Origin: Spirochaetia bacterium
Lineage (GTDB): Bacteria; Spirochaetota; Spirochaetia; SZUA-6; Bin103
Direction: 5' to 3'
NCBI GenBank assembly: GCA_965203905.1
Contig: CBDBDQ010000005.1
Location: forward strand, 4,448,001-4,512,000
DNA: 64,000 nucleotides
How positions within the stretch are numbered: position 1 is the first letter of the stretch; every line of letters begins with the position of its first letter. The notes below the pieces were generated by a model. The model was given only the letters and a program-made list of their open reading frames with translations. It did no database searches and was not told where the DNA came from. The translations under genes and the position numbers were made by a program. This document shows, piece after piece, positions 1-64,000 of the stretch.

Positions 1-1146
1 GAGCGTGGAGGCGGGCTGCTCGATGGTCTGTCCCGCCTGGATGCCCGGGCCCTGCACCAGCAGGGGTACGCGCAGGGCGGAGGCGAAGTGCATGCCCTTG
101 CCGACGAAGCCGTGGTCGCCGAGGTACTCCCCGTGATCGGCGACGAACACCACGACGGTGGACTCGGCCATGCCGGTGGCCGCGAGATGGTCGAGGATGC
201 GCCCGACGTGGTGGTCGAGGCAGGCGGTCATGCCGTAGTAGGAGGCGCGCACCGCACGCCAGGTCGCCTCGCTCACCCGCGAGTAGTCCAGCGGCGGGGT
301 ACCGATGATGCGGTCGATGCCCGGCCCCTCCGGTGGTACCTCCCACTCGCCGACGTCCAGCGCTTCGCCGCGGAAGATCGAGTCGTACCACGACGGCATG
401 TGGCGCCCGCCGTGGGGTAGGGGCGCCGGCACCGCTACGGGGTCGTACGCCGATGCCCACGGTTCGGGAACCGTGAACGGGTGGTGCGGGTCGGGAAAGC
501 TGACGTGGGCGAACAGCGGCCGCCCGTCATCGCGCACGGAGTCGAGCAACTCGATGGTGCGGTCCGCCAGGTAGTGCGAGGAGTGCAGCTCGGGGGGCAG
601 CCGGAAGCGATGCGGTCCAAGCACCGGCGTAAGTTGATGTTCCCCCTCCCGGGGCTGCGCCCGTGCGTCATCCAGGTCGACGCCCCTGGCCGCGGCATGA
701 GCCTCGTAGTCGGGGCCGAAGCAGCCGTCGCCGTGGCCGTTGACCAGGTCCACCTCCGCGAATCCGAAGTAGCCGTCGCTTCCCTCCCGCGCCATGGCCG
801 CGCGCAGCACCTCCGGCTCGGCACGCTGCGGCACCAGGTGGATCTTGCCGACCGACGCGCACCGGTAGCCGGCGCGCTGCAGGCCGTGGCCGAGGAAGCG
901 CGGATCGTCCGGCGCGTGGCAGCCCACCATGCGCGTCTTCAGCACCGACGGAAACGCCCCGGTCAGTATCGACGCGCGACTCGGCGTACAGGTCGGCTGG
1001 GTCACCACGCAATCGGCGAACCGCGCCCCTGCGGCCGCCATGCGGTCGAGGTTGGGCGTACGGCACACGGGATTGCCGTACGCCGACAGGGTATCGGCGC
1101 GCAACTCATCGGCCACGATCAGCAGGATGTTCGGTTGCATCGGCAT
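1..1146 (-). CDS. Sulfatase-family hydrolase (runs off the left edge)
   Basis: Hand translation of the minus strand: MPMQPNILLIVADELRAD...QPTCTPSRASILTG (CxPxR signature), GKIH, FPDPHHP, ADHGEYLGDHG. Absent from the ORF track because there is no stop inside the window. Confidence 0.9.
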   Translation of the reverse strand, partial: MPMQPNILLIVADELRADTLSAYGNPVCRTPNLDRMAAAGARFADCVVTQPTCTPSRASILTGAFPSVLKTRMVGCHAPDDPRFLGHGLQRAGYRCASVGKIHLVPQRAEPEVLRAAMAREGSDGYFGFAEVDLVNGHGDGCFGPDYEAHAAARGVDLDDARAQPREGEHQLTPVLGPHRFRLPPELHSSHYLADRTIELLDSVRDDGRPLFAHVSFPDPHHPFTVPEPWASAYDPVAVPAPLPHGGRHMPSWYDSIFRGEALDVGEWEVPPEGPGIDRIIGTPPLDYSRVSEATWRAVRASYYGMTACLDHHVGRILDHLAATGMAESTVVVFVADHGEYLGDHGFVGKGMHFASALRVPLLVQGPGIQAGQTIEQPASTL

Positions 1147-1164
1147 GGGCTGCCGCTGCCATCA

Positions 1165-1275
1165 TCATCTTCGCGCCGCCGGCTGTCCACTCCGACCGCA
1201 CTTGCCGAGCGTCGCGATGGTGTCCCAGCGCTGTCGGTCGGTCATGACGAACAGCACGTTCGGCTTCTCCCGCAT
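1165..1275 (-). pseudogene. Truncated sulfatase N-terminal fragment
   Basis: MREKPNVLFVMTDRQRWDTIATLGK is a typical sulfatase N-terminus; the frame stops after 36 codons. Confidence 0.6.
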
Positions 1276-1284
1276 GACCCGAGG

Positions 1285-2217
1285 CTACCTCCGGGCGGCG
1301 TGTTCAAAGACCGGTGAGTTCGCTGCGAAGAACGCCGCGTGGACGATGGCGCCGTCGAGGGTCAGGGCCTGACCGACCAGCCGCCTGTCGGCCACGCGGT
1401 ACTCGACGCCGAGTCCCACCCCCGGGGCTTGCCGACCCGGAGCCGACGCGAATCGTTGCGTGAGATCCAGCACCCGCGTGGCGGATGGGCGGCCCTTGGC
1501 GACGGGTGATTCGAGCAGGTACGAACGGATCAGCGCGGGCCAGTGAACGGCGAGCAGGTCCGGGGCGCCGAACAGGTCCATGGCCTGCACCCAGCTCCCG
1601 TGGGTGACGACGATGCCGCACTGGCCGGGCAGCGGCCCGCAGGCTGCGAGCTTCTCGACCACGGCGGTACGGGGAGGCTCGCGCCGGTGAGCCTGGCGGC
1701 GCACTTCGGCCGCTGACGCCGTGGGTGATTCCACCTGGGCACGGTCCAGCATCCGGTCGACCGCGTCCCACACCGCCGACTGGTCTCCTTCGCGGGAGCC
1801 CCTGCGCCCTATCGATTCGCTCACTCCGGCGTGCTGCGTGGCGCGTACCGTGGCGGCCGCGAACGCGTCGTCGCGGCGGTACCCCTGGCGCTCACCCCAG
1901 CGGCCCTGCTCCAGGCAGGACACCGGGATCTCCAGCTCGGATTCGGGCGGCACCAGAACGGTCGCGTTCAGGGCGCGGTTCTGCTTGCCGCCGAGGAAGT
2001 GTTCGCCCTCGACGACAAGCACCGGACGGTCGCCGGGGTTGCGCACGCGCAGGGCGTGGACAGATGCCTCGTCGAGCTCGTCGACGACAAGGCCCGCACC
2101 CTCGCCGGTGGCGATCGGCGGCAGGTCGTTGGCCGCCAGGTAGACGGGAAAGAAGGACACGCCCAAGCGGGTGATCGCTGAACCGACGGCGACGCGGTCG
2201 AGTTTCGGGATTGTCAT
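1285..2217 (-). CDS. ARPP-1 (DUF6569-like) domain protein
   Basis: Motifs V.NPGDRPVLVVEGEHFLGGKQNRALN and IPVSCLEQGRW, GDQSAVW; GGAGGT RBS precedes the ATG at 2217. Confidence 0.75.
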   Translation of the reverse strand: MTIPKLDRVAVGSAITRLGVSFFPVYLAANDLPPIATGEGAGLVVDELDEASVHALRVRNPGDRPVLVVEGEHFLGGKQNRALNATVLVPPESELEIPVSCLEQGRWGERQGYRRDDAFAAATVRATQHAGVSESIGRRGSREGDQSAVWDAVDRMLDRAQVESPTASAAEVRRQAHRREPPRTAVVEKLAACGPLPGQCGIVVTHGSWVQAMDLFGAPDLLAVHWPALIRSYLLESPVAKGRPSATRVLDLTQRFASAPGRQAPGVGLGVEYRVADRRLVGQALTLDGAIVHAAFFAANSPVFEHAARR

Positions 2218-2234
2218 GGCACCTCCGTTACCGC

Positions 2235-2291
2235 TTATTGTCGATTGAACAATAATACAGCCTGGGCTTGTGATTGTCAACTCGACAATAT
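2235..2291. promoter_or_regulatory. Two 21-bp NrtR-type operator palindromes
   Basis: TTATTGTCGATTGAACAATAA (2235-2255) and TGATTGTCAACTCGACAATAT (2271-2291); both have the GT-N7-AC core with AT-rich arms and lie between divergent genes. Confidence 0.75.
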
Positions 2292-2302
2292 ATAGTTCCT
2301 TC

Positions 2303-3127
2303 GTGGGCCCGAGCGCGTCATCGGACTACGATCCTCGTGGTTTCCCTCCGTTTGCCGTCACCGTGGACGTGGCGGTGTTTACCATCAGGGACGATGCACT
2401 ACAGTTGTTGCTGGTCCGACGGGCGGAAGAACCGCACCGAGGAGACCTTGCTCTCCCGGGTGGGTTCGTGAAGCCGGACGAGGACCTGGATGATGCAGCG
2501 GCCCGGGAGTTGGCCGAGGAGACCGGTCTCCGGGACGAGTCCCGCCACCTGGAGCAACTCGGAAGCTACGGCGCACCGGATCGCGACCCCCGCATGCGGG
2601 TGGTCACCGTCGCCTACTGGGCGATCTGCGCCGATCTGCCAGCGCCGCAAGCCGGAGGTGACGCCGCGTCCGCGATCCTGGTGCCGGTGAAGGAGATCGA
2701 GTCGCGCGGTGTCCGCTTGGCATTCGACCACGAACGAATAGTCAGGGACGCCGTCGAGCGGACGCGGTCCAAGCTGGAGTACACGGCCCTGGCGGCGAAG
2801 TTCTGCCCGCCGAAATTCACGATCGCCGAGTTGCGCCGGGTCTACGAGGCGGTGTGGAACACACACCTCGACCCGGGCAACTTCCAGCGTAACGTCCAGG
2901 AGAGCGGCGCTTTCAAGAAACAGGGCATGCCGGAACCCTCCTTCCGGACCCGCCGTGGACGACGTGCGGCACTCTGGTCCGTCCGCGGGCCAATCTCAGA
3001 TGGCGACCGGTCCGCTGTCCCGTTGCACAGAGCACTCGCCAGACGACGGCATCCGGCTGTACCGCCGGACGACCCGTCCGAAAGCCACGGCGGCCAGCCC
3101 CCGGCGAAGGACGAGGAGACCCTATAG
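2303..3127 (+). CDS. nrtR: NrtR-family regulator (Nudix domain + winged helix)
   Basis: VTVDVAVFT, Nudix box GGFVKPDEDLDDAAARELAEETG, RDPRMRVVTVAY, LAFDH, FTIAELRRVYE...DPGNFQR. GTG 2303 preferred because the ORF-track start at 2270 lies in the operator. Confidence 0.85.
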   Translation: MGPSASSDYDPRGFPPFAVTVDVAVFTIRDDALQLLLVRRAEEPHRGDLALPGGFVKPDEDLDDAAARELAEETGLRDESRHLEQLGSYGAPDRDPRMRVVTVAYWAICADLPAPQAGGDAASAILVPVKEIESRGVRLAFDHERIVRDAVERTRSKLEYTALAAKFCPPKFTIAELRRVYEAVWNTHLDPGNFQRNVQESGAFKKQGMPEPSFRTRRGRRAALWSVRGPISDGDRSAVPLHRALARRRHPAVPPDDPSESHGGQPPAKDEETL

Positions 3128-3621
3128 GCTGAACCGACGGCGCAGGTCATTCCTGTCTACCGAGTCCACCGGTGCACCGGCCGAGCGCGGGCCTTGCTGA
3201 CGTTCTCGCGTAGTCCGGCCGAGCTGTTTGCCCTCTACTCGCCGGCCGAGTTTTTTCTCGAGCGGAGTCGTAGGCTGCGCAGACCTTGCGCGTAAGCGCG
3301 GTCAATTCATCTCGATGCTGCTTCCATGCATCTATCGTTGGTAGCGAGAACTTGAACTCATCGCTGATCGACCCGATGTGCGGTGCGTTCGAGGCGTACT
3401 TTGTCTCGAATATGAAGCCTGATTCTTGAGTTCTTCAAACGCGCTGGTTGACGCGAGATGAACGGCTATCGGATGGTAGCCTACCTTGATGCCGTCCGTG
3501 CTTTCGATGGATTGACCACGCGAGCGCACAATGGATTGGCACCGTCGGCTGGTCCTGGGTGGCGCCGGCCGCGCCGGTCACGTCGCCTCCTGCGGACCGC
3601 TCAATCGGGGCTTTCCATGGA

Positions 3622-3966
3622 TTACTCGCGAATCCTGAGCCGTCCCGGTTCCATGGTAACGATCGCTCCCGTTACGAGGTCGTCGCCATGAACGTCGAGT
3701 GCCTGCTGACATGTGGCTGCATGCTTTCGTGCCGGAAACCCGACTATCCGCAGTATCCCGCCGTGCGGCCGTTCGTGGACGATAGCCAGCTCACCGAAGT
3801 CTTTGTCCAATGTTGCCAGGACACGTTGCTCACGATGGGCGATGGCGAGAATCTCATCATCTCCAGGATCCTGTTGCCAGTCACCCGCCCACACGACATC
3901 GTGCCCTCCTGCCCTCAGCTCAGGTACGGCACCGCCCCAGATGCAGGTATCCAGGAGCAGCTTCAT
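3622..3966 (-). CDS. DUF5615 PIN-like toxin
   Basis: MKLLLDTCI...DDEILAIAHREQRVLATLDKDFGEL; ATGA overlap with the upstream DUF433 gene. Confidence 0.85.
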   Translation of the reverse strand: MKLLLDTCIWGGAVPELRAGGHDVVWAGDWQQDPGDDEILAIAHREQRVLATLDKDFGELAIVHERPHGGILRIVGFPARKHAATCQQALDVHGDDLVTGAIVTMEPGRLRIRE

Positions 3967-4214
3967 CCATCTCCCGGTACCAGGAGAGGCTCGACTCGTT
4001 CGCGGCCCACGAGGCGACGGGCATAAACCAGACAGGCGAGAATGTCCTCGCGCTCCAACCACGGGTAACCCTGGAGCAGGGTTTCGTGATCATCACCGGC
4101 TGCCAGCATACCCAGGACATGTTCGACCGCTAAGCGGCGACCTCGAATGATCGGTTTGCCCCCATAGATCCGTGGATCGACGGAGATTCTTTCCAGGAGG
4201 TCGGCTTCGTTCAC
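3963..4214 (-). CDS. DUF433 antitoxin
   Basis: RISVDPRIYGGKPIIRGRRLAVEHVLGMLAAG...YPWLEREDILACLVYA. Confidence 0.9.
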   Translation of the reverse strand: MNEADLLERISVDPRIYGGKPIIRGRRLAVEHVLGMLAAGDDHETLLQGYPWLEREDILACLVYARRLVGRERVEPLLVPGDG

Positions 4215-4337
4215 GGCAGTCTCGAACCACGATTCTTGACAGGTGCAGCGCAATTGTCAACGGTCCTTACGCGAGCACGATCCGGTTACGTCGAGACGGC
4301 GCTGGGCTGAGCATCCGCGACGTGGTTGCCGGCGTGC

Positions 4338-4451
4338 CGGCTGGCGCGGCAGTTCCCGGAGGTGGAATTCAAGGGTGTGGCGCTGGTGTTCCGCGGCTGG
4401 GACCTGGTGCACAGTGAAGAGGTGGCGGCCGTCGACGCTGCCGGTGCGTAG
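4338..4451 (+). pseudogene. Orphan C-terminal fragment of an AAA-ATPase-like/PD-(D/E)XK protein
   Basis: RLARQFPEVEFKGVALVFRGWDLVHSEEV resembles the C-terminus of that family as I recall it; no start codon or upstream body. Confidence 0.45.
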
Positions 4452-4456
4452 GCTGG

Positions 4457-5752
4457 CTATGGCCTGGCGCCAGGGGCAGCAGGGTCGCCGGCGAGCTTGT
4501 AGAGCGCGAAGTTGGACCAGCCCGGGCCGTGCTCGTCCGAGTCGGCAAACACCGCGAAGCCGCCGTCGCGCGTCGGCAGCACGAACTCGGCGGCGTTGTT
4601 GGCGTGCGGCGAGCCGTAGCTCTCCTGCCACTGCACCGTTCCGGCCTCCGTCACTCGCACCACGTAGGCGCGCCAGGTGTTGAGCGGATCGTCGGGACGT
4701 GCCTCGTTGCCCGGCTCGACGCCGCTGCCGCAGGCGGTGATGAAGCCTCCGCCGGGCACCGCCCGCACCCCGTAGCACTCCTCGAACATCCGCTCCGGCG
4801 CGCCGCCGTTGGGCTCGCCGAACGACAGGTTCCAGAGTTCCCTGCCGGCCGCATCGACACGCACCAGCCAGCCGTCCCAGCAGCCGTCGGGGCAGGTCGC
4901 CAGGTGCCCGGCGAGGATGAAGCCGCCGTCCGGGGCGGCGTCGAAGTCGTAGGGATGCGAGGTGCCGGTGCCGTAGGTGATCGGCGCGGCGGTGTGGCCG
5001 TCCCGGTCGCTGAAGGCGAGGCAGAACACGGTCTGCTCGGCGCGCCCGCGGCAGGCGCCGAACACGGCGTAGCCGGGCGCGCCGGTCCTCGGCAGCACGC
5101 GGAGGGGCTGGAACAGGGTGGCGGCAGTGGTGCGCTCCCAGATCGGGTCCAGGTCGGCGTCCAGCTTCATGATGAAGCCGCTGCCGGTGTCGACCAGGAA
5201 GGAGGTGAGCTCGTCCTGCGCGGCGCCGCGGTAGCCGACCGCCACGATGGTGCCGTCGGCGTTCAGCGTGATGCCCTCGATGGCGTCGCGCCCCGCCGCC
5301 GGGTAGGTGCGCTGCGCCGCCACCTCGCCGTTGCCGGTGACCCGCAGCAGCACCCGATCCTCCTGCACCGCGCCCGTACCGGCATCCCAGGAGCCGGCGG
5401 CCAGGAAACTGCCGGCCGCTTCCTGCAGCACGGAGTTGCCGAGGTTGAAGCGGCCCTCCCCGTACGACCGCGCGAACCGCAACGCACCGCGTTCGTCCGT
5501 GCGCACCACGAAGATGCGACTGCCGGCATGGCCGGCGGTCTCCCCGACGATCACGTAGCCGCCGTCGCGCGCCTGGATCGCCGCGTGCGGGTGCTCCTCG
5601 GTCTCCGCTCCGCCGTAGCCGTGCACCCACTGCACCCGCGGGCCGCCGCCGGGGGAGGCGACGCCCTGGTTCGCTGCCAGGAGCACCGTCAGTCCGAGCG
5701 CGGCGAGACGCGCAGCGTTGCGCATGACGGCCCTGACGTTAACGCACTTCAA
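4457..5752 (-). CDS. Secreted beta-propeller-like repeat protein
   Basis: Signal-peptide-like N-terminus; recurring DGGYVIVG / DGGFILAG / DGGFAVFA units with W.x.xYG motifs. Start uncertain. Confidence 0.65.
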   Translation of the reverse strand: MKCVNVRAVMRNAARLAALGLTVLLAANQGVASPGGGPRVQWVHGYGGAETEEHPHAAIQARDGGYVIVGETAGHAGSRIFVVRTDERGALRFARSYGEGRFNLGNSVLQEAAGSFLAAGSWDAGTGAVQEDRVLLRVTGNGEVAAQRTYPAAGRDAIEGITLNADGTIVAVGYRGAAQDELTSFLVDTGSGFIMKLDADLDPIWERTTAATLFQPLRVLPRTGAPGYAVFGACRGRAEQTVFCLAFSDRDGHTAAPITYGTGTSHPYDFDAAPDGGFILAGHLATCPDGCWDGWLVRVDAAGRELWNLSFGEPNGGAPERMFEECYGVRAVPGGGFITACGSGVEPGNEARPDDPLNTWRAYVVRVTEAGTVQWQESYGSPHANNAAEFVLPTRDGGFAVFADSDEHGPGWSNFALYKLAGDPAAPGARP

Positions 5753-5790
5753 TCAGGCTTGGCGACCTGCGATTGCACCTGCCGTAAAGG

Positions 5791-6714
5791 TCAGGACGCC
5801 GCCGCCGACCGCAGCGGGACATAAAGGTCGGTCAACAGATCCTCGGATGCGGTGTCAGACGGCATGTTGCGATAGACTTCCATGCACGGCCTGTCGCTCA
5901 GCTCCTCGCCGCTCTGTGGAAGCCACAATCCGAACAGGCGCCGATACGCCTCGGGAATGCCGTCGTAGGGGCCACGATGCGTATACACGGCGTAGCGGCC
6001 GGCTTCGAGCTTGTCGAGCGAGATGCCGGGCGGCGGAGATGCGTCGGTACGCAATTCGACGCACGCATCGGAGCGCAGGCTCTCCGTCGCCACGGCGTCC
6101 GGGTCGTCGTAGGAGAGACTCAGGACACGGCCGGGTCGCGCACCGATGCTCGCCGCCCACTGGAACAGCCGCTCGAAGCAGCCTCCCACCTCGTTGTACG
6201 GACCGACATGACGGATGCAGGCCACGTCGATGTCGTCAAGGTTCTCGATACGAACTTCCATGTTGGTGCCTCCACTTGGGGGATCGAATTCCACGCGCTC
6301 CTCACCCGGGTAGTATCTGACCCTCGCGACCGGACTGCTGAACGATGGCGATGGCCAGGCCTTGCGGTAGCGGCTGGGACTCATCCCGCAGCCGCGGCTG
6401 AACGCTCGCGAGAACGCTTCTTCCGAGCTGTAGCCGGCATCGAGGGCCACCTCGATCACATCGACCGACTCGTGGCGCAGCCGGTGGCCGGCACGCTCGA
6501 GGCGCAATCTCCGTACCAACGCGGTGATCGATTCGCCGGTCATGGCGCGGAACATGCGCTGGCAGTGAAAGCGCGAGAACGCCGCCTGGGCCGCTACTTC
6601 CTCAATCGAGCAGGGGCGGTCCAGACGCGGCACTATGAAGTCGAGAGCGCGGACGAGCCTGCGCGAGTAGTCCTGGGCGGTAGCGGAACGCACGGGAGCA
6701 CTATTGCACGACAC
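5791..6714 (-). CDS. AraC-family regulator with GyrI-like domain
   Basis: AAFSRFHCQRMF, VALDAGYSSEEAFSRAF, then RHVGPY...YDDP...GRYAVYTHRGPY. Confidence 0.9.
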   Translation of the reverse strand: MSCNSAPVRSATAQDYSRRLVRALDFIVPRLDRPCSIEEVAAQAAFSRFHCQRMFRAMTGESITALVRRLRLERAGHRLRHESVDVIEVALDAGYSSEEAFSRAFSRGCGMSPSRYRKAWPSPSFSSPVARVRYYPGEERVEFDPPSGGTNMEVRIENLDDIDVACIRHVGPYNEVGGCFERLFQWAASIGARPGRVLSLSYDDPDAVATESLRSDACVELRTDASPPPGISLDKLEAGRYAVYTHRGPYDGIPEAYRRLFGLWLPQSGEELSDRPCMEVYRNMPSDTASEDLLTDLYVPLRSAAAS

Positions 6715-6856
6715 CGGCGTTCGTACCTGATCGTACGTGCGCGTTTCGAAAGGGAAAGGAGGCGCAGCCGGGGAGCAGCCCGGAGTGAGGCGTTTGTAGC
6801 TCTATGTAGCTACATCGGGCGCAGTATTTCCAGTCCCCGCCGCGCGGGGGTGGAGG

Positions 6857-9800
6857 TCAGCCGTGCTGCAGGATCTCTTCGATGGCCAGCAGGTTGTCGC
6901 CCAGCTCGGTGTTGGCCTGCTCCAGCTTGTCGCGGCTGGAGACGACGCACACGGCGCTGCGCGGGAAGCCCGCGGCGAGGGTCTGCTCCAGGGCCCGCTG
7001 CACCTCGGCGGCGGTGGTGGCCCTGAGCCGTTCGTGGCGCGCCTCGCGCATCTCGGGGGTGATGCCGGCCAGGTGGCGTTGCAGCGCGAGGCCGGTGGCG
7101 GGACGCGGCCGCAACGGGGTGAAGCCGCGCTTGGCCACGGCGATGATGGCGCGTCCGATGTCGGTCTCGCTCCAGCTCGCCTTGGCCACGAAGTCGCGGC
7201 TGCGGCCGAACACGTCCAGGGTGCGGGTGATGTGGGGGTCGCGGTAGGAACCCAGCCCCAGCGAGCCACCGAGCGCGTCGTAGCGGAACCAGGCGCCGTA
7301 GGCGTTGCCCTTGAAGCGGATCTCCGGAAGGATCCAGTCCAGGTTGACGATGTGCGCGCCCACTTCCAGCGCCACCGCCTCCGGCTGCGAGAAGTGCGGC
7401 GCGGGCATCACCTGGGCGCAGTAGGCCACGTGCATCTGGGCCGCGAGCCCTTCCCGCGGCGGGGTGGCGTAGGGCATAAAGCCGAGCTCGGCGTCGGTGA
7501 CCGGCTCGTCCCGCAGGCGACTGCCCCAGCTCGCCAGCGCCGCGTTGACGCAAGTGGCGCCGTGCTCGGTGCCGGTGTGGCTCACCGTCAGCCGTCCGCG
7601 CGCCAGCAGGAAGTCGCGGATCCGCTCGATGCGGTCCATCAGCGCCGTGTGCTCCGCGTCGAACGAGCCGGTCAGCCGCTCGCAGAGCGCCAACTGCGGG
7701 AGCCCGTTCGCGATCTCCGCCAGGTGTCCCTCCAGGTCGAGGCCGCGCCCGGCGTGCAGGCTCGCGGTACGGGCACCGTTGCGCACGAGTCCGGTGCGAT
7801 AGCGCATGCGGGATTGCACCAGCACTTCCTGCAGCCGCGCACGGTCGCGCGGGTCGACGGAGAACACCACGCTGTCGAGGATCGCCAGTGCCTCCTCGAT
7901 CTGGTCATCGAGCGCCTTCAGACTGAAGCGTACTCCGCGCAGGGTGCGGGCGGCCTCCACACTGTGAGCTCCCAGTGACAGCGAAGCGCCGATCCCGCCG
8001 GTGGCCGCCGCCTTGCGCCGCGCCACCTCCTCGTAGCCGGCGCCCTCGGTGCCGAGCTTGGCGGTGGCGTCCAGGTAGCGCGGCAGGTAGGGCCACAGTT
8101 CCGCGGGCAGGCCCGTGAGGTCGAAGTCCAGCACCAGGTAATTGACGCCATTGGAGAACACGTCGTTGCGCAGCAGCGTAATCCCCGCCACGTCGCTTAC
8201 CGTGGTGGCGACGTGCTGCAGCGCCGCCGGCAGATCGTCCACGCTGAGTTGCGGCAGGCTGGCGAGCTGCGCCGCGGTGTTGGGCGTGCTGTTGAGCTGC
8301 TCCAACTCCGCGGCGTCGGCCGCCGTCTGGGCAATCTGCGCCTCGGTCATGCCGCCCTCGATCTGCCGCACGCGCTCCGTCAGCCGTTGGTCGAGACGCG
8401 GCTGCATGGTGCGGTCGGGGCCCATCACCAGGTTCAGGCGATGCGGGTTTTCCACCAGCCGCTCGCGCAGCAGGCGGGCAAACAGGTCCGGCTCCGTTTC
8501 CCAACGCTCGCGGCAGGTGGCAAGATGGGTGCCGAGACGCAGGAAGCTCAGCGCATCCTCGCCGTAGATCCAGCTTCCCACGACCCGGAACAGGGTGTGC
8601 AACGGGAACATGGGTTGCACTTCGAGGTATTCGAAGGTGGCCTGGCGGAACGCGGTCTCCACCATCTCGGCGCTGATGCCGCCGTCGGCGATGTCCTGCA
8701 GCGTGGTGTCGACCAGCTCGCGGAAGCGGCCCGCCCGGTCGCCCTCGCTGCCGCGGATGCCGATCACGAAGGTGGCCTCGCGCCCCACCGAGGAACTTCC
8801 GGAGTAGGTGAGATCGGCCCCCAACTTCGACTGTACCACCGCCTTGCGCAGCGGTGCCGCCTCGTTGCCCGCAAGGATCAGCGACAGGATGCGCATCAGG
8901 ACGGCGTCGACCGGATCGAGCGCGTCGCCGGTCAGCCAGGCGTTCACCAGGAAGGTCCGCTCCGCGTCCGGCTCGCCGCTGCCGATGGGGTAGCTCTCGT
9001 GCAGCACGCGCGGCTCGCTCCAGCGGTGCTGGCGCGTAGGGGCGAAGCGGGTGCTGCCGGCCGCTTCCGGCCAGGTGACCGGGCGCCGGCTGAAGCCGCT
9101 CAGCCGCTCGCCCAGGAAACGGCAGTAGTCGGCGGTGGCGATATCGCCGTAGGCGAAGAAGTAGGCGTTGCTCGGGTGGTAGTAGGTGGCGTGGTAGCGG
9201 CGAAAGAACTCGTAGGTAAGGTCGGGGATCGCCTCCGGCGTGCCGCCGCTTTCGTGGGAGTAGATGGTGTCGGGCAGCAGGCTGTGGTTGAGCAGCCGTC
9301 CGAGACGCGCTTCCGGGTCGGAGAAGGCGCCCTTCATCTCGTTGTACACGATGCCGCTGATCGCGAGCCGGGTGGCGCCGTTGCTGCCGCCGTTCGCGCC
9401 CTGCGGCGGAGCAAGGTGATGGCCCTCGCGACGGAAGGTCTGCTCGGTCAGCAGCGGATGGAAGGTGGCGTCGAAATACACCTCGGCCAGGTTGAACAGG
9501 TCCTTGGGCACGTTGCTGGCCACCGGGTAGTAGGTGCTGTCCTCACCGGTCATGGCGTTGATGAAGGTCGCCATGCTCATCTTGATCATCTCGAAGAACG
9601 GCTCGCGGACCGGAAAGCGCCGCGAGCCGGCCAGCACGCAGTGCTCCAGTATGTGCGACACGCCGGTGTCGTCGGGCGGCGGGGTCGGAAAGCTCACCGA
9701 GAACAGGTTCTCCGGGTCGGCGGTGTGCAGGTGCAGCAGCCGCGCGCCGCTGGCCGGGTGCTGCAGCAGGTAGGCGACGGAGCGCACCTCCGGGACCGGC

Positions 9801-9871
9801 GTGGCGCTCTGCAGGCGAAACCCGTGCAGCTCGGTGCCGGGATCATGAGTGACGGATGGTGTCTGTGACAT
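6857..9871 (-). CDS. M16C metallopeptidase (presequence protease PreP-like)
   Basis: Inverted zincin HILEH, FINAMT, GIVYNEMKG, IRFKGNAYG, SYRDP; 1004 aa. Confidence 0.92.
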   Translation of the reverse strand: MSQTPSVTHDPGTELHGFRLQSATPVPEVRSVAYLLQHPASGARLLHLHTADPENLFSVSFPTPPPDDTGVSHILEHCVLAGSRRFPVREPFFEMIKMSMATFINAMTGEDSTYYPVASNVPKDLFNLAEVYFDATFHPLLTEQTFRREGHHLAPPQGANGGSNGATRLAISGIVYNEMKGAFSDPEARLGRLLNHSLLPDTIYSHESGGTPEAIPDLTYEFFRRYHATYYHPSNAYFFAYGDIATADYCRFLGERLSGFSRRPVTWPEAAGSTRFAPTRQHRWSEPRVLHESYPIGSGEPDAERTFLVNAWLTGDALDPVDAVLMRILSLILAGNEAAPLRKAVVQSKLGADLTYSGSSSVGREATFVIGIRGSEGDRAGRFRELVDTTLQDIADGGISAEMVETAFRQATFEYLEVQPMFPLHTLFRVVGSWIYGEDALSFLRLGTHLATCRERWETEPDLFARLLRERLVENPHRLNLVMGPDRTMQPRLDQRLTERVRQIEGGMTEAQIAQTAADAAELEQLNSTPNTAAQLASLPQLSVDDLPAALQHVATTVSDVAGITLLRNDVFSNGVNYLVLDFDLTGLPAELWPYLPRYLDATAKLGTEGAGYEEVARRKAAATGGIGASLSLGAHSVEAARTLRGVRFSLKALDDQIEEALAILDSVVFSVDPRDRARLQEVLVQSRMRYRTGLVRNGARTASLHAGRGLDLEGHLAEIANGLPQLALCERLTGSFDAEHTALMDRIERIRDFLLARGRLTVSHTGTEHGATCVNAALASWGSRLRDEPVTDAELGFMPYATPPREGLAAQMHVAYCAQVMPAPHFSQPEAVALEVGAHIVNLDWILPEIRFKGNAYGAWFRYDALGGSLGLGSYRDPHITRTLDVFGRSRDFVAKASWSETDIGRAIIAVAKRGFTPLRPRPATGLALQRHLAGITPEMREARHERLRATTAAEVQRALEQTLAAGFPRSAVCVVSSRDKLEQANTELGDNLLAIEEILQHG

Positions 9872-9997
9872 GAGGATACCGGCTACGGTATTGCCTTACC
9901 CGGCGTCTTGCAACAGGCCGGTCCAGGCGTGCCGGACTGGCGCGGCGGCGCGGGTGACCCTGTCGTCGGTACTCAAGCTGCGTTGTAAGTATTCGGT

Positions 9998-10894
9998 CTA
10001 CAGGTTGGGGGGCGGATCAAGAGGAGCGCACAGTCGACGGCGGAAGTCGCGCCTGAGCGGGTAGAGCCAGATGTCTTTGGTGGGCAGCGTGTGCATTCGA
10101 CGTACGTCGAGTTTGCCGCGTCCTTGGGTTTGTCCGACGTGGGTCCAGTTGGCGGCGCGGTAGCTGGTACCGGCGAAGCGGTCGGACTGCACGAAGGTCT
10201 CCAGCAGCAGCGGTCGGTACCCATAACGCGCCTGCCAGTCGGCGGGCAGCCGGCGGCTGATGCGCGCCAGCACGGTGGAAGCGAGATTGCACACCTGCAC
10301 CCAAGGCAGGATCAAGAAGCGGGCGTTGTTCACCACCAGGTGCAGCCGCGCTTCGCGCTGGGCAACGCTCCAGCCGATGAAGCGGTCGCGAGGAGCCGCC
10401 TTCCAGGCGCTGGCGCCAAAGCCGACCACCGCCAGCACCTGCCGCTGGCAGGTGACCAAGTAGCGCTGCTGCGCACCCGGTAGCGGCGTATAGCCAAGGT
10501 AGTGGTAGCGGTCCACGTACTCGCGCCATAGGAGCGCTTCGCGCTGATCGGCCAGCGGTCGTACCTGCAGCGCGGGCAGCTCATCGACGCGGGCGCTGAT
10601 CGGCAGCTCCGGTTCCGCCTGCGCGGTACGACGGCGGCGCAGCGTGCCGTTGTAGTGACGCCGCCGCGGCGCCGGCAGCCGGATGAGCCCGTCGCGGTGC
10701 ATGCGCAGCATCGCGACGCGACAGCTCATGTCCTTCAGTTGTCCGTTGGCACGCCGCCAGTGCAGCCGTTCGCACACCACCTTCGAGAGGGCGAACCGAT
10801 GGCGGGTAGGGTCCTCAGCGATGAGCGCGCGGATCAACTGCAGCTCCTGCTCGCTGAAGGGCCGGCCGCAGTAGCGCACCGCCTCAGGCGGCAC
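9998..10894 (-). CDS. DUF4338 (DruA-like domain) protein carried by the IS
   Basis: YHYLGY, RDRFIGW, LVVNNARFLILPWV, NLAS..LA, LLETFV, GTSYRAANW.GQTQGRG; start GTG at 10894 or 10879. Confidence 0.85.
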   Translation of the reverse strand: MPPEAVRYCGRPFSEQELQLIRALIAEDPTRHRFALSKVVCERLHWRRANGQLKDMSCRVAMLRMHRDGLIRLPAPRRRHYNGTLRRRRTAQAEPELPISARVDELPALQVRPLADQREALLWREYVDRYHYLGYTPLPGAQQRYLVTCQRQVLAVVGFGASAWKAAPRDRFIGWSVAQREARLHLVVNNARFLILPWVQVCNLASTVLARISRRLPADWQARYGYRPLLLETFVQSDRFAGTSYRAANWTHVGQTQGRGKLDVRRMHTLPTKDIWLYPLRRDFRRRLCAPLDPPPNL

Positions 10895-12509
10895 GGTCGT
10901 CGACCAGCTTGGCGGGTGAGCCGCGGGGCAGCAAGCGCGCCTCGGGACGGTGCCAGGGCAGGAACCGCTCGTAGTCTTCAGGCACGCGAGCGCCGGCGAC
11001 CGCACAGGCGCTCAGGTACTCGGTCAGCCAAGTACGCGGGTTGATCTGCCATCGTTCGAGGGTGTGGAACAGGCTGAACAGCGCCGCGCTCAACTCACCG
11101 CTCCACTGCGCCCCCGAGCCGTAGTAGTTCTTGCGCCCCACCACCGGGCCGCGCAGCGCACGCTCGGCTTGATTATTGTCCAGCGGCAAGTCGGGATCCT
11201 CGACGAACCGCGTCAGCCCCTGCCAGTGGTTGCGCATGCTGCGCAGCACCTTCGCACACGCTGCCGCCAGCTTCGGCTGCTGCGCCAGTTCGCGCTCTCG
11301 TCGCTCTTCCATCGCCTGCACCACCGCCCGCAACGCCGCATCGGCCGCCGCGTACTGCGCGGGCTCACCACGCACCTCAAGACGCTCGTCGTTCAGGCGA
11401 TACAGCGTAGCGATGTCAGCCAGCCACTGCTCGGCCCACTCCTGCTGATCGTCCCGCTCATGGGCTACCGTGATGAAGTCGCGGCGCATGTGCACCCAGC
11501 AGAACGACAACTCCAGCTCGGTATCCTTGGCCAGCCGCTTGTACGAGGAGAAGCGGTCGACGCTCACCACGCCCCCCGTCACGGTCGCAAAATGCTGCTT
11601 CGGCACCCGCGCCGAACGGGTTGGATCGAGCGTGAATACCACCACCTCGGCACTCCAGAACAGCCACAGACACCAGCGCTGGCAGGTGTCCTCGCTGGCC
11701 GCCTCGAACACCTGCCAGCTGGTCTCGTCAGCATGCCAGTGCTCGCTCGTGCGGCTGCGTTCGATCAGCGCCTCGCGCAGTGGCGCGAACAACGGCGCCA
11801 GACGCCGCAGACCGTCGGTGACGGTGCCTTGGGCAAGATCCAGCCCATGCGTGCGTAGATCCGCGAGCAACCGATGCGTGGGCCGGTACAGCAGATACTT
11901 GTCGAGCAGCACCGTCACCCAGATCGAGATCCCCAGGATGCCGTTCGGGATCAGCCGTGGCGGCGCTGGCGCCGTGAGCACCGCCGCGGCCGCCGTGCAC
12001 TGGCAGCTGCGGCGGTAGCGCCGCCGCTTGATCACCCGCCGGTAGGCGCGCACCTCGACTTCCAACTGCTCGGAATCCTCGCTGCCGTGCGAATGATACT
12101 CAGCGCCGCAGGCCGCGCAGCGGCGCCGGTCCGGGGCAACGTCGTGTGCTTCAACCTGTACCGGCAGGTGTGCGTGCCGGCGCCGACCATGGCTTGGCGC
12201 CCCGGGTTGCTGACCGCGGCGCCGCGGTGGCGCGGCGGTTGCCTCAGGAGCGCCGCCACTCCTGGTTCGCTTCTCGCTGCCGCGGCGCCGTGCCCAGCGT
12301 TCCCGCAGGCGCTGGCGCAGTTCCTTGAGCTTGGCCCGTGCCGCTTGCAGTTTCTGTTTCAGCCGTTGCTCGCGCGCTACCGCCTTGCCGTGCATCCTGC
12401 GGTAATAGCGCGCCTGTCGTCGCAGCTCTACTACCTCGCACCGCAACTCGTCCATCTGGCTCTGGCACGCCGCCGTGCAGCCACTCGTTTTCCGCCAGAA
12501 CCCTCCCAC
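10884..12509 (-). CDS. tnpC: IS66-family DDE transposase (TnpC-like)
   Basis: Coiled coil, CAACG zinc finger, HADETSW, CWVHMRRDF, DNNQAERALRGPVVGRKNYYGSG. Start may be ATG 12455. Confidence 0.93.
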   Translation of the reverse strand: MGGFWRKTSGCTAACQSQMDELRCEVVELRRQARYYRRMHGKAVAREQRLKQKLQAARAKLKELRQRLRERWARRRGSEKRTRSGGAPEATAAPPRRRGQQPGAPSHGRRRHAHLPVQVEAHDVAPDRRRCAACGAEYHSHGSEDSEQLEVEVRAYRRVIKRRRYRRSCQCTAAAAVLTAPAPPRLIPNGILGISIWVTVLLDKYLLYRPTHRLLADLRTHGLDLAQGTVTDGLRRLAPLFAPLREALIERSRTSEHWHADETSWQVFEAASEDTCQRWCLWLFWSAEVVVFTLDPTRSARVPKQHFATVTGGVVSVDRFSSYKRLAKDTELELSFCWVHMRRDFITVAHERDDQQEWAEQWLADIATLYRLNDERLEVRGEPAQYAAADAALRAVVQAMEERRERELAQQPKLAAACAKVLRSMRNHWQGLTRFVEDPDLPLDNNQAERALRGPVVGRKNYYGSGAQWSGELSAALFSLFHTLERWQINPRTWLTEYLSACAVAGARVPEDYERFLPWHRPEARLLPRGSPAKLVDDRAA

Positions 12510-12571
12510 ACCTCATTCGTAGCACACCGGTCCGGATGTGTCCAGCGGTCCCACACCGGTAGACCGAATGT

Positions 12572-13192
12572 TTACGCTGCGTTGATTGTATTTCCAAGCG
12601 TCCTGAAGAGTCGCGCGAACGCCGGACACCGCTGCCCAACTCTCTGTGGATCGACTCTCCGCAAGATCTCGCTGGCATGACGGATCTTGTGATACTCGCC
12701 TTTCTGCGTCCGATAAGTAGCATGTTCCAAGGCGCGGATGATGTCTTCTCTGGGGACGCTCTCGAGATTGGCCGTGTTGGGCAACGCATTGGCAAGGAAA
12801 CGCTGCCGGTAGAATGCGGCCAGGGCATCCGGATCCGCGACGATCCAGGTCTCCATGGCCTGGACCATGAGGTGGACCATGTCGTCGGTGGCGAACCTCA
12901 GGTCCCAGCAGTCGCGCGTTTGCAGGTGTACGCGTGGCGAGTTGCTGATCACCACCGTTTCCGCATCGACGAGTAGCACGACGATTCCCCCCATCTGGCC
13001 GTTGCTAACCGCAGTGCGAAATCTGTCGTACGTCTGCTGCCGGCCACCGCAAGGAACCAACCTCCGGTGCCATGATTTCGTTCTCGCCAGTTGCTTGATC
13101 GGGCCGAGAAGTGCATCCATACCCAGGCGCAAAGCTGATTTGGTGTTCTTGCCGTCACCTCCGCCTTCGAGATAGATGGTGACGCTGCTCAC
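12572..13192 (-). CDS. DUF4276 (TOPRIM/RloB-like) protein
   Basis: IYLEGGG, LLVDAE, MVQAMETWIVAD, YHKIRHA; GTGA coupling to the upstream ATPase. Confidence 0.8.
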   Translation of the reverse strand: MSSVTIYLEGGGDGKNTKSALRLGMDALLGPIKQLARTKSWHRRLVPCGGRQQTYDRFRTAVSNGQMGGIVVLLVDAETVVISNSPRVHLQTRDCWDLRFATDDMVHLMVQAMETWIVADPDALAAFYRQRFLANALPNTANLESVPREDIIRALEHATYRTQKGEYHKIRHASEILRRVDPQRVGQRCPAFARLFRTLGNTINAA

Positions 13193-14379
13193 GGATTGGC
13201 CCCGAGTTGGCCCATGCGCCACAGGTCGCCGAGGCGATAGTCGTCCAGCCACCCGCCGAGACTCTCGCGGTCGAGGCGGCGTAGTACGGTACCGTCGCCT
13301 GGGCGCTCACAGGTGATCACCGCTTCCGGCTGATTCGTCAGTTCCGAGACCAGCGCATCCGAGTGCGTGGTGACGATGAGCTGCATGCGCTCGGACGCCT
13401 CGACCAGAAGATCCGTGAGTAGCGCCACGGCATCGGGGTGCAGCCCGAGTTCCGGCTCCTCGATGCATACCAGCGGCGGAGGTGATGGCGACATCAGCGT
13501 AGCGAGAATGGCGATGAAACGAATCGTGCCATCCGACAGGCGCGTTGCCGGTATCGGTGCCCGGAATCCCGTTTCGTGCAGATAGAACTGAACGGTGCCT
13601 CCGGAGACGCGGGTCGACATCCGTTCGTAGCGGGGAAAGAACCGGGTTAACAGGTCGTCGAATCTGCGACCGTCCCGGTGCTCGATTTGATTCAGCACCA
13701 GCGCAAGATTGCGGGCATCGGGAAGCAGCCGGTCCTCGGGGAGATCGGCCGGCTGCGGCTGTCGCAATGTCGTGTAGCGGCCGAAGGTCCACTCACGGAA
13801 TGTCTGTATGGCGCCGAAGTGCTTGCCAACCCAGGTAAGTTCCGGATACAGGTCGGGGTCCTGGCGCTGCGCCAGGACCGACTCGTCCGGCACTAGTGTC
13901 TCCCGCTGAAGGTGACGGCGCACGGGACGTTCTTTCCCCGAGGGATCTCGTACATTTATTGCGGGAGCTCCACTCCGGAAGCGATAGTAGAAATAGACAT
14001 CGTACTCTCCCGGTTGAGCCTCGGTCTCCTCGATGGCTTCATCCAGCACTTCGACCCGTTGGCCAACGGTGGTGAACTCGAGACGGTATCTAATTTGCCG
14101 GTGGGTCGGGGTCCCGGCATGCAATACGACATCGATCGTGGCAGTTCGATGTTGCCGATCGCCGCCCTTCCAAAGCCACTCTTCGGCACCACCCCCATCA
14201 CGAATCGCGGCCGCGAAGCCCGTGGGCGTTGCGTGGAGCAGTTCCACCGCTTCGATCAGGTTGGACTTGCCTGACCCGTTGGGCCCGATCAGGACATTCA
14301 GAGGTTCAAGCTCGAACGCCTCGGACCCTGGAGGGAAAGACAAGAATGCGTCGAGCCGGAACTGCTTGATAGTCTTCAT
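13189..14379 (-). CDS. ABC-type AAA ATPase (AAA_21/AbiEii-like)
   Basis: Walker A GPNGSGKSN, signature LSDGT, Walker B IEEPELGLHP, H-loop TTHS. Confidence 0.9.
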   Translation of the reverse strand: MKTIKQFRLDAFLSFPPGSEAFELEPLNVLIGPNGSGKSNLIEAVELLHATPTGFAAAIRDGGGAEEWLWKGGDRQHRTATIDVVLHAGTPTHRQIRYRLEFTTVGQRVEVLDEAIEETEAQPGEYDVYFYYRFRSGAPAINVRDPSGKERPVRRHLQRETLVPDESVLAQRQDPDLYPELTWVGKHFGAIQTFREWTFGRYTTLRQPQPADLPEDRLLPDARNLALVLNQIEHRDGRRFDDLLTRFFPRYERMSTRVSGGTVQFYLHETGFRAPIPATRLSDGTIRFIAILATLMSPSPPPLVCIEEPELGLHPDAVALLTDLLVEASERMQLIVTTHSDALVSELTNQPEAVITCERPGDGTVLRRLDRESLGGWLDDYRLGDLWRMGQLGANP

Positions 14380-14397
14380 AGTGTGTCTAACCCGCTG

Positions 14398-15111
14398 TCA
14401 GCCGGTGCTGTCGATGGCCACGATGCAGGGGAGATGGCGCAGGGCACCGGCGGCATCGAGGCCGTAGCCGGCCACCCACACCTCGGGAATCTCGAATCCG
14501 ACCAGGTCGGGGGCCGCCTTGGCGCGCTGGGCCAGGGTGTGGGGCGGGGGAGCGCTGAGCTGCTTGTCGAGCAGCACGCATACCTGCACGCTGCGCACCC
14601 CCCAGCGCGCCATGCGGTCACGCAGGGCCGCCAGGGTGAAGCCGTGGTCCAGAATGTCGTCCACCAGCAGCATGGCCCGTCCCACCACGTCCGCCGGCTG
14701 CAGATCGATGTGCACCCGGCGTTGCGCGCCGTCGGCGCCCAGGGAGCCGCCGTAGGTGCTGGTCTTGGCGAACTCGTAGCGCACGTCGAGGGTGCTGACC
14801 GCGGCCAGGGCACGGCCCAGGTCGGCGGCAAACATGAAGGCGCCGGTGAGCACGGGGGTTATGACCAACTCACTGCCGCGCGGGTGGTGGGCGGCCAGCT
14901 CCAGCGCCAGCTCGGTGACCCGCCGCTGCAGCACCTGCTCGGGGATCAGCACCCGCGGCGGCCGCGCCTGCAGCGCCGGCGGCAGCTCGATGCCATGCTG
15001 GTCCGGGCTGCATGCCGCCGGATCGACTCCCTCGGCCGGGACCACCACGGGTACCGCGGCTCCGGGCACAGCCGCGCTGCCGGTGCCGGGAACCCCGCGT
15101 CCGGCGCTCAA
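14398..15111 (-). CDS. hpt: Hypoxanthine phosphoribosyltransferase
   Basis: VLTGAFMFAADL, PRPP loop LLVDDILDHGFTL, WVAGYGLD, RHLPCI. Start uncertain. Confidence 0.85.
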   Translation of the reverse strand: MSAGRGVPGTGSAAVPGAAVPVVVPAEGVDPAACSPDQHGIELPPALQARPPRVLIPEQVLQRRVTELALELAAHHPRGSELVITPVLTGAFMFAADLGRALAAVSTLDVRYEFAKTSTYGGSLGADGAQRRVHIDLQPADVVGRAMLLVDDILDHGFTLAALRDRMARWGVRSVQVCVLLDKQLSAPPPHTLAQRAKAAPDLVGFEIPEVWVAGYGLDAAGALRHLPCIVAIDSTG

Positions 15112-15112
15112 G

Positions 15113-16204
15113 TTATCCCTCCTGCCGCACGCGGGCGGCCACCTCGTCGCCGAAGGCCGCGGTCGACAGCGGTGAGGAGCCGTTCTTCGGCGCCAGGTCG
15201 GCGGTCATCCGGCCACCCTCCAGCGCACTCCACAGTGCGTTCCATACCGCCGCCGCCTCGTCCTGCAGATCAAAGCTCTTTTCCAGCATCAACGCGGCGC
15301 TGCCGATCAGCGAAAATGGATTCGCCACGCCGCGTCCCGCGATGTCCGGCGCGGAACCGTGCACGGCCTCGTAGTAGCTCTGCTCCGGTCCGACGCTGGC
15401 GCTGCACATCAGCCCGAGCGAACCCACGATACCGCCCGCCTGGTCGCTGAGGATGTCGCCCTGCATGTTCTCCAGCAGCATCACGCCGTTGAACTGCGCC
15501 GGATCGGCGGCCAGCTGAAAGGCGGCGTTGTCCACCAGGATGAACGAGTAATCGACATCGGAATGGCGCTCGGCCACCTGTTCCACGACCTCTTCCCACA
15601 GCCGCGAGGTGGCCAGGATGTTGGCCTTGTGCACCACCGTGAGATGACAGGAGCGGGTGCGGGCCTCGCGGAACGAGACCTCTGCGACCTGTTCGACCTG
15701 CTCCCGGGAGTAGCGGCAGTCGTCGCTTGCGTAGCGGCCTGCCGTGTGCTCGCGCTCCACCTTTTCGCCGAAGTAGATGCCGCCCACCAGTTCCCGGATC
15801 ATGAGGATGTCGACGCCGTCTCCGATCACTTCCGGACGCAACGGCGACAGCCCGGCGAGCCGGCCCGGCAGCACTACCGGCCGGTAGTTGGCGAAGGTGT
15901 TGTAGCGCTGCCGCAGTTCGAGGATGGCGAGCTCGGGACGCTGGTCCACCGGGATGGCGCGCATCTCTTCCAGCGCCACGCCGGCGGGCCCTTTCAGAAT
16001 CGCATCTGCGCTGTCGCAGACCGCCTTGGACTCCGCGGGGAAGGCGGCCCCGCAGGAAAAATAAGCCCCGGCACCGAACGGAGTGCTCCGATACGTGAAG
16101 CGATGACCGTAGCGCTCGGCCACGGCGTCCAGCACCTTCAACGTTTCGGCAACGATTTCGGGGCCGATGCCGTCGCCTTCGAGGACGGCGATTGAAGCGT
16201 TCAT
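15113..16204 (-). CDS. leuB: 3-isopropylmalate dehydrogenase
   Basis: GDGIGPEI, RELVGGIYFGE, HKANIL, NMQGDILSD, EAVHGSAPDIAG. Confidence 0.9.
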   Translation of the reverse strand: MNASIAVLEGDGIGPEIVAETLKVLDAVAERYGHRFTYRSTPFGAGAYFSCGAAFPAESKAVCDSADAILKGPAGVALEEMRAIPVDQRPELAILELRQRYNTFANYRPVVLPGRLAGLSPLRPEVIGDGVDILMIRELVGGIYFGEKVEREHTAGRYASDDCRYSREQVEQVAEVSFREARTRSCHLTVVHKANILATSRLWEEVVEQVAERHSDVDYSFILVDNAAFQLAADPAQFNGVMLLENMQGDILSDQAGGIVGSLGLMCSASVGPEQSYYEAVHGSAPDIAGRGVANPFSLIGSAALMLEKSFDLQDEAAAVWNALWSALEGGRMTADLAPKNGSSPLSTAAFGDEVAARVRQEG

Positions 16205-16255
16205 GTGTCCCGAACCCTATCATCTACCGGCGGGCGTCGGGTACTGTCTCCGCCG

Positions 16256-17044
16256 ATGACGGGGCAGGACGCGGCGGGCGCCGCCGACGGCCAGCATTGG
16301 AACCCCGACCGGTACCGCCGCTGCGCCTCCTTCGTGCCGGAACTGGGCCGTGACCTGGTGGACCTGCTCGATCCGCGGCCGGGAGAGCGGGTGCTCGATC
16401 TCGGCTGCGGCGACGGGACGCTGACCGCGCGCCTCGCCGAGCGCGGCTGCACGGTGGTCGGGTTGGACCGTAGTGCGGCGTTCGTGGCGGCAGCGCGGCG
16501 TCGCGGGCTGGAGGTGGTCGCGGGGGACGCGCGCCGCCTGCACCTCACGGCGCTGCCGGCGGAGGAATTCGACGCCGTGTTTTCCAACGCCGTGCTGCAC
16601 TGGATCAGGCAGCCGGTGGCGGTAATCCGAGGCGTGCACCGACTGCTGCGGCGCGGCGGCCGCTACGTGGCCGAGTTCGGGGGTGCCGGCAACATCGCCA
16701 CCGTGCGCCGCGCCCTGCATCGCGCACTCCGGCGGCACGGGATCGATCCGGCGCCGCGCGACCCGTGGTACTTCCCCACCGCCGAGGCGTATCGTGGCCT
16801 GCTCGAAACGCGCGGTTTCGCGGTCCCCGAGATGAGGCTGTTCGCGCGTCCGACTCCGGTGCCGGGCAGCCTCAAGGAGTGGTTGCAGACCCTGGCCACG
16901 CCGCTTCTCGCCGGCCTCGAGCGCGACACCCGGCGGCAGGTGGAAGCCGAGGTGGAGTCGGCCACGGCCCCGCAGCTGCGGGATGCCGACGGGTCCTGGA
17001 CCGTGGACTACGTGCGCCTGCGCTTCCGCGCCGTCAAACGGTAA
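16256..17044 (+). CDS. Class I SAM-dependent methyltransferase
   Basis: VLDLGCGDG, FDAVFSNAVLHW, EFGGAGNI, DYVRLRF. Confidence 0.88.
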   Translation: MTGQDAAGAADGQHWNPDRYRRCASFVPELGRDLVDLLDPRPGERVLDLGCGDGTLTARLAERGCTVVGLDRSAAFVAAARRRGLEVVAGDARRLHLTALPAEEFDAVFSNAVLHWIRQPVAVIRGVHRLLRRGGRYVAEFGGAGNIATVRRALHRALRRHGIDPAPRDPWYFPTAEAYRGLLETRGFAVPEMRLFARPTPVPGSLKEWLQTLATPLLAGLERDTRRQVEAEVESATAPQLRDADGSWTVDYVRLRFRAVKR

Positions 17045-17095
17045 CGGTCAGGCGCCGGCGCCTTGCCGGGGCCGGAGTCGCCGCGCGGTGCTGCG

Positions 17096-17620
17096 CTATG
17101 GCGGGGTGGTGCGGGGCCGGCTCAGCGTGGTCCACTGCGGGGAGCGCATGCGTGCCAGTTCCACGATCTGGCCGCTGTGGTAGGAGGCGTGATTGACCGC
17201 CCGCAGCAACGCCTGCAGCACGGTATGGGGCTCGCCGCGGATGGTGACTTCACGGTTCAGGTCGCCGGGGGTGAGGCCGGCGAGGCTCGACTCGAGGCAC
17301 TCCCAGCCGCTGCGCCACTTGGCGAACACCGCATCCTTGTCGGCCACGTCGTTGCGGAACTCGGAATCGCGGTCCCGGTCCGGCTTCTCGCCGTCGGTGG
17401 TGAGAAAGTCGGTGAACCGGGAGCGCAGGTTGCCTCCCACGTGCTTCATCAGCATGGCCACGCTGTTGGAACGCTCGTCCGGCAGCCACCCCAGGTCGGC
17501 GGCGGGCATCTGTGCGACCGCGCGCTCGGCCAGGCGCCGGGCGAGGGCGAACTCGGCGCCGAGAAAGCGCAGGACGTCGGCCCCGGTGCGGGTCGCATGG
17601 CGGGCAGCGTCATCGTTCAT
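17096..17620 (-). CDS. DUF1572/DinB-like protein
   Basis: NSVAMLMKHVGGNLRSRFTDFLTTDGEKPDRDRDSEF, HASYHSGQI. Confidence 0.85.
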   Translation of the reverse strand: MNDDAARHATRTGADVLRFLGAEFALARRLAERAVAQMPAADLGWLPDERSNSVAMLMKHVGGNLRSRFTDFLTTDGEKPDRDRDSEFRNDVADKDAVFAKWRSGWECLESSLAGLTPGDLNREVTIRGEPHTVLQALLRAVNHASYHSGQIVELARMRSPQWTTLSRPRTTPP

Positions 17621-17699
17621 GGCGCAACTTTACTCGTACCACCCCCGTACGCCAACCGCGCGTGACCACAACCGCGGATGGCGGTATTAGAATAGGGAC

Positions 17700-18833
17700 A
17701 TGCGTTCAAGACTGCTGCGATCGGCCGCTCCGCTGGTGCTCGCGCTCCTCCTCGCGGGCCACGGCGCGGCCGCCCAGAGCCGTACCCATGCCTCGAACGA
17801 GCACCGTTTCCAGGTCGTTCCCGTGGTGACCGGGCTGGAGCATCCGTGGGCGCTGGCCTTCCTCCCCGGCGGTGACCTGCTGGTCACCGAACGGCGCGGA
17901 CGGCTGCTGCGCATTGGCGCGGACGGCCAGCGTCACCGCATCGAGGGGCTGCCACGCATCGCCGCGGTGGGCCAGGGCGGCCTGCTGGACCTGGTGCTGG
18001 ACCCCGGCTTCGCGGACAACCGGCTGCTTTACTTCTCCTACTCCGAGCAGTTCGGCGGCGGCCAGCGCACCGCGGTCGCGCGCGCCGAGCTGGCCGGCGA
18101 CCGCCTGGTCGCGCTGCGTCGCATCTTCGCCATGAACCGCGCCTCCAGTGGCGGGCGCCACTTCGGGGCGCGGCTGGCGTTCCTGCCCGACGGCGACCTG
18201 CTGGTGACCGTGGGCGACCGCGGGCAACGGCACCGCGCCCAGGACCCGTCCGACCACGCCGGATCGGTGCTGCGGATGCGCCCGGACGGCAGCCCGTCAC
18301 CGCGTGTCGCGGCGCTCGCCATCCCCGGGGCCGCGCCGGAGGTATTCACCTTCGGCCACCGCAACGCCCAGGGGCTGGCGATCCATCCCACCAGCGGCGA
18401 CATCTGGATCCACGAGCACGGCCCGCGCGGCGGCGACGAGATCAACATCCTGCGCGGCGGCGCCAACTACGGCTGGCCGGTGGTAACCCATGGCCGCGAA
18501 TACTCGGGCCCCAGCATCGGGGTGGGCAGCGAGGCGCCGGGAATGGAGCCGCCGCTGCTGCACTGGACCCCCTCCATCGCGCCGTCCGGAATGGCGTTCT
18601 ACACCGGCACCGGATTTCCGCGCTGGCGCAACGACCTGTTCGTGGGCGCGCTCGCCGGCAGGCACCTGCGTCGCATCGTGGTGCGCGACGGGGCCGTCGT
18701 GGAGCAGGAGGTGTTGCTGCAGGGGAACCTGGGGCGCATCCGGGACGTGCGCCAGGGACCGGAGGGGCGCCTGTGGGTGCTCACGGACGAGCGCCGCGGG
18801 GGGCTCTATCGCCTCGAGCCGGCGGCGCCGTAG
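17700..18833 (+). CDS. PQQ-dependent sugar (glucose/sorbosone) dehydrogenase
   Basis: Signal peptide; LEHPWALAFLP, GQGGLLD, GHRNAQG, HEHGPRGGDEIN, NYGWP, GRIRDV. Confidence 0.9.
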   Translation: MRSRLLRSAAPLVLALLLAGHGAAAQSRTHASNEHRFQVVPVVTGLEHPWALAFLPGGDLLVTERRGRLLRIGADGQRHRIEGLPRIAAVGQGGLLDLVLDPGFADNRLLYFSYSEQFGGGQRTAVARAELAGDRLVALRRIFAMNRASSGGRHFGARLAFLPDGDLLVTVGDRGQRHRAQDPSDHAGSVLRMRPDGSPSPRVAALAIPGAAPEVFTFGHRNAQGLAIHPTSGDIWIHEHGPRGGDEINILRGGANYGWPVVTHGREYSGPSIGVGSEAPGMEPPLLHWTPSIAPSGMAFYTGTGFPRWRNDLFVGALAGRHLRRIVVRDGAVVEQEVLLQGNLGRIRDVRQGPEGRLWVLTDERRGGLYRLEPAAP

Positions 18834-18855
18834 CGCGCCCCGCTTACCCGTACGG

Positions 18856-19062
18856 CTACAGGCGCGCCACCACCACCGCCAGCGCGATCACGATGGCCAG
18901 CTCCGCCAGCAGCACCACGGCCAACAGGAGCCCCTGGCTTACCCGCAGTCCCTGGCCTGAGCGAACCATCTTGAGCAGCGGCGGGCCGAGCGCCGTGGTC
19001 ATGGCGCCGAGCAACACTGCCGACGCCATCACGATGATGAACACGATCACGTTGACGGCCAT
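18856..19062 (-). CDS. Small two-TM membrane protein
   Basis: Two hydrophobic helices; co-oriented just downstream of proS. Confidence 0.5.
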   Translation of the reverse strand: MAVNVIVFIIVMASAVLLGAMTTALGPPLLKMVRSGQGLRVSQGLLLAVVLLAELAIVIALAVVVARL

Positions 19063-19110
19063 TCAAGAAACATACCGGGTGGCGGGCGGCGACTCAACAA
19101 CCGCGCCGCC

Positions 19111-20646
19111 TCAGTAGGCGCGGGCGAACACCACCTGGGCGGCGTCGGCGGCGCCGGTGAAGGCGCAGGTCGAGTTGCCGCCGGCCGCGACCGTACCCTC
19201 GCCGTTTACCCCCAAGATGCAGCGGGGACTCACCTTGAGCCGTTTCAGCAGGGTCTGAAACGACTCCTCCTGCTCGGCACCCTCAGCCATCGCGGCGATG
19301 GCGAAGCCGGCGGATGCTTCGTCGGTGAAGTACTCCTCCAGCTCGGCGGCGCCGGCCACGGCAACGGTGTGGGCCTCCTGGAAGCTGCGCGCGCGCCGCA
19401 GCAGGGCGTCCTGGATCTCGCCGAGCAGCGCGGGGGCCTCGGCCACGAAACGGTCGAGCGGCACCGGGTGCCGTTCGCGCGGCGGGCGGTCGCGGCGTGC
19501 GACCGACACGGCGCCGGCCTCCAGGTCGCGGGGACCCACCTCGAGGCGCAACGGCACCCCGCGCTTCACGTGGTGCCAGTTCTTCTCGCCGCCACGCAGG
19601 TCACGGTCGTCGATGGCGGCCCGCAGCGGCTCGCCGCCGAAGCGCGCCGCGCTCAACTGCTGCTGCAGTTGCCGGCAGCAGGCCAGCACCGCGGAACGCT
19701 GCGCTTCGTCCTTGTAGATCGGCAGGATCACCGCCTGCTGCGGGGCCAGGCGCGGCGGCAGCACCACCCCGTCGTCGTCGCCGTGGGTCATGATCAGGCC
19801 CCCCACCAGGCGCGTGGAGACACCCCAGGAGGTGGTCCAGGCGTACGCCATGGCGCCGTCACGGTCGGCGAAGCTGATGGAGCAGGCCTTGGCGAAGTTC
19901 TGACCCAGAAAGTGGGAGGTCCCCGCCTGCAGCGCCTTGCGGTCCTGCATCATCGCTTCGATGGTGTAGGTGTTGACGGCGCCGGGAAAGCGCTCGGCGG
20001 CGCTCTTTTCGCCGCGGATCACCGGCATCGCCATGTAGTTCTCCGCGAAGTCGGCGTATACCCCGAGCATGCGCAGGGTCTCCTCCTGCGCCTCCGCGGC
20101 CGTGGCATGCACGGTGTGTCCCTCCTGCCAGAGGAACTCGGCGGTGCGCAGGAACAGGCGCGGGCGCAACTCCCAGCGCACCACGTTGGCCCACTGATTG
20201 ATCAGGATCGGCAGGTCGCGGTAGGACTGCACCCACTTGGAGTACATCTCGCCGATGATGGTCTCACTGGTCGGCCGCACCACGTAGGGCTCGTCGAGCT
20301 CGCCGGCCGGCACCAGGCCGCCGTCCTTGCCCGGCTCCAGGCGATGGTGGGTCACCACCGCGCACTCCTTGGCGAACCCCTCGACGTGTTCCGCTTCCCG
20401 TTCCAGGTAGCGCAACGGGATGAACAGGGGAAAGTAGGCGTTGGAGTGCCCGGTGGCCTTGAACATGCCGTCGAGCACGCGCTGCATGTTCTCCCATACC
20501 GCGTAGCCCCACGGCTTGATCACCATGCAGCCGCGCACCGGCGACAACTCCGCCAGGTCCGCGGCGCGCACCACCTGCTGGTACCACTCGGGATAGTTCT
20601 CGGCACGGGTCGGGGAAATGGCGGTTCGCGCTCGTCCTGCTGCCAT
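19111..20646 (-). CDS. proS: Proline--tRNA ligase (archaeal/eukaryotic type)
   Basis: VRPTSETII, NQWANVVRWE, FLWQEGHT, QAGTSHFLGQNF, TTSWGVSTRL, C-terminal FARAY. Confidence 0.95.
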   Translation of the reverse strand: MAAGRARTAISPTRAENYPEWYQQVVRAADLAELSPVRGCMVIKPWGYAVWENMQRVLDGMFKATGHSNAYFPLFIPLRYLEREAEHVEGFAKECAVVTHHRLEPGKDGGLVPAGELDEPYVVRPTSETIIGEMYSKWVQSYRDLPILINQWANVVRWELRPRLFLRTAEFLWQEGHTVHATAAEAQEETLRMLGVYADFAENYMAMPVIRGEKSAAERFPGAVNTYTIEAMMQDRKALQAGTSHFLGQNFAKACSISFADRDGAMAYAWTTSWGVSTRLVGGLIMTHGDDDGVVLPPRLAPQQAVILPIYKDEAQRSAVLACCRQLQQQLSAARFGGEPLRAAIDDRDLRGGEKNWHHVKRGVPLRLEVGPRDLEAGAVSVARRDRPPRERHPVPLDRFVAEAPALLGEIQDALLRRARSFQEAHTVAVAGAAELEEYFTDEASAGFAIAAMAEGAEQEESFQTLLKRLKVSPRCILGVNGEGTVAAGGNSTCAFTGAADAAQVVFARAY

Positions 20647-20730
20647 GGCTGGCGCTACGGTACCGGCTTTGGCGCCCAAAGAACAAGCTGACCGCCGCCG
20701 CTCACCTTCGCCACGCCCTGGCGGATCAGG

Positions 20731-22785
20731 TCACTCCAGCCACACGTGGACGGTACGCTCGGGTGTGAGCGGCGATCCGGGCGCAGGGTCCTGGCGGATG
20801 ACGTAGCCGGAACCGTGCAGCGCCAGCCGCAGGTCGGGCGCGGCCAACAGCGGCAGCAGGCGTCGTTTCGGCAAGCCGACCAGGTTGGGCAACTCGGCGC
20901 CGAGCGTCAGATGGGGCGTCGCCGAGACCGTGATGTGAGCGGGGTGGAGCAGCGGTTCCTCGTCTTGGTGCGGCAGCCGGTAGTAGGAGGCGAGGAAGGT
21001 GGCCACCTCGTGCAGCGCCGGAGCGGCGATCAGGCCTCCGTAGCGCTGGTCGCCCTTCGGGTGCTGAATCACGACGTAGGCGATGAATCGGGGAGCGTCG
21101 GCCGGCAGCACACCCAGGATCGATGCGATCAGGTGCTCGTTCGAGTAGACTCCCTCGTTCTGGTCGAACACCTGCGCGGTGCCGGTCTTCACGGCGATCC
21201 GGTAGCCCTTCAGGCGCGCCAGTCGCCCGGTACCCTCTTCGGCCACCGTTTCCATCATCCCCAGGACCGAGGCCGCAGTCTCGGGCGCCAGCACGGTACG
21301 TATCGGTTCGGGGGCGAACGATTTGACCACCGTCCCGTCGGCCGCGACGATCTTGTGCACCAACTGCGGACGCAGCAGCGTGCCGCCGGTGGTCAGGGTG
21401 GTGGCCGCCTGCACGATCTGCAGCGGTGTCACCGAGATCTCCTGGCCGATCGCCACGGTGGGCTTGGTGCGCCCGGACCACTCGGCGACGGGGCGCAGCA
21501 GTCCGGGGCTTTCGCCCAGGAGCGGCACTCCGGTGGGCTCGCCGAAGCCAAACGTGCGCAGCATGCGGTAGAAGCTGTGTGCATCGATCCGGTCCGAAGC
21601 GTGCGCGATGCCGGCATTGCTGGAGTAGCGGAGAATCTGCTCCGGGTCCAGGTCCCCGTACACGCCCAGGTCGGCAATGCGAATGACGCCGCCGTTGGGC
21701 AGGGTGCGGCGGTAGTAGCCGGGACTGGGAAAGCTCATCGACGTCGTGACGGCCCCCGTCTGCAGCAACGCTCCCATGGTGAACACCTTGAATACCGAGC
21801 CCGGCTCGTAGGAATCGGTGGCGATTGCGTTGCGCCAGCGTTCGCTGGGGAAGGCGGTGTAGTCGTTGGGATCGAATCCCGGTTGCGCGGCGTAGCTGAG
21901 GACTTCGCCGCTGGCGGCGTCTGCCACGATGATGAACACCGCGTCCGCGTCATGCTCGCCGAGGGTGGCGCCGGCGATTTCCTCCATCGCGTGCTGGACC
22001 TCAACGTCAATCGTCAGGAACACCCTGTTGCCGAACACGCCGGTGCCGTCGGCCGTGATCGTGTCCGGTGCCAATACGTAGTTGAAGGTGTTCTCGATGC
22101 CTTCCAGCCCGACGTTGTCGACCCCGACGAACCCCAGCAGATGGGCCGCCAGTGTCCCCTCCGGATAGGAACGGGTCTGCTCCGGCCGCAGGTCAATGCC
22201 CTGCAGCTCGCCGCTTTCCATGGCTGCGCGGATACGGGCCGACTGTTCAGGGGTGATGTGACGCCGAATAAAGGCGAATCCGGTACCGCGCAACCGTTCC
22301 AGCACCTCTTCGGCCGCCGTATCGAGGATCTCTGCCAGCAGCTCGGCCGAGTCCTCGGGGGAGGTGACGGCGGGCACCCAGGCGGTGACCGAGTCGCGTT
22401 CGATGGTGAGCGCGAGCACCCGCCCGTTGCGGTCCAGGATCGGACCGCGCTCCACTTCGGGGAGGCGTACCGCCGGCCCTTCCGCTGGGAAGTCGAGGCC
22501 CGTCATGACGGTCGCATAGCGGTAGATGAGAGCCAGGAAGCAGAGGCCGAGAAACGAGACGAATATGAAGAGCCGTCGCGCCGTCGGATCGCGGCGCGGT
22601 CTCTCCGGCGGATCGAGCGGAGGCGTGTCATGCAGATGGTCGCCGGTGTCGGCACGCACATTGGACTTATCGGCTGCGTCGCGTGCATGGCCAACATGGC
22701 CGCCGCAAAAGCGTCGTCGCCCGCGTTTCCGCCGCGCCGGTCGCACGGCTGGCGCGTGCACCCGGCTGGCGCCGCCACTTCCCAT
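20731..22785 (-). CDS. ftsI: Class B penicillin-binding protein (FtsI-like) with PASTA domain
   Basis: RGPILDRNG, EPGSVFK (SxxK), SSN, KTGTAQ, C-terminal PASTA. True start probably about 22659. Confidence 0.8.
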   Translation of the reverse strand: MGSGGASRVHAPAVRPARRKRGRRRFCGGHVGHARDAADKSNVRADTGDHLHDTPPLDPPERPRRDPTARRLFIFVSFLGLCFLALIYRYATVMTGLDFPAEGPAVRLPEVERGPILDRNGRVLALTIERDSVTAWVPAVTSPEDSAELLAEILDTAAEEVLERLRGTGFAFIRRHITPEQSARIRAAMESGELQGIDLRPEQTRSYPEGTLAAHLLGFVGVDNVGLEGIENTFNYVLAPDTITADGTGVFGNRVFLTIDVEVQHAMEEIAGATLGEHDADAVFIIVADAASGEVLSYAAQPGFDPNDYTAFPSERWRNAIATDSYEPGSVFKVFTMGALLQTGAVTTSMSFPSPGYYRRTLPNGGVIRIADLGVYGDLDPEQILRYSSNAGIAHASDRIDAHSFYRMLRTFGFGEPTGVPLLGESPGLLRPVAEWSGRTKPTVAIGQEISVTPLQIVQAATTLTTGGTLLRPQLVHKIVAADGTVVKSFAPEPIRTVLAPETAASVLGMMETVAEEGTGRLARLKGYRIAVKTGTAQVFDQNEGVYSNEHLIASILGVLPADAPRFIAYVVIQHPKGDQRYGGLIAAPALHEVATFLASYYRLPHQDEEPLLHPAHITVSATPHLTLGAELPNLVGLPKRRLLPLLAAPDLRLALHGSGYVIRQDPAPGSPLTPERTVHVWLE

Positions 22786-22857
22786 CGGTCTGCAACGAGA
22801 CTACCCTAAGGGTGTGCTGAGGATTAGTACGCAGGGTCACTCCGTGGCGCGGAGATC

Positions 22858-24297
22858 ATGAATACCGCTGCACTTGGTTCGCCTGCCGGACATCGCGCTG
22901 CCCTGGTTGCGGGTGTGCTGCTGGCCCTGGTCACGGTTGTCGGATCCGGACAGTCCACGGCGGGCGACGCTCCGAGTCTGGAGCAACTGGTGCGGGCAGC
23001 CATGGCCCGCGACCCGGCGCTGGCGCAACGGCAGTTGGAGGTCCGCAATCGGCAGCTCGGCGTCACCCGTCGCGCCGCGGGCAAGGGTTTCGGGCTGGCG
23101 CTGAGCTTGTCGGATCCGGAAGGGCCGACGGGACTGTTGGGCTTCACGCTGGCGGACATCGGCGGTGGCAACGAATTCGACGTTCGCTACGGCATCAACA
23201 CCAGCCTGACAGCGAGTCTGCCGTATCCGCTTGGCACCATCTCCACCACCGCCTCCATCCGCGGACCGGTAGAGGAGTCCGCCGACGAGAGTCCCTGGGA
23301 CGTGACGCCGGTGGCTGCACTCGGGCTCTCCACTCGTGTCGAGCAGCCGCTGGGCTCGTTGCTGGGGCTCGATGCCAGGGACGCGGACGACCTGGAAGCG
23401 GCCCACGCGGTAGTGCAGGCGGAACGCGGCGTGCGCGCGCGGGTACGGGCCATTTCCCGCGACGTACTACAGCGCATGATCGCGATCCTGCGGCACCGGA
23501 TCGCCGAGCGGCGTGCCGCGCATACCGTGGCGGAACTGGAGGAAGAAGTGGTGCGCCGGCGGGACGTGTTCCAGGACAACGAGCAGAGCCACCGCTTCCA
23601 GACGCTGCTGTTCAACGTCGAGCGGGAACGGCGCGGCCTGCAGACCACGCAGCTTCTGCTGCAACAGGATCGCGACGCCTTCGAGGAGTTGACGGGGAGC
23701 GGCGACTTCGGCCGCCTCGACGAGGTGCCCCTGTCGCTGCCTCCGCCAGAGCAGGCGGAGCGCGCTCCGGAGGTGGTGGACGCCACCGTCGACCTGCGTG
23801 CCAGCGAGCACCGCATCCGGGAGGATGCCAACAGCAACTGGCCGGAGGTAGCCTTCGATGCCAGCTACGATTGGCGCGAGAACAGGCTGTCCGCCGGGGT
23901 CGGCTTCAACCTGGTCCTGCCGCTGCTGGACGGCGGCCTGCAGCGGATCAGGGACGAGGAGTTGAACAACGCCCGCAGAGCCGCCGAGCTGGCCGGCACG
24001 GTCGCCCGGCGCGGTTTTGCGGATGCCCTGGTCGATGCCGAACGCCGCATCCGCGACCTGGACCACCGCACCTGGGAGCATCGCGAGCGCATCCGTCTGG
24101 CGGCGTTGAGGGTGGCGGAGACGCGAGCGGCGCTGGAGGCGGGCGTCGTGGTCCCGTCGGACCTGCGGCAGGCGGAACTGGAGCAGGAGCTGCTGGCTCT
24201 GGACGCCGAGGTCCTGCGCGCGGAGCGCTGGCTGCTGAAGCTCGATCTGGATGCCCTCACCGACGCCGATCCGCTGAACTTCGCGGCCGCCCGGTAG
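22858..24297 (+). CDS. TolC-family outer-membrane protein
   Basis: Signal peptide, SLEQLVRAAMARDP, WPEVAFDASY, LPLLDGG, long helical segments. Confidence 0.65.
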   Translation: MNTAALGSPAGHRAALVAGVLLALVTVVGSGQSTAGDAPSLEQLVRAAMARDPALAQRQLEVRNRQLGVTRRAAGKGFGLALSLSDPEGPTGLLGFTLADIGGGNEFDVRYGINTSLTASLPYPLGTISTTASIRGPVEESADESPWDVTPVAALGLSTRVEQPLGSLLGLDARDADDLEAAHAVVQAERGVRARVRAISRDVLQRMIAILRHRIAERRAAHTVAELEEEVVRRRDVFQDNEQSHRFQTLLFNVERERRGLQTTQLLLQQDRDAFEELTGSGDFGRLDEVPLSLPPPEQAERAPEVVDATVDLRASEHRIREDANSNWPEVAFDASYDWRENRLSAGVGFNLVLPLLDGGLQRIRDEELNNARRAAELAGTVARRGFADALVDAERRIRDLDHRTWEHRERIRLAALRVAETRAALEAGVVVPSDLRQAELEQELLALDAEVLRAERWLLKLDLDALTDADPLNFAAAR

Positions 24298-24370
24298 GGT
24301 AGCCCCTCAGGACGGTTGCGGGCGTACGCGGTGGCCGCCGTCGCGAAATTGAGGTATTCTGGTCATTGCT

Positions 24371-24610
24371 ATGACGGTAGTGCTGGCGGTCGGCATCATG
24401 GTGCTGTTGGCGGTGTTCCTCGGACTGCGCGTGCTGTTCGGGAAGGACGAAGAGGTGCGCAAGCCGGGTTGCTCCAACGCCAACGCGTTCATGGATCAGC
24501 AGGAGGCGTGTCCCGTGTGCGGGGTTGCGCCCGGGCAGACCTGTGCCAACGAGGCCACGCAGACGACTGCCGTGGCCGATCCTCCGCCAGGCAGGCCCCC
24601 GGTCAGGTAA
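24371..24610 (+). CDS. Small membrane-anchored Cys-rich protein
   Basis: N-terminal TM helix, KPGCS and CPVCGVAPGQTC. Confidence 0.55.
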   Translation: MTVVLAVGIMVLLAVFLGLRVLFGKDEEVRKPGCSNANAFMDQQEACPVCGVAPGQTCANEATQTTAVADPPPGRPPVR

Positions 24611-25001
24611 TCGCGACGTTCACCTTGCGCTCGGGGCGCTGGTGGAGGTGAGGGTGTCCCGGCATTCCCACTCCGATCCGTATCGACGGGCCGTCACCCT
24701 TGGGAAAGATATGATGGAAAGTGAGCGCGGGAACGAAGATGAAGTCGCCGGCGCGCGCGTGGACGGTCTCTTCCCGGCCTTCGATCACCCAGTCGATCTC
24801 GCCTTCCATCACCACCCACCATTCGTCGTAGTCGTGCACGTGGCGGTCGTTGATGGTGCCCGGCGGCTGGCAGATCGCGGTGGCGACCACGTGGTCCAGC
24901 AGCACCACCTGCCGGGCCCACGGCGGCTCCCCCATCTCCCGCTTGATCTGCTGCAGGTTGATGCAGCTGCGGGTTGTGCCCAAAATCGGATCGTGCAACA
25001 T
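24603..25001 (-). CDS. Cupin domain protein
   Basis: HVHDYDEWWVVMEGE and AGDFIFVPALTFHHI. Confidence 0.85.
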   Translation of the reverse strand: MLHDPILGTTRSCINLQQIKREMGEPPWARQVVLLDHVVATAICQPPGTINDRHVHDYDEWWVVMEGEIDWVIEGREETVHARAGDFIFVPALTFHHIFPKGDGPSIRIGVGMPGHPHLHQRPERKVNVAIT

Positions 25002-25108
25002 GTTCGCAGGGTAGTGCGGCGCGCTGCGTCCGTCGAGCCCTCGGCCGCGTTGCGCCGAACGTGCGGCGGCTGGCCACGTTTAGTCCAAGCTACACAGGAG
25101 ACCCTGCA

Positions 25109-26035
25109 ATGAAGGCGCTGGTAACCGACGAGTGGGCATTGCGTTACGTGAATGAGCTGAAGGCGGAGTTCGCCGCGGTCGAGTTCGTTCGGGAGGCGTC
25201 GGCGGACGTCGAAGTGGTGATCGGCCGCGTCGACCATGCGGTGCTGGAGCGGACGCCGCAGGTCAAGTGGATCCAGGCCCTCAGCGCGGGAGTGGAGTGG
25301 CTGCGCGAGGTTCCGGCGCTGGCCACCTCCGACATCGTGGTCACCAACGCCCGTGGCGCCCATGCCGCCACCATTGCCGAGCACGCGCTCGGCATGCTCG
25401 TGTTTCTCGCGCGGCACTTCGATGCCCTCTACCGAGCCCAGCAGGAGCGGGTCTGGGTGTCGCCGGCGCCCGCCGGCACCGTGGGGCTTTCCGGGCTGAC
25501 CATGGGCGTGATCGGATTAGGCCACATCGGCCGGGCGATCGCGGTGCGGGCCCACGGGTTCGAGATGAAGGTTATCGCCGTGGACGTCCACGAGCTGCCG
25601 AAGCCGGACTGCGTGGCGGAGTTGCGCCTGCTCGACGGCCTGGACGACCTGCTGCGCCGGGCCGACGTGGTGGCGGTGGCAACGCCCATCACCGACCGGA
25701 CCCGGGGCATGTTGGGAGCGCGGGAGCTGGCGCTGCTGAAGCCGAGCGCCTATCTCCTGGTGATGTCGCGCGGCGGCATCGTGGACGAGCCGACCGTCGC
25801 GCGCATGCTGCGGGAGGGCACGCTGGCCGGGGCGGGGCTGGATGTCACCGCGGTGGAGCCGCTGCCCGCCGACAGCGAGCTGTGGGATGCCCCGAACAGC
25901 ATCATCACGCCGCACAGCTCGCCGGTCTCCGAACAGACCCACGCCTCGGTCACGGCCGTTCTGCGGCGCAATCTGAACCACTACCTGGCGGGGGAGCCGC
26001 TGGAGAACGTGGTCGACACGAAGCTGGGCTACTGA
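25109..26035 (+). CDS. D-2-hydroxyacid dehydrogenase
   Basis: AEHA, GLGHIG, SRGGIVDE, LDVTAVEPLP, TPH; AGGAG RBS before ATG 25109. Confidence 0.9.
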   Translation: MKALVTDEWALRYVNELKAEFAAVEFVREASADVEVVIGRVDHAVLERTPQVKWIQALSAGVEWLREVPALATSDIVVTNARGAHAATIAEHALGMLVFLARHFDALYRAQQERVWVSPAPAGTVGLSGLTMGVIGLGHIGRAIAVRAHGFEMKVIAVDVHELPKPDCVAELRLLDGLDDLLRRADVVAVATPITDRTRGMLGARELALLKPSAYLLVMSRGGIVDEPTVARMLREGTLAGAGLDVTAVEPLPADSELWDAPNSIITPHSSPVSEQTHASVTAVLRRNLNHYLAGEPLENVVDTKLGY

Positions 26036-26066
26036 CGCCGGGCAACGCGGAAACTGACGCCCGGCG
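26036..26066. terminator. Hairpin between convergent genes
   Basis: CGCCGGGC...GCCCGGCG inverted repeat between two stop codons; no U tract. Confidence 0.35.
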
Positions 26067-26071
26067 CCCCC

Positions 26072-26845
26072 TCACACCGCCGCGATGTAGCCGCCGTCCA
26101 CCAACAGGCTGGAGCCGGTGATCCACTCGCCGTCTTCCGACGCCAGGAACACCACGGCGCGGCCGATGTCGCGCGGCGTGCCGAAGCGGGGCAGGGCGGT
26201 ACGCTGGCGTGCCTCCTCCACCTGCTGCGGGGTCATGTAGTCCTGGATCGCGGTCTCGATGTAGCCGGGGCAGATGGCGTTGCAGGTGATGCCGTGGGCG
26301 CCCAGTTCCCATGCCGTGTCCCGCGCCAGGTTCACCAGGGCCGCCTTGCTGGCGGCATAGGGCGCACCGCCGCCGCCCCCGTACGCGTGCACCGAGGCGA
26401 TGTGGATGATGCGCCCCGCGGCGGAGCGCTTGAGGTGCGGCACGGCCAGCTTGGTGGCCACGAAGGCGGAACGCAGGTTCACCGCCATGATGCGGTCGAA
26501 CTGTTCCAGCGAGAGCTGCTGCGAGTCCGCCAGCGTCGTGATGCCCGCATTGTTGACCACGATGTCCAGGCCTCCGAGCTCGCCCACGGTGCGCTCCACC
26601 AGCGTCTCCATCTGCGCTGCGTCGCCGACGTCGGTGGACACGAACAGCGCGCGCCCTCCCAGCTCGGCGATCGCCGCCGCGGTCGGCGGTCGCGGCTCGG
26701 TCTCGTGGTAGATGCCGATCTTGGGATCCTCACGGATGTCGGCCACCGCCACGGCGGCGCCTTCGCGTGCCAGCTCCAGGGCGATTCCGCGGCCGATGCC
26801 GGAGCTGGCGCCGGTGACAATGGCCACTCGGTTCTGCAGAAGCAT
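26072..26845 (-). CDS. SDR-family oxidoreductase
   Basis: TGASSGIG, NNAG, YAASK, CPGYIET, GSSLLVDGG. Confidence 0.9.
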   Translation of the reverse strand: MLLQNRVAIVTGASSGIGRGIALELAREGAAVAVADIREDPKIGIYHETEPRPPTAAAIAELGGRALFVSTDVGDAAQMETLVERTVGELGGLDIVVNNAGITTLADSQQLSLEQFDRIMAVNLRSAFVATKLAVPHLKRSAAGRIIHIASVHAYGGGGGAPYAASKAALVNLARDTAWELGAHGITCNAICPGYIETAIQDYMTPQQVEEARQRTALPRFGTPRDIGRAVVFLASEDGEWITGSSLLVDGGYIAAV

Positions 26846-26861
26846 GCGCGTATTGTACCGG

Positions 26862-28373
26862 TTACAGCCCAGGCACGATTTCCGACTCCTTGAGCACCAC
26901 GTCGTGGGCGCCACCTTCCCGCAGGCTGGTGGCGGAGACCACCGTAAGCCGTGCTTCCCGGTGCAGCGCCGCGATGTCGGTGACCCCGCAGTTGCACATG
27001 GTGCTCTTGATCTTGCCCAGCGTCTGGTTGAGGTTGTCGCGCAGCTCGCCGGCGTAGGGCACGTAGCCGTCCACACCTTCCTCGAAGGCGAGCCCACCCG
27101 CCTGCGGGTGGCCGTTGTAGCGCTGCCAGTTGCGGGCCCTGATGGTGCCCTCGCCCCAGTACTCCTTGACGAAGTTGGTGCCCATGCGGAGACGCGGCGC
27201 GGGACTCTCGTCGAAGCGCGCGAAGTAGCGGCCCATCATCACGCAGTCCGCCCCCATCGCCAGTGCCAGGGTGATGTGGTAGTCGTGGAAGATGCCGCCG
27301 TCGGCGCAGATCGGGACGTACTCGCCGGTCTCCTGCAACAGCCGGTCGCGGGCCGCCGCGACGTCCAGCACCGCGCTGGCTTGGCCGCGGCCCATTCCTT
27401 TCTGCTCCCGCGTGATGCAGATCGAGCCGGGGCCCACGCCCACCTTGACGAAGTCGGCGCCCGCCGCGGCGAGGTAGCGGAATCCCTCGCCGTCCACCAC
27501 GTTGCCGGCGCCGACGCACACGCTGTCCCCGTAGCGTTCCTTCACCCACGCCAGGCAGTCGTGCTGGAACTCGGAATAGCCGTCCGAGGAATCGATGCAC
27601 AGCACGTCGACCCCCGCGTCGATCAGGCTGGGCACGCGCTCGGCGTAGTCGTGGGTGTTGATTCCGGCACCCACCATGAGCCGTTTCTCGTGGTCGATCA
27701 GCTCGTCCGGATTCTCCTTGTGCTCGTCGTAGTCCTTGCGGAACACCAGGTAGCGCAGCCGGTGCTCGTGGTCGATGATCGGCAGGCAGTTGAGGCGGTG
27801 CTCCCAGATCAGGTTGTTGGCCTCGGTCAGGGTGATGCCGTCGCGGCCGTACACGAGCTCCCGGAACGGCGTCATCAGGTCTTCCACCGGCTGCTCCAGG
27901 GCGACGTGGCCGAGGCGGTAGTCGCGGCCGGTGAGGATGCCCAGCAGGCGGCCGTTGGCGCTGCCGCTGTCGGTCACCGCCATGGTGGTGTGTCCGGTGG
28001 TGCGGCTGAGCTCCAGCACGTCACGCAGCGTCGCCCGTGGCGAGACGTTGGTGTCGCTTACCACGAATCCGGCCTTGAACTTCTTCACCCGGCGCACCAT
28101 TTCCGCCTGCTGCGCTATCGGCTGCGAGGTGAAGATGAACGCCAGGCCGCCCGAGCGTGCCAGCGCCACCGCCATCGCGTCGTCGGACACCGACTGCATC
28201 ATCGCCGAGATGAGCGGCACGTTCAGGGTGAGCTGCGCGGCGTCGGGTGGCCGGTGGCGGGTCAGCGGCGCGCGCAGACTGACGTTGGCGGGAATGCACT
28301 CGCGCCGCGTCAGGTTGGGAAGCAGCAGGTACTCGCTGAACGTGCGCGAGATTCCGGGTACTACGGTGGCCAT
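26862..28373 (-). CDS. guaB: IMP dehydrogenase with CBS pair
   Basis: [37 protein letters not shown]. Confidence 0.95.
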
Positions 28374-28496
28374 GCGGGTCTCCTCTCGTAGATGGGATGG
28401 GGTAGCGACGCACCACCACGTGGCGCGGTAACGGTCGGACGGATCGGTTGGGGGCGCGAGCGCGTGACGACGCGCCTCGGACGAGGCGGCCGGCAG

Positions 28497-29561
28497 TCAG
28501 CCTGAGACGGTCTGGCCCTGTGGCGCACGCAGCGCGCCGGTGAGCATGCGCTCGGTCGTGTCCCAGCTGATGCACTCGTCGGTAATGGAGATACCGTAGC
28601 GAAGCTCGCCGGGATCGTCGGGGATACTCTGCCGGCCCTCGAACAGGTTGCTCTCCAGCATGGCGCCGACGATCGGGCAGGCGGGGGACTGCGCCCGCTG
28701 TTCCAGCACGCTGTTCCAGGCGGTCTCCTGGTTCTGATGTTTCTTGCCGGAATTGTCGTGGCTGCAATCCACCATCAGCACCGGCGCCAGTCCGGAATGG
28801 TCCAGGCGGTCGACTGCCGCGCGTACGCTGGCCGCGTCGTAGTTGGTGCCGGTGCGGCCGCCGCGCAGGATCACGTGGCCGGTCCGGTTGCCGCGGGTGC
28901 TCACGACGCCGATGCGACCGTCCTGGTCGAGGCCCAGGAAGCGGTGTGGATCACGCGCCGAGACGATGGCGTCGATGGCCACCTGCAGGTTGCCGTCGGT
29001 GGAGTTCTTGAAGCCCACCGGCATCGACAGCCCGCTGGCCATCTCGCGATGGGTCTGCGACTCCGTGGTGCGCGCCCCGACCGCGGCCCATGCCACCAGG
29101 TCCGCGGTGTACTGGGGCACGATGGGGTCGAGCACCTCGGTGGCGGTGGGCAGCCCCAGCTCGTTGATCGCCAGCAGGATACGGCGGGCCATGCGCAACC
29201 CTTCGGGAATGTCAGAGGAGTAGTCGAGATGGGGGTCGATGATCATCCCCCGCCAGCCCACCGTGGTGCGCGGCTTTTCGAAGTACACGCGCATGATCAC
29301 GACGATCTCGTGCTGCACGCGGGTGGCCAGCTCGGCCAGGCGGCCGGCGTACTCCAGCGCCGCCCGCTCGTCGTGGATGGAGCAGGGACCGACGATCACC
29401 AGCAGGCGCGGGTCGCGCCGTGAGAGAATCTTCACCACCGTCTCCCGCGCCCGCACCACGGTCTCGTTGGCCGCCGGCCGCATTGGCAGTTCCTGCTTCA
29501 GCGCCCGCGGCGAGATGAGGGGGTCGATGGCGTGAACGTTGAGATCGAAAGTACGCTGCAT
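28497..29561 (-). CDS. aroG: DAHP synthase, class I-alpha (AroF/G/H type)
   Basis: GPCSIHD, RVYFEKPRTTVGW, GARTTESQTHRE, GFKNSTDG, DCSHDNS, SITDECI. The paralog letter cannot be determined. Confidence 0.9.
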   Translation of the reverse strand: MQRTFDLNVHAIDPLISPRALKQELPMRPAANETVVRARETVVKILSRRDPRLLVIVGPCSIHDERAALEYAGRLAELATRVQHEIVVIMRVYFEKPRTTVGWRGMIIDPHLDYSSDIPEGLRMARRILLAINELGLPTATEVLDPIVPQYTADLVAWAAVGARTTESQTHREMASGLSMPVGFKNSTDGNLQVAIDAIVSARDPHRFLGLDQDGRIGVVSTRGNRTGHVILRGGRTGTNYDAASVRAAVDRLDHSGLAPVLMVDCSHDNSGKKHQNQETAWNSVLEQRAQSPACPIVGAMLESNLFEGRQSIPDDPGELRYGISITDECISWDTTERMLTGALRAPQGQTVSG

Positions 29562-30371
29562 CCCTGGAGTAAAACGGCGGCCCGGCGGTGGCGCCGGCTA
29601 CGGTAGTCTACGGCACGCGGCAGCTCCGCATCAACCTGCGAATCCGGCGAATCCGCGGGCGCCAGACTCGGAGCGAGGCTCCTTGACGCCTCCTGACGCG
29701 CAACGGCGCGCCTTCCGAGGGCGCCGGGGAGCACCACCGTGCCCTTGCGCGTCGCCTCGGCGCAGCGGTCGAGAGCTCCTGTTGCAGCCGGGCGGCGAAC
29801 GCCGGCCTGGTCTCGCGGTTTCTCCTGAGTCGGTTCAGAGAGAGTGAGAGCGTGCCGGTAGCCGAACCGGGTGGCTCTCAGTCAGAGTGCCGGCACCACT
29901 GCGTCGGGCCAGGTAGGTCGAATCCGTCTCCGCCGTGACCTGGTAGGCAGCGGCGGACCGGTTCCCCTTTCGCTGAATCCGCTCGAACGACCAGACTACC
30001 GTAATGCCGGCGACCGCCAGCAACACTATCGCGCTCATCATCATCTGTGGTGCCTCCATTCGGGCGCGGTGCCATCACCACAAGAGGCTCACGACGGCAC
30101 TGATGCCCACGCCCATGAAAGCGAGCCCCCGATGGGCGATGTTCAGCCACCCCCCGCGGCTCGCAGCGGGTCGCCTGTCACCGCTCCCCACTTACGACCG
30201 TTTTCGGCGGATGCCCGGGTCTACTTGACTTGGGGCCCGAGGCCTGAGATTCGTGGAACCGTCAGATTCGATCGCAACTTCGTGAACTGCCCGAACCGAA
30301 TCGCGAATCTGCGTGCCGCACGTGAAGCCATCTGTACTGACGAAATGAACGGGGACCCTCCACCGGCAGCG

Positions 30372-33300
30372 GCTTCAATGAGGCCGCCGGAATTCATCGG
30401 CGAAACCTCCTCCTGGCATAGTCGCGAGCCATCGGCAAGATGTTAGAGCGCTCGTTCTTCAGCACCGCTCCGAGCGCCATCCTATCGTCCCAGGTTATTC
30501 CTCTCATGCTCCTCGGGCGGCTCCTCCGCCCTCCTGTCCTACTGCCGCGGTGGCTGACTACGTCTTCGTGTTGACTCCCTACGCGCTGCCGTCCGCTCAC
30601 GCTTGCGCTGCTCCTTCGAAGACTCATCGCCCTCAGCAGGCAGCATCCCAAGCTCCACCAACTCGGTCCTGTCACCATTGGCATAGAATATAGCCCACGC
30701 CCTCTCAAGGCGTAAGGCTCTCTCAATCTGATCCGGCTCCGTAGGGTAGATGATCTCACCCTGCGGATTCCGCGCGATCAGAACTCCAATCGGATCTGTG
30801 AACCGACCTACCGCACTCTCATCAGTGTCTGACACAAATGTCCTCCTATGCCAGTGGAATCGCCCGCCGGTCAACGGGTCTGATCCACCCGCGTCAATGA
30901 GGCCGCCGGAATTCACCGGCGGAAACACGCGATTCCGAACAGCGTACCGGACGTGATGGGACCGGGCTTGCTTCAATGAGGCCGCCGGAATTCACCGGCG
31001 GAAACGCGCCCTGCCTGACGCCATCGACCCCGCCTGGCGACTGCTGCTTCAATGAGGCCGCCGGAATTCACCGGCGGAAACCTCCCATGCCAACAGGACA
31101 TCGCGCCCGGTAGCAGCCCGGCTTCAATGAGGCCGCCGGAATTCACCGGCGGAAACGCGAGCAGCACCTACCGGAAGGAGCACAAGCTGCTGGCGCTTCA
31201 ATGAGGCCGCCGGAATTCACCGGCGGAAACATGCAGGCACAGGCCGAACTGCAGGAGCAGGGCTTGTGGGCTTCAATGAGGCCGCCGGAATTCACCGGCG
31301 GAAACGCCATGGGAAATTGGGTCTCATCCAGCTGCCGTGACTCGCTTCAATGAGGCCGCCGGAATTCACCGGCGGAAACCACCCGCGCCGCCACCCCGGC
31401 GAACGTGCCGGGGCTGAGCTTCAATGAGGCCGCCGGAATTCACCGGCGGAAACGCGCAGGTACCAGAGCTGCTGGCACCCGACCCAATCAGGCTTCAATG
31501 AGGCCGCCGGAATTCACCGGCGGAAACACCATCATCAAGCGCGTGACCCTCAGCGAGTCGCTCATGCTTCAATGAGGCCGCCGGAATTCACCGGCGGAAA
31601 CGCGGATGGCGTGCTGGCAAGCGCAGCGCTCCAGCCCGAGCTTCAATGAGGCCGCCGGAATTCACCGGCGGAAACCGAGCACGAACTCGCGGATCTCGGC
31701 ATCGGTCCAGGCGACGCTTCAATGAGGCCGCCGGAATTCACCGGCGGAAACCGGCAGGGCCGTTCGTCTGCGCACCAGTGCCATAGACTTCGCTTCAATG
31801 AGGCCGCCGGAATTCACCGGCGGAAACTCCATTGCTCCGTCGCGTTCTGTTCTCAGATTTTGGTGCTTCAATGAGGCCGCCGGAATTCACCGGCGGAAAC
31901 CGGCAGGGCCGTTCGTCTGCGCACCAGTGCCATAGACTTCGCTTCAATGAGGCCGCCGGAATTCACCGGCGGAAACGCGCGTGCCACCACGCCCAGCGGC
32001 GGGTCAATCTCTCCAGCTTCAATGAGGCCGCCGGAATTCACCGGCGGAAACGCGCGCTGGCAGGAGGGCAACTGAAACATGGGCTTATACGCTTCAATGA
32101 GGCCGCCGGAATTCACCGGCGGAAACATCCTCGGCGACGGCCGTGCTGTGGCGGCGGTTGACCCCGCTTCAATGAGGCCGCCGGAATTCACCGGCGGAAA
32201 CTTCGGCGGTCATCCCCTCGGCCAGCGTCCGGCCGAAGCGCTTCAATGAGGCCGCCGGAATTCACCGGCGGAAACGCCGACAAGAAGGCCGCCGCCGAGG
32301 CCAAAGCCGCCGCCGAGCTTCAATGAGGCCGCCGGAATTCACCGGCGGAAACGCGCGCTGGCAGGAGGGCAACTGAAACATGGGCTTATACGCTTCAATG
32401 AGGCCGCCGGAATTCACCGGCGGAAACAGTCGAGCACGTCAACCTGCAGGACGAGAGTCCGGCAGCTTCAATGAGGCCGCCGGAATTCACCAGCGGAAAC
32501 CATGGTAGTGATCCGGTTCACGGGTTACGTATTCGCGCTTCAATGAGGCCGCCGGAATTCACCGGCGGAAACCCCGAGATGGCGGAGAAGACGGCGCTGC
32601 ACCGGCTGATGCTTCAATGAGGCCGCCGGAATTCACCGGCGGAAACTTCCGGTTTGAATCATGGTTCCAGCCAACCCCGCTTCAATGAGGCCGCCGGAAT
32701 TCACCGGCGGAAACTCGTGTCAATAAGCCGAATGTTAAGAATGCTTAACGTGCTTCAATGAGGCCGCCGGAATTCACCGGCGGAAACTCCCCAGGGGATG
32801 TCCGGTACCGCGAGATGGTGCTGCACGCTTCAATGAGGCCGCCGGAATTCACCGGCGGAAACTCCCCAGGGGATGTCCGGTACCGCGAGATGGTGCTGCA
32901 CGCTTCAATGAGGCCGCCGGAATTCACCGGCGGAAACTCGCCGCTGATGTTGCCGTAGTCGTCTGTGTCGGTGCTGCTTCAATGAGGCCGCCGGAATTCA
33001 CCGGCGGAAACGAGGAACGGCGCCGGGTCCGGCCACTCGGTCAGCTCATCGCTTCAATGAGGCCGCCGGAATTCACCGGCGGAAACGCGATGGCCGCGCA
33101 AGCGGATGCAGACACCAACACCACGCTTCAATGAGGCCGCCGGAATTCACCGGCGGAAACAACGCCATCTCCTGCAATCCCATCGTCATGATCTCGGTGG
33201 CTTCAATGAGGCCGCCGGAATTCACCGGCGGAAACGCGGCTCATGCTGCCTCCCGGAGCACGGAGCGCGTCTCGCTTCAATGAGGCCGCCGGAATTCACC

Positions 33301-36300
33301 GGCGGAAACATTCGCAGCTAACAATATCATAGTCTGATTGAGCAAGACGCTTCAATGAGGCCGCCGGAATTCACCGGCGGAAACTCCAGGATCAGGAACC
33401 GCGCCCCGTAGTTGGTGGATGCGCTTCAATGAGGCCGCCGGAATTCACCGGCGGAAACACGCACCGGCCGGCGCGCTCTGGCACGGCCGCGTGATTGCTT
33501 CAATGAGGCCGCCGGAATTCACCGGCGGAAACTGCTCCTCCATGTAGTCCAGCAGGTCCAGCCCATCGCCGCTTCAATGAGGCCGCCGGAATTCACCGGC
33601 GGAAACATTCGCAGCTAACAATATCATAGTCTGATTGAGCAAGACGCTTCAATGAGGCCGCCGGAATTCACCGGCGGAAACTCCAGGATCAGGAACCGCG
33701 CCCCGTAGTTGGTGGATGCGCTTCAATGAGGCCGCCGGAATTCACCGGCGGAAACGTGGCGAAGCCGTCGGACTGTAGCGGGCTGATGCCGTCGCTTCAA
33801 TGAGGCCGCCGGAATTCACCGGCGGAAACGCCAGCGGCACATAATGAGTACCATGTTTGACAAGCTTCAATGAGGCCGCCGGAATTCACCGGCGGAAACC
33901 TGCCGAGGGTGTCGACGTGCTGTGGGTGGAGCAAGCCGCTTCAATGAGGCCGCCGGAATTCACCGGCGGAAACTCCCCAGGGGATGTCCGGTACCGCGAG
34001 ATGGTGCTGCACGCTTCAATGAGGCCGCCGGAATTCACCGGCGGAAACCGCAGCGTACTTCTGGTCCAGGGTTTGCTCCATATCGATGCTTCAATGAGGC
34101 CGCCGGAATTCACCGGCGGAAACGAGTATCTGGTCGGGCTCGGCCAGCCGCTCATCGAGCAGCTTCAATGAGGCCGCCGGAATTCACCGGCGGAAACCTG
34201 CTCGGAAACGCCTACTGGCCATTCACCATCAAGAAGCTTCAATGAGGCCGCCGGAATTCACCGGCGGAAACGCTGCCGCTGTCCATGTCCGCCGGGTCCA
34301 GGTCGCCCAGGCTTCAATGAGGCCGCCGGAATTCACCGGCGGAAACGTGCTCGGGGGAGCCCACGAAATCACCGCCGAACTCCATGGCGCTTCAATGAGG
34401 CCGCCGGAATTCACCGGCGGAAACGTGCTCGGGGGAGCCCACGAAATCACCGCCGAACTCCATGGCGCTTCAATGAGGCCGCCGGAATTCACCGGCGGAA
34501 ACTTGTCACGTCCTCGTCGTCCCAATCCTCCACCACCACGCTTCAATGAGGCCGCCGGAATTCACCGGCGGAAACCCGGTGACAGAGTGGCTGATACCCG
34601 TCCCATTATACACAGGCTTCAATGAGGCCGCCGGAATTCACCGGCGGAAACAGGCGGGCGGGGCCCCGTGGCACGAGTCGCCAGACGGGCTTCAATGAGG
34701 CCGCCGGAATTCACCGGCGGAAACCGGCGGCATGAGGGAGAACTGTGGCATTCACTGACTTGGGGCTTCAATGAGGCCGCCGGAATTCACCGGCGGAAAC
34801 TCGATACGGCAATCCTGGTCTCGCCACTTGTCGATTCGCTTCAATGAGGCCGCCGGAATTCACCGGCGGAAACCCAATACCACGCCGAGCGCTTCGGGTG
34901 CCAGCGCATCGCGCTTCAATGAGGCCGCCGGAATTCACCGGCGGAAACGCCAGATCCTCCAGCGCGCGAGCCGACGGCGCCGCCAGACGCTTCAATGAGG
35001 CCGCCGGAATTCACCGGCGGAAACATCCGAACCGATCCCCGGCCGCGAGGCCGAAATGGCCGAGCTTCAATGAGGCCGCCGGAATTCACCGGCGGAAACT
35101 GACGGGAACGGCGGCGGCGCGTCATCGGCCACGATGCTTCAATGAGGCCGCCGGAATTCACCGGCGGAAACTCGGGCGGCCCGGGCGCCGGCGCATCGGT
35201 CAGGTTGTCCTCGCTTCAATGAGGCCGCCGGAATTCACCGGCGGAAACTAGCTATATGCGATTAGTAGGCTATACCCCGTCATTTCGCTTCAATGAGGCC
35301 GCCGGAATTCACCGGCGGAAACAAGCCCGTGATCTCGCCGCCGTCCGGCAGTACGACAATGCTTCAATGAGGCCGCCGGAATTCACCGGCGGAAACGCCC
35401 GCCTTGCTCCGGCGGGTATTGAACGGGTGGAAGTGGCTTCAATGAGGCCGCCGGAATTCACCGGCGGAAACCTCGCAGCGCCACGGGCTATACTCGCGGA
35501 GAATCGCGTGCTTCAATGAGGCCGCCGGAATTCACCGGCGGAAACGCGGTTCGTACGTGTCGCCCGCGACCGCGCCCGGCCGCGCGCTTCAATGAGGCCG
35601 CCGGAATTCACCGGCGGAAACCGCCCGGATCATCGGCGACATCGTGGAGGAATGGATCACGCTTCAATGAGGCCGCCGGAATTCACCGGCGGAAACGGCC
35701 GCCGAGGACGTGTCCGAGGCCGGGCTGTACTTCTTGCTTCAATGAGGCCGCCGGAATTCACCGGCGGAAACCACGCCCAGGAGCCGCAGAGGAATCCTCC
35801 GATGGCCTCGCTTCAATGAGGCCGCCGGAATTCACCGGCGGAAACGTGATCCGCAGTTGCACCTGCCCGGTCAACGGGCTGTCCACCTCATCGCTTCAAT
35901 GAGGCCGCCGGAATTCACCGGCGGAAACTCCCGCCCGTAAGCCCAATCGGGCACCGGCGCATGCCGTGCTTCAATGAGGCCGCCGGAATTCACCGGCGGA
36001 AACGGCCGCCGAGGACGTGTCCGAGGCCGGGCTGTACTTCTTGCTTCAATGAGGCCGCCGGAATTCACCGGCGGAAACCACGCCCAGGAGCCGCAGAGGA
36101 ATCCTCCGATGGCCTCGCTTCAATGAGGCCGCCGGAATTCACCGGCGGAAACGTCAGGAAGGCGATGGCGTGCTCGTGGTCGGAGCGGGCGCTTCAATGA
36201 GGCCGCCGGAATTCACCGGCGGAAACCTCGCATTAGCAACCTACAAAGCGAAAAAGGCACCTTCCGCTTCAATGAGGCCGCCGGAATTCACCGGCGGAAA

Positions 36301-37338
36301 CGTTGAACAGTAGAAGGATCGAGCCGCACCAGATCGCGCTTCAATGAGGCCGCCGGAATTCACCGGCGGAAACGTGTCGATACCGCCGTATGGTGCTGTC
36401 GGTCTCTTTGGTGCTTCAATGAGGCCGCCGGAATTCACCGGCGGAAACTACGGCATAGTGAATGACGTTGTAGTCTACATGGCAACGCTTCAATGAGGCC
36501 GCCGGAATTCACCGGCGGAAACCCCTGGTCTCCGGCGCCGTGGATGTCGCCCTGCGCGCCGCTTCAATGAGGCCGCCGGAATTCACCGGCGGAAACTCCG
36601 CCTAAGAATGGCGCTATGATGCTGTTTTTCAACGGGCTTCAATGAGGCCGCCGGAATTCACCGGCGGAAACACAGCAGGGTCAAGCGGTTTTCGCAAAGT
36701 TTTTCAAGGCTTCAATGAGGCCGCCGGAATTCACCGGCGGAAACGAGTTAAACTCGCAGCCCTTGGTGACCAAGCCCCATCTTGCTTCAATGAGGCCGCC
36801 GGAATTCACCGGCGGAAACGAGGATTGAGAGTTAGAGAGTTCGTCAAGTCAAAGTGGCGCTTCAATGAGGCCGCCGGAATTCACCGGCGGAAACATCGCC
36901 GTCATCGGGACGCAGTTCGCCGATTCGCTGGCGCTTCAATGAGGCCGCCGGAATTCACCGGCGGAAACCCGGCACAACGACGTCTACGTTCCCCTCGGCC
37001 TCGTGGCTTCAATGAGGCCGCCGGAATTCACCGGCGGAAACCTCGTCCACCTGGTCGTCACTGAGCTTCCGGCGCGTGGTGCTTCAATGAGGCCGCCGGA
37101 ATTCACCGGCGGAAACCCGCAACCAGGCGTTGATGCCGCGCATCGAGTAGACGAGGCTTCAATGAGGCCGCCGGAATTCACCGGCGGAAACATCGTTGTT
37201 GGCGGAATCCAGCTCGGGCATGGAACCGCTTCAATGAGGCCGCCGGAATTCACCGGCGGAAACGCACCGCAGCAGTCGTCGCAGACGCCGCGAAAGTTCA
37301 ACGCTTCAATGAGGCCGCCGGAATTCACCGGCGGAAAC
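30372..37338 (-). CRISPR. Type I-G CRISPR array, about 88 repeats of 36 nt
   Basis: Repeat GTTTCCGCCGGTGAATTCCGGCGGCCTCATTGAAGC on the minus strand (7-bp stem CCGCCGG/CCGGCGG). About 87 regularly spaced copies from 30891 to 37338 with spacers of about 32-47 nt, plus a degenerate copy at 30372-30406. Leader is on the cas2 side. Confidence 0.98.
30539..30835 (-). CDS. Hypothetical 98-aa protein inside the oversized terminal spacer
   Basis: AGGAGGA Shine-Dalgarno 5 nt before GTG 30835; MSDTDESAVGRFTDPIGVLIARNPQGEIIYPTEP...; basic C-terminal tail. Confidence 0.55.
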   Translation of the reverse strand: MSDTDESAVGRFTDPIGVLIARNPQGEIIYPTEPDQIERALRLERAWAIFYANGDRTELVELGMLPAEGDESSKEQRKRERTAARRESTRRRSQPPRQ

Positions 37339-37544
37339 GCACCCGCTCCAACTTGCGACGAGTGGGAGAATTACTCGCAGGGTTGCGAGTGGTGCGTGAA
37401 AGGTGCGATCGAGCAGAGATCACAGGCAGCATCAGGTACCGATTCTACACCGTAAGATTATGTATGTCAAAGACCTGGCGACTTGCGAGCCCTCCCTGAG
37501 GTACGCGCGGCACCGGAGCGCTCGGTCGGCAGCGGCGGAGCCGG
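37339..37544 (-). promoter_or_regulatory. CRISPR leader
   Basis: Non-coding gap between cas2 and the first repeat, with AT-rich core AAGATTATGTATGTCAAAG and CTCGCA-GGGT-TGCGAG inverted repeat at 37374-37389. Confidence 0.75.
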
Positions 37545-37835
37545 CTACACAATGAGCGGTTCGCGCTGCATCGGGTGGAAGGTCTTCCCCAGGCTCACGA
37601 CACGCGGTTCGACGTTGTCGGCGACGCCCAGATCGACCAGTACCACGTGATCCTCGTTATGATCGATTGTTTTGTCGAGGCGTGCAACCAGTTCGGCCTG
37701 GCGGCGCTTGTTCATGCGGCACTGGAAGACCGAGAGCTGTACCCAGGCTCCGTATCCGTTCATCAGCTTGTAGACCTTGCGCCACCGCTTCGGGTCGGCA
37801 ATGTCGTAGGCCACGATGTACAGGTGCTCGTCCAT
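37545..37835 (-). CDS. cas2: CRISPR-associated Cas2
   Basis: YIVAYDIADPKRWRKVYKLMNGYGAWVQLSVFQC. Confidence 0.97.
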   Translation of the reverse strand: MDEHLYIVAYDIADPKRWRKVYKLMNGYGAWVQLSVFQCRMNKRRQAELVARLDKTIDHNEDHVVLVDLGVADNVEPRVVSLGKTFHPMQREPLIV

Positions 37836-37838
37836 GGT

Positions 37839-39644
37839 TCAGCGCGTCGTGAAGTTGGGGTAGGCCGGAATCTCCCCGAGCAGGAAGCGCCCCAGGAGCC
37901 GGGCCTGCATCTCCATCAGGCGGCGGTAGCTGACCCGATAGCCGAACAGCGGATGGACGATTTCGTGGCTCAGGCGACGCTCGAAGGCGGCGATGAACCG
38001 GCGCCGACCCTCTGGAGTAAGGGCAACGCTGCCGGCGGCTGATCTGAAGTCGATCGGCCGTATCTCGCCGTTGTTGATGAGTTGCAGGACGACCGAGTCG
38101 GCGATCAAGGGCCGGAACGGCTCCATCAGGTCGAGAGCAAGGGCGGGACGGCCGTAGCGGGGTTGGTGATACAGGCCGCGGAAGGCATCGAAGCCGACGG
38201 CGGTCAGGGTCACGGTCCAGGCGCGGGTCAACAGCGAGTAGGCAAACGAGAGCAACGCGTTGACCGGATCGGTCGGCGGCCGCCGATTGCGCTTCTCGAA
38301 GTCGAACGCCAACGTCCGCGCCGGCTCGCTCTCGCTGAACATTGCCGGGAACGCTCGAAAGTAGCGCGCCGCGGCCGTTCCTTCCACGCCGAGCAGCACG
38401 GCCAGCGACCGCACCCGTGCCACCCGCCGGCTGTCCTCCTTGAGCTCGATCAGCACATCGCGATTATCTTCCGACCGCTTCCAGTTCCTCCTGAGCAGGG
38501 TGCGGCAATTCGCGATCTTGGCGCTCACCAGCCCCTTGGCGAAGCGCAGACAGATGGTCGGGTCGAAGCTGGCCCGATACTGAGCCGTTCTGAGCTCCAC
38601 GTTCTTGTGGCCATTCCCGATGGTGTGGCCATAGAACCATCCGCCGTGACTGTGCCAGGTCACCGGAATACCACGCCACATCAGTTCGTGCAGGCACGGT
38701 GAGGTGACGTAGATGCTGCCCATGAGCACCACCTGCGAGGTTTCCGCAAGGCGGGCGGTGGCTACCTTCTCGTCGTCGACGGTAACAACCAGCGTCTCAC
38801 CCGACTTGGCGACCTTGGCGCCGCGGGCCTGCACGTAGAGCGGCAGCGCGTCCGTGGCGGGCACGGCGATCGGACGGGGCGCGGCGCCGGGGCGGGAAAG
38901 CAACGCGAGATGATTTACCTCGTCGGGAAGACAGATGCTCACCAGGGAACAGCGCGGACACTTGGGGCTGTCTTCGAGCGGCGGCGGGATGGTGCCGCCG
39001 TGTGCCACGTTCCGCAAGCCCTCGACGGCCCGTTCCGTGGCGGCGATCAACTCGTCGTCGAACACGACCCGTACGCGCTCGCGGCCGGCCACGAAGTAGA
39101 GCACCCCTTCGTCGCACCGATAGCCGTGCTCGCGCAGGATCAGTCCCTGTACGCAGAGTTGCACTCGCTCGGGGTCGTAGGCACCGCGTTTCACGTGCGG
39201 ACGCTTGCCACGTTTGTAGTCGATCGGAACGACGCGCCCATGCTCGGACTCGATCAGGTCCATGCGTGCTATCAACCCCAGTCGCTCGGATGACAGCGTG
39301 ACCGACCGGGCATGCAGCTTCTCCGCGACCTCCTGCGGCGCCGGCATCGCGCCGCCGTCCCGATTGACGCGCCGGTGCGCATGCCGTCCCTCTACGGTGT
39401 CGGCGGAGTCAGCCCACTCGCCCTGAACCCACTCCAGGTAGGCCAGGCGCGGACAGTACTGATACTCGTTCACCATCCGGGCCGGCACCAGCGGACCTTC
39501 GACCGGTGCTCCGGCAGGAGGGAACACGAACTCGCCCTGCTGCGGTGCGGTTCTACGGCTCGCTTCCTCGGTGTCACCGGTCTGAGGAACCAGTGCCGGC
39601 GGCGGGAAGTTCGCCGCCGCGTTCTGCCTACCATCTGTCTTCAC
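37839..39644 (-). CDS. cas1: Cas4-Cas1 fusion
   Basis: Cas4 part: YCPRLAY, IDYKRG, QLCVQ, CPRCSLVSICLPDE. Cas1 part: LGVEGTAAARYF, RNRRPPTDPVNALLSFAY, LALDLMEPFRPLIAD. The fusion is typical of I-G. Confidence 0.96.
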   Translation of the reverse strand: MKTDGRQNAAANFPPPALVPQTGDTEEASRRTAPQQGEFVFPPAGAPVEGPLVPARMVNEYQYCPRLAYLEWVQGEWADSADTVEGRHAHRRVNRDGGAMPAPQEVAEKLHARSVTLSSERLGLIARMDLIESEHGRVVPIDYKRGKRPHVKRGAYDPERVQLCVQGLILREHGYRCDEGVLYFVAGRERVRVVFDDELIAATERAVEGLRNVAHGGTIPPPLEDSPKCPRCSLVSICLPDEVNHLALLSRPGAAPRPIAVPATDALPLYVQARGAKVAKSGETLVVTVDDEKVATARLAETSQVVLMGSIYVTSPCLHELMWRGIPVTWHSHGGWFYGHTIGNGHKNVELRTAQYRASFDPTICLRFAKGLVSAKIANCRTLLRRNWKRSEDNRDVLIELKEDSRRVARVRSLAVLLGVEGTAAARYFRAFPAMFSESEPARTLAFDFEKRNRRPPTDPVNALLSFAYSLLTRAWTVTLTAVGFDAFRGLYHQPRYGRPALALDLMEPFRPLIADSVVLQLINNGEIRPIDFRSAAGSVALTPEGRRRFIAAFERRLSHEIVHPLFGYRVSYRRLMEMQARLLGRFLLGEIPAYPNFTTR

Positions 39645-39949
39645 ATCGCACTCCGCCAGCCCCGGCAGCCGGACGTACCGAACTCACGTCCGTGACTCTT
39701 GAGGCTCGTCCTTCATTGAGTGTCGGAGGATACGGCGTCCTTGAGAACGCGGCGTGTCTCGGGATCAGTTCAATTTGTGCGCGGACTCCACTCCGATCAG
39801 TGGGATCGATCAGCGCCAGCGCAGTCTTGGATCGCGACGATCCGCTGCAGTGCGTCGACGACTGTACCGGTGCGGCCGACGACGGTGGCAACGTCCAGCG
39901 TGTGCCTACAAGTAGGCACTTGGAGGTCACGGGCTCCGGCCTCCTCGGT

Positions 39950-40831
39950 CTAGCGGCTCTTCCTGAACAGCCCGAACGCGAAGTTGGGTGGCGGCTCCGG
40001 AATGTCGTTGCGGTCCTGCAGGTAGCGCTGCGTCTGCTCCGTCGGCGAGACATGATCCATCGCGGTGAAGCCGGACCTCTGCATCTCGGCGTCGATCTCC
40101 TCGGGGCTGTACTCCGACAGCATCGGCTCGCCGCGGCGTTCCACGAATCGGTCCATCTTCTCGACCAGCGCCAGCCCGGCAGCGGGCACCAGGCTTCGGG
40201 GGTACCGGTAGTCGAGCACTACCTGGCTTCCGGGTGCGGCGACGGCGTCGATCTGGTCGATGGTGTCGCTGACGGCCTCCCTGGTCAGGTAGCACGTCAC
40301 CCCCAGCCACGCAAAGAAGGCCGGTGCCTCGGGGTCGAAGCCGGCTCCGATCAATGCAGCGTCAAGCCGGTCCGTCTCGAAGTCCACCGGCACCAACGCG
40401 AGATTCGAGGGCAGCGGGCCAATGCGCGCGAGCTGGTGGCGCTTCATCTCCTGCGACGCCGGATGGTCGACTTCGTAGATGCGCAGCCGATCCGCCAGAC
40501 TCGGGTGGCGCACCGCGAACGTGTCGAGCCCGGCTCCGAGGATCACGTACTGCTGCACGCCGGATGAAATCGCTTCCTGCAGCCGGTCCTCGGCGTACCG
40601 GATGCGCAGGATGATCACGGTGTGGGTGGGCTTGAGCGTTCGCAGCAGGACATCGACCACGAGGCGGTTCAGCACCCAGTTGTTGGCGACCAGCCGCCAG
40701 AACGGTGTCACCATGGCGCCTGCGTATTGGTCGGAGAAGATCGGATTCGGATTCCACCTGAGGTGGCTGGCGCGTACGGCGGCCACCAGTATCGCGGTGG
40801 TGCTGGCCTTGCGAGGGCGGGTGTCGGACAT
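39950..40831 (-). CDS. SAM-dependent methyltransferase, leucine carboxyl methyltransferase family
   Basis: QYVILGAGLDTFA, YEVDHP, VPVDFE, WLGVTCYL. Confidence 0.88.
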   Translation of the reverse strand: MSDTRPRKASTTAILVAAVRASHLRWNPNPIFSDQYAGAMVTPFWRLVANNWVLNRLVVDVLLRTLKPTHTVIILRIRYAEDRLQEAISSGVQQYVILGAGLDTFAVRHPSLADRLRIYEVDHPASQEMKRHQLARIGPLPSNLALVPVDFETDRLDAALIGAGFDPEAPAFFAWLGVTCYLTREAVSDTIDQIDAVAAPGSQVVLDYRYPRSLVPAAGLALVEKMDRFVERRGEPMLSEYSPEEIDAEMQRSGFTAMDHVSPTEQTQRYLQDRNDIPEPPPNFAFGLFRKSR

Positions 40832-40855
40832 GACGCGTCAGTATGTACGCGTCAT
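40830..40855. promoter_or_regulatory. Palindromic operator-like site over the methyltransferase start
   Basis: ATGACGCGT-N8-ACGCGTCAT perfect 9-bp inverted repeat. Confidence 0.4.
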
Positions 40856-40964
40856 CCTCGACCTTGTCGAGCACCCGTGCCGCCAACGCCCTTGGCGCCT
40901 TCGGCCCCGACGCAGGTAGGTTGCCCCTGTGTTGCTATCGCGCCGACCTGCAACTCCTCTATCG

Positions 40965-42215
40965 TCAGCCGTCACGCTGGGAGCCGCAGAACAGGCGCCG
41001 CACCGTCTGGTTGGGAATAACCATGCGGGGAATGTATTCACGCTCTGGTTGGATGCTCAGCAGGCCGAAGTAGTGCAGCAGCGACGGGAGGTTCTCCGGC
41101 TGGGCCAGTTCCTCCAGCAGAAAGCCGTCACGGACCGGGCTTTCCACGGCGCTTTCGCAGGCCAGTTGGCGCAGCATGTCGAAGGTCTCGTTGAGCTTCC
41201 GGTTGCCGGTCAGCAGGTGGCGCAGCTTGTCGTAGTGGACGCGTACACTGCCATCGATCAGGTCGTCCGGCGGTCCACCGTTCGAGATCGATTCCATCAG
41301 GTAGCGGAGCACCGATTTCGTGTGGTAGAGGTCGTTCCGGGCGCGCTCGCCGAATCGGTAGCCGCCGTACCACTCACCCATGACGGCCATCGCCTCGTTC
41401 ACGTCCTGGTCGAACACGCCGAGCTGGCGGTAGCGCTCCAGCAGGTCGCATACCTCCGCTTCCGTGAAACCCAGCATCTCGTTGAACTCCGGACGCAGGC
41501 TGATGTCCATGCCGATGTTGAAGCCGCCGGTCACGCCGGCCATGCTGATCGGCGTCACCCCGGCGACAAAAATGCGCTCGATGCCGCCGTGTCCGGTGCC
41601 GGCCTTGAGCGTGGCGAAGAAGCTGCGGTAGAAGCCGGCAAAGTCCGGGGCCGGCCACCGGCTCGCACCGGTGCCGCGATCGGCCAGAACGGAATCGGCG
41701 AGGTAGTCGTAGCCGTCGATCAGTACGTACAGCGGAACGCCGTGCGTTGACCCGCGCAGGAACAACTCGTTCAGCTTCGATTCGATGCTGGACGCCGCCA
41801 GGATGCGCTGCCTCACCGCGTCGGGGAACAGGTCACGGTTGCACTCCAACGCGTGGCGGAGGCTTCGGGAGCAATGCTGATCGAAGGGTTCCCGCGAGGT
41901 CTCCGCGGCGTCGCCAAGCGCGGAGAAGTCGAAGTGCAGGATGACGTAGCGGTGGCGCTCCGGCGTCGGTCGCCGTGCGATGTCGGTGCCGGCGAACAAT
42001 GCCTCGAACCGGCCGGCGGCGTTGCGATCGTAGTAGTTCCGCAGCAGCGAAACCCAGCACGACTTCCCGAACCCGCGGGGGCGCATCAGAAAGGCGTAGT
42101 GTACCTCTTCCAGCTCGTGCAGAAAGCGGGTCTTGTCGACGTAGAGCATCCGTTCGCGGCGCATCGCCTCGAAGTCGGTGCGGTCGTAAGGAATCTGGGG
42201 ATACGCGGTGCTCAT
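40965..42215 (-). CDS. AAA-ATPase-like protein, apparently lacking the C-terminal PD-(D/E)XK nuclease domain
   Basis: IPY...DFE...YVDKT, RPRGFGKS, LIDGYD, GVTPI, GFTEAEV, WYGGYRF, IPNQTVR followed by an early stop; GGAGGTG RBS. Confidence 0.8.
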   Translation of the reverse strand: MSTAYPQIPYDRTDFEAMRRERMLYVDKTRFLHELEEVHYAFLMRPRGFGKSCWVSLLRNYYDRNAAGRFEALFAGTDIARRPTPERHRYVILHFDFSALGDAAETSREPFDQHCSRSLRHALECNRDLFPDAVRQRILAASSIESKLNELFLRGSTHGVPLYVLIDGYDYLADSVLADRGTGASRWPAPDFAGFYRSFFATLKAGTGHGGIERIFVAGVTPISMAGVTGGFNIGMDISLRPEFNEMLGFTEAEVCDLLERYRQLGVFDQDVNEAMAVMGEWYGGYRFGERARNDLYHTKSVLRYLMESISNGGPPDDLIDGSVRVHYDKLRHLLTGNRKLNETFDMLRQLACESAVESPVRDGFLLEELAQPENLPSLLHYFGLLSIQPEREYIPRMVIPNQTVRRLFCGSQRDG

Positions 42216-42264
42216 CTCGACACCTCCGTCACCTCCGTGGTGAAAATCGGCGCAAATTGGCGCG

Positions 42265-42440
42265 GCCGACATCCGTTCCTTCCATCGGTTCGCGCTTCAT
42301 TCTGTTCTTCAGCCAGGCGGCGACCTCGCTCCGGCTGTTCAGGGCTTCCTCGATCTCGCGTTCAACCGGACTCAACGCCGCCAACCGCGTAGCGCGCTCC
42401 TCGGTGTGGGCGACCGAGCGATTCGAGAGCCATCTGCCGT
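42265..42440 (-). pseudogene. Possible C-terminal remnant of a type III RAMP gene (Cmr6-like)
   Basis: EERATRLAALSPVEREIEEAL..EVAAWLKNRMKRE, then RWKE after a frameshift; resembles Cmr6 tails from memory only. Confidence 0.3.
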
Positions 42441-42464
42441 TGCCGCTCAGGGACGAACACCGTC

Positions 42465-42746
42465 TCAAGCCGTCTCGAACCGCTCCACCGTGATCTGTTC
42501 GGCGCGGTCCCGGGCCTGCCAGAGATCGTAGGCCATCTGCATGCCGAGCCAAGTCTCTGGAGTGGAACCAAACGCCTTCGACAGGCGAATGGCCATATCG
42601 ATGGAAACACGCACCTTCTCATTGACCAGTTCGGAGAGGACGCGCCGCGTCACGCCGAGCCCTGCGGCTGCCCGCGTGACCGAGAGGCCGAGATGCTCAA
42701 GGCACTGTCGCCGGACGATGCCGCCGGGATGGGGGGGATTGTGCAT
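42465..42746 (-). CDS. higA: HigA-family antitoxin
   Basis: MHNPPHPG, HTH, MAIRLSKAFGSTPETWLGMQMAYDL. Confidence 0.93.
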   Translation of the reverse strand: MHNPPHPGGIVRRQCLEHLGLSVTRAAAGLGVTRRVLSELVNEKVRVSIDMAIRLSKAFGSTPETWLGMQMAYDLWQARDRAEQITVERFETA

Positions 42747-42767
42747 AGATACGATCGTAACACGTCG

Positions 42768-42990
42768 TCAGTGGAAGTCTACGTAGTCGACGACGGCAGA
42801 TCCGTCCTCGAAGCAGAAGGTAACACGCCAATTCGCGGACACGGCAACAACGAGTATCCCTTCATGGTCCGTAGCGGATGGAGCCGAAACCTCGGCAGAT
42901 CCATGCCTTCGGGTCCACTGCTTGATCGAGCGTGGCGAGGATGTCCAGCAGCTTCGACACGTGTTCAGGCGGAACCCGGTCGCGCAGGCG
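42768..42990 (-). pseudogene. higB: Frameshifted HigB/RelE toxin
   Basis: Three frames needed: VPPEHVSKLLDILATLDQA / MDLPRFRLHPL / VSANWRVTFCFEDGSAVVDYVDFH; the 5' end is lost. Confidence 0.8.
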
Positions 42991-43080
42991 TTTGCCTGCG
43001 CGTTACCGGCGGATTTGACGCGCAAGGACGAAGCGCTGGATGCCGGACAGGTCACGGGCGAGGTAGAGGGCCTTGCTCAC
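42985..43080 (-). pseudogene. Cas10 (Csm1-like) N-terminal remnant
   Basis: GTG overlaps the csb2 stop (GTGA); MSKALYLARDLSGIQRFV, then with indels LRVKSAGNAQ-KRLR, echoing the Cas10 DLSGIQxF...KxLRARS motif. Confidence 0.5.
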
Positions 43081-44813
43081 GGGGCGCCGGTCCTTGGGGC
43101 GATCGAATCTGTGGCGGCGAACAACCCGAGGCCGAAGTGGCAGCCGTAGCCGAGGGCGACCGGGCCGGAGACCGACTCCGGGAAGTGCACGCGCAGCAGC
43201 GCGCCGTGCGGGTCGGAGGCGCGTTCGCGGCCGCGGGAGCGGAAGCGGTGATACTGGAGCGACCGGCGGCGGTTGCCGTGGACCTCCACGAAGGGGAGCA
43301 GGTCGACCTGAATGCGGCCGGTCAGCGATGGGCCCAGGATGCCTCGACGCTGGATGAGCCGGCGCACTTCGCGGGGGTAGCCGGTAGCCTCCGCCAGGGG
43401 GCCTTCGATCATTCGACCGGCTTCCAGCGTGCGGCGGGCAGTGCGTCCCTCGCCGGTTCGCTTCAGGTGAGCAGTCGGCAGAAAGGGGGTGACGCTGTCC
43501 CAAACCCGTGCATGCCGGAATAGAGCGGAGAATTGCGCGAACTCCTCACACGTGCCGAAGCCTTCCAGTGCCAGCCGCCACTCGCGGCGGCCGCCTTCTT
43601 CGGTAGCGCTGCCCGCCTGGGAGCCGCGTGCCGGTAGCCACAACCGCGTCAGCCGATCGAGGGCGGCCCGCACCCGGGTGTCGAATCCGCTAGCAGCGTA
43701 CACGCACACGTGGTCGATCAGACCGTCCCCGTCGGCGTCCTCCGGAAGCCAGAAGGCATGCGAATGGTGGGCGTCGCGCAACGGAGTGTTACCCTCGCCA
43801 CGGCCGGAGATCTCGGGCGGTGCCAGCGCTCGGGAGCGCCCGGTGCGCGGATCCGATTCCCAGCCGAACTGTGACAGAGCCGCGCGGCGCATCAGCTCGC
43901 CGATCCTTACCGCGTCTTCGATGCGCGGTTGCGGGCGTCCGGCAAGCAGATAACGGGCGACCGTGTAGCGGGAAGGGTCCGGTATCCGTGCACCGCGCGG
44001 CACCACGCGGCGCGGGTGGGGTGAGAGCGGCGTGCGCTCGTAGTGGATCTCGTGCGCCGCCGGAGGCCGGTTCCAGCCGTGTTTCTGGAAATCGGCGGTG
44101 TCCACGGCTACCGCGTCGATAAGGCGGTTCGGCAGCGTGCGGCCGAAGCGTCTCTGCCGCTTCCTGCCCAGCGCCAGCGAGGTAGGCGGTCGCTTGCCGG
44201 CTGCGTGCGCTGCCGCCCGCTCCTCAGCGTCCGCTTGTGCCAGGAGGCGCTCGCGCCGCGCCGCATAATCGCTGGCGGTGAGCGGTCCCGGTACCGAAAC
44301 TAACTCTCCGAAGCCGTTCGCAGTGCCCTCAACGGGCAGACAATTGGCCCCCGATCGATCCCACTCCGCCGTCGCGCTGCACTGCACCCAGCTCTCGGCG
44401 CGGCCAAGGTACCCGATGCCGTCGGCAAGATCGGTAACCAAGTCGAACAGCCGGGGTTCCAGCAGGAGGTCCGGCCACGCGACGACGATCGATGCGCCCT
44501 CCGGCAGGTGAGCGAAGGCATCGAACACCAGGGTCTTCCTGGCCGGCGCGGGCATGTAGTGCCGAGTGTGCGCGTGTACGGCGCCCTCGGGCAAGTGGTA
44601 AATCGGTGTCGCCTCCGCCAGCGCATCGATCAGGTTCGCGGCCTCTTCCTTCGACCAGTGCGCGCAGGATCCCTTGCGCCAGTAGGTAGCGATCAGCGCT
44701 CGCAGGATTCGCCACGGCTCCGGCGGCCACGCCACGTCGGCCTCGTTGACATGGCGGCCCCACGGGGTCGCGTGGTAGCGGTGCGCCGGAAAGCTGAACG
44801 AGAGCGCGAGCAT
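43077..44813 (-). CDS. csb2: Type I-G Csb2 (Cas5/Cas6 fusion)
   Basis: RYHATPWGRHVNEADVAWPPEPWRILRALIA, YLGRAESW, WDSVTPF, C-terminal GPVALGYGCHFGLGLF loop. Confidence 0.93.
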   Translation of the reverse strand: MLALSFSFPAHRYHATPWGRHVNEADVAWPPEPWRILRALIATYWRKGSCAHWSKEEAANLIDALAEATPIYHLPEGAVHAHTRHYMPAPARKTLVFDAFAHLPEGASIVVAWPDLLLEPRLFDLVTDLADGIGYLGRAESWVQCSATAEWDRSGANCLPVEGTANGFGELVSVPGPLTASDYAARRERLLAQADAEERAAAHAAGKRPPTSLALGRKRQRRFGRTLPNRLIDAVAVDTADFQKHGWNRPPAAHEIHYERTPLSPHPRRVVPRGARIPDPSRYTVARYLLAGRPQPRIEDAVRIGELMRRAALSQFGWESDPRTGRSRALAPPEISGRGEGNTPLRDAHHSHAFWLPEDADGDGLIDHVCVYAASGFDTRVRAALDRLTRLWLPARGSQAGSATEEGGRREWRLALEGFGTCEEFAQFSALFRHARVWDSVTPFLPTAHLKRTGEGRTARRTLEAGRMIEGPLAEATGYPREVRRLIQRRGILGPSLTGRIQVDLLPFVEVHGNRRRSLQYHRFRSRGRERASDPHGALLRVHFPESVSGPVALGYGCHFGLGLFAATDSIAPRTGAP

Positions 44814-44825
44814 GTCGGCGAGCGA

Positions 44826-48079
<3,254 letters not shown>

Positions 48080-48090
<11 letters not shown>

Positions 48091-50536
48091 GCGTCACCTC
48101 CACTTCGGTAGCCGATGCCCGCCAGTCGGCGATGCGCAGGAGGGCTTCCAGCCACGCCAGTCGAAACGGTCCGTAGCGTTCCAGCAGACCGCGCGTACGT
48201 TCGGTCCAACTGGCCTCCGAACGGGCGTCCTCGCCCAGTTCCATCACTGACAGGCTCAGCTCACCCCCGGGCCACCGCTCGCCGGTTCCCAGTTCGACGT
48301 CCGGAAGCTGGTCGCCTTCCCACACGCCGCGCGCGAACCGCCGACCGTCGGGGCGGCCTTCAGCAGTGGTCCCCGGCTTCTCCGCGGGAAGCGCGCGCAG
48401 ATTCATGCGCACCTTGCCATGATGCGCGGCAATGAGGTACGCAACCAGGTCGGCGGCGCGCGACCACTCGGCATGGGCAAGCCATGCGAGGGCCGAGGCC
48501 AGCTCATGGCGGAAGTAGGGGCGACCCTTGCTTCGGTCATAGTGATGCGCTTTGGCAAGCACTGGCCCCGAGGCACTCGCGCCAAGTCGCTCTTGGAATG
48601 TGGCGTGGGCCTTCCCGACATCATGCCAGCGCGCCGCCTGGATTACCTCGCGTTTGCCAGTGACGGCCCCAAGAGTCTCGCAGAGCCGGTCGGCCTCCGA
48701 CACGACATGCTGGAGATGAGCGGTGAGAGGCACCACTGCCCGCTGCTGGCTCTCAGGATCCGCGTCCAGCGACTCAGCCACCCGCTGATCAGGATCCGGG
48801 GGATCGATCGGCATGACCGGGGCGGTCACGGTGGGGTCGAATCCGGTGCACGGTGAATAGCCTCCCGCGGTGACGTGCAGCATCAGCACGAGTCCGGGCC
48901 ACGGAGTGGCGTCAAGAGGCACCCAGGCCGTGCCGCGTTCGCCACCACCGCGCCGTCGTATCTGGGGATCGGTCTGATAGGCGCGCAACCGCTGTTTGGT
49001 GCGTACCGCTTTGAGCCAATCGCGCGCCTGTCCGATCGGCACTGCACACAGTTCCTCTCGCCGCGGCGGAGGCTCGTCGCGGGGACCTTCGGAACGGTCG
49101 AAGTCGCGCCAGAACACGCGGATGTCGGTGTCTTCCGCGTCGCGCACGTAGGGCGACACATCGACGTCGAAGCCGGTTAGATCTGGGTCGGTGTCATACA
49201 GATCGATCAGGTCCTTGCGGCGAATCACCCAGCGGTGCGCGCAATCCTCGGCAGCGGGAGGGGCCAGATTCGACGGTCTCGCGTCGTTCAAACTGGCGAT
49301 GCGCGAGCGTCCGATGGCCAGTTCGCGCGGCTCGTACGGGGCCGCCAGGGCGTCGTCAGCAGTGGTAAGGTCGATCCAGTGAATGGTCGCACCGCCGCTT
49401 TCGTTCAGTTCTCCGTACCGGTTCACCCGACCGAATCGCTGCACCATCGAGGAAGCCGGCGCCAACTCGGTGATGAGCGTAGCTGCGGACAGGTCGACTC
49501 CCGCTTCAATGGCTTGCGTGGTGACCACGATCAGGTCGCGCGCCGTGCGTGGCTGCGGCAGCTTCTCCATCTGCACGTGGCGGTCGCCGGGGCGAAACCG
49601 GGAGTGGATCAGGGCGAGGCGGTCGGGCGGCACACCCTGCTTGATGAGGGCCGCATGCACCCGTTGAGCACGGGCAACCGTGTTCAGGATTACCAGTGTC
49701 GTCCGCCCCGGTTGATGATGCGCGCGACCTGCTGCGGCCAACTCACGTACGTAAGCTGCGATGTCGGCCTTCCTGGCGCTCACCGGCCGGACCGGCGACG
49801 GCGCGATCCGTTTCGGCGCGTCGAGCAAGGTGCGGACGGCCGGAGACTGCTGGTCTCCTGGAAACTCGTCGGGAACGCGCCAGACGCGGGGATTGGCCGG
49901 TGCGTCCACCGTGTGCAGCCACCGAGGGTGCAGAGTGGCCGATACCCAGAGGCTGGCGGCGTCCGCCTCGGTCCCCAGTGTTCGCCGCAGCCCTTCGAGT
50001 TGCGTGGAGGTAGCCAGGCCAGAGCTCATGAGCTGGATCTCGTCGAACACCCACTGGACGTCGTTGTGAAGGAGAGCGAAATCGACCGGCCAGCGAAAGC
50101 GGCTCATGGCGTATCCGCGCATCAGTGCGCGGCTGATCAGCATGTCCTGGGTCCCGACCAGGACTGCCGGGCGCTCCGGCCACTCGTACCACCTTGGCTC
50201 GTCCTCCCCACCCATCAGGACGTGGACGTCGCGGTCGGCGTCGGGCAAACGTACCTGCCACTCCTGAACGGATGGAAGCCGTCGAAGCCACGCGGTCACG
50301 TTGCGCGCGGTCTGGTCGGCAAGCGTGCGCATCGGCAGGCAGTAAACCAGCCGGAGCGGAGCGGTTTCGGCTGAGATGACGCGCTTCCAGAGCCAAGCGA
50401 GCACTACCGCAGCGGTCTTGCCGAGGCCGGTAGGAGCTATGAGCGCATCCGGCCAGACGCGGTCGGCGAGCGCTTCCTGGTAAGCGAACGGCTTGGCTCC
50501 CCCTAACGCTGCGGAGAAGAAGTCGCGGTACGTCAT
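48080..50536 (-). CDS. cas3: Type I-G Cas3 (helicase with C-terminal HD nuclease)
   Basis: APTGLGKT, DEIQ, SAT, QRFGRVNR, then WHDVGK, RHELAS, HHG, IADW. Confidence 0.95.
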
Positions 50537-50760
50537 GGGGGCGTCTTCGCTCCAGGAGGAAGACGAACCTTCGCCATCTCGCGCATCTCGCTACTCTCCC
50601 GATCGCCGCCCGCGCTTGCAGCATCTTGGTATAGAATCACGTGCACGGAAGACTCTTCCCTCCACTCCTCGATACCGCCGATGGCGCGAGCACCGACCAC
50701 TACTCGAAACGAACGCTGCCCCGTCGACGTACTCCTGGCGTTCAGCTGCGCTATTGTCAT
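50533..50760 (-). CDS. Hypothetical 75-aa ORF in the cas3 leader
   Basis: Starts just after the predicted TSS and its stop overlaps the cas3 start (ATGA); no recognisable family and no RBS. Confidence 0.25.
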   Translation of the reverse strand: MTIAQLNARSTSTGQRSFRVVVGARAIGGIEEWREESSVHVILYQDAASAGGDRESSEMREMAKVRLPPGAKTPP

Positions 50761-50782
50761 TTCTTAGCCTACGGCGTAATCT
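50754..50782 (+). promoter_or_regulatory. Predicted promoter for the mini-CRISPR
   Basis: TTGTCA (50754-50759), 17 nt, TAATCT (50777-50782). Confidence 0.45.
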
Positions 50783-50806
50783 AACTATATACTTGATCGC
50801 GGTCAA
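50778..50806 (-). promoter_or_regulatory. Predicted sigma70 promoter of the cas operon
   Basis: TTGACC (50806-50801), 17 nt, TAGATT (50783-50778) in an AT-rich patch. Confidence 0.65.
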
Positions 50807-50814
50807 CAGCGAGT

Positions 50815-50920
50815 GTGCTACCGCCCAAGGCGGTCTCTTTGAAGCGATTACGCCGTCGGCGCAGTTCGCGTATGAGCCTCTCTATCCGGGCCTCAACCAT
50901 GAGACCCGGCCTCTTTGCCC
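50815..50920 (+). ncRNA. Degenerate mini-CRISPR encoding a crRNA-like regulatory RNA (CreR/CreA-like)
   Basis: Pseudo-repeat 1 GTGCTACCGCCCAAGGCGGTCTCTTTGAAGC (50815-50845); spacer about 50846-50880; pseudo-repeat 2 TCTATCCGGGCCTCAACCATGAGACCCGGCCTCTTTG. The spacer 5' end matches the cas promoter. Confidence 0.75.
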
Positions 50921-51195
50921 TCCGGGGGCGGTTTCGTCGTCGACCGGATGAGCGGTGTATGCCATGGTCAACGGTGGCGCATCAGCCGGCGACAGAACTA
51001 CGGCGCCGTTCCCGGCGAGCCGCCCCGACGCGCAGCGTTGTGGGAGACAAGGGGTCGGGTGGGTCGGGGGCAGAGCCGTAGCCTGATCCGAAAATGGTGG
51101 CCGCCGTGCACTGCTCCATTGCGCCGGTTTCATGGTCTTCCGTGTCACGGTGCGACCGTGCTGACTCAGCGGATTTCGGTCGCTATGCTGGAAGC

Positions 51196-51354
51196 GTGAT
51201 TCGCGTGGGAGTGATCGGGGCCGGCGCAGTCGCCCCGGTCAGTTGCCGCGACTTCGTCGCTTTGAACCGCGTGTTCGCCGCGCCGCGCGCGCCGGACGCG
51301 GTCTATCGCGCGGCAGCCGCCGGGCGGGAGGTGATCCTCGATGGATCGGACTGA
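51196..51354 (+). pseudogene. Internally deleted Gfo/Idh/MocA oxidoreductase
   Basis: N-terminal MIRVGVIGAGAVA joined almost directly to C-terminal DAVYRAAAAGREVIL. Confidence 0.55.
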
Positions 51355-51467
51355 CGGAAGTGATTGGACGAAGAACCGCGCTGCGTCGGGGCATCGCGCC
51401 ACTCCGCTCGATGTCTCGTGACCGGCGAGGGGCCATACTGAGCGATGGGGAGGCGGGCACCAGGCTG

Positions 51468-52109
51468 ATGCAACCGGACAAGGCGCCGACCGGGACCGAC
51501 GCCTGCATGCGCCCGGCCCGGGTCATCTTCCTGGACATCGACGGGGTGTTGCAGCCGACGTCGAGCCAGAAGCGGTTCAAGCATGATCTCGTTGCATTGC
51601 GCGAGAGCCTCGCCGAGCGCTTCGGCGCCGAATACCGGGAGGTGAACGAGTACGACCTGGGAGCGGTGGTCCATGACTGGCACGCCGGGGCGGTGGCGCG
51701 GCTGCGCGCCCTGTGCGACGACCACGGCGCCAGGATCGTCGTCAGCTCGGATTGGCGACTGCGGCGGTCGGTGGACCAGCTCCGGGCGCTGTTTCGCCTT
51801 CACGACCTGCATCACCTGGTGGTGGACCGCACGATCGACGCCTCGGGGCCGCCGCACTACCGAGCCGGGGAAGTGAAGCAGTATCTGGACACGCACCCCG
51901 AAATCGAACGCTTCGTCATCATCGACGACGGTTACCGCACGGAGTTCGACGGGCTTTTTCCCGAACAATTCGTTCACACCGGAAGCTTCATCGACGAGCC
52001 CGATGCTCTGCGTGCGCGCCAGATTCTTTCGGGTGGGCCGGTCACCCAGGAGAACAGACCTTTCGTTCGAACGGTCTTCCGCGGCGACTACCGTAGTCTC
52101 TTCGGGTAG
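51468..52109 (+). CDS. HAD-domain protein (Swiss-army-knife RNA repair type)
   Basis: VIFLDIDGVL, IVVSSDWR, RAGEVKQYL, FVIIDD. Confidence 0.75.
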   Translation: MQPDKAPTGTDACMRPARVIFLDIDGVLQPTSSQKRFKHDLVALRESLAERFGAEYREVNEYDLGAVVHDWHAGAVARLRALCDDHGARIVVSSDWRLRRSVDQLRALFRLHDLHHLVVDRTIDASGPPHYRAGEVKQYLDTHPEIERFVIIDDGYRTEFDGLFPEQFVHTGSFIDEPDALRARQILSGGPVTQENRPFVRTVFRGDYRSLFG

Positions 52110-52226
52110 TACTGGTCGAGTACGACCTCGATACGCATCGACGCGCCGGCGACGCCTGCCGTCGATCGGGGGTGGGCCGCGCAGCTTGTGGGATGGAGCC
52201 CATGGAGTTAGGCTCGCCGGTAACCG

Positions 52227-53870
52227 GTGAAGTACGATCTCGATACGCTGCGCGGCGACCTGTTCGGGGGTCTCACCTCCGCGGTGGTGGCACTGCCGGT
52301 CTCGCTGGCGTTCGGGGTGGCGTCGGGACTGGGGGCGGCTGCCGGTCTGTACGGCGCCATCGCGGTGGGGTTCTTTGCCGCGGTGTTCGGCGGCACCCGG
52401 TCGCAGATCTCCGGGCCCACCGCGCCGATGGCCGTGGCCATGGCGGTGATCATCACCAGCCATTCGTCCAATCTGACCGAGGCGCTCACGGTCGTGATGC
52501 TGGGTGGGCTGCTGCAGGTGATGCTCGGCGTGCTGCGATTCGGCCGCTTCGTGGCCTACACGCCGCACGTGGTGGTGTCCGGGTTCATGTCGGGCATCGG
52601 CATCATCGTGATGCTGATCCAGACCCTGCCGTTCCTGGGCGCACCCACGGCGCTGGGCGGGCCGCTGGGCGCGATCCGTGCGCTGCCTGCGGCGCTCGCC
52701 GACATCAACTTCCACGCCCTGACCATCGCCGCGGCCACCCTGCTCGTGGGAGTGCTGTGGCCGCGTCGCTGGACGCGTTTCATGCCGGGGCCGCTGGTGG
52801 CGCTGGTCGTCGGCACCCTGATCGGCGTGCTGGCGCTGCGCGACGTGCCGGTGATCGGGCCGGTGCCCACCGGACTCCCGCAGCTTCATCTCGCCTTGCC
52901 CTCGGTCTCCTTTCTGGTGAGCGCCATCCAGCCGGCGCTCATCCTCGCGCTGCTCGGTTCGGTGGACAGCCTGCTTACCTCACTGGTGGCGGACTCGCTG
53001 ACCGGGACGCGCCACAACGCCGACCGCGAGCTGATCGGGCAGGGCATCGGCAACCTGGTCGCCGGCGTGATCGGCGGCGTTCCCGGCGCCGGCGCCACCA
53101 TGGGGACGGTGATCAACATCCGCGCCGGCGGTACGACGCAGGTCTCGGGCGCGTTGCGCGCGGTGGTGGTGCTGGCGCTGCTGCTCGGCCTCGGACGCTA
53201 CGTCGAGCCGATCCCGCATGCCGTGCTGGCCGGGATCCTGATGAAGGTGGGCTGGGACATCATCGACTGGCGCATGCTCACCCGCATCCATCGCATCCGG
53301 CGCGAGCACCTGGTCGTGATGCTGATCACGCTGGGCTTGACCGTGTTCGTCGATCTGGTGACCGCGGTTGCCATCGGGCTGATCACCGCCGGCATGGCGC
53401 ACGCGCGCCAGTTGGAGCGGCTGGAGCTGGACAGCGTGATCTCGGTTCCCATGCTCGACCTTGCCTACCTGGCCAGGCAGGCGCAGGGCTGGGCCGACCC
53501 GTTCTCGGCGCGGGTCGGCCTGGTGGCGCTGCGCGGCAGCCTTACGGTAGCTTCCTCGCACAAGCTGGTAGCCGCTATCAGCGCGGACATCAAGGATCAC
53601 GAAGTGGTGATCTTCGACTTCTCCGCCGCCACCTACATCGACGACAGTGCCGCCATGCTGATCCACCAGCTTATCGAGGTCGCCACGCAGGAGCACACCG
53701 AGATAGTCGTAGCGAGCCTCTCCGGTTCGGTGGCCGAGACTCTCGGCGCACTGGGCGTGTTGCAGGAGGTGCCGGCGGACCGCCTGGTCGACACCCGCGA
53801 CGATGCGCGCGCCGTTGCCTACCGGCTGCTCGGAGCGGCGACCGCTGCGGATGCCGCGGACCGGACCTGA
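52227..53870 (+). CDS. SulP-family anion transporter with STAS domain
   Basis: GDLFGGLTSAVVALP, QISGPTAPM, RELIGQGIGN, DFSAATYIDDS. Confidence 0.93.
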   Translation: MKYDLDTLRGDLFGGLTSAVVALPVSLAFGVASGLGAAAGLYGAIAVGFFAAVFGGTRSQISGPTAPMAVAMAVIITSHSSNLTEALTVVMLGGLLQVMLGVLRFGRFVAYTPHVVVSGFMSGIGIIVMLIQTLPFLGAPTALGGPLGAIRALPAALADINFHALTIAAATLLVGVLWPRRWTRFMPGPLVALVVGTLIGVLALRDVPVIGPVPTGLPQLHLALPSVSFLVSAIQPALILALLGSVDSLLTSLVADSLTGTRHNADRELIGQGIGNLVAGVIGGVPGAGATMGTVINIRAGGTTQVSGALRAVVVLALLLGLGRYVEPIPHAVLAGILMKVGWDIIDWRMLTRIHRIRREHLVVMLITLGLTVFVDLVTAVAIGLITAGMAHARQLERLELDSVISVPMLDLAYLARQAQGWADPFSARVGLVALRGSLTVASSHKLVAAISADIKDHEVVIFDFSAATYIDDSAAMLIHQLIEVATQEHTEIVVASLSGSVAETLGALGVLQEVPADRLVDTRDDARAVAYRLLGAATAADAADRT

Positions 53871-53959
53871 ACCCGGGGCCGCCTTCGAGCCGGGGATAGT
53901 GGAATCGAGGCAGAGCGCCGGCGGCAGGGTGTCCGGCGACTTGTTCCAACCGGTGTGAT

Positions 53960-55591
53960 TCAGGAGTCTCCCTGGCCATAGCGCTGCTCCATCTGTTGCC
54001 GAATCAACGCGCTCTGCTCCTCGGCACCGTAGGAGAACCAGCGATGTTCCGGACGGTCGAGGATCTCGTTCAGCACCGTCTCCGCCGCCTCGGCACCGGC
54101 CTCGCCTCGGGCGTGCTCGATCAGCTCTCGGGCTTGCGGCACCAGCTCCATGTAGAAACGCTCCGCCACCTCGAACATGCCGTGCCAATGGGCGTAGTCG
54201 GGCGCCATCATCGAGGCCCCGTGGCGCGCCCGGCGGCCCTCGTGGTGCCAGAGGTAGAACCAGGTCCACTCGATCTCTTCGTCGAACTGAGTCGCGGTGA
54301 GCAGGCCTCCCTCCTGCAGCGCCCCCATCAGCGCCTGCCCCGGCTTGGCGAACTTCTCGTTGTACAGCACCACCAGGCTGTCGTACTGCTGGTAGAAGCC
54401 GGTCACGTACGGCTGCGTGTGGCAGTGCAGACATACCGCCTGCATCCGCTGCCGCTTGGCGTCGGCGGTGTCGGCGATCAACCGGGCGCGCACTTCCGGG
54501 TCCGCGCTCTTGACGACGTTGCCCTCGGCGTCGGTGTCCATGCGCAGACTCACCGGCGGCCGATTGGTCCACGAGATGCGGATCCCCGGATCATGGGTGA
54601 TCTTGCCGTTGTTCCGGGTGTTGCCCGACATGTGGCAGGTGGCACAGGTAGGCGCCTGGCTGTAGTCCACGCCCAGAACCCAACGGTTGGCATCCAGATT
54701 CATGTACTGCACCAGATCCCGGTAGGCGACCCCGTGCTTCGATTCCTCGAAGATCTCCTTCTGCGGATGGTCGGGCCCGAGGTGACACTTGGCGCAGTTC
54801 TCCGGCTGGCGCGCGCGCCGCGGCGAGAAATCATGACGCGAGTGGCAAGCGGAGCAAGACCCCAGCGACCCGTCCAGGTTGATCCGGCCGATCCCGGTGT
54901 TGGGCCAGGTCCCCGGATCGAACAACACTCGGCCCTGAGCGTCGCGCAGCACGCTCGCCGCGGCCGCCGCCACCGTGGGACGGCCCGCGGCGTCCGGCTT
55001 CAGATCATCCACGGTGATCGTTCCCCCGCCCGTGGTCTGCAGTCCGATCTTGCTGCCGTGGCACTGCATGCAGCCGACCTGGGCGCTGGCCAGGCCGTTG
55101 ACCATGCCTACCTGCATGCCTGGAGTGGGGGAATGAGGATCGAACGGTATCCGTGAACCTTCCACGGTCTCGGCCAGAAAGTTGTCCAACGACGCCAGGA
55201 TGTTGCCGCCTTCGGCGTGGTGGCTGGCGGCAAACTCCGCGGCTTCAACGGGGTGACACTGCGCGCAGTCCAGCGGGGTGACGATGGTGGCGATGATGTT
55301 CCCCCAGTGCATGAAGTGGTCCGCGTCCTCCACCTGCGCCGCGTGGCACTCCACGCACCCGATCCCCTTCTCGGCATGGGTACTGCTCTTCCAATGGTCG
55401 ACCAGGCCGGGGGTCACCTGGGTGTGACAATCCACGCACTGCGCCGAACTCGCCGGGACAGCGATCGCCGGCTGCACCAGCCCCGCCTCGCGCCGGCTCC
55501 GCATCAGCTCCTGGACATGAACGAAGAACAGCGTTCCCAAGTAGACCACGGCCAAGGTCCCGATGATCAGCTTCTTTCCGCTCAATCCCAT
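53960..55591 (-). CDS. Membrane-anchored octaheme cytochrome c, HAO family
   Basis: Eight CxxCH motifs (CVDCH, CVECH, CAQCH, CMQCH, CSACH, CAKCH, CATCH, CLHCH); HSRHDFS, LGPDHPQ.EI..ESKHG, APDYAHWHG. Confidence 0.9.
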   Translation of the reverse strand: MGLSGKKLIIGTLAVVYLGTLFFVHVQELMRSRREAGLVQPAIAVPASSAQCVDCHTQVTPGLVDHWKSSTHAEKGIGCVECHAAQVEDADHFMHWGNIIATIVTPLDCAQCHPVEAAEFAASHHAEGGNILASLDNFLAETVEGSRIPFDPHSPTPGMQVGMVNGLASAQVGCMQCHGSKIGLQTTGGGTITVDDLKPDAAGRPTVAAAAASVLRDAQGRVLFDPGTWPNTGIGRINLDGSLGSCSACHSRHDFSPRRARQPENCAKCHLGPDHPQKEIFEESKHGVAYRDLVQYMNLDANRWVLGVDYSQAPTCATCHMSGNTRNNGKITHDPGIRISWTNRPPVSLRMDTDAEGNVVKSADPEVRARLIADTADAKRQRMQAVCLHCHTQPYVTGFYQQYDSLVVLYNEKFAKPGQALMGALQEGGLLTATQFDEEIEWTWFYLWHHEGRRARHGASMMAPDYAHWHGMFEVAERFYMELVPQARELIEHARGEAGAEAAETVLNEILDRPEHRWFSYGAEEQSALIRQQMEQRYGQGDS

Positions 55592-55604
55592 CTTCGACCT
55601 CCCG

Positions 55605-56678
55605 TCAATGGACTGTGACCGCCTCCCATACCGTGAGCCCCAACAACGCGGCCACTACCACCAACCCGATCCAGATGCTTATGTCAGGCACGTGCAGGTA
55701 TCGCACCAGCAGCCGCTCCACGAACGGCCACAGCAGCGCCACGAACATCGCACATCCCATGGTCAGTAGCGCTACCGTCCCTGAAAACAGCTTGAGCCAG
55801 CGGAATATGGGATAGAAGAACCACTCCGGCTTGATCGTCTCCGGGGTGGTGAGCGGATCCGCCGGTGGCCCCAGCGTTGCCGGCAGCACCGTGGCCAGCG
55901 CGCTCAAGGTGATCAGCACCAGCAACGCCACGATCACCTCGGTGTAGAGATGGTCCGGCAGCAGTCGATACCGCGCGGAGTTGCTCTTGCTCCCGTCCCG
56001 CGCGCCGCTGCCCTGCTCCAGCTCCGACACGCCCTGCAGCCGAACCAGCAGCAGGTGCAGAACCATCAGCACCGTCAGCGCTGCCGGCAGGATCGCGGCG
56101 TGGATGATGAAGAACCGCGACAGCGTGGTGTCGTTGTAGAACGTTCCGCCATACAGCAGTCCCTTCGCCAGGTCGCCAATGAACGGCGCACGTCCGACGA
56201 GGTTGGCGCCGACGGTGGCTCCCCAGTAACCGAGCTGATCGAACACCAGTCGGTAACCGGTGAAGGCGGTCAGCAACGTGCACGCCAGCAGCAGTATTCC
56301 GAGCATCCAGCTCAGCTCCCGCGGATAGCGATAGGCGCCGGTGAAGAAGGTCCTCATGTGATGCAGGGCGACCGCGGCCACCATGAAGGTCGCAGCCCAC
56401 CTGTGCAGGCTGCGGATGAACCACCCGAACGCCACTTCCTCGGTGATGTAGCGCACCGATTCATAGGCCACCGCAGGATCAGGGCGGTAGTAGAGCGCCA
56501 GCAGGATCCCGGTCACCACCTGAACGAAGAACAGGAACGCCGCGGTGCCACCGAGGGCGAACCACCAGTGGCGCAGGTGCGCGGGCAGCTCTTCCTGCAG
56601 CGCGGATGTGAGCGCGCCGCGGCGCAAGGCTACGCGGCGGCGTATCCAGCCAGTCCTGGTCTCCGCGCCACCCATCAC
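55605..56678 (-). CDS. Cytochrome b of a Rieske/cytochrome b complex
   Basis: QVVTGILLALYY, IRSLHRWAA, HHMRTFFTGAYRYPREL, RFFIIH, IKPEWFF. Confidence 0.92.
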   Translation of the reverse strand: MMGGAETRTGWIRRRVALRRGALTSALQEELPAHLRHWWFALGGTAAFLFFVQVVTGILLALYYRPDPAVAYESVRYITEEVAFGWFIRSLHRWAATFMVAAVALHHMRTFFTGAYRYPRELSWMLGILLLACTLLTAFTGYRLVFDQLGYWGATVGANLVGRAPFIGDLAKGLLYGGTFYNDTTLSRFFIIHAAILPAALTVLMVLHLLLVRLQGVSELEQGSGARDGSKSNSARYRLLPDHLYTEVIVALLVLITLSALATVLPATLGPPADPLTTPETIKPEWFFYPIFRWLKLFSGTVALLTMGCAMFVALLWPFVERLLVRYLHVPDISIWIGLVVVAALLGLTVWEAVTVH

Positions 56679-57166
56679 ACTACACCCTGGTCCACCACCA
56701 CATGGATGAACAGCGCCCCCCGCTCCAGGCGCAACCGAAATCGCTCCAGGTCAAGCCCTTCCTCGAACGGCGGTCCCCCCGTGGGGCGCCCCTCCGGGTC
56801 GAATACTCCGTTGTGGCACGGACAGACGAACCGCCGGTGCTGGGGCTCCCAGTGCACGCGGCACCCGAGATGGGGACAGGCGCTGGAGAACGCCGCGAAT
56901 GAACTGGTCTCCGCGGGCGCGTGAAGCCGGGTGACATTCACCAGCGCTCCCGTGGGGCTGACGTACGGGACCGTCTGGCCGACCGCGACGTCGCGCTCCA
57001 GGACCACGAACTGCCAGCGTGCTTCGGCACCGCGGCGCGGGAACAGGAACCGGGCCGCGATGGTCAGCAGCCAGCCGCCGGCCACGCTCAGACTGCCCGC
57101 CATCAGCCAGCCGCCAGCACGCCGCAGAAAGCGCCGGCGACCGATCGGCCGGTCGGAACCTGGCAT
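56675..57166 (-). CDS. Rieske [2Fe-2S] protein
   Basis: Tat motif GRRRFL, CPHLGC and CPCHNGVF. Confidence 0.92.
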   Translation of the reverse strand: MPGSDRPIGRRRFLRRAGGWLMAGSLSVAGGWLLTIAARFLFPRRGAEARWQFVVLERDVAVGQTVPYVSPTGALVNVTRLHAPAETSSFAAFSSACPHLGCRVHWEPQHRRFVCPCHNGVFDPEGRPTGGPPFEEGLDLERFRLRLERGALFIHVVVDQGVV

Positions 57167-57577
57167 AGCGACATTCTCACCCATGGTGCTGCTGTGCCGC
57201 TCCGGCAACCAGTATCCCCGATCTGCCGTTCCAACGCGACAGCACCTGCCGCCGCCGCAGCAGCCCAAATCCGTGCCGAAGCACCTGATTCTCTCTCGCT
57301 AATTCGCGAATCGGCGGACTTTCGGAATCTACTCGGAAGTTCGCGATTTCGCGTTAGGACGGCCCCCTATGCGAAATACTGAACCAACGCGCGTAAATCG
57401 TCTCTCCAAAACAACCTGATGAGCACAGTCAACATCGTGGAGCAGTTTGGAATGAAATCAACCTGCTAAATTCACGAATTGGCGTAACAGTCGCGAAACG
57501 AACAAGAAATTCGCCATTTCGCGAATGGACCGATGGGGTGTGGCGCTGTACACGGGGCCGCCGGCGGCCCGCGCCCC

Positions 57578-59236
57578 TCAGGCGTCCGCTGGACCGAGCA
57601 GCTTCGCCTCTTCCTTCTTGATTTCGTCCATCAGCAGCACCAGGTCCAGGACGTCATGACTGGCCACGGTGCCCCGGAATTCGCCCGTCTCCCGGTCCAT
57701 GACGGGGATCACCCCGACCGAGCTGGCCGCCATCCGTTCCAGCACGTCCGATATCAGCTCGTCGGGCCAGGCCCAGGGCAGGTTGAGGCGCAGCACGTCG
57801 CGCAACGTGGTCGTGGCCCACTTGTCGTGGGGGATGGCGCGCAGCCGGGCCAGCGAGACGATACCCGCGACTGACCCGTCGTCGGCTACCACGTAGTCGG
57901 GATGGTTGGGCACCGTCCACTCGTCCATGAAGCTCTGCACCGAGGTGGACGACTGCGGATAGTCCCGCGAGCGATCCAGCACGCTGCTGACCTTGACGCC
58001 GTCGAGCGCATAGCGGGCGTAGGACGGGGTGACCGCCGGAGCCGGTGCCGCGTGGGCCCGGGACTTGGCGCGCTTCACCGTGAAATCGATCACCGGCGGC
58101 ATCAGCAGGATGTAGCCGAACATGATGAGCACGAGCAGCGAGAACACGTCCTGCCCGATCACGCCGGCCTCCAGCATGACCAGGAGCAGGGCAATCTCCG
58201 CAACGCCCTTCGACATCAGACCGGTGGCCAGGGTGACCGGTGCGTCGAGGCGAGTCAGATACGTGCTCAGGAATGCGCCGATGAACTTTCCCGCCAGCGG
58301 GATGAGCACCAGGGCCACCAGGGTCGCGACGGGGATTGCCATGAACGAGAGGTCGAACTGCAGTCCCGCCGAGGCAAAGAACAGCGGAACGAACAGTCCC
58401 TCCGCCGCGCTGCGCATGCCCGGCATGATGTCGCGGTGCACCCGTTGCGGCAGTCCGGACAGCGCGGTGCCGAACAGCAGCGCGCCGATGGTGCCGTGCA
58501 GCCCCAGTTTCTCGGCCGCCACCACGACCAGGAACAGCCCGCCCATCAACAGGCCGAACGAGAGCTCGGGCACCTGCAGGAGACGTCGCAGGAACATGAT
58601 GACAGGCGGCAGCACCTTGGTGGAGAGGACCCAGGTCACGACCACGAAACCGGTGATCTGGGCCAGCAGCACCAGCACGCCGACCACGCTCAGGTCGTGA
58701 TGCTCGCCGATGGTGAACCCCACCACCAGCAGTGCGGTCACTTCGGCGATGATCACCACGGTAAAGATCTTGAGCCCGATCGGTTCCTTGAGGTGGCCGC
58801 CGTCGGCCAGCACCTTAGCCACCAGCCCGAGGCTCGACAGCGACAGGATGCCCGCCAGCGCCAGTGCCTCGGTAAAGCCCAGGCCGAGCGCGAACTCCAA
58901 CCCCAGCAGGTCCGAGGTGACCACCAGTGCCGCCAGCAGCGAGATGATCACCGACACCACCGCGGCCACGAAGTAGCGGCCGCGGATGGTGGCCACGAAG
59001 CCGGCGAGGTCGATCTCGTCGAGGCCGATGAGAAAGAACAGGACGAATATGCCCACCCCGAGAAAGAGCTGGATCTCGGGCGTGGGCTTGACGATGCCGA
59101 GCACCGGGCCGAGCACCACGCCGGTTATGGTGTAGGCGAGGATCGAACTCAGGCCGAACCGGCCCAGGATGCCCTCGACCAGCTTGGCGACGACGATCAG
59201 CAGCCCCAGAGGGAGAAAGACTTCAATAATATGCAT
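57578..59236 (-). CDS. CPA2 cation:proton antiporter with CBS pair
   Basis: About 12 TM helices, FVPLFFASAG, KGVAEIA; C-terminal CBS repeats. Confidence 0.85.
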   Translation of the reverse strand: MHIIEVFLPLGLLIVVAKLVEGILGRFGLSSILAYTITGVVLGPVLGIVKPTPEIQLFLGVGIFVLFFLIGLDEIDLAGFVATIRGRYFVAAVVSVIISLLAALVVTSDLLGLEFALGLGFTEALALAGILSLSSLGLVAKVLADGGHLKEPIGLKIFTVVIIAEVTALLVVGFTIGEHHDLSVVGVLVLLAQITGFVVVTWVLSTKVLPPVIMFLRRLLQVPELSFGLLMGGLFLVVVAAEKLGLHGTIGALLFGTALSGLPQRVHRDIMPGMRSAAEGLFVPLFFASAGLQFDLSFMAIPVATLVALVLIPLAGKFIGAFLSTYLTRLDAPVTLATGLMSKGVAEIALLLVMLEAGVIGQDVFSLLVLIMFGYILLMPPVIDFTVKRAKSRAHAAPAPAVTPSYARYALDGVKVSSVLDRSRDYPQSSTSVQSFMDEWTVPNHPDYVVADDGSVAGIVSLARLRAIPHDKWATTTLRDVLRLNLPWAWPDELISDVLERMAASSVGVIPVMDRETGEFRGTVASHDVLDLVLLMDEIKKEEAKLLGPADA

Positions 59237-59239
59237 CAG

Positions 59240-59890
59240 CTAGTCGAACGATACCATTGCGGAGGTGAGGTCGGACTCGATTTCGCGTACCGCGGCGGTG
59301 ACTTCGCGTCCCATCAGGTCCAGCTTGTCGATCTGCCGGATGCGTGGCAGCAGCTTCTGCAACTCTTCGCCGGAGAGCAGGGTGGCGAAGATGCCGCAGG
59401 CGTCCGCCAGAGCGATGATCAGCGTGTCGCGGGCGTCGGGTATCTCCTCGCTGCGCAGCACCTCCATGATGCGCAGTCTCACTTCCTTCACCGCCTGGTC
59501 ATCCAGCACCGGGTAGCGCCGGGTGCGGAACACCCACAGGAACCGACCCTGCTCCTGGCGCAGAACGCCGCGTTCGACGAGACGGGCCAGGGAACGATCG
59601 CGAATCTCGCCTGCGTACGAGGCAATCTCCCGGATCCAATGGCGGGTGTCATGGATTGCGGTGGAGCCTGCAATGCGCCGCAGGGTTGGGGCCAGCAGCT
59701 CATCGTCGCTCGGCAGCGGGTTCACCACGAACAGCCGCTGCGGGTCGGTATCGATGTGTCCGTCGAGCGCCAGATCCATGAGTACGGCGCCGGCCAGGGC
59801 GAGTTCGAGCGACTGCGGGGGCAGTTCGGCGAAGGCTCCACCGCCATCATCGAGCAGCAGCAGCATGATCTCTTCGGAGAATCTGAGCAT
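59240..59890 (-). CDS. GPP34/GOLPH3-family protein
   Basis: EEIMLLLLDD, LAGAVLMDLALDGHI, LVERGVLRQE...LWVFRTRRYP. Confidence 0.85.
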   Translation of the reverse strand: MLRFSEEIMLLLLDDGGGAFAELPPQSLELALAGAVLMDLALDGHIDTDPQRLFVVNPLPSDDELLAPTLRRIAGSTAIHDTRHWIREIASYAGEIRDRSLARLVERGVLRQEQGRFLWVFRTRRYPVLDDQAVKEVRLRIMEVLRSEEIPDARDTLIIALADACGIFATLLSGEELQKLLPRIRQIDKLDLMGREVTAAVREIESDLTSAMVSFD

Positions 59891-59931
59891 TCAGGCCCTC
59901 TCGCGCGCGGTGACCGACTGCGTGGGACACA

Positions 59932-62448
59932 TCAGGCGGCCACTCGCTTGCGCATGATGAGTCGATTGTGCCCGCCGAAGGTGGCGTGTTCCACCCCATC
60001 CATCTGTGCCGGCCGCACGATCTCCCCGGCCACGTGGCTCACGTAGCGGTCATCGGCGCTCGTGTCGGGTGGGGCATCCACCAACTCGTAGGGAGCACCG
60101 TAGTCGTCCACCGTCAACTCTGCCACTCCATCCTCGAGCGAGGCCCGGACGGAAATCTCGTAGGTGCTGCCCGCGGGCAGGCGGTAGTCGATGGTGGTGG
60201 TGAGCACGTCGGCCAGCGCCATCTGGAGCCCTCTGGCGGTAGCCGGATCGATGCCGGCGCGCTTGGCGAAGGCGGCGATCTCGCCGGTGGCCCGTGGTAT
60301 CTCGGCGAGGTCATTGCGCAGCGAGAAGCGGTGCACGATGATCGCGTCCTCCGCCTTCTCGCGACTGAGCACGAGCATTGCGATGTCGTCGAACTGCGGC
60401 GCTTCTCCGGCGAACGCCTCCACCGTCCGCAACATGGTCTCTATGGTGTCGCTGGGGCTGCGGTCGGCACAGGTCAGCAGGCTCTCGCGCATGCGCTCGT
60501 AGCCGAACTCCTCTTCCTCGAGGTTGGTCGACTCCGGCACGCCGTCGGTATAGAGGAACAGTTTCCCCTGCGGCGGGATCACCACCCGACCATCGCCGTA
60601 GTCCAACCCGTCGAACATTGCCAGGGCCACGCCGCCGGTCAGCGGCAGCAGATCGGCCTGGCCCGGGGCCACCAGCACCGGCGGGTTGTGGCCGCCATTG
60701 CAGTACCACAGCGTCCCGTCGCGGCGGTCGAAGATGCCGTAGAACACGGTGACGAACACGTCGGAGCGGGACGCGTCGGCCAGCGTCTCGTTGACCATCT
60801 CCAGGCACTTGCCGGGTCCGTCCTCCACGTAGCGGGCGGTGGCCCGAATCACGGTGCGGGTAACCGCCATGAACAGGGACGCGGGCACGCCCTTGCCCAC
60901 CACGTCGCCGATGACGATGCCGACGCGGTCCTCGTCCAGCGGGAAGAAGTCGTAGAAGTCGCCGCCCACCTCCTTGGCCGTGTGCATGGTGGCGTGGATG
61001 TGGGTGCCGTCGGTGTCAAGCTGCTCGCCGGGGAGGAAGGAACGTTGCACGCGGGTCGCGACCTGCAGGTCGTGCTGCAGGGCCATGTAGGCGGTCTGCG
61101 TGCGCAACGCCTCCTGCAGCTCTGCCACCAGCGTGCGCAGGCGCTCCTGCTGCCGCCCGACGCGATCGGTCATCTTCTGGAAGGCGAAGCCCATCACCTG
61201 CAGGTCGCCGGCGCTGTCCTGCTCGGCCGGCATCTCTCCCGGGCGGTTCGCCGCCGGCACCGCCGGAGCCTCGATCTCGGCCAGGTCCTGGAGGATGTCG
61301 TTGCGCTCTTCCTCGTTCAGGTTGGTGGACAGCCGCGTCATCTCGCCGCGGATGAACCGCTCCTGCTGGCGCTGGCGGCGCAGCGCCCGCCGGCGGTGAC
61401 GGCGCAACGCCAGGGTCTGGGTGCGGAACGTGTTGACCGCCTCCGCGATGCGCGCCAGCTCGTCATTGGCGTGCTGATGGCTCACCTCGACGGTGGCCTG
61501 GGTATCGCCGCGCGAGAGCGCATCCAGCACCTGCACCCCGTCGGTAAGGGGGGACAGTGCGCGCCGGAGGTAATAGGACAGCGCCACCAGCGACGCCAGC
61601 AGGAAGCCGCCGATCGCCAGGAAGGTGATCCGTCCGACGCGGCGCTGCTCGGTATACGCCGCGGTCACGTCGCGCACGGTGACCACCTGAGCCACCAGGT
61701 TGCCCAGCTCCGCCTCCAGCGGGAATGCGGCGAGCGAAAACACGCGATCGTCCTCGCTGCGCAGCTCCTGCGCGGCGCGGTCCCGGAGCCACTCCGACCC
61801 GCTCACGGCGTCCCAGATCTGCGGATCGGTGCCCGCCAGCAGGCGGCCGCGCCGGTTGACGATCAACGCCTCGGCACCGATGTCCTCCCTGAGCTCGGAC
61901 AGGGCCTGCACGATGTCGGTGGCATAGATGGCCACCGCCAGCGGCGTTCCGTCGTCCGCGTACAGCAGCACCCCCACGGACAGCGTCACGTTGCGCTCGG
62001 CGTCGATCGCCACCCCGCTGGCGCCGCGGCGTCCGACGATCATGGCGCTGAGAGCGTCTTCGCTCGCCGCAGCGGTGGGCTCGAACGCCGGTTCCGAGGA
62101 GTACAGCACCTCCCGCGACAGCGCCACCAGGTCGAGGCGGGTCACGTCTCCGGTGCTGCGCAACCGGGCGAGCACGTTCCCGGCGGCCGTCGAGATGGCG
62201 CCGGGATCGTTGTCGAGCAACGCGGCGCGCAAAGCATCATGCTGCTCCACCAGCGGCGTGAGCTCGCGCATGCGCTGAATCCCGGTCTCGACGATCTTGC
62301 TCCACAGCGCCCGGCTGCCGCCGATGGCGGTCTGGTCGAGCTGCTCGCGCAGCAACTCCTCGCGCTGGAAGCCGGCGAACACCAGACCGGCGATCATCAC
62401 CGCCATGAACGCTACGACAATGAGGCCGATGCGGGTCTTGATTCCCAT
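59932..62448 (-). CDS. Membrane sensor PP2C/SpoIIE phosphatase with HAMP and C-terminal RsbW-like domain
   Basis: Two TM helices flanking a sensor domain, EVGGDFYDF, GDVVGKG, CNGGHNPP, YTDGV, QFDDI, then a HATPase-like tail. Confidence 0.88.
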   Translation of the reverse strand: MGIKTRIGLIVVAFMAVMIAGLVFAGFQREELLREQLDQTAIGGSRALWSKIVETGIQRMRELTPLVEQHDALRAALLDNDPGAISTAAGNVLARLRSTGDVTRLDLVALSREVLYSSEPAFEPTAAASEDALSAMIVGRRGASGVAIDAERNVTLSVGVLLYADDGTPLAVAIYATDIVQALSELREDIGAEALIVNRRGRLLAGTDPQIWDAVSGSEWLRDRAAQELRSEDDRVFSLAAFPLEAELGNLVAQVVTVRDVTAAYTEQRRVGRITFLAIGGFLLASLVALSYYLRRALSPLTDGVQVLDALSRGDTQATVEVSHQHANDELARIAEAVNTFRTQTLALRRHRRRALRRQRQQERFIRGEMTRLSTNLNEEERNDILQDLAEIEAPAVPAANRPGEMPAEQDSAGDLQVMGFAFQKMTDRVGRQQERLRTLVAELQEALRTQTAYMALQHDLQVATRVQRSFLPGEQLDTDGTHIHATMHTAKEVGGDFYDFFPLDEDRVGIVIGDVVGKGVPASLFMAVTRTVIRATARYVEDGPGKCLEMVNETLADASRSDVFVTVFYGIFDRRDGTLWYCNGGHNPPVLVAPGQADLLPLTGGVALAMFDGLDYGDGRVVIPPQGKLFLYTDGVPESTNLEEEEFGYERMRESLLTCADRSPSDTIETMLRTVEAFAGEAPQFDDIAMLVLSREKAEDAIIVHRFSLRNDLAEIPRATGEIAAFAKRAGIDPATARGLQMALADVLTTTIDYRLPAGSTYEISVRASLEDGVAELTVDDYGAPYELVDAPPDTSADDRYVSHVAGEIVRPAQMDGVEHATFGGHNRLIMRKRVAA

Positions 62449-62453
62449 CAGAC

Positions 62454-63458
62454 CTAACTGACCACCTGCGCGATGCGCAGCAGGTCGAGCGGCGGGTAGA
62501 TGCCGAGCTGCAGCGCTACCGGCATGCGGATGAGCAGCGCGAACCGCGCCAGCGACGCCACCGGGATCTCCTCCGGCTGCTCACCGTCCACCAGGATCCG
62601 TTCCGCCTGCGCCCCCGCCAGCTTGCCGATCAGGTAGTAGCGGCTCACCAGCCCGAGCATCGCCTCGGAGCGCTCGAAGGTCGCCTCGGTGCCGGCGAAC
62701 ACCGGTATCCCGTGCGCGGCGGCAGCGGTGGTGATCCTGGAGCTGTTGACGGTAATGAACGAGTCCGGGCCCATGTAGATGAAGTCCACGCCGCGCGCGG
62801 CCAGGTCGTCGACCAGCTCGCCCAGGCGCCCGGCGTCGGGCCTGCCTTCCGCGTCGAGGGGCACCGGCAGCGCCGTGACTTCGATGCCGCGCGCCTCCGC
62901 GCCGGCGCGCAGGTCGTCGACGTTGATCTTCGAATTGGACTCCAGGGAGTTGTAGATCACGCCCAGCGAGTCGATCGACCGGTAGGCCAGGATGGCGTCC
63001 AGTTGGGAGTCTATCGGCGCCAGGAACGCGGTGCCGGTGAGTGGCCGTTCGGTGGACTCGAAGGTCGGCACGATCTTCGCCTGTATCGGATAGGCGACGA
63101 TCGAGAATACCCCCGGGATCCCCTCCACGTGGGCGCCCGGTTCGGCGTCTTCGAAGGGGCCGAAGATGCCGCGCGTGGCCGAGGTGCCGAAGGTGTGCAC
63201 CAGGTCGGGCTTGGCAGCGCGAATTTCGGCCACGATCTCCGGGATCCGGCTGCGGTCCTGGGCGATGTTGCGCAGGGTGTAGCGCACGTGGATGCCGCGT
63301 TCGCGCAGGTGTGCCCGGAAGCCGTGCTCGACGACGGTTTCGCCGCGCCAAACCACCAGGTAGATGTGGAACGGGTCGTCGGCGGTCTGGGCCGGTACGC
63401 TGCCGACGCCGACCACCATGAGTGCGGCCGTGAGGAAGCGAAGACCTCTGCGTGTCAT
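62454..63458 (-). CDS. ABC-type substrate-binding protein
   Basis: Signal peptide, PDLVHTFGT, LTGT, GVIYNSLESNS, ERILVDGEQPEEIPV. Confidence 0.75.
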   Translation of the reverse strand: MTRRGLRFLTAALMVVGVGSVPAQTADDPFHIYLVVWRGETVVEHGFRAHLRERGIHVRYTLRNIAQDRSRIPEIVAEIRAAKPDLVHTFGTSATRGIFGPFEDAEPGAHVEGIPGVFSIVAYPIQAKIVPTFESTERPLTGTAFLAPIDSQLDAILAYRSIDSLGVIYNSLESNSKINVDDLRAGAEARGIEVTALPVPLDAEGRPDAGRLGELVDDLAARGVDFIYMGPDSFITVNSSRITTAAAAHGIPVFAGTEATFERSEAMLGLVSRYYLIGKLAGAQAERILVDGEQPEEIPVASLARFALLIRMPVALQLGIYPPLDLLRIAQVVS

Positions 63459-64000
63459 GCCGCAGCCTCTTCGGGGGCCTGCGGCATGTTGAGCAGCGCG
63501 AAGGCGAGGGTACAGGCTATGACCAGCGCTCCCACCAGCAGCATTGCCTCGCCGTAGCCCACGAAGGTGACGACCGCGCCCACCACCACCGCGCCGGCGG
63601 CAGTGCCGATCCGCTCCAGGGTGCGGAACGAGCCGACGATTACACCCGGCCCGACGCCGAATTCGCGGCCGCGCTCGGCGATCTTCTGGATTGCCGCCAA
63701 CTGGGGCGCGGTCACCAGCGCGTACCCGCCGCCCATCAGCGCTACGGAAACCAGCAGTCCTCCGGTGGATCCGGCCAACGCCGGCAGCAGGCAGCCCAGC
63801 CCCACGACCAGCCCGCCCAGCGAGATCAACGCGCGCGGCCGTTGCAGGCGGTCGGAGTGGCGCGCGGCGAGTGGGGTGATGGTGACGCAGGCAATGCCGA
63901 ACACCATCATGATGCGGCCGACGTTGGACTGGGAGTTGCCCAGTTCTGCCAGGAACAGCGGGACCAGGTAGAAGAACAGGCCGCCGAGCACCAGCTTGGT
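63455..64000 (-). CDS. MFS transporter, C-terminal part (runs off the right edge)
   Basis: Multiple TM helices, ARHSDRL loop motif, ERIGTAAG. Confidence 0.8.
   Translation of the reverse strand, partial: TKLVLGGLFFYLVPLFLAELGNSQSNVGRIMMVFGIACVTITPLAARHSDRLQRPRALISLGGLVVGLGCLLPALAGSTGGLLVSVALMGGGYALVTAPQLAAIQKIAERGREFGVGPGVIVGSFRTLERIGTAAGAVVVGAVVTFVGYGEAMLLVGALVIACTLAFALLNMPQAPEEAAA

Follow-up and report, generated by a model that had tools for sequence, protein, structure and literature searches.

How does a complete protein-coding gene come to occupy a spacer slot of a CRISPR array, and does the cell make any use of it? This question is raised by the last interval of a type I-G array in our window (the whole stretch of 64,000 nucleotides analyzed), where 484 bp of DNA separate the final two repeats. 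The assignment to type I-G is based on NCBIfam matches above the curated cut-offs for all six cas genes, and on the array adjoining cas2 (Table 1). In this array, 85 of the 88 repeats are exact, and the three variants are the two that border the 484 bp and a third with a single substitution at 32465-32500. The spacing is regular, with 86 of the 87 intervals measuring 32-47 nt (mostly 38-39 nt), and the last one 484 bp. A preliminary description of this DNA had reported this interval, noting 484 bp where about 38 bp is usual, and our re-examination confirmed its coordinates and the changes in both bordering repeats. The array also contains ten identical spacer pairs (nine duplicated spacers, one in three copies), including two-unit blocks. 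We identified no further copy of the repeat outside the array in the genome, and no exact match to it in viral contigs. The strong promoter-like site in the leader, from which the array would be read, was found once, where shuffled sequences predict 0.2 such sites.

Table 1. Features of the type I-G CRISPR-Cas locus and of the 484-bp insert, in coordinates of the window
Feature	Position	Strand	Description
Type I-G array	30372-37338	-	88 copies of 36-nt repeat; starts beside cas2
Terminal repeat	30372-30406	-	35 nt; one substitution and one deleted G; contains ORF2 stop codon
ORF2	30394-30507	-	37 aa, basic; ATG at 30507, end 30394; crosses insert/repeat junction
484-bp insert (pseudo-spacer)	30407-30890	-	last spacer slot, oldest end of array
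G+C hairpin between ORF1 and ORF2	30515-30531	-	6 bp, -12.7 kcal/mol; without following T-run
ORF1	30539-30835	-	98 aa; GTG start at 30835, end 30539; N-termini of homologues coincide
Shine-Dalgarno-like AGGAGGA	30841-30847	-	5 nt upstream of ORF1 GTG; read from sequence
Penultimate repeat	30891-30926	-	one substitution; hairpin intact
Array remainder	30927-37338	-	86 repeats and 86 ordinary spacers
Leader promoter-like site	37442-37470	-	TTGACA-17-TAGAAT; 11/12 match; about 100 nt upstream of first repeat
cas2	37548-37835	-	TIGR01573, E 6.9e-12
cas4/cas1 fusion (Cas4g/Cas1g)	37839-39644	-	NF049935, E 1.5e-247
csb2 (Cas5-Cas6 fusion; pre-crRNA nuclease of type I-G)	43077-44813	-	TIGR02165, E 6.3e-47
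cas7g/csb1	44826-45779	-	
cas8g/csx17	45769-48090	-	
cas3g	48080-50536	-	

The larger of the two reading frames in the insert, ORF1, had been described as a 98-aa frame behind an AGGAGGA-GTG start, and both the frame and the 5-nt spacing of its ribosome-binding site proved correct. A search of 1.84 billion cluster representatives identified 16 proteins at E <= 0.001, the two best with E values of 2.4e-25 and 7.8e-23. Two metagenomic proteins are 73-74% identical to ORF1 over residues 1-66, with their first residues aligning with the GTG start, and on the strength of these homologues we judge from the sequence that ORF1 is a real, complete gene. ENA/Logan contigs that range in length from 1 kb to 6.3 Mb carry the closest homologues. 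ORF1 is made up of an acidic, conserved core (residues 1-66, pI 4.3) and a basic tail (residues 67-98, pI 11.5), and the columns that are invariant in the 16 aligned sequences of its family are G26, W47, D55, L59, and G63. This alignment places ORF1 in a rare, as yet unnamed family of domains about 60 aa in length.

A profile of this family found no member in the 10 congeners or in 400 sampled genomes of the phylum, and found members in 2 of 13 genomes of the sister genus. In both of these, the ORF1 domain is the C-terminal domain of another protein, which in one of them is an Exo_endo_phos protein (E 9e-17). With this protein as the query, we found no Exo_endo_phos partner in the genome carrying the insert. 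ORF1 itself belongs to no Pfam, NCBIfam, PHROG, or PADLOC family, and the family profile matched nothing in PDB sequences below E 0.28. Its AlphaFold model has a mean pLDDT of 71.5, with blocks over residues 21-60 reaching about 86-89; neither Foldseek in PDB or BFVD (E > 0.9) nor VIA-align (best Z 3.0) returned a match to this model, and nothing usable was retrieved from the ESM Atlas. Weak structural similarities to antitoxins (Z 2.1-2.5) are at the level of noise.

The second frame noted previously, a GAGGAG-ATG frame that we refer to as ORF2, is indeed present, although its GAGGAG and its ATG are poorly spaced, with just 1 nt between them. The terminal repeat supplies the final three codons of ORF2 together with its stop codon. 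We found no homologues of ORF2 of near or longer length, and a tblastn search against phages returned only rows at E = 9; because homologues are absent, ORF2 would represent the truncated 5′ portion of a gene, or else would not be a gene. The GGGCGG/CCGCCC hairpin described between the two frames was also confirmed, and terminator prediction did not report it as a terminator. Neither ORF1 nor ORF2 falls into a Pfam, NCBIfam, or PADLOC family that would identify them as a toxin-antitoxin pair. The acidic core and basic tail of ORF1, together with the basic ORF2, are compatible with such a pair, yet this is not evidence for one. A 58-aa frame (30397-30221) begins at an ATG created by the mutation of the terminal repeat; it has no relative in 30 genomes, and as a gene is probably spurious.

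Several features of the insert set it apart from the host genome. The earlier observation that it looks less GC-rich than host genes applies mildly to total G+C content, which at 59.5% lies below the genome mean of 66.3% (sd 5.7), with 12% of genome windows equally low, and clearly to third codon positions, where ORF1 has 60.6% G+C and seven host genes have 76-92%. A single copy of the insert is present in the 8-Mb genome. The insert DNA was found in none of 60 relatives, including five congeners with an identical repeat. Based on deviant codon usage, single copy, and absence from the 60 relatives, we read the insert as foreign, probably mobile-element DNA. Its layout looks like that of a random operon fragment, with a non-coding start, one complete gene, and a break inside a second frame.

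The blastn and tblastn searches that had been proposed for phage, plasmid, and metagenome sets yielded no source element. The 484-bp insert had no blastn match in the phage and plasmid collections, tblastn with ORF1 found nothing in the same collections, and no source was found in genome, viral, and metagenome contigs using alignments or single members of the ORF1 family. Searches with spacers were similarly unproductive, with no protospacers for the array spacers found in phages or plasmids, only partial matches (19-24 nt) of these spacers to their own genome, and a single 22-nt match of the relatives' spacers to this genome. Altogether, no spacer yielded a protospacer from which a PAM could be derived for this system. 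The longest match between the insert and 472 spacers (86 from this array and 386 from four congeners) is 12 nt.

Taking these findings together, we consider it most probable, albeit with moderate confidence, that the insert is a strain-specific pseudo-spacer, i.e., a foreign fragment captured at the repeat borders and carried as a passenger, which would have no role in immunity. The insert adjoins both repeats directly, and neither the insert nor the 1.4 kb past the terminal repeat contains decayed repeats (the best candidates match at 20 of 36 positions, and shuffled sequences reach 22). Being ORF-containing foreign DNA of excessive length that directly abuts a repeat of a regular array on either side, it corresponds to the type of pseudo-spacer represented by SiL-E1, whereas its 484 nt are far from the length of an ordinary Cas1-Cas2 spacer (32-47 nt for the 86 others). 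The preliminary description had suggested that Cas1-Cas2 may have aberrantly captured part of an operon belonging to a mobile element; that the DNA is a fragment, and is foreign, is supported by the complete ORF1, the cut ORF2, the codon usage, the single copy, and the absence from 60 relatives, whereas the part assigned to Cas1-Cas2 is a proposal.

Under the captured-passenger reading, the insert would have been acquired through an event making use of the borders of the repeats, and two agents may be proposed. Our first choice, which we put forward tentatively, is that the Cas4/Cas1-Cas2 machinery of the locus itself integrated an untrimmed long fragment, in which case the array would hold a natural record of the integration of DNA of about 12 times the ruler length. 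The second choice, which we regard as distinctly unlikely, is spacer-guided recombination, in which a mobile element would have undergone double recombination with the resident spacers. Other I-G systems are reported to use TTN as the PAM (PMC9638904). A resident last spacer would have its PAM at a distance of 34-44 nt from the terminal repeat; none of the trinucleotides there is a TTN (which may not be the PAM of this host), and this argues against the recombination variant.

Several observations count against capture in general. The outer 10-40 nt on each side of the insert could be remnants of an ordinary spacer that was split by an unrelated insertion, and no source element was found that would trace foreign DNA as far as both repeat borders. 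A substrate of 484 nt is about 12 times the length normally integrated by this system, and we know of no experiment that shows Cas4/Cas1-Cas2 integrating DNA about 12 times the normal length. In addition, CRISPR integration normally takes place at the leader end, whereas this slot is at the trailer, and the flanking repeats carry different mutations. The substitution in the penultimate repeat (position 3 on the + strand) falls at position 6 of the 8-nt 5′ crRNA handle. The terminal repeat has a weakened hairpin, with an RNA fold of -9.2 kcal/mol against -14.8 kcal/mol for the consensus and a 6-bp stem left; it gives a sub-threshold match to Rfam CRISPR-DR16, and the Rfam scan returned nothing but such sub-threshold CRISPR-repeat matches. 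The C-to-T change of the terminal repeat is also present in the terminal repeat of a congener, G007, and we roughly estimate the chance of coincidental sharing at about 0.05. An ancestral origin of this change would exclude direct integration into the terminal repeat, since the new copy would then have it as well, and the slot must in that case have come to the end of the array by later deletions.

The same outer bases are the starting point for an insertion unrelated to CRISPR, a somewhat unlikely explanation in which a fragment of about 440-450 bp landed in the last ordinary spacer, leaving the remains of that spacer on both sides; the agent would be a non-autonomous element, end-joining filler, or other illegitimate recombination. 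The arrays of congeners do take ordinary insertions at their trailer end. For example, the last spacer slot of G007 holds an IS256-family transposase with 26-nt terminal inverted repeats, and an oversized array slot of another congener, G009, holds an ORF that is presumably IS4/IS5-like. Both of these slots, at or near the trailer, are expanded to 0.5-1.4 kb and are ordinary IS insertions. They resemble the slot described here in their location and expansion, and G007 has in addition a cut-off terminal repeat with the same C-to-T change. Unlike these inserts, which carry a transposase, the single-copy 484-bp insert contains no transposase ORF, and lacks long inverted repeats such as those of G007. 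Its sole terminal symmetry is a perfect 9-nt inverted repeat (30413-30421 and 30846-30854), located 6 nt and 36 nt from the borders, so that the flanks sum to 42 nt, a spacer length that occurs in the array. However, we estimate that chance alone would produce about 0.8 such 9-nt pairs in this region, there is no target-site duplication at the pair, one arm overlaps the ribosome-binding region of ORF1 and the other lies inside ORF2, and the lack of a second copy in the genome would be unusual for a mobile mini-element. The report that terminal inverted repeats, target-site duplications, and a transposase are all missing is therefore borne out, the 9-nt pair being at chance level, and we reject classification as an insertion sequence or MITE, as there is no transposase, no target-site duplication, and no second copy.

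We next consider whether the insert is a kept functional module, as the preliminary description had suggested, in which ORF1 would have the array as its operon, Csb2 would free a translatable RNA, and the small protein would be useful to the cell, e.g., in regulation, addiction, or counter-defense. No promoter of the insert's own was detected, and the insert would accordingly be transcribable only at the distal end of the pre-crRNA, with about 6.6 kb between it and the promoter in the leader. Csb2 cleaves 4 nt 3′ of the repeat hairpin and remains on the 3′ hairpin (PMC9638904). By analogy with Csb2 of Thioalkalivibrio, cleavage at the penultimate repeat and again at the terminal one would yield an RNA of about 519 nt (30898-30380), in which the ORF1 ribosome-binding site would lie about 50 nt from the 5′ end. 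Such processing is mechanistically possible, since repeat hairpins remain: the penultimate repeat keeps the full hairpin needed by Csb2, and the terminal repeat its 6-bp stem. ORF1 is complete, has a strong ribosome-binding site, and is intact although the repeats on either side are the most mutated ones of the array, a state compatible with a kept gene and with a passenger alike, and erm(N) is expressed from within a CRISPR locus in Campylobacter (PMC11823653). Comparative support is missing, however, since none of the five congeners with an identical repeat, and none of the 10 congeners overall, carries the insert DNA or the ORF1 protein, and the oversized slots of two congeners hold IS elements instead. 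Moreover, ORF1 matches no defense, phage, or curated family and no known fold, the only promoter in reach is the distant one in the leader, and ORF2 looks truncated. We therefore give a kept module little credence, and slightly less to its extended form, in which the array doubles as an expression site and the last spacer is a domesticated cassette, transcribed from the leader and cut by Csb2 into a translatable RNA, whose protein would act on the CRISPR system or on invading DNA. None of these findings demonstrates a use of the insert by the cell.

It is very improbable that the 484 bp are the scar of two arrays, i.e., the rest of the DNA between the main array and a second one that has shrunk to a single repeat. 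Arrays of this clade do rearrange, as the identical spacer pairs and two-unit blocks demonstrate here, and the variant of the terminal repeat is partly common to G007, but the DNA beside the terminal repeat is dissimilar to the leader of the main array, the composition of the insert is foreign, and no repeat copy exists elsewhere in the genome. Local alignment of the insert with the leader gave a score of 23, which is at shuffle level (mean 18, maximum 27); the insert contains no leader-like sequence, and the idea of a second leader was rejected. A chimeric join during assembly is hardly credible, for although arrays are repetitive, the window is part of a contig of 7.8 Mb in an assembly that comprises 5 contigs, and both flanking repeats are unique variants that anchor the junctions, where a false join would be expected at identical repeats.

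A captured passenger at this position bears on the strictness of the length ruler of the CRISPR integrase in living cells, and on whether CRISPR arrays might serve as landing pads through which foreign genes enter chromosomes. Should a donor match the insert as far as both repeats and carry a TTN flank, the case would constitute direct natural evidence that Cas4/Cas1-Cas2 integrated a long fragment. The association with an Exo_endo_phos (DNase-I-like) enzyme in the sister genus provides a first, weak functional hint for the unnamed domain family of about 60 residues to which ORF1 belongs. As it stands, the locus is a well-documented oddity in one genome, which adds a bacterial type I-G case with a complete gene and clean borders.

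Among known systems, CreTA and the stand-alone repeat (cr-like RNA) modules found in cas loci consist of a spacer-sized pseudo-spacer that pairs with a promoter. The locus described here is similar to these modules in having a degenerate repeat apart from the array, beside a small gene-like element. It differs from them in that the interval is 484 nt, and in that the 40-nt ends of the insert and the trailer match nothing else in the genome (no partial match above 16 nt), so we do not class it with them. The canonical I-G system, as described for Thioalkalivibrio sulfidiphilus (PMC9638904), has in common with this array a 36-nt repeat in which a hairpin precedes an 8-nt handle that ends in a ATTGAAGC-like sequence; its product is a 72-nt crRNA, whereas the 484-bp slot would give the RNA of about 519 nt.

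Published reports of gene-bearing pseudo-spacers are very scarce, and the present case has at least two parallels; our search of the literature retrieved only SiL-E1 and erm(N). The gene erm(N) is located between CRISPR repeats in Campylobacter coli and C. jejuni (PMC11823653), and both cases present a complete protein-coding gene between repeats, with ordinary spacers alongside. The two differ in that erm(N) occurs in a type II-C array, confers selected macrolide resistance, and is present in many isolates, whereas the insert studied here is present in one genome only. The closer parallel is SiL-E1 in CRISPR_2 of Sulfolobus islandicus LAL14/1, an element of about 2 kb that carries 5 ORFs and is flanked by identical repeats; as its origin, the authors proposed either that a protospacer was wrongly processed or that spacers recombined with a plasmid (Jaubert et al. 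2013, PMC3718332). Like SiL-E1, the insert is oversized, strain-specific foreign DNA with whole ORFs, located exactly in a spacer slot of a working array and without a transposase. SiL-E1 is situated in mid-array between its identical repeats, and its donor, the pING1-like plasmids, was matched to both borders (PMC3718332); in contrast, the present example measures 484 bp, contains one complete gene, and occupies the last slot of a bacterial type I-G array, between mutated flanking repeats.

Our analysis of the window, part of a 7.8-Mb contig in a host genome of 8 Mb and 66% G+C, identified a complete type I-G CRISPR-Cas locus on the minus strand and an array of 88 copies of a 36-nt repeat, running from 37338 down to 30372. 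We orient the array with its leader at the high-coordinate end and its trailer end at 30372, since the promoter and cas2, the ATTGAAGC-type 8-nt handle end of the repeat and the mutated far-end repeats all indicate this direction. The repeats are identical in 85 cases, and one (32465-32500) carries a single substitution; the penultimate repeat has one substitution, within its handle part, and the terminal repeat one substitution and one deleted G. Intervals between repeats measure 32-47 nt in 86 of 87 cases (58 at 38 or 39 nt), and the last is 484 nt, which bears out the oversized interval between two mutated last repeats claimed in the preliminary description. No decayed repeat was found within this insert or in the 1.4 kb past the array (best ungapped match 20/36; shuffles reach 22). 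Nine spacers are duplicated between 31752 and 36116, giving ten identical pairs with one spacer in three copies (for example, by start coordinate, 31752 = 31901, 32052 = 32353 and 32788 = 32863 = 33974), two of the duplications being two-unit blocks (33310/33385 = 33607/33682 and 35697/35772 = 36004/36079), so that repeat-repeat recombination does occur in this array. The I-G operon also includes two non-cas genes, which separate csb2 from cas4/cas1 (39950-42272); neither matched a PADLOC defence model. A second CRISPR array, outside the window on contig C4 of the same genome (57 kb; ~25,700-27,000), has a 34-nt repeat whose first 17 nt are common with the window repeat, and shows progressive decay into degenerate repeats at its low-coordinate end.

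Features of the type I-G locus, the insert and the related loci (window coordinates unless a fetched locus is named)
Feature	Location	Strand	Remark
cas3g	48080-50536	minus	
cas8g/csx17	45769-48090	minus	
cas7g/csb1	44826-45779	minus	
csb2	43077-44813	minus	
'Predicted AAA-ATPase' (PF09820)	40965-42272	minus	non-cas gene
Leucine-carboxyl-type SAM methyltransferase (PF04072)	39950-40831	minus	non-cas gene
cas4/cas1 fusion	37839-39644	minus	
cas2	37548-37835	minus	
Near-consensus promoter TTGACA-17-TAGAAT	37470-37442	minus	~100 nt ahead of first repeat
Penultimate repeat	30891-30926		
484-bp insert	30407-30890		
ORF1 (98 aa, GTG start)	30539-30835	minus	
ORF2	30394-30507	minus	
Terminal repeat	30372-30406		
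Exo_endo_phos protein with ORF1-type domain, sister genus	L027 (G018:C1:5271000-5290999) 10091-10987	minus	
Decayed ORF1-type domain copy, sister genus	L028 (G020) 9697-11120		beside homologous gene
Terminal repeat and IS256-family element, congener	L017 (G007:C1:3694000-3702100) 6323-7797		
1,414-bp array gap, congener	L023 (G009:C1:1972400-1986500) 1623-3036		387-codon open frame

The two ORFs, their ribosome-binding motifs and the hairpin lie where they were first described. A word-indexed search returned two 84-aa metagenomic proteins 73-74% identical to ORF1 residues 1-66, the first residues of both lining up with the ORF1 GTG start, and on this conservation we regard ORF1 as a real gene. 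When 1.84 billion cluster representatives were searched exhaustively with HMMER, 16 proteins, mostly of 60-90 residues, reached E <= 0.001, and two of these E <= 1e-10. An alignment of 14 of the 16, ORF1 and the second of its two close homologues has five invariant columns; it leaves out two proteins, one a tandem duplication and the other repetitive and 486 aa long. Pfam, NCBIfam, PHROG and PADLOC hold no model for this family. The AlphaFold model of ORF1 (mean pLDDT 71.5; ~86-89 in the blocks covering residues 21-60) comprises a short strand, then one long and one short helix, and finally a long helical basic tail, and no convincing structural neighbour of it was found. The core is acidic (pI 4.3) and the 32-residue tail, absent from the homologues, is basic (pI 11.5). 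Among cultured or binned genomes the family is seldom seen: it occurred in none of the 400 genomes sampled from the phylum, none of 10 congeners and 3 of 91 genomes in the order, one of these marginal. The sole clear genomic match, in the sister genus, makes up the last 60 residues of an Exo_endo_phos (PF03372) protein of 298 aa, whose gene adjoins an O6-methylguanine methyltransferase gene (ogt); in a second sister-genus genome, a decayed copy stands beside a homologous Exo_endo_phos gene without the domain. This association is the sole, weak hint of function for the ORF1 domain, and no Exo_endo_phos enzyme was detectable in the host genome with the sister-genus protein as query.

ORF2 (37 aa, pI 11.7) found no homologues in the searches run. 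Beyond what was first described, its GAGGAG stands just 1 nt from the ATG, and its last three codons and TGA are supplied by the terminal repeat. The insert thus reads as 55 non-coding bases, then ORF1 preceded by a ribosome-binding site of its own, and lastly a break in ORF2 at the repeat; this is how a random piece of a larger cluster of genes would look, rather than a self-contained unit. The C-to-T change in the terminal repeat makes the repeat's GTG an ATG; placed 8 nt after AGGAGGAGG and sharing bases with the ORF2 stop (ATGA), this codon opens a 58-aa ORF into the trailer (30221-30397, minus strand); this ORF is probably spurious, since it has no relative among 30 genomes.

The insert looks foreign and strain-specific. 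Its description as less GC-rich holds weakly for total G+C (59.5%, merely the 12th percentile of genome windows) and clearly for the third codon positions of ORF1, at 60.6%, where the cas genes reach 76-82% and two adjoining housekeeping genes 89-92%. The 484 bp are single-copy in the genome and were found in none of the 60 relatives searched; blastn against phage and plasmid records matched nothing. Arrays whose repeat is identical to that of the window are present in 5 of 10 congeners. Neither the 386 spacers from four of these arrays nor the 86 ordinary spacers of the same array have anything in common with the insert (best match 12 nt), and no spacer is common to different genomes among the compared arrays, which therefore offer no common history as guide.

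How this DNA entered can be stated only tentatively. The preliminary description proposed Cas1-Cas2 capture of an operon fragment from a mobile element; the fragment character and foreign codon-position composition agree with this, whereas Cas1-Cas2 is just one possible agent. The likeliest single route, though short of probable, is that Cas4/Cas1-Cas2 integrated a fragment that had not been trimmed: the insert borders are flush with the repeats, it has the character of a fragment and it carries no mobility signature, but it is twelve-fold too long, occupies a trailer slot and is flanked by repeats differing in their mutations. Later repeat-repeat deletions could have shifted the slot to the array end.

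An insertion unrelated to CRISPR, into the last spacer, is unlikely. Oversized slots do occur in congeners: in one (G007), 1,441 bp part the array from a degenerate terminal repeat, and this interval contains a transposase of the IS256 family with terminal inverted repeats of 26 nt, together with flanks (27 + 19 nt) that sum to one ordinary spacer. In another (G009), the open frame in the gap of a 169-repeat array is presumably an IS4/IS5-like transposase. As first described, the 484-bp insert has no transposase or target duplication; it also has no second copy, and its sole inverted repeat, 9 nt near the ends, is about what chance gives. The C-to-T change is common to the terminal repeats of G007 and the host genome (chance of coincidence ~0.05, a rough estimate); should it be ancestral, the terminal repeat would predate the insert. 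In G007, paired arm changes (G-to-A, C-to-T) preserve the terminal-repeat hairpin, and a type III RAMP gene (TIGR03986-like, below cut-off) lies just past it; the G009 array also has two ~110-nt gaps that probably hide decayed repeats.

Double recombination of a mobile element with two resident spacers is more doubtful still. The authors of SiL-E1 proposed this route for their element (PMC3718332), but no TTN occurs here at any of the 11 offsets where the trailer-side spacer PAM would fall, although this system's own PAM may differ.

No promoter-like site was found within or just upstream of the insert, and transcription would therefore need the leader, ~6.6 kb off. Thioalkalivibrio Csb2 (PMC9638904) cleaves the repeat 4 nt beyond the 3' side of its hairpin, which leaves a 5' handle of 8 nt, and the enzyme remains on the 3' hairpin. 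Here the penultimate hairpin equals the consensus in folding energy (-14.8 kcal/mol) and that of the terminal repeat is weaker (-9.2), and by analogy Csb2-like cuts could free a ~519-nt RNA (30898-30380) whose 5' end lies ~50 nt from the ORF1 ribosome-binding site. Of the earlier proposal of a kept module, release of an mRNA from the pre-crRNA is thus possible, but the module itself lacks comparative support and is improbable. Speculatively, the first ~38 nt of the insert could still guide against the donor. A scar between two arrays is very improbable, as the insert holds nothing leader-like, and misassembly hardly credible.

A search of openly accessible full-text articles surfaced two published gene-bearing spacer slots and no further case. 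These are SiL-E1 of Sulfolobus islandicus, a 2-kb, five-ORF pseudo-spacer (PMC3718332), and, in Campylobacter, the erm(N) gene, which is bounded by CRISPR repeats (PMC11823653). Both are of the same kind as the 484-bp insert, which adds to this known, rare kind a clean, well-bounded example from one genome.

Follow-up and report, generated by a model that had tools for sequence, protein, structure and literature searches.

Why does a spacer-sized segment between two repeat-like sequences stand on the strand opposite a type I-G cas operon, outside the CRISPR array, and partly match the predicted promoter that faces cas3? The question is raised by a 64,000-nt stretch of DNA from a Spirochaetia bacterium, referred to below as the window. 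Type I-G is, to our knowledge, the least studied of the type I subtypes, and a literature search found nothing on its regulation. The principle of autoregulation is known in types I-B, I-E, I-F1 and V-A, and I-G/I-U cases have been counted or briefly mentioned; our search found no description or test of a type I-G mini-array case, and the supplements of two 2023 papers may list some. In type II-A Cas9 systems, tracr-L is a natural, partly complementary guide that represses the system's own promoter; that system differs from the present one in being class 2, with a single effector and another RNA architecture.

We consider it probable that the segment in the window belongs to a conserved, degenerate type I-G mini-CRISPR that encodes a CreR or cr-like regulatory RNA. 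This reading is supported by the anatomy and conservation of the element, by a guide and a target that co-vary, by the TTN PAM and the 5+1 pattern of mismatches, and by a target that lies on a predicted promoter. A conserved self-targeting guide of this kind would amount to a concrete, testable circuit.

The type I-G locus and the anatomy of the mini-CRISPR

The minus strand of the window carries a full type I-G system (Table 1). Cas3g, Cas8g/Csx17, Csb1/Cas7g and Csb2 each exceed their NCBIfam cut-offs, and the operon is therefore assigned to type I-G. Downstream of csb2 lie three cargo genes, coding for an HTH_3 protein, an AAA-ATPase-like protein and an LCM methyltransferase. The main CRISPR array is accompanied by an additional degenerate repeat at positions 30372-30407. 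Its repeat, read in the crRNA sense, is GTTTCCGCCGGTGAATTCCGGCGGCCTCATTGAAGC, and its spacers are mostly 37-40 nt long.

Table 1. Features of the type I-G locus and of the mini-CRISPR in the window. Identities are mean pairwise values from an alignment of the window with four related loci (L002-L005).
Feature	Positions	Strand	Details	Identity
main CRISPR array, 87 repeats	30894..37338	-	source of competing crRNAs	
cas2	37835..37545	-	Pfam CRISPR_Cas2	
cas4/cas1 fusion	39644..37839	-	Pfam Cas_Cas1, Cas_Cas4; downstream of the cargo genes	
HTH_3 protein gene	42465..42746		within the locus	
csb2	44813..43077	-	TIGR02165, 160.8 bits; crRNA endonuclease	
cas7g/csb1	45779..44826	-	TIGR02570, 118.3 bits; Cascade subunit	
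cas8g/csx17	48090..45769	-	TIGR04113, 566.6 bits; Cascade subunit	
cas3g	48080..50536	-	TIGR02621, 740.8 bits; first gene of the proposed regulated operon	
leader between target and cas3	50537..50762	-	225 nt, poorly conserved	0.24
protospacer, matched part GATTACGCCGTAGGCTAAG	50763..50781	-	position 1 = 50781	0.56 (target)
predicted sigma-70-like promoter facing cas3	50778..50806	-	-35 TTGACC (50806-50801), 17 nt, -10 TAGATT (50783-50778)	
PAM 5'-TTA-3'	50782..50784	-	on the protospacer (cas3-sense) strand	
pseudo-repeat 1	50816..50845	+	hairpin ACCGCC-CAA-GGCGGT (50820-50834), CTC, 8-nt 5' handle	
5' handle TTTGAAGC	50838-50845	+	8 nt, read from the sequence	0.68
spacer-like guide, ~36 nt	50846..50881	+	begins GATTACGCCGTCGGCGCAG	0.68 (positions 1-17)
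pseudo-repeat 2	50882..50921	+	CTAT, extended hairpin, CCTC (50910-50913), TTTG	0.70
downstream flank				0.23

The mini-CRISPR is found on the plus strand, 280-385 nt upstream of cas3 and divergent from the cas operon. It consists of two degenerate repeat-like sequences around a spacer-sized segment, adjoining the cas genes and outside the array; the first repeat retains the part that furnishes the 5' handle, and the second retains the hairpin of the 3' handle. The handle TTTGAAGC corresponds to ATTGAAGC of the array repeat, in which the spacing GGCGG-CCTC-ATTGAAGC equals that in pseudo-repeat 1. In pseudo-repeat 2, the hairpin CCGGG-C-CTCA/TGAG-A-CCCGG at positions 50886-50909 is followed by CCTCTTTG at 50910-50917, such that the hairpin and CCTC are retained and the GAAGC tail is gone. 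From the array repeat, the Csb2 cut is predicted after position 50913.

The letters that the first-pass annotation had quoted for the pseudo-repeats, the spacer and the target are all present where it had placed them. Its figure of about 35 nt before the second hairpin needed a slight revision: with the 3' end placed by pseudo-repeat 2 and its homology to the repeat model described below, the spacer is ~36 nt long, a little under the usual length in the array. The hairpin of pseudo-repeat 1 is present in the centroid fold of the window; among the folds of the clade it forms in only 3/5, and it is absent in the distant loci looked at. An Rfam scan of positions 50000-52000 gave a chance lncRNA (E 0.13) as its sole match. 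An ordinary CRISPR array was rejected as an explanation, as the pseudo-repeats are degenerate and the spacer, kept across species, is matched by a promoter of the host itself.

The likeness to type I-G repeats was assessed with a covariance model built from 34 distinct type I-G array repeats of the fetched loci. Pseudo-repeat 1 is the best of the 16 non-array matches within positions 37400-64000 (26.6 kb), with a weak score (12 bits, E 0.18), and pseudo-repeat 2 of the window was not found in the same region at E<=10. Its homologues in two related loci, L003 (31.9 bits, E 4.7e-7) and L005 (22.8 bits, E 1.6e-4), are each the sole significant match in a 22-kb locus. The weak scores of the window's own pseudo-repeats count against our preferred explanation. 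They would suit an element without present function, whether the decaying remains of a former array or a chance likeness, as would the reported share of about 46% for type I-G loci with standalone repeat-like sequences (PMC10120712); we return to this alternative with the evidence from other loci.

Elsewhere in the 8-Mb genome, the motif CTC[AT]TTGAAGC occurs in 17 copies outside the main array: 14 are situated in a second array, 2 are standalone on the same small contig, 1 is elsewhere and 1 is the candidate itself. A search upstream of the genome's two other cas3g loci found the mini-array absent from both.

The target and the predicted promoter

As the first-pass annotation had read them, a TTA precedes the target, and spacer and target are identical at positions 1-11, 13-15 and 18-19. 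The pair was also detected independently by a repeat search, as a 15-nt inverted repeat of 93% identity. The match is thus partial and PAM-proximal, with TTA and 14/17 matching positions, and it overlaps a predicted -10 box. The sigma-70-like site in question, TTGACC-17-TAGATT, is the only one that the promoter scan called in positions 50400-51200 (mean for shuffled sequences, 0.2); its -10 box spans PAM bases 2-3 and protospacer bases 1-4, in keeping with the earlier claim that PAM and seed cover it. Three relatives likewise have predicted promoters on the cas3-sense strand at the target (TTGTCC-18-TATTAT in L002, TTGACG-17-TATGTT in L003 and TTGACG-17-TATTCT in L005); none was called at the target of L004, nor on the protospacer strand at the targets of the distant loci. 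The protospacer lies on the cas3-sense strand; a guide that matches it cannot pair with cas3 mRNA, and only DNA targeting fits.

In the type I-U/I-G system of G. sulfurreducens, TTA, TTT, TTC and TTG license interference (PMC6547450), and the TTN PAM invoked by the first-pass annotation for type I-G therefore holds in that species. No PAM could be derived from the 87 spacers of the window's own array. Compared with their own genome, these spacers gave 78 short chance matches of 16-28 nt; the phage and plasmid collections gave no match; and the genomes of four relatives gave 12 matches, almost all of them array-to-array. Away from arrays, the relatives' genomes contained one 38-nt match of 84% identity (E 0.004) and a few short ones.

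For the mini-array itself, no plus-strand promoter passes the scan of positions 50400-51200. By eye, TTAGCC-18-TATACT (50764-50793) may be picked out as a candidate plus-strand promoter, below the scan threshold. The target overlaps its candidate -35, TTAGCC (50764-50769), as would be expected if the guide acted mainly on its own divergent promoter, or served as a decoy that titrates Cas proteins, with little effect on cas3 transcription. We regard this as improbable: the promoter in question is the one below threshold, the -10 box that the target covers belongs to the sole predicted promoter, which faces cas3, and in loci where mini-array and cas3 share a strand a single upstream target would control the two jointly.

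Between the target and cas3, the leader of the window carries a 75-codon ORF (50760..50536, minus strand), for which family searches gave no match. In the relatives the leader measures only about 100-130 nt, with targets at -105 to -133. A targeted promoter that precedes a 225-nt leader with an ORF recalls CreTA, a CRISPR-repressed toxin-antitoxin RNA pair (PMC9458426), with which the mini-CRISPR shares a crRNA-like RNA, ectopic degenerate repeats and a Cascade led to a promoter by partial complementarity. The guide could accordingly be part of an addiction module, keeping silent a leader-encoded toxin, be it an RNA or a small protein, such that loss of Cascade kills and control of the cas genes is secondary; in Haloarcula, CreA is a repressor of cas8 as well as of creT (10.1101/2023.03.10.532045). 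Unlike CreTA, however, the window offers no conserved toxin candidate under the targeted promoter, though one in the form of a small RNA could escape an analysis of sequence alone. The leader is, the downstream flank aside, the least conserved segment (0.24) and is shorter in the relatives, its ORF belongs to no family that the searches could match, and the predicted promoter reads directly into cas3. An addiction module is thus unlikely, and we retain control of the cas operon as the preferred reading.

Conservation, co-variation and the wider type I-G survey

Relatives of the locus were found through Cas3g, with 80 kept out of 340 in the genome collection and 80 kept out of 358 in the metagenome collection; a DNA search with the intergenic region in 60 related genomes gave 0 matches. 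The closest loci comprise L002-L005, whose Cas3 is 75-79% identical to that of the window and whose assemblies are titled Spirochaetia or Spirochaetaceae, and the metagenomic L095 and L096, with Cas3 at 74% identity and with each other's sequence over the aligned upstream stretch. The divergent element is present in all five distinct relatives (L002-L005 and L095), and conservation in five related loci extends to the handle, the spacer seed, pseudo-repeat 2 and the target (see the identities in Table 1). Within pseudo-repeat 2, the string CCGGG...CCCGGCCTC.TT is unchanged in 5/5 aligned loci. The arrays of the relatives contain a repeat identical to that of the window or a close variant of it.

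The covariation of spacer and target in related loci, which the first-pass annotation had put forward as a check, was examined over 15 pairing positions. A spacer and the target of its own locus share 12.8 matches on average, compared with 8.2 for non-self pairs. In the window, spacer and target share a register shift of 2 nt relative to the other loci, the core lying 2 nt nearer to both handle and PAM; its own pair matches at 13/15 positions, versus 1-4 of 15 with foreign partners. At positions 4-5, spacer and target alike read GT in L095 and AC in L003 and L005. Against co-variation, the spacers of L004 and L005 match the target of L003 better than their own targets, and the matches of L004 (12/17) and L005 (13/17) tie with a second site. 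Taken together, the aligned loci indicate that spacer and target co-vary.

Control 17-mers were used to assess the match against chance. In the window region 0/201 reach the observed TTN-flanked score, and 0 of ~200 do so in 10/12 loci, the remaining two being L013 (1/201) and L051 (4/200). The promoter site is also the only TTN-flanked 13/15 match with a full seed in the 8-Mb genome, which contains 37 TTN-flanked sites at >=12/15. A multi-copy near-match of the seed in the genome was judged to be chance. By these comparisons the mini-CRISPR and its promoter match are not a chance occurrence, since they form a conserved island in five related loci, co-vary and include the best TTN-flanked match genome-wide. 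The main proposal of the first-pass annotation, namely that the guide of a degenerate mini-CRISPR is a partial match to the cas promoter, is thereby supported by conservation, co-variation and repeat-model scores.

In order to extend the comparison, the region within 1.5 kb upstream of cas3 was searched with a strict pattern (handle, 50-85 nt, GGCC.C.TT). It flagged 13/77 cas3g loci of the genome collection and 5/75 of the metagenome collection, not all of them with a convincing target; it missed L095 and L096 and would miss the window, because the second repeat there reads CCTCTTT. The mini-arrays of the distant loci share the strand of cas3; their pseudo-repeat 1 comprises little beyond the handle, and their pseudo-repeat 2 keeps the hairpin and GGCCTCATT. 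For the mini-arrays of L007, L022 and L154 no convincing target was found within 1.5 kb, and L148 was dropped as a likely false pattern match on account of its poor handle.

Targets were scored over all 17 positions, with no PAM required, in 15 loci: the window, L002-L005, L095, L008, L013, L034, L037, L051, L063, L080, L118 and L168. L165, which repeats the spacer of L034, and L096, which repeats L095, were each counted once with their partner. The best target has a TTN PAM in 15/15 loci of this set, which was picked after the matches had been seen and in which ties for the top score (L004, L005 and L118) were settled by giving precedence to a TT PAM; among these tied targets, the clade alignment lends support to those of L004 and L005, and that of L118 is weak. 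The same target sites rank first whether or not a PAM is demanded. Across the loci, matching between spacer and target stops at about position 15-17.

Within positions 1-15, the mismatches are concentrated at positions 6 and 12, which are mismatched in 25/30 cells versus 22/195 at the other positions (P 1.2e-15). Among 10 unrelated spacers the corresponding figures are 18/20 and 11/130 (P 7e-14), and any other pair of positions six apart shows at most 4/24 mismatches. [quoted passage not shown] As read from the aligned spacers and targets, the concentration of mismatches at 6 and 12 bears the 5+1 signature of pairing by Cascade. TTN in 15/15 loci, pairing over ~15-17 nt and free positions 6 and 12 together provide in-genome evidence that Cascade reads these guides.

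These results bear directly on the remnant or chance resemblance raised above. The conserved segments form islands inside a diverged intergenic region, the changes in spacer, target and register are coordinated, the promoter site is the unique best match genome-wide, and the position-specific mismatches point to selection on Cascade-type pairing. Despite the weak scores of the window's pseudo-repeats, an element without present function thus has little probability.

They bear equally on the possibility that the GCC-NNN-GGC core and the palindromic spacer constitute two sites for a dimeric regulator, for example the HTH_3 protein of the locus, the likeness to a crRNA being incidental. Indeed, the spacer of the clade folds as an internal palindrome around CGCC-NNN-GGCG, the core of the target is partly palindromic, and an HTH_3 gene is at hand. 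Such a protein operator would nevertheless leave unexplained the handle, the repeat-derived second hairpin and the spacer-sized gap, as well as the TTN in fixed register in 15/15 loci and the mismatches at 6 and 12 in loci with unrelated spacers. Moreover, the internal hairpin was rejected as a general feature of these spacers: when their minimum free energies were compared with those of 783 ordinary spacers, p was 0.13 for 12 loci and 0.60 for 8 unrelated loci, and the shuffle-normalised z alone gave p 0.03. We consider a protein operator very improbable, and the following section proceeds from the mini-CRISPR reading.

Proposed mechanism and relation to known systems

In type I-G, the crRNA has an 8-nt 5' handle, and Csb2 remains on the 3' hairpin via its Cas6 domain (PMC9638904). 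By analogy, we infer that Csb2 processes the RNA of the mini-CRISPR and that Cascade represses its own operon. The plus strand of the mini-CRISPR would be transcribed, and Csb2 would cut 8 nt ahead of the spacer and again beyond the second hairpin, yielding a ~76-nt RNA (50838-50913) on which Cas7g, Csb2 and Cas8g, probably with Cas3g, would assemble. The complex would read the TTA, and spacer positions 1-11 and 13-15 would pair with the template strand of the cas3-cas8g-cas7g-csb2 promoter, across its -10 box and start site. Pairing would halt at ~15-19 nt, and the resulting partial R-loop would block RNA polymerase while the chromosome would be spared by Cas3. The predicted outcome is negative feedback on Cas levels, which should relax once ordinary crRNAs or anti-CRISPRs draw off Cas proteins.

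Two published observations are counted against this scheme: type I-G Cascade without Cas3 binds linear DNA poorly in vitro (PMC9638904), and in a cell-free system the type I-G Cascade of Bifidobacterium repressed a reporter only with Cas3 (PMC9335239). In this subtype Cas3 is a stable component of Cascade, required for efficient R-loop formation (PMC9638904). The question is therefore raised of how a Cascade with a fixed Cas3 subunit binds its own chromosome without nicking it. Since Cas3g is a stable subunit needed for a stable R-loop, Cas3 may be placed inside the repressor. We suggest, tentatively and with more doubt than conviction, that autoregulation in type I-G could differ in mechanism from that in types I-B, I-E and I-F: the repressor might contain Cas3 and be non-cutting, with a guide that pairs over ~15-17 nt, and in the clade of the window one R-loop might lie on two face-to-face promoters, forming a double negative loop on the cas operon and on the guide's own gene. 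Testing would be practical, since Thioalkalivibrio halophilus HL17 (L037) is a cultured carrier and a close relative of the biochemical model species.

As the first-pass annotation had stated, the principle is known from other subtypes; what has been published includes divergent mini-arrays and mismatches at positions 6 and 12 (PMC10120712). Liu et al. described CreR RNAs from degenerated mini-CRISPRs in types I-B, I-E and V-A and, in a supplementary figure, creA-like elements of type I-U found by hand (10.1101/2023.03.10.532045). Like those, the element in the window has two degenerate repeats around a spacer and a partial match to a PAM-flanked promoter of effector cas genes, with predicted autorepression. 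Unlike the CreR cases, it belongs to type I-G, in which Csb2 replaces separate Cas5 and Cas6 proteins and Cas3 is a stable Cascade subunit; moreover, the first regulated gene would be cas3, and the present case is known from sequence alone.

Shmakov et al. (2023) described regulatory mini-arrays and cr-like RNAs, with repression shown for type I-F1, and their detailed cases cover types I-E, I-F1, I-B, I-D and V-A (PMC10120712). The element in the window resembles their mini-arrays in its location near cas genes, a location often opposite cas3, in its canonical PAM, in the mismatches at positions 6 and 12 and in a seed that adjoins the better-conserved repeat. Unlike the detailed cases, type I-G is represented in the part of that paper considered here by a table row only, in which 235 loci are given with a share of 0.46 for repeat-like sequences and 0.04 for mini-arrays (PMC10120712). 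The latter share may be an undercount, because our strict pattern flagged 13/77 and 5/75 loci. These pattern counts suggest that the published 4% is too low for mini-arrays upstream of cas3g.

Spacer and handle features of the related mini-arrays

The mini-array spacer upstream of cas3g (stretch 50846-50871 of the window) and its homologs in four related loci (L002-L005) fold into an internal hairpin, composed of CGCC-NNN-GGCG enclosed by outer arms, e.g., CGAAC/GTTCG. The letters of the hairpin vary by locus. This hairpin is a feature of the clade and is not general among the mini-array spacers of type I-G systems. The GCC-NNN-GGC core of the target is itself partly palindromic. In one of the related loci (L004:118-230, minus strand of the locus), three copies of the handle tail (GAAGCGAAGCGAAGC) occur ahead of the spacer, and the apparent register is consequently shifted unless the last copy is taken.

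Among the Thioalkalivibrio loci, that of the cultured T. halophilus HL17 (L037, ~8459-8620) carries a mini-array on the same strand as cas3, ending 20-30 nt ahead of the gene; its TTT-flanked target lies ~80 nt upstream and overlaps the -35-like hexamer TTGTAA. In T. sulfidiphilus ALJ17 (L047, 9302-10000), no mini-array was seen within 700 nt.

A second type I-G system, a third cas3g and a further guide match in the same genome

The same genome codes for a second type I-G system on a 57-kb contig (C4); this system has an array of its own, and several repeat-like handles stand alone on the contig (see table). The 17 nt after the handle at C4:8240 are found again at C4:35374 (15/15 match), where a degenerate handle precedes them. 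A third cas3g is located on another contig (C5:2149232-2151958), and the handle motif was not found within 25 kb of it.

The guide also has a near-match, with a TTC PAM, in a multi-copy sequence present at no fewer than 20 sites of this genome. The two are equal at 12/15 positions, with a mismatch at seed position 3, and the near-match is probably due to chance. The 706-aa ORF that holds the example copy contains no Pfam family.

Cargo genes and array end

Three cargo genes (window 39950-42746, minus strand) separate csb2 from cas4/cas1. A degenerate terminal repeat is situated 483 nt past the last regular repeat of the main array.

Positions of features in the window and on contigs of the same genome
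Feature	Position	Strand	Remark
cas3g, second type I-G system	C4:29855-32656	+	
Array, second type I-G system	C4:~25853-26959	-	
Standalone repeat-like handle	C4:34488	+	
Standalone repeat-like handle	C4:35447	-	
Standalone repeat-like handle	C4:8240	-	
Multi-copy guide match, example copy	C5:4671086		locus L094, within ORF 574-2694
HTH_3 protein, cargo gene	window 42465..42746	-	
AAA-ATPase_like protein, cargo gene	window 40965..42272	-	
LCM-family methyltransferase, cargo gene	window 39950..40831	-	
Degenerate terminal repeat	window 30372-30407		3 differences; trailer end of main array
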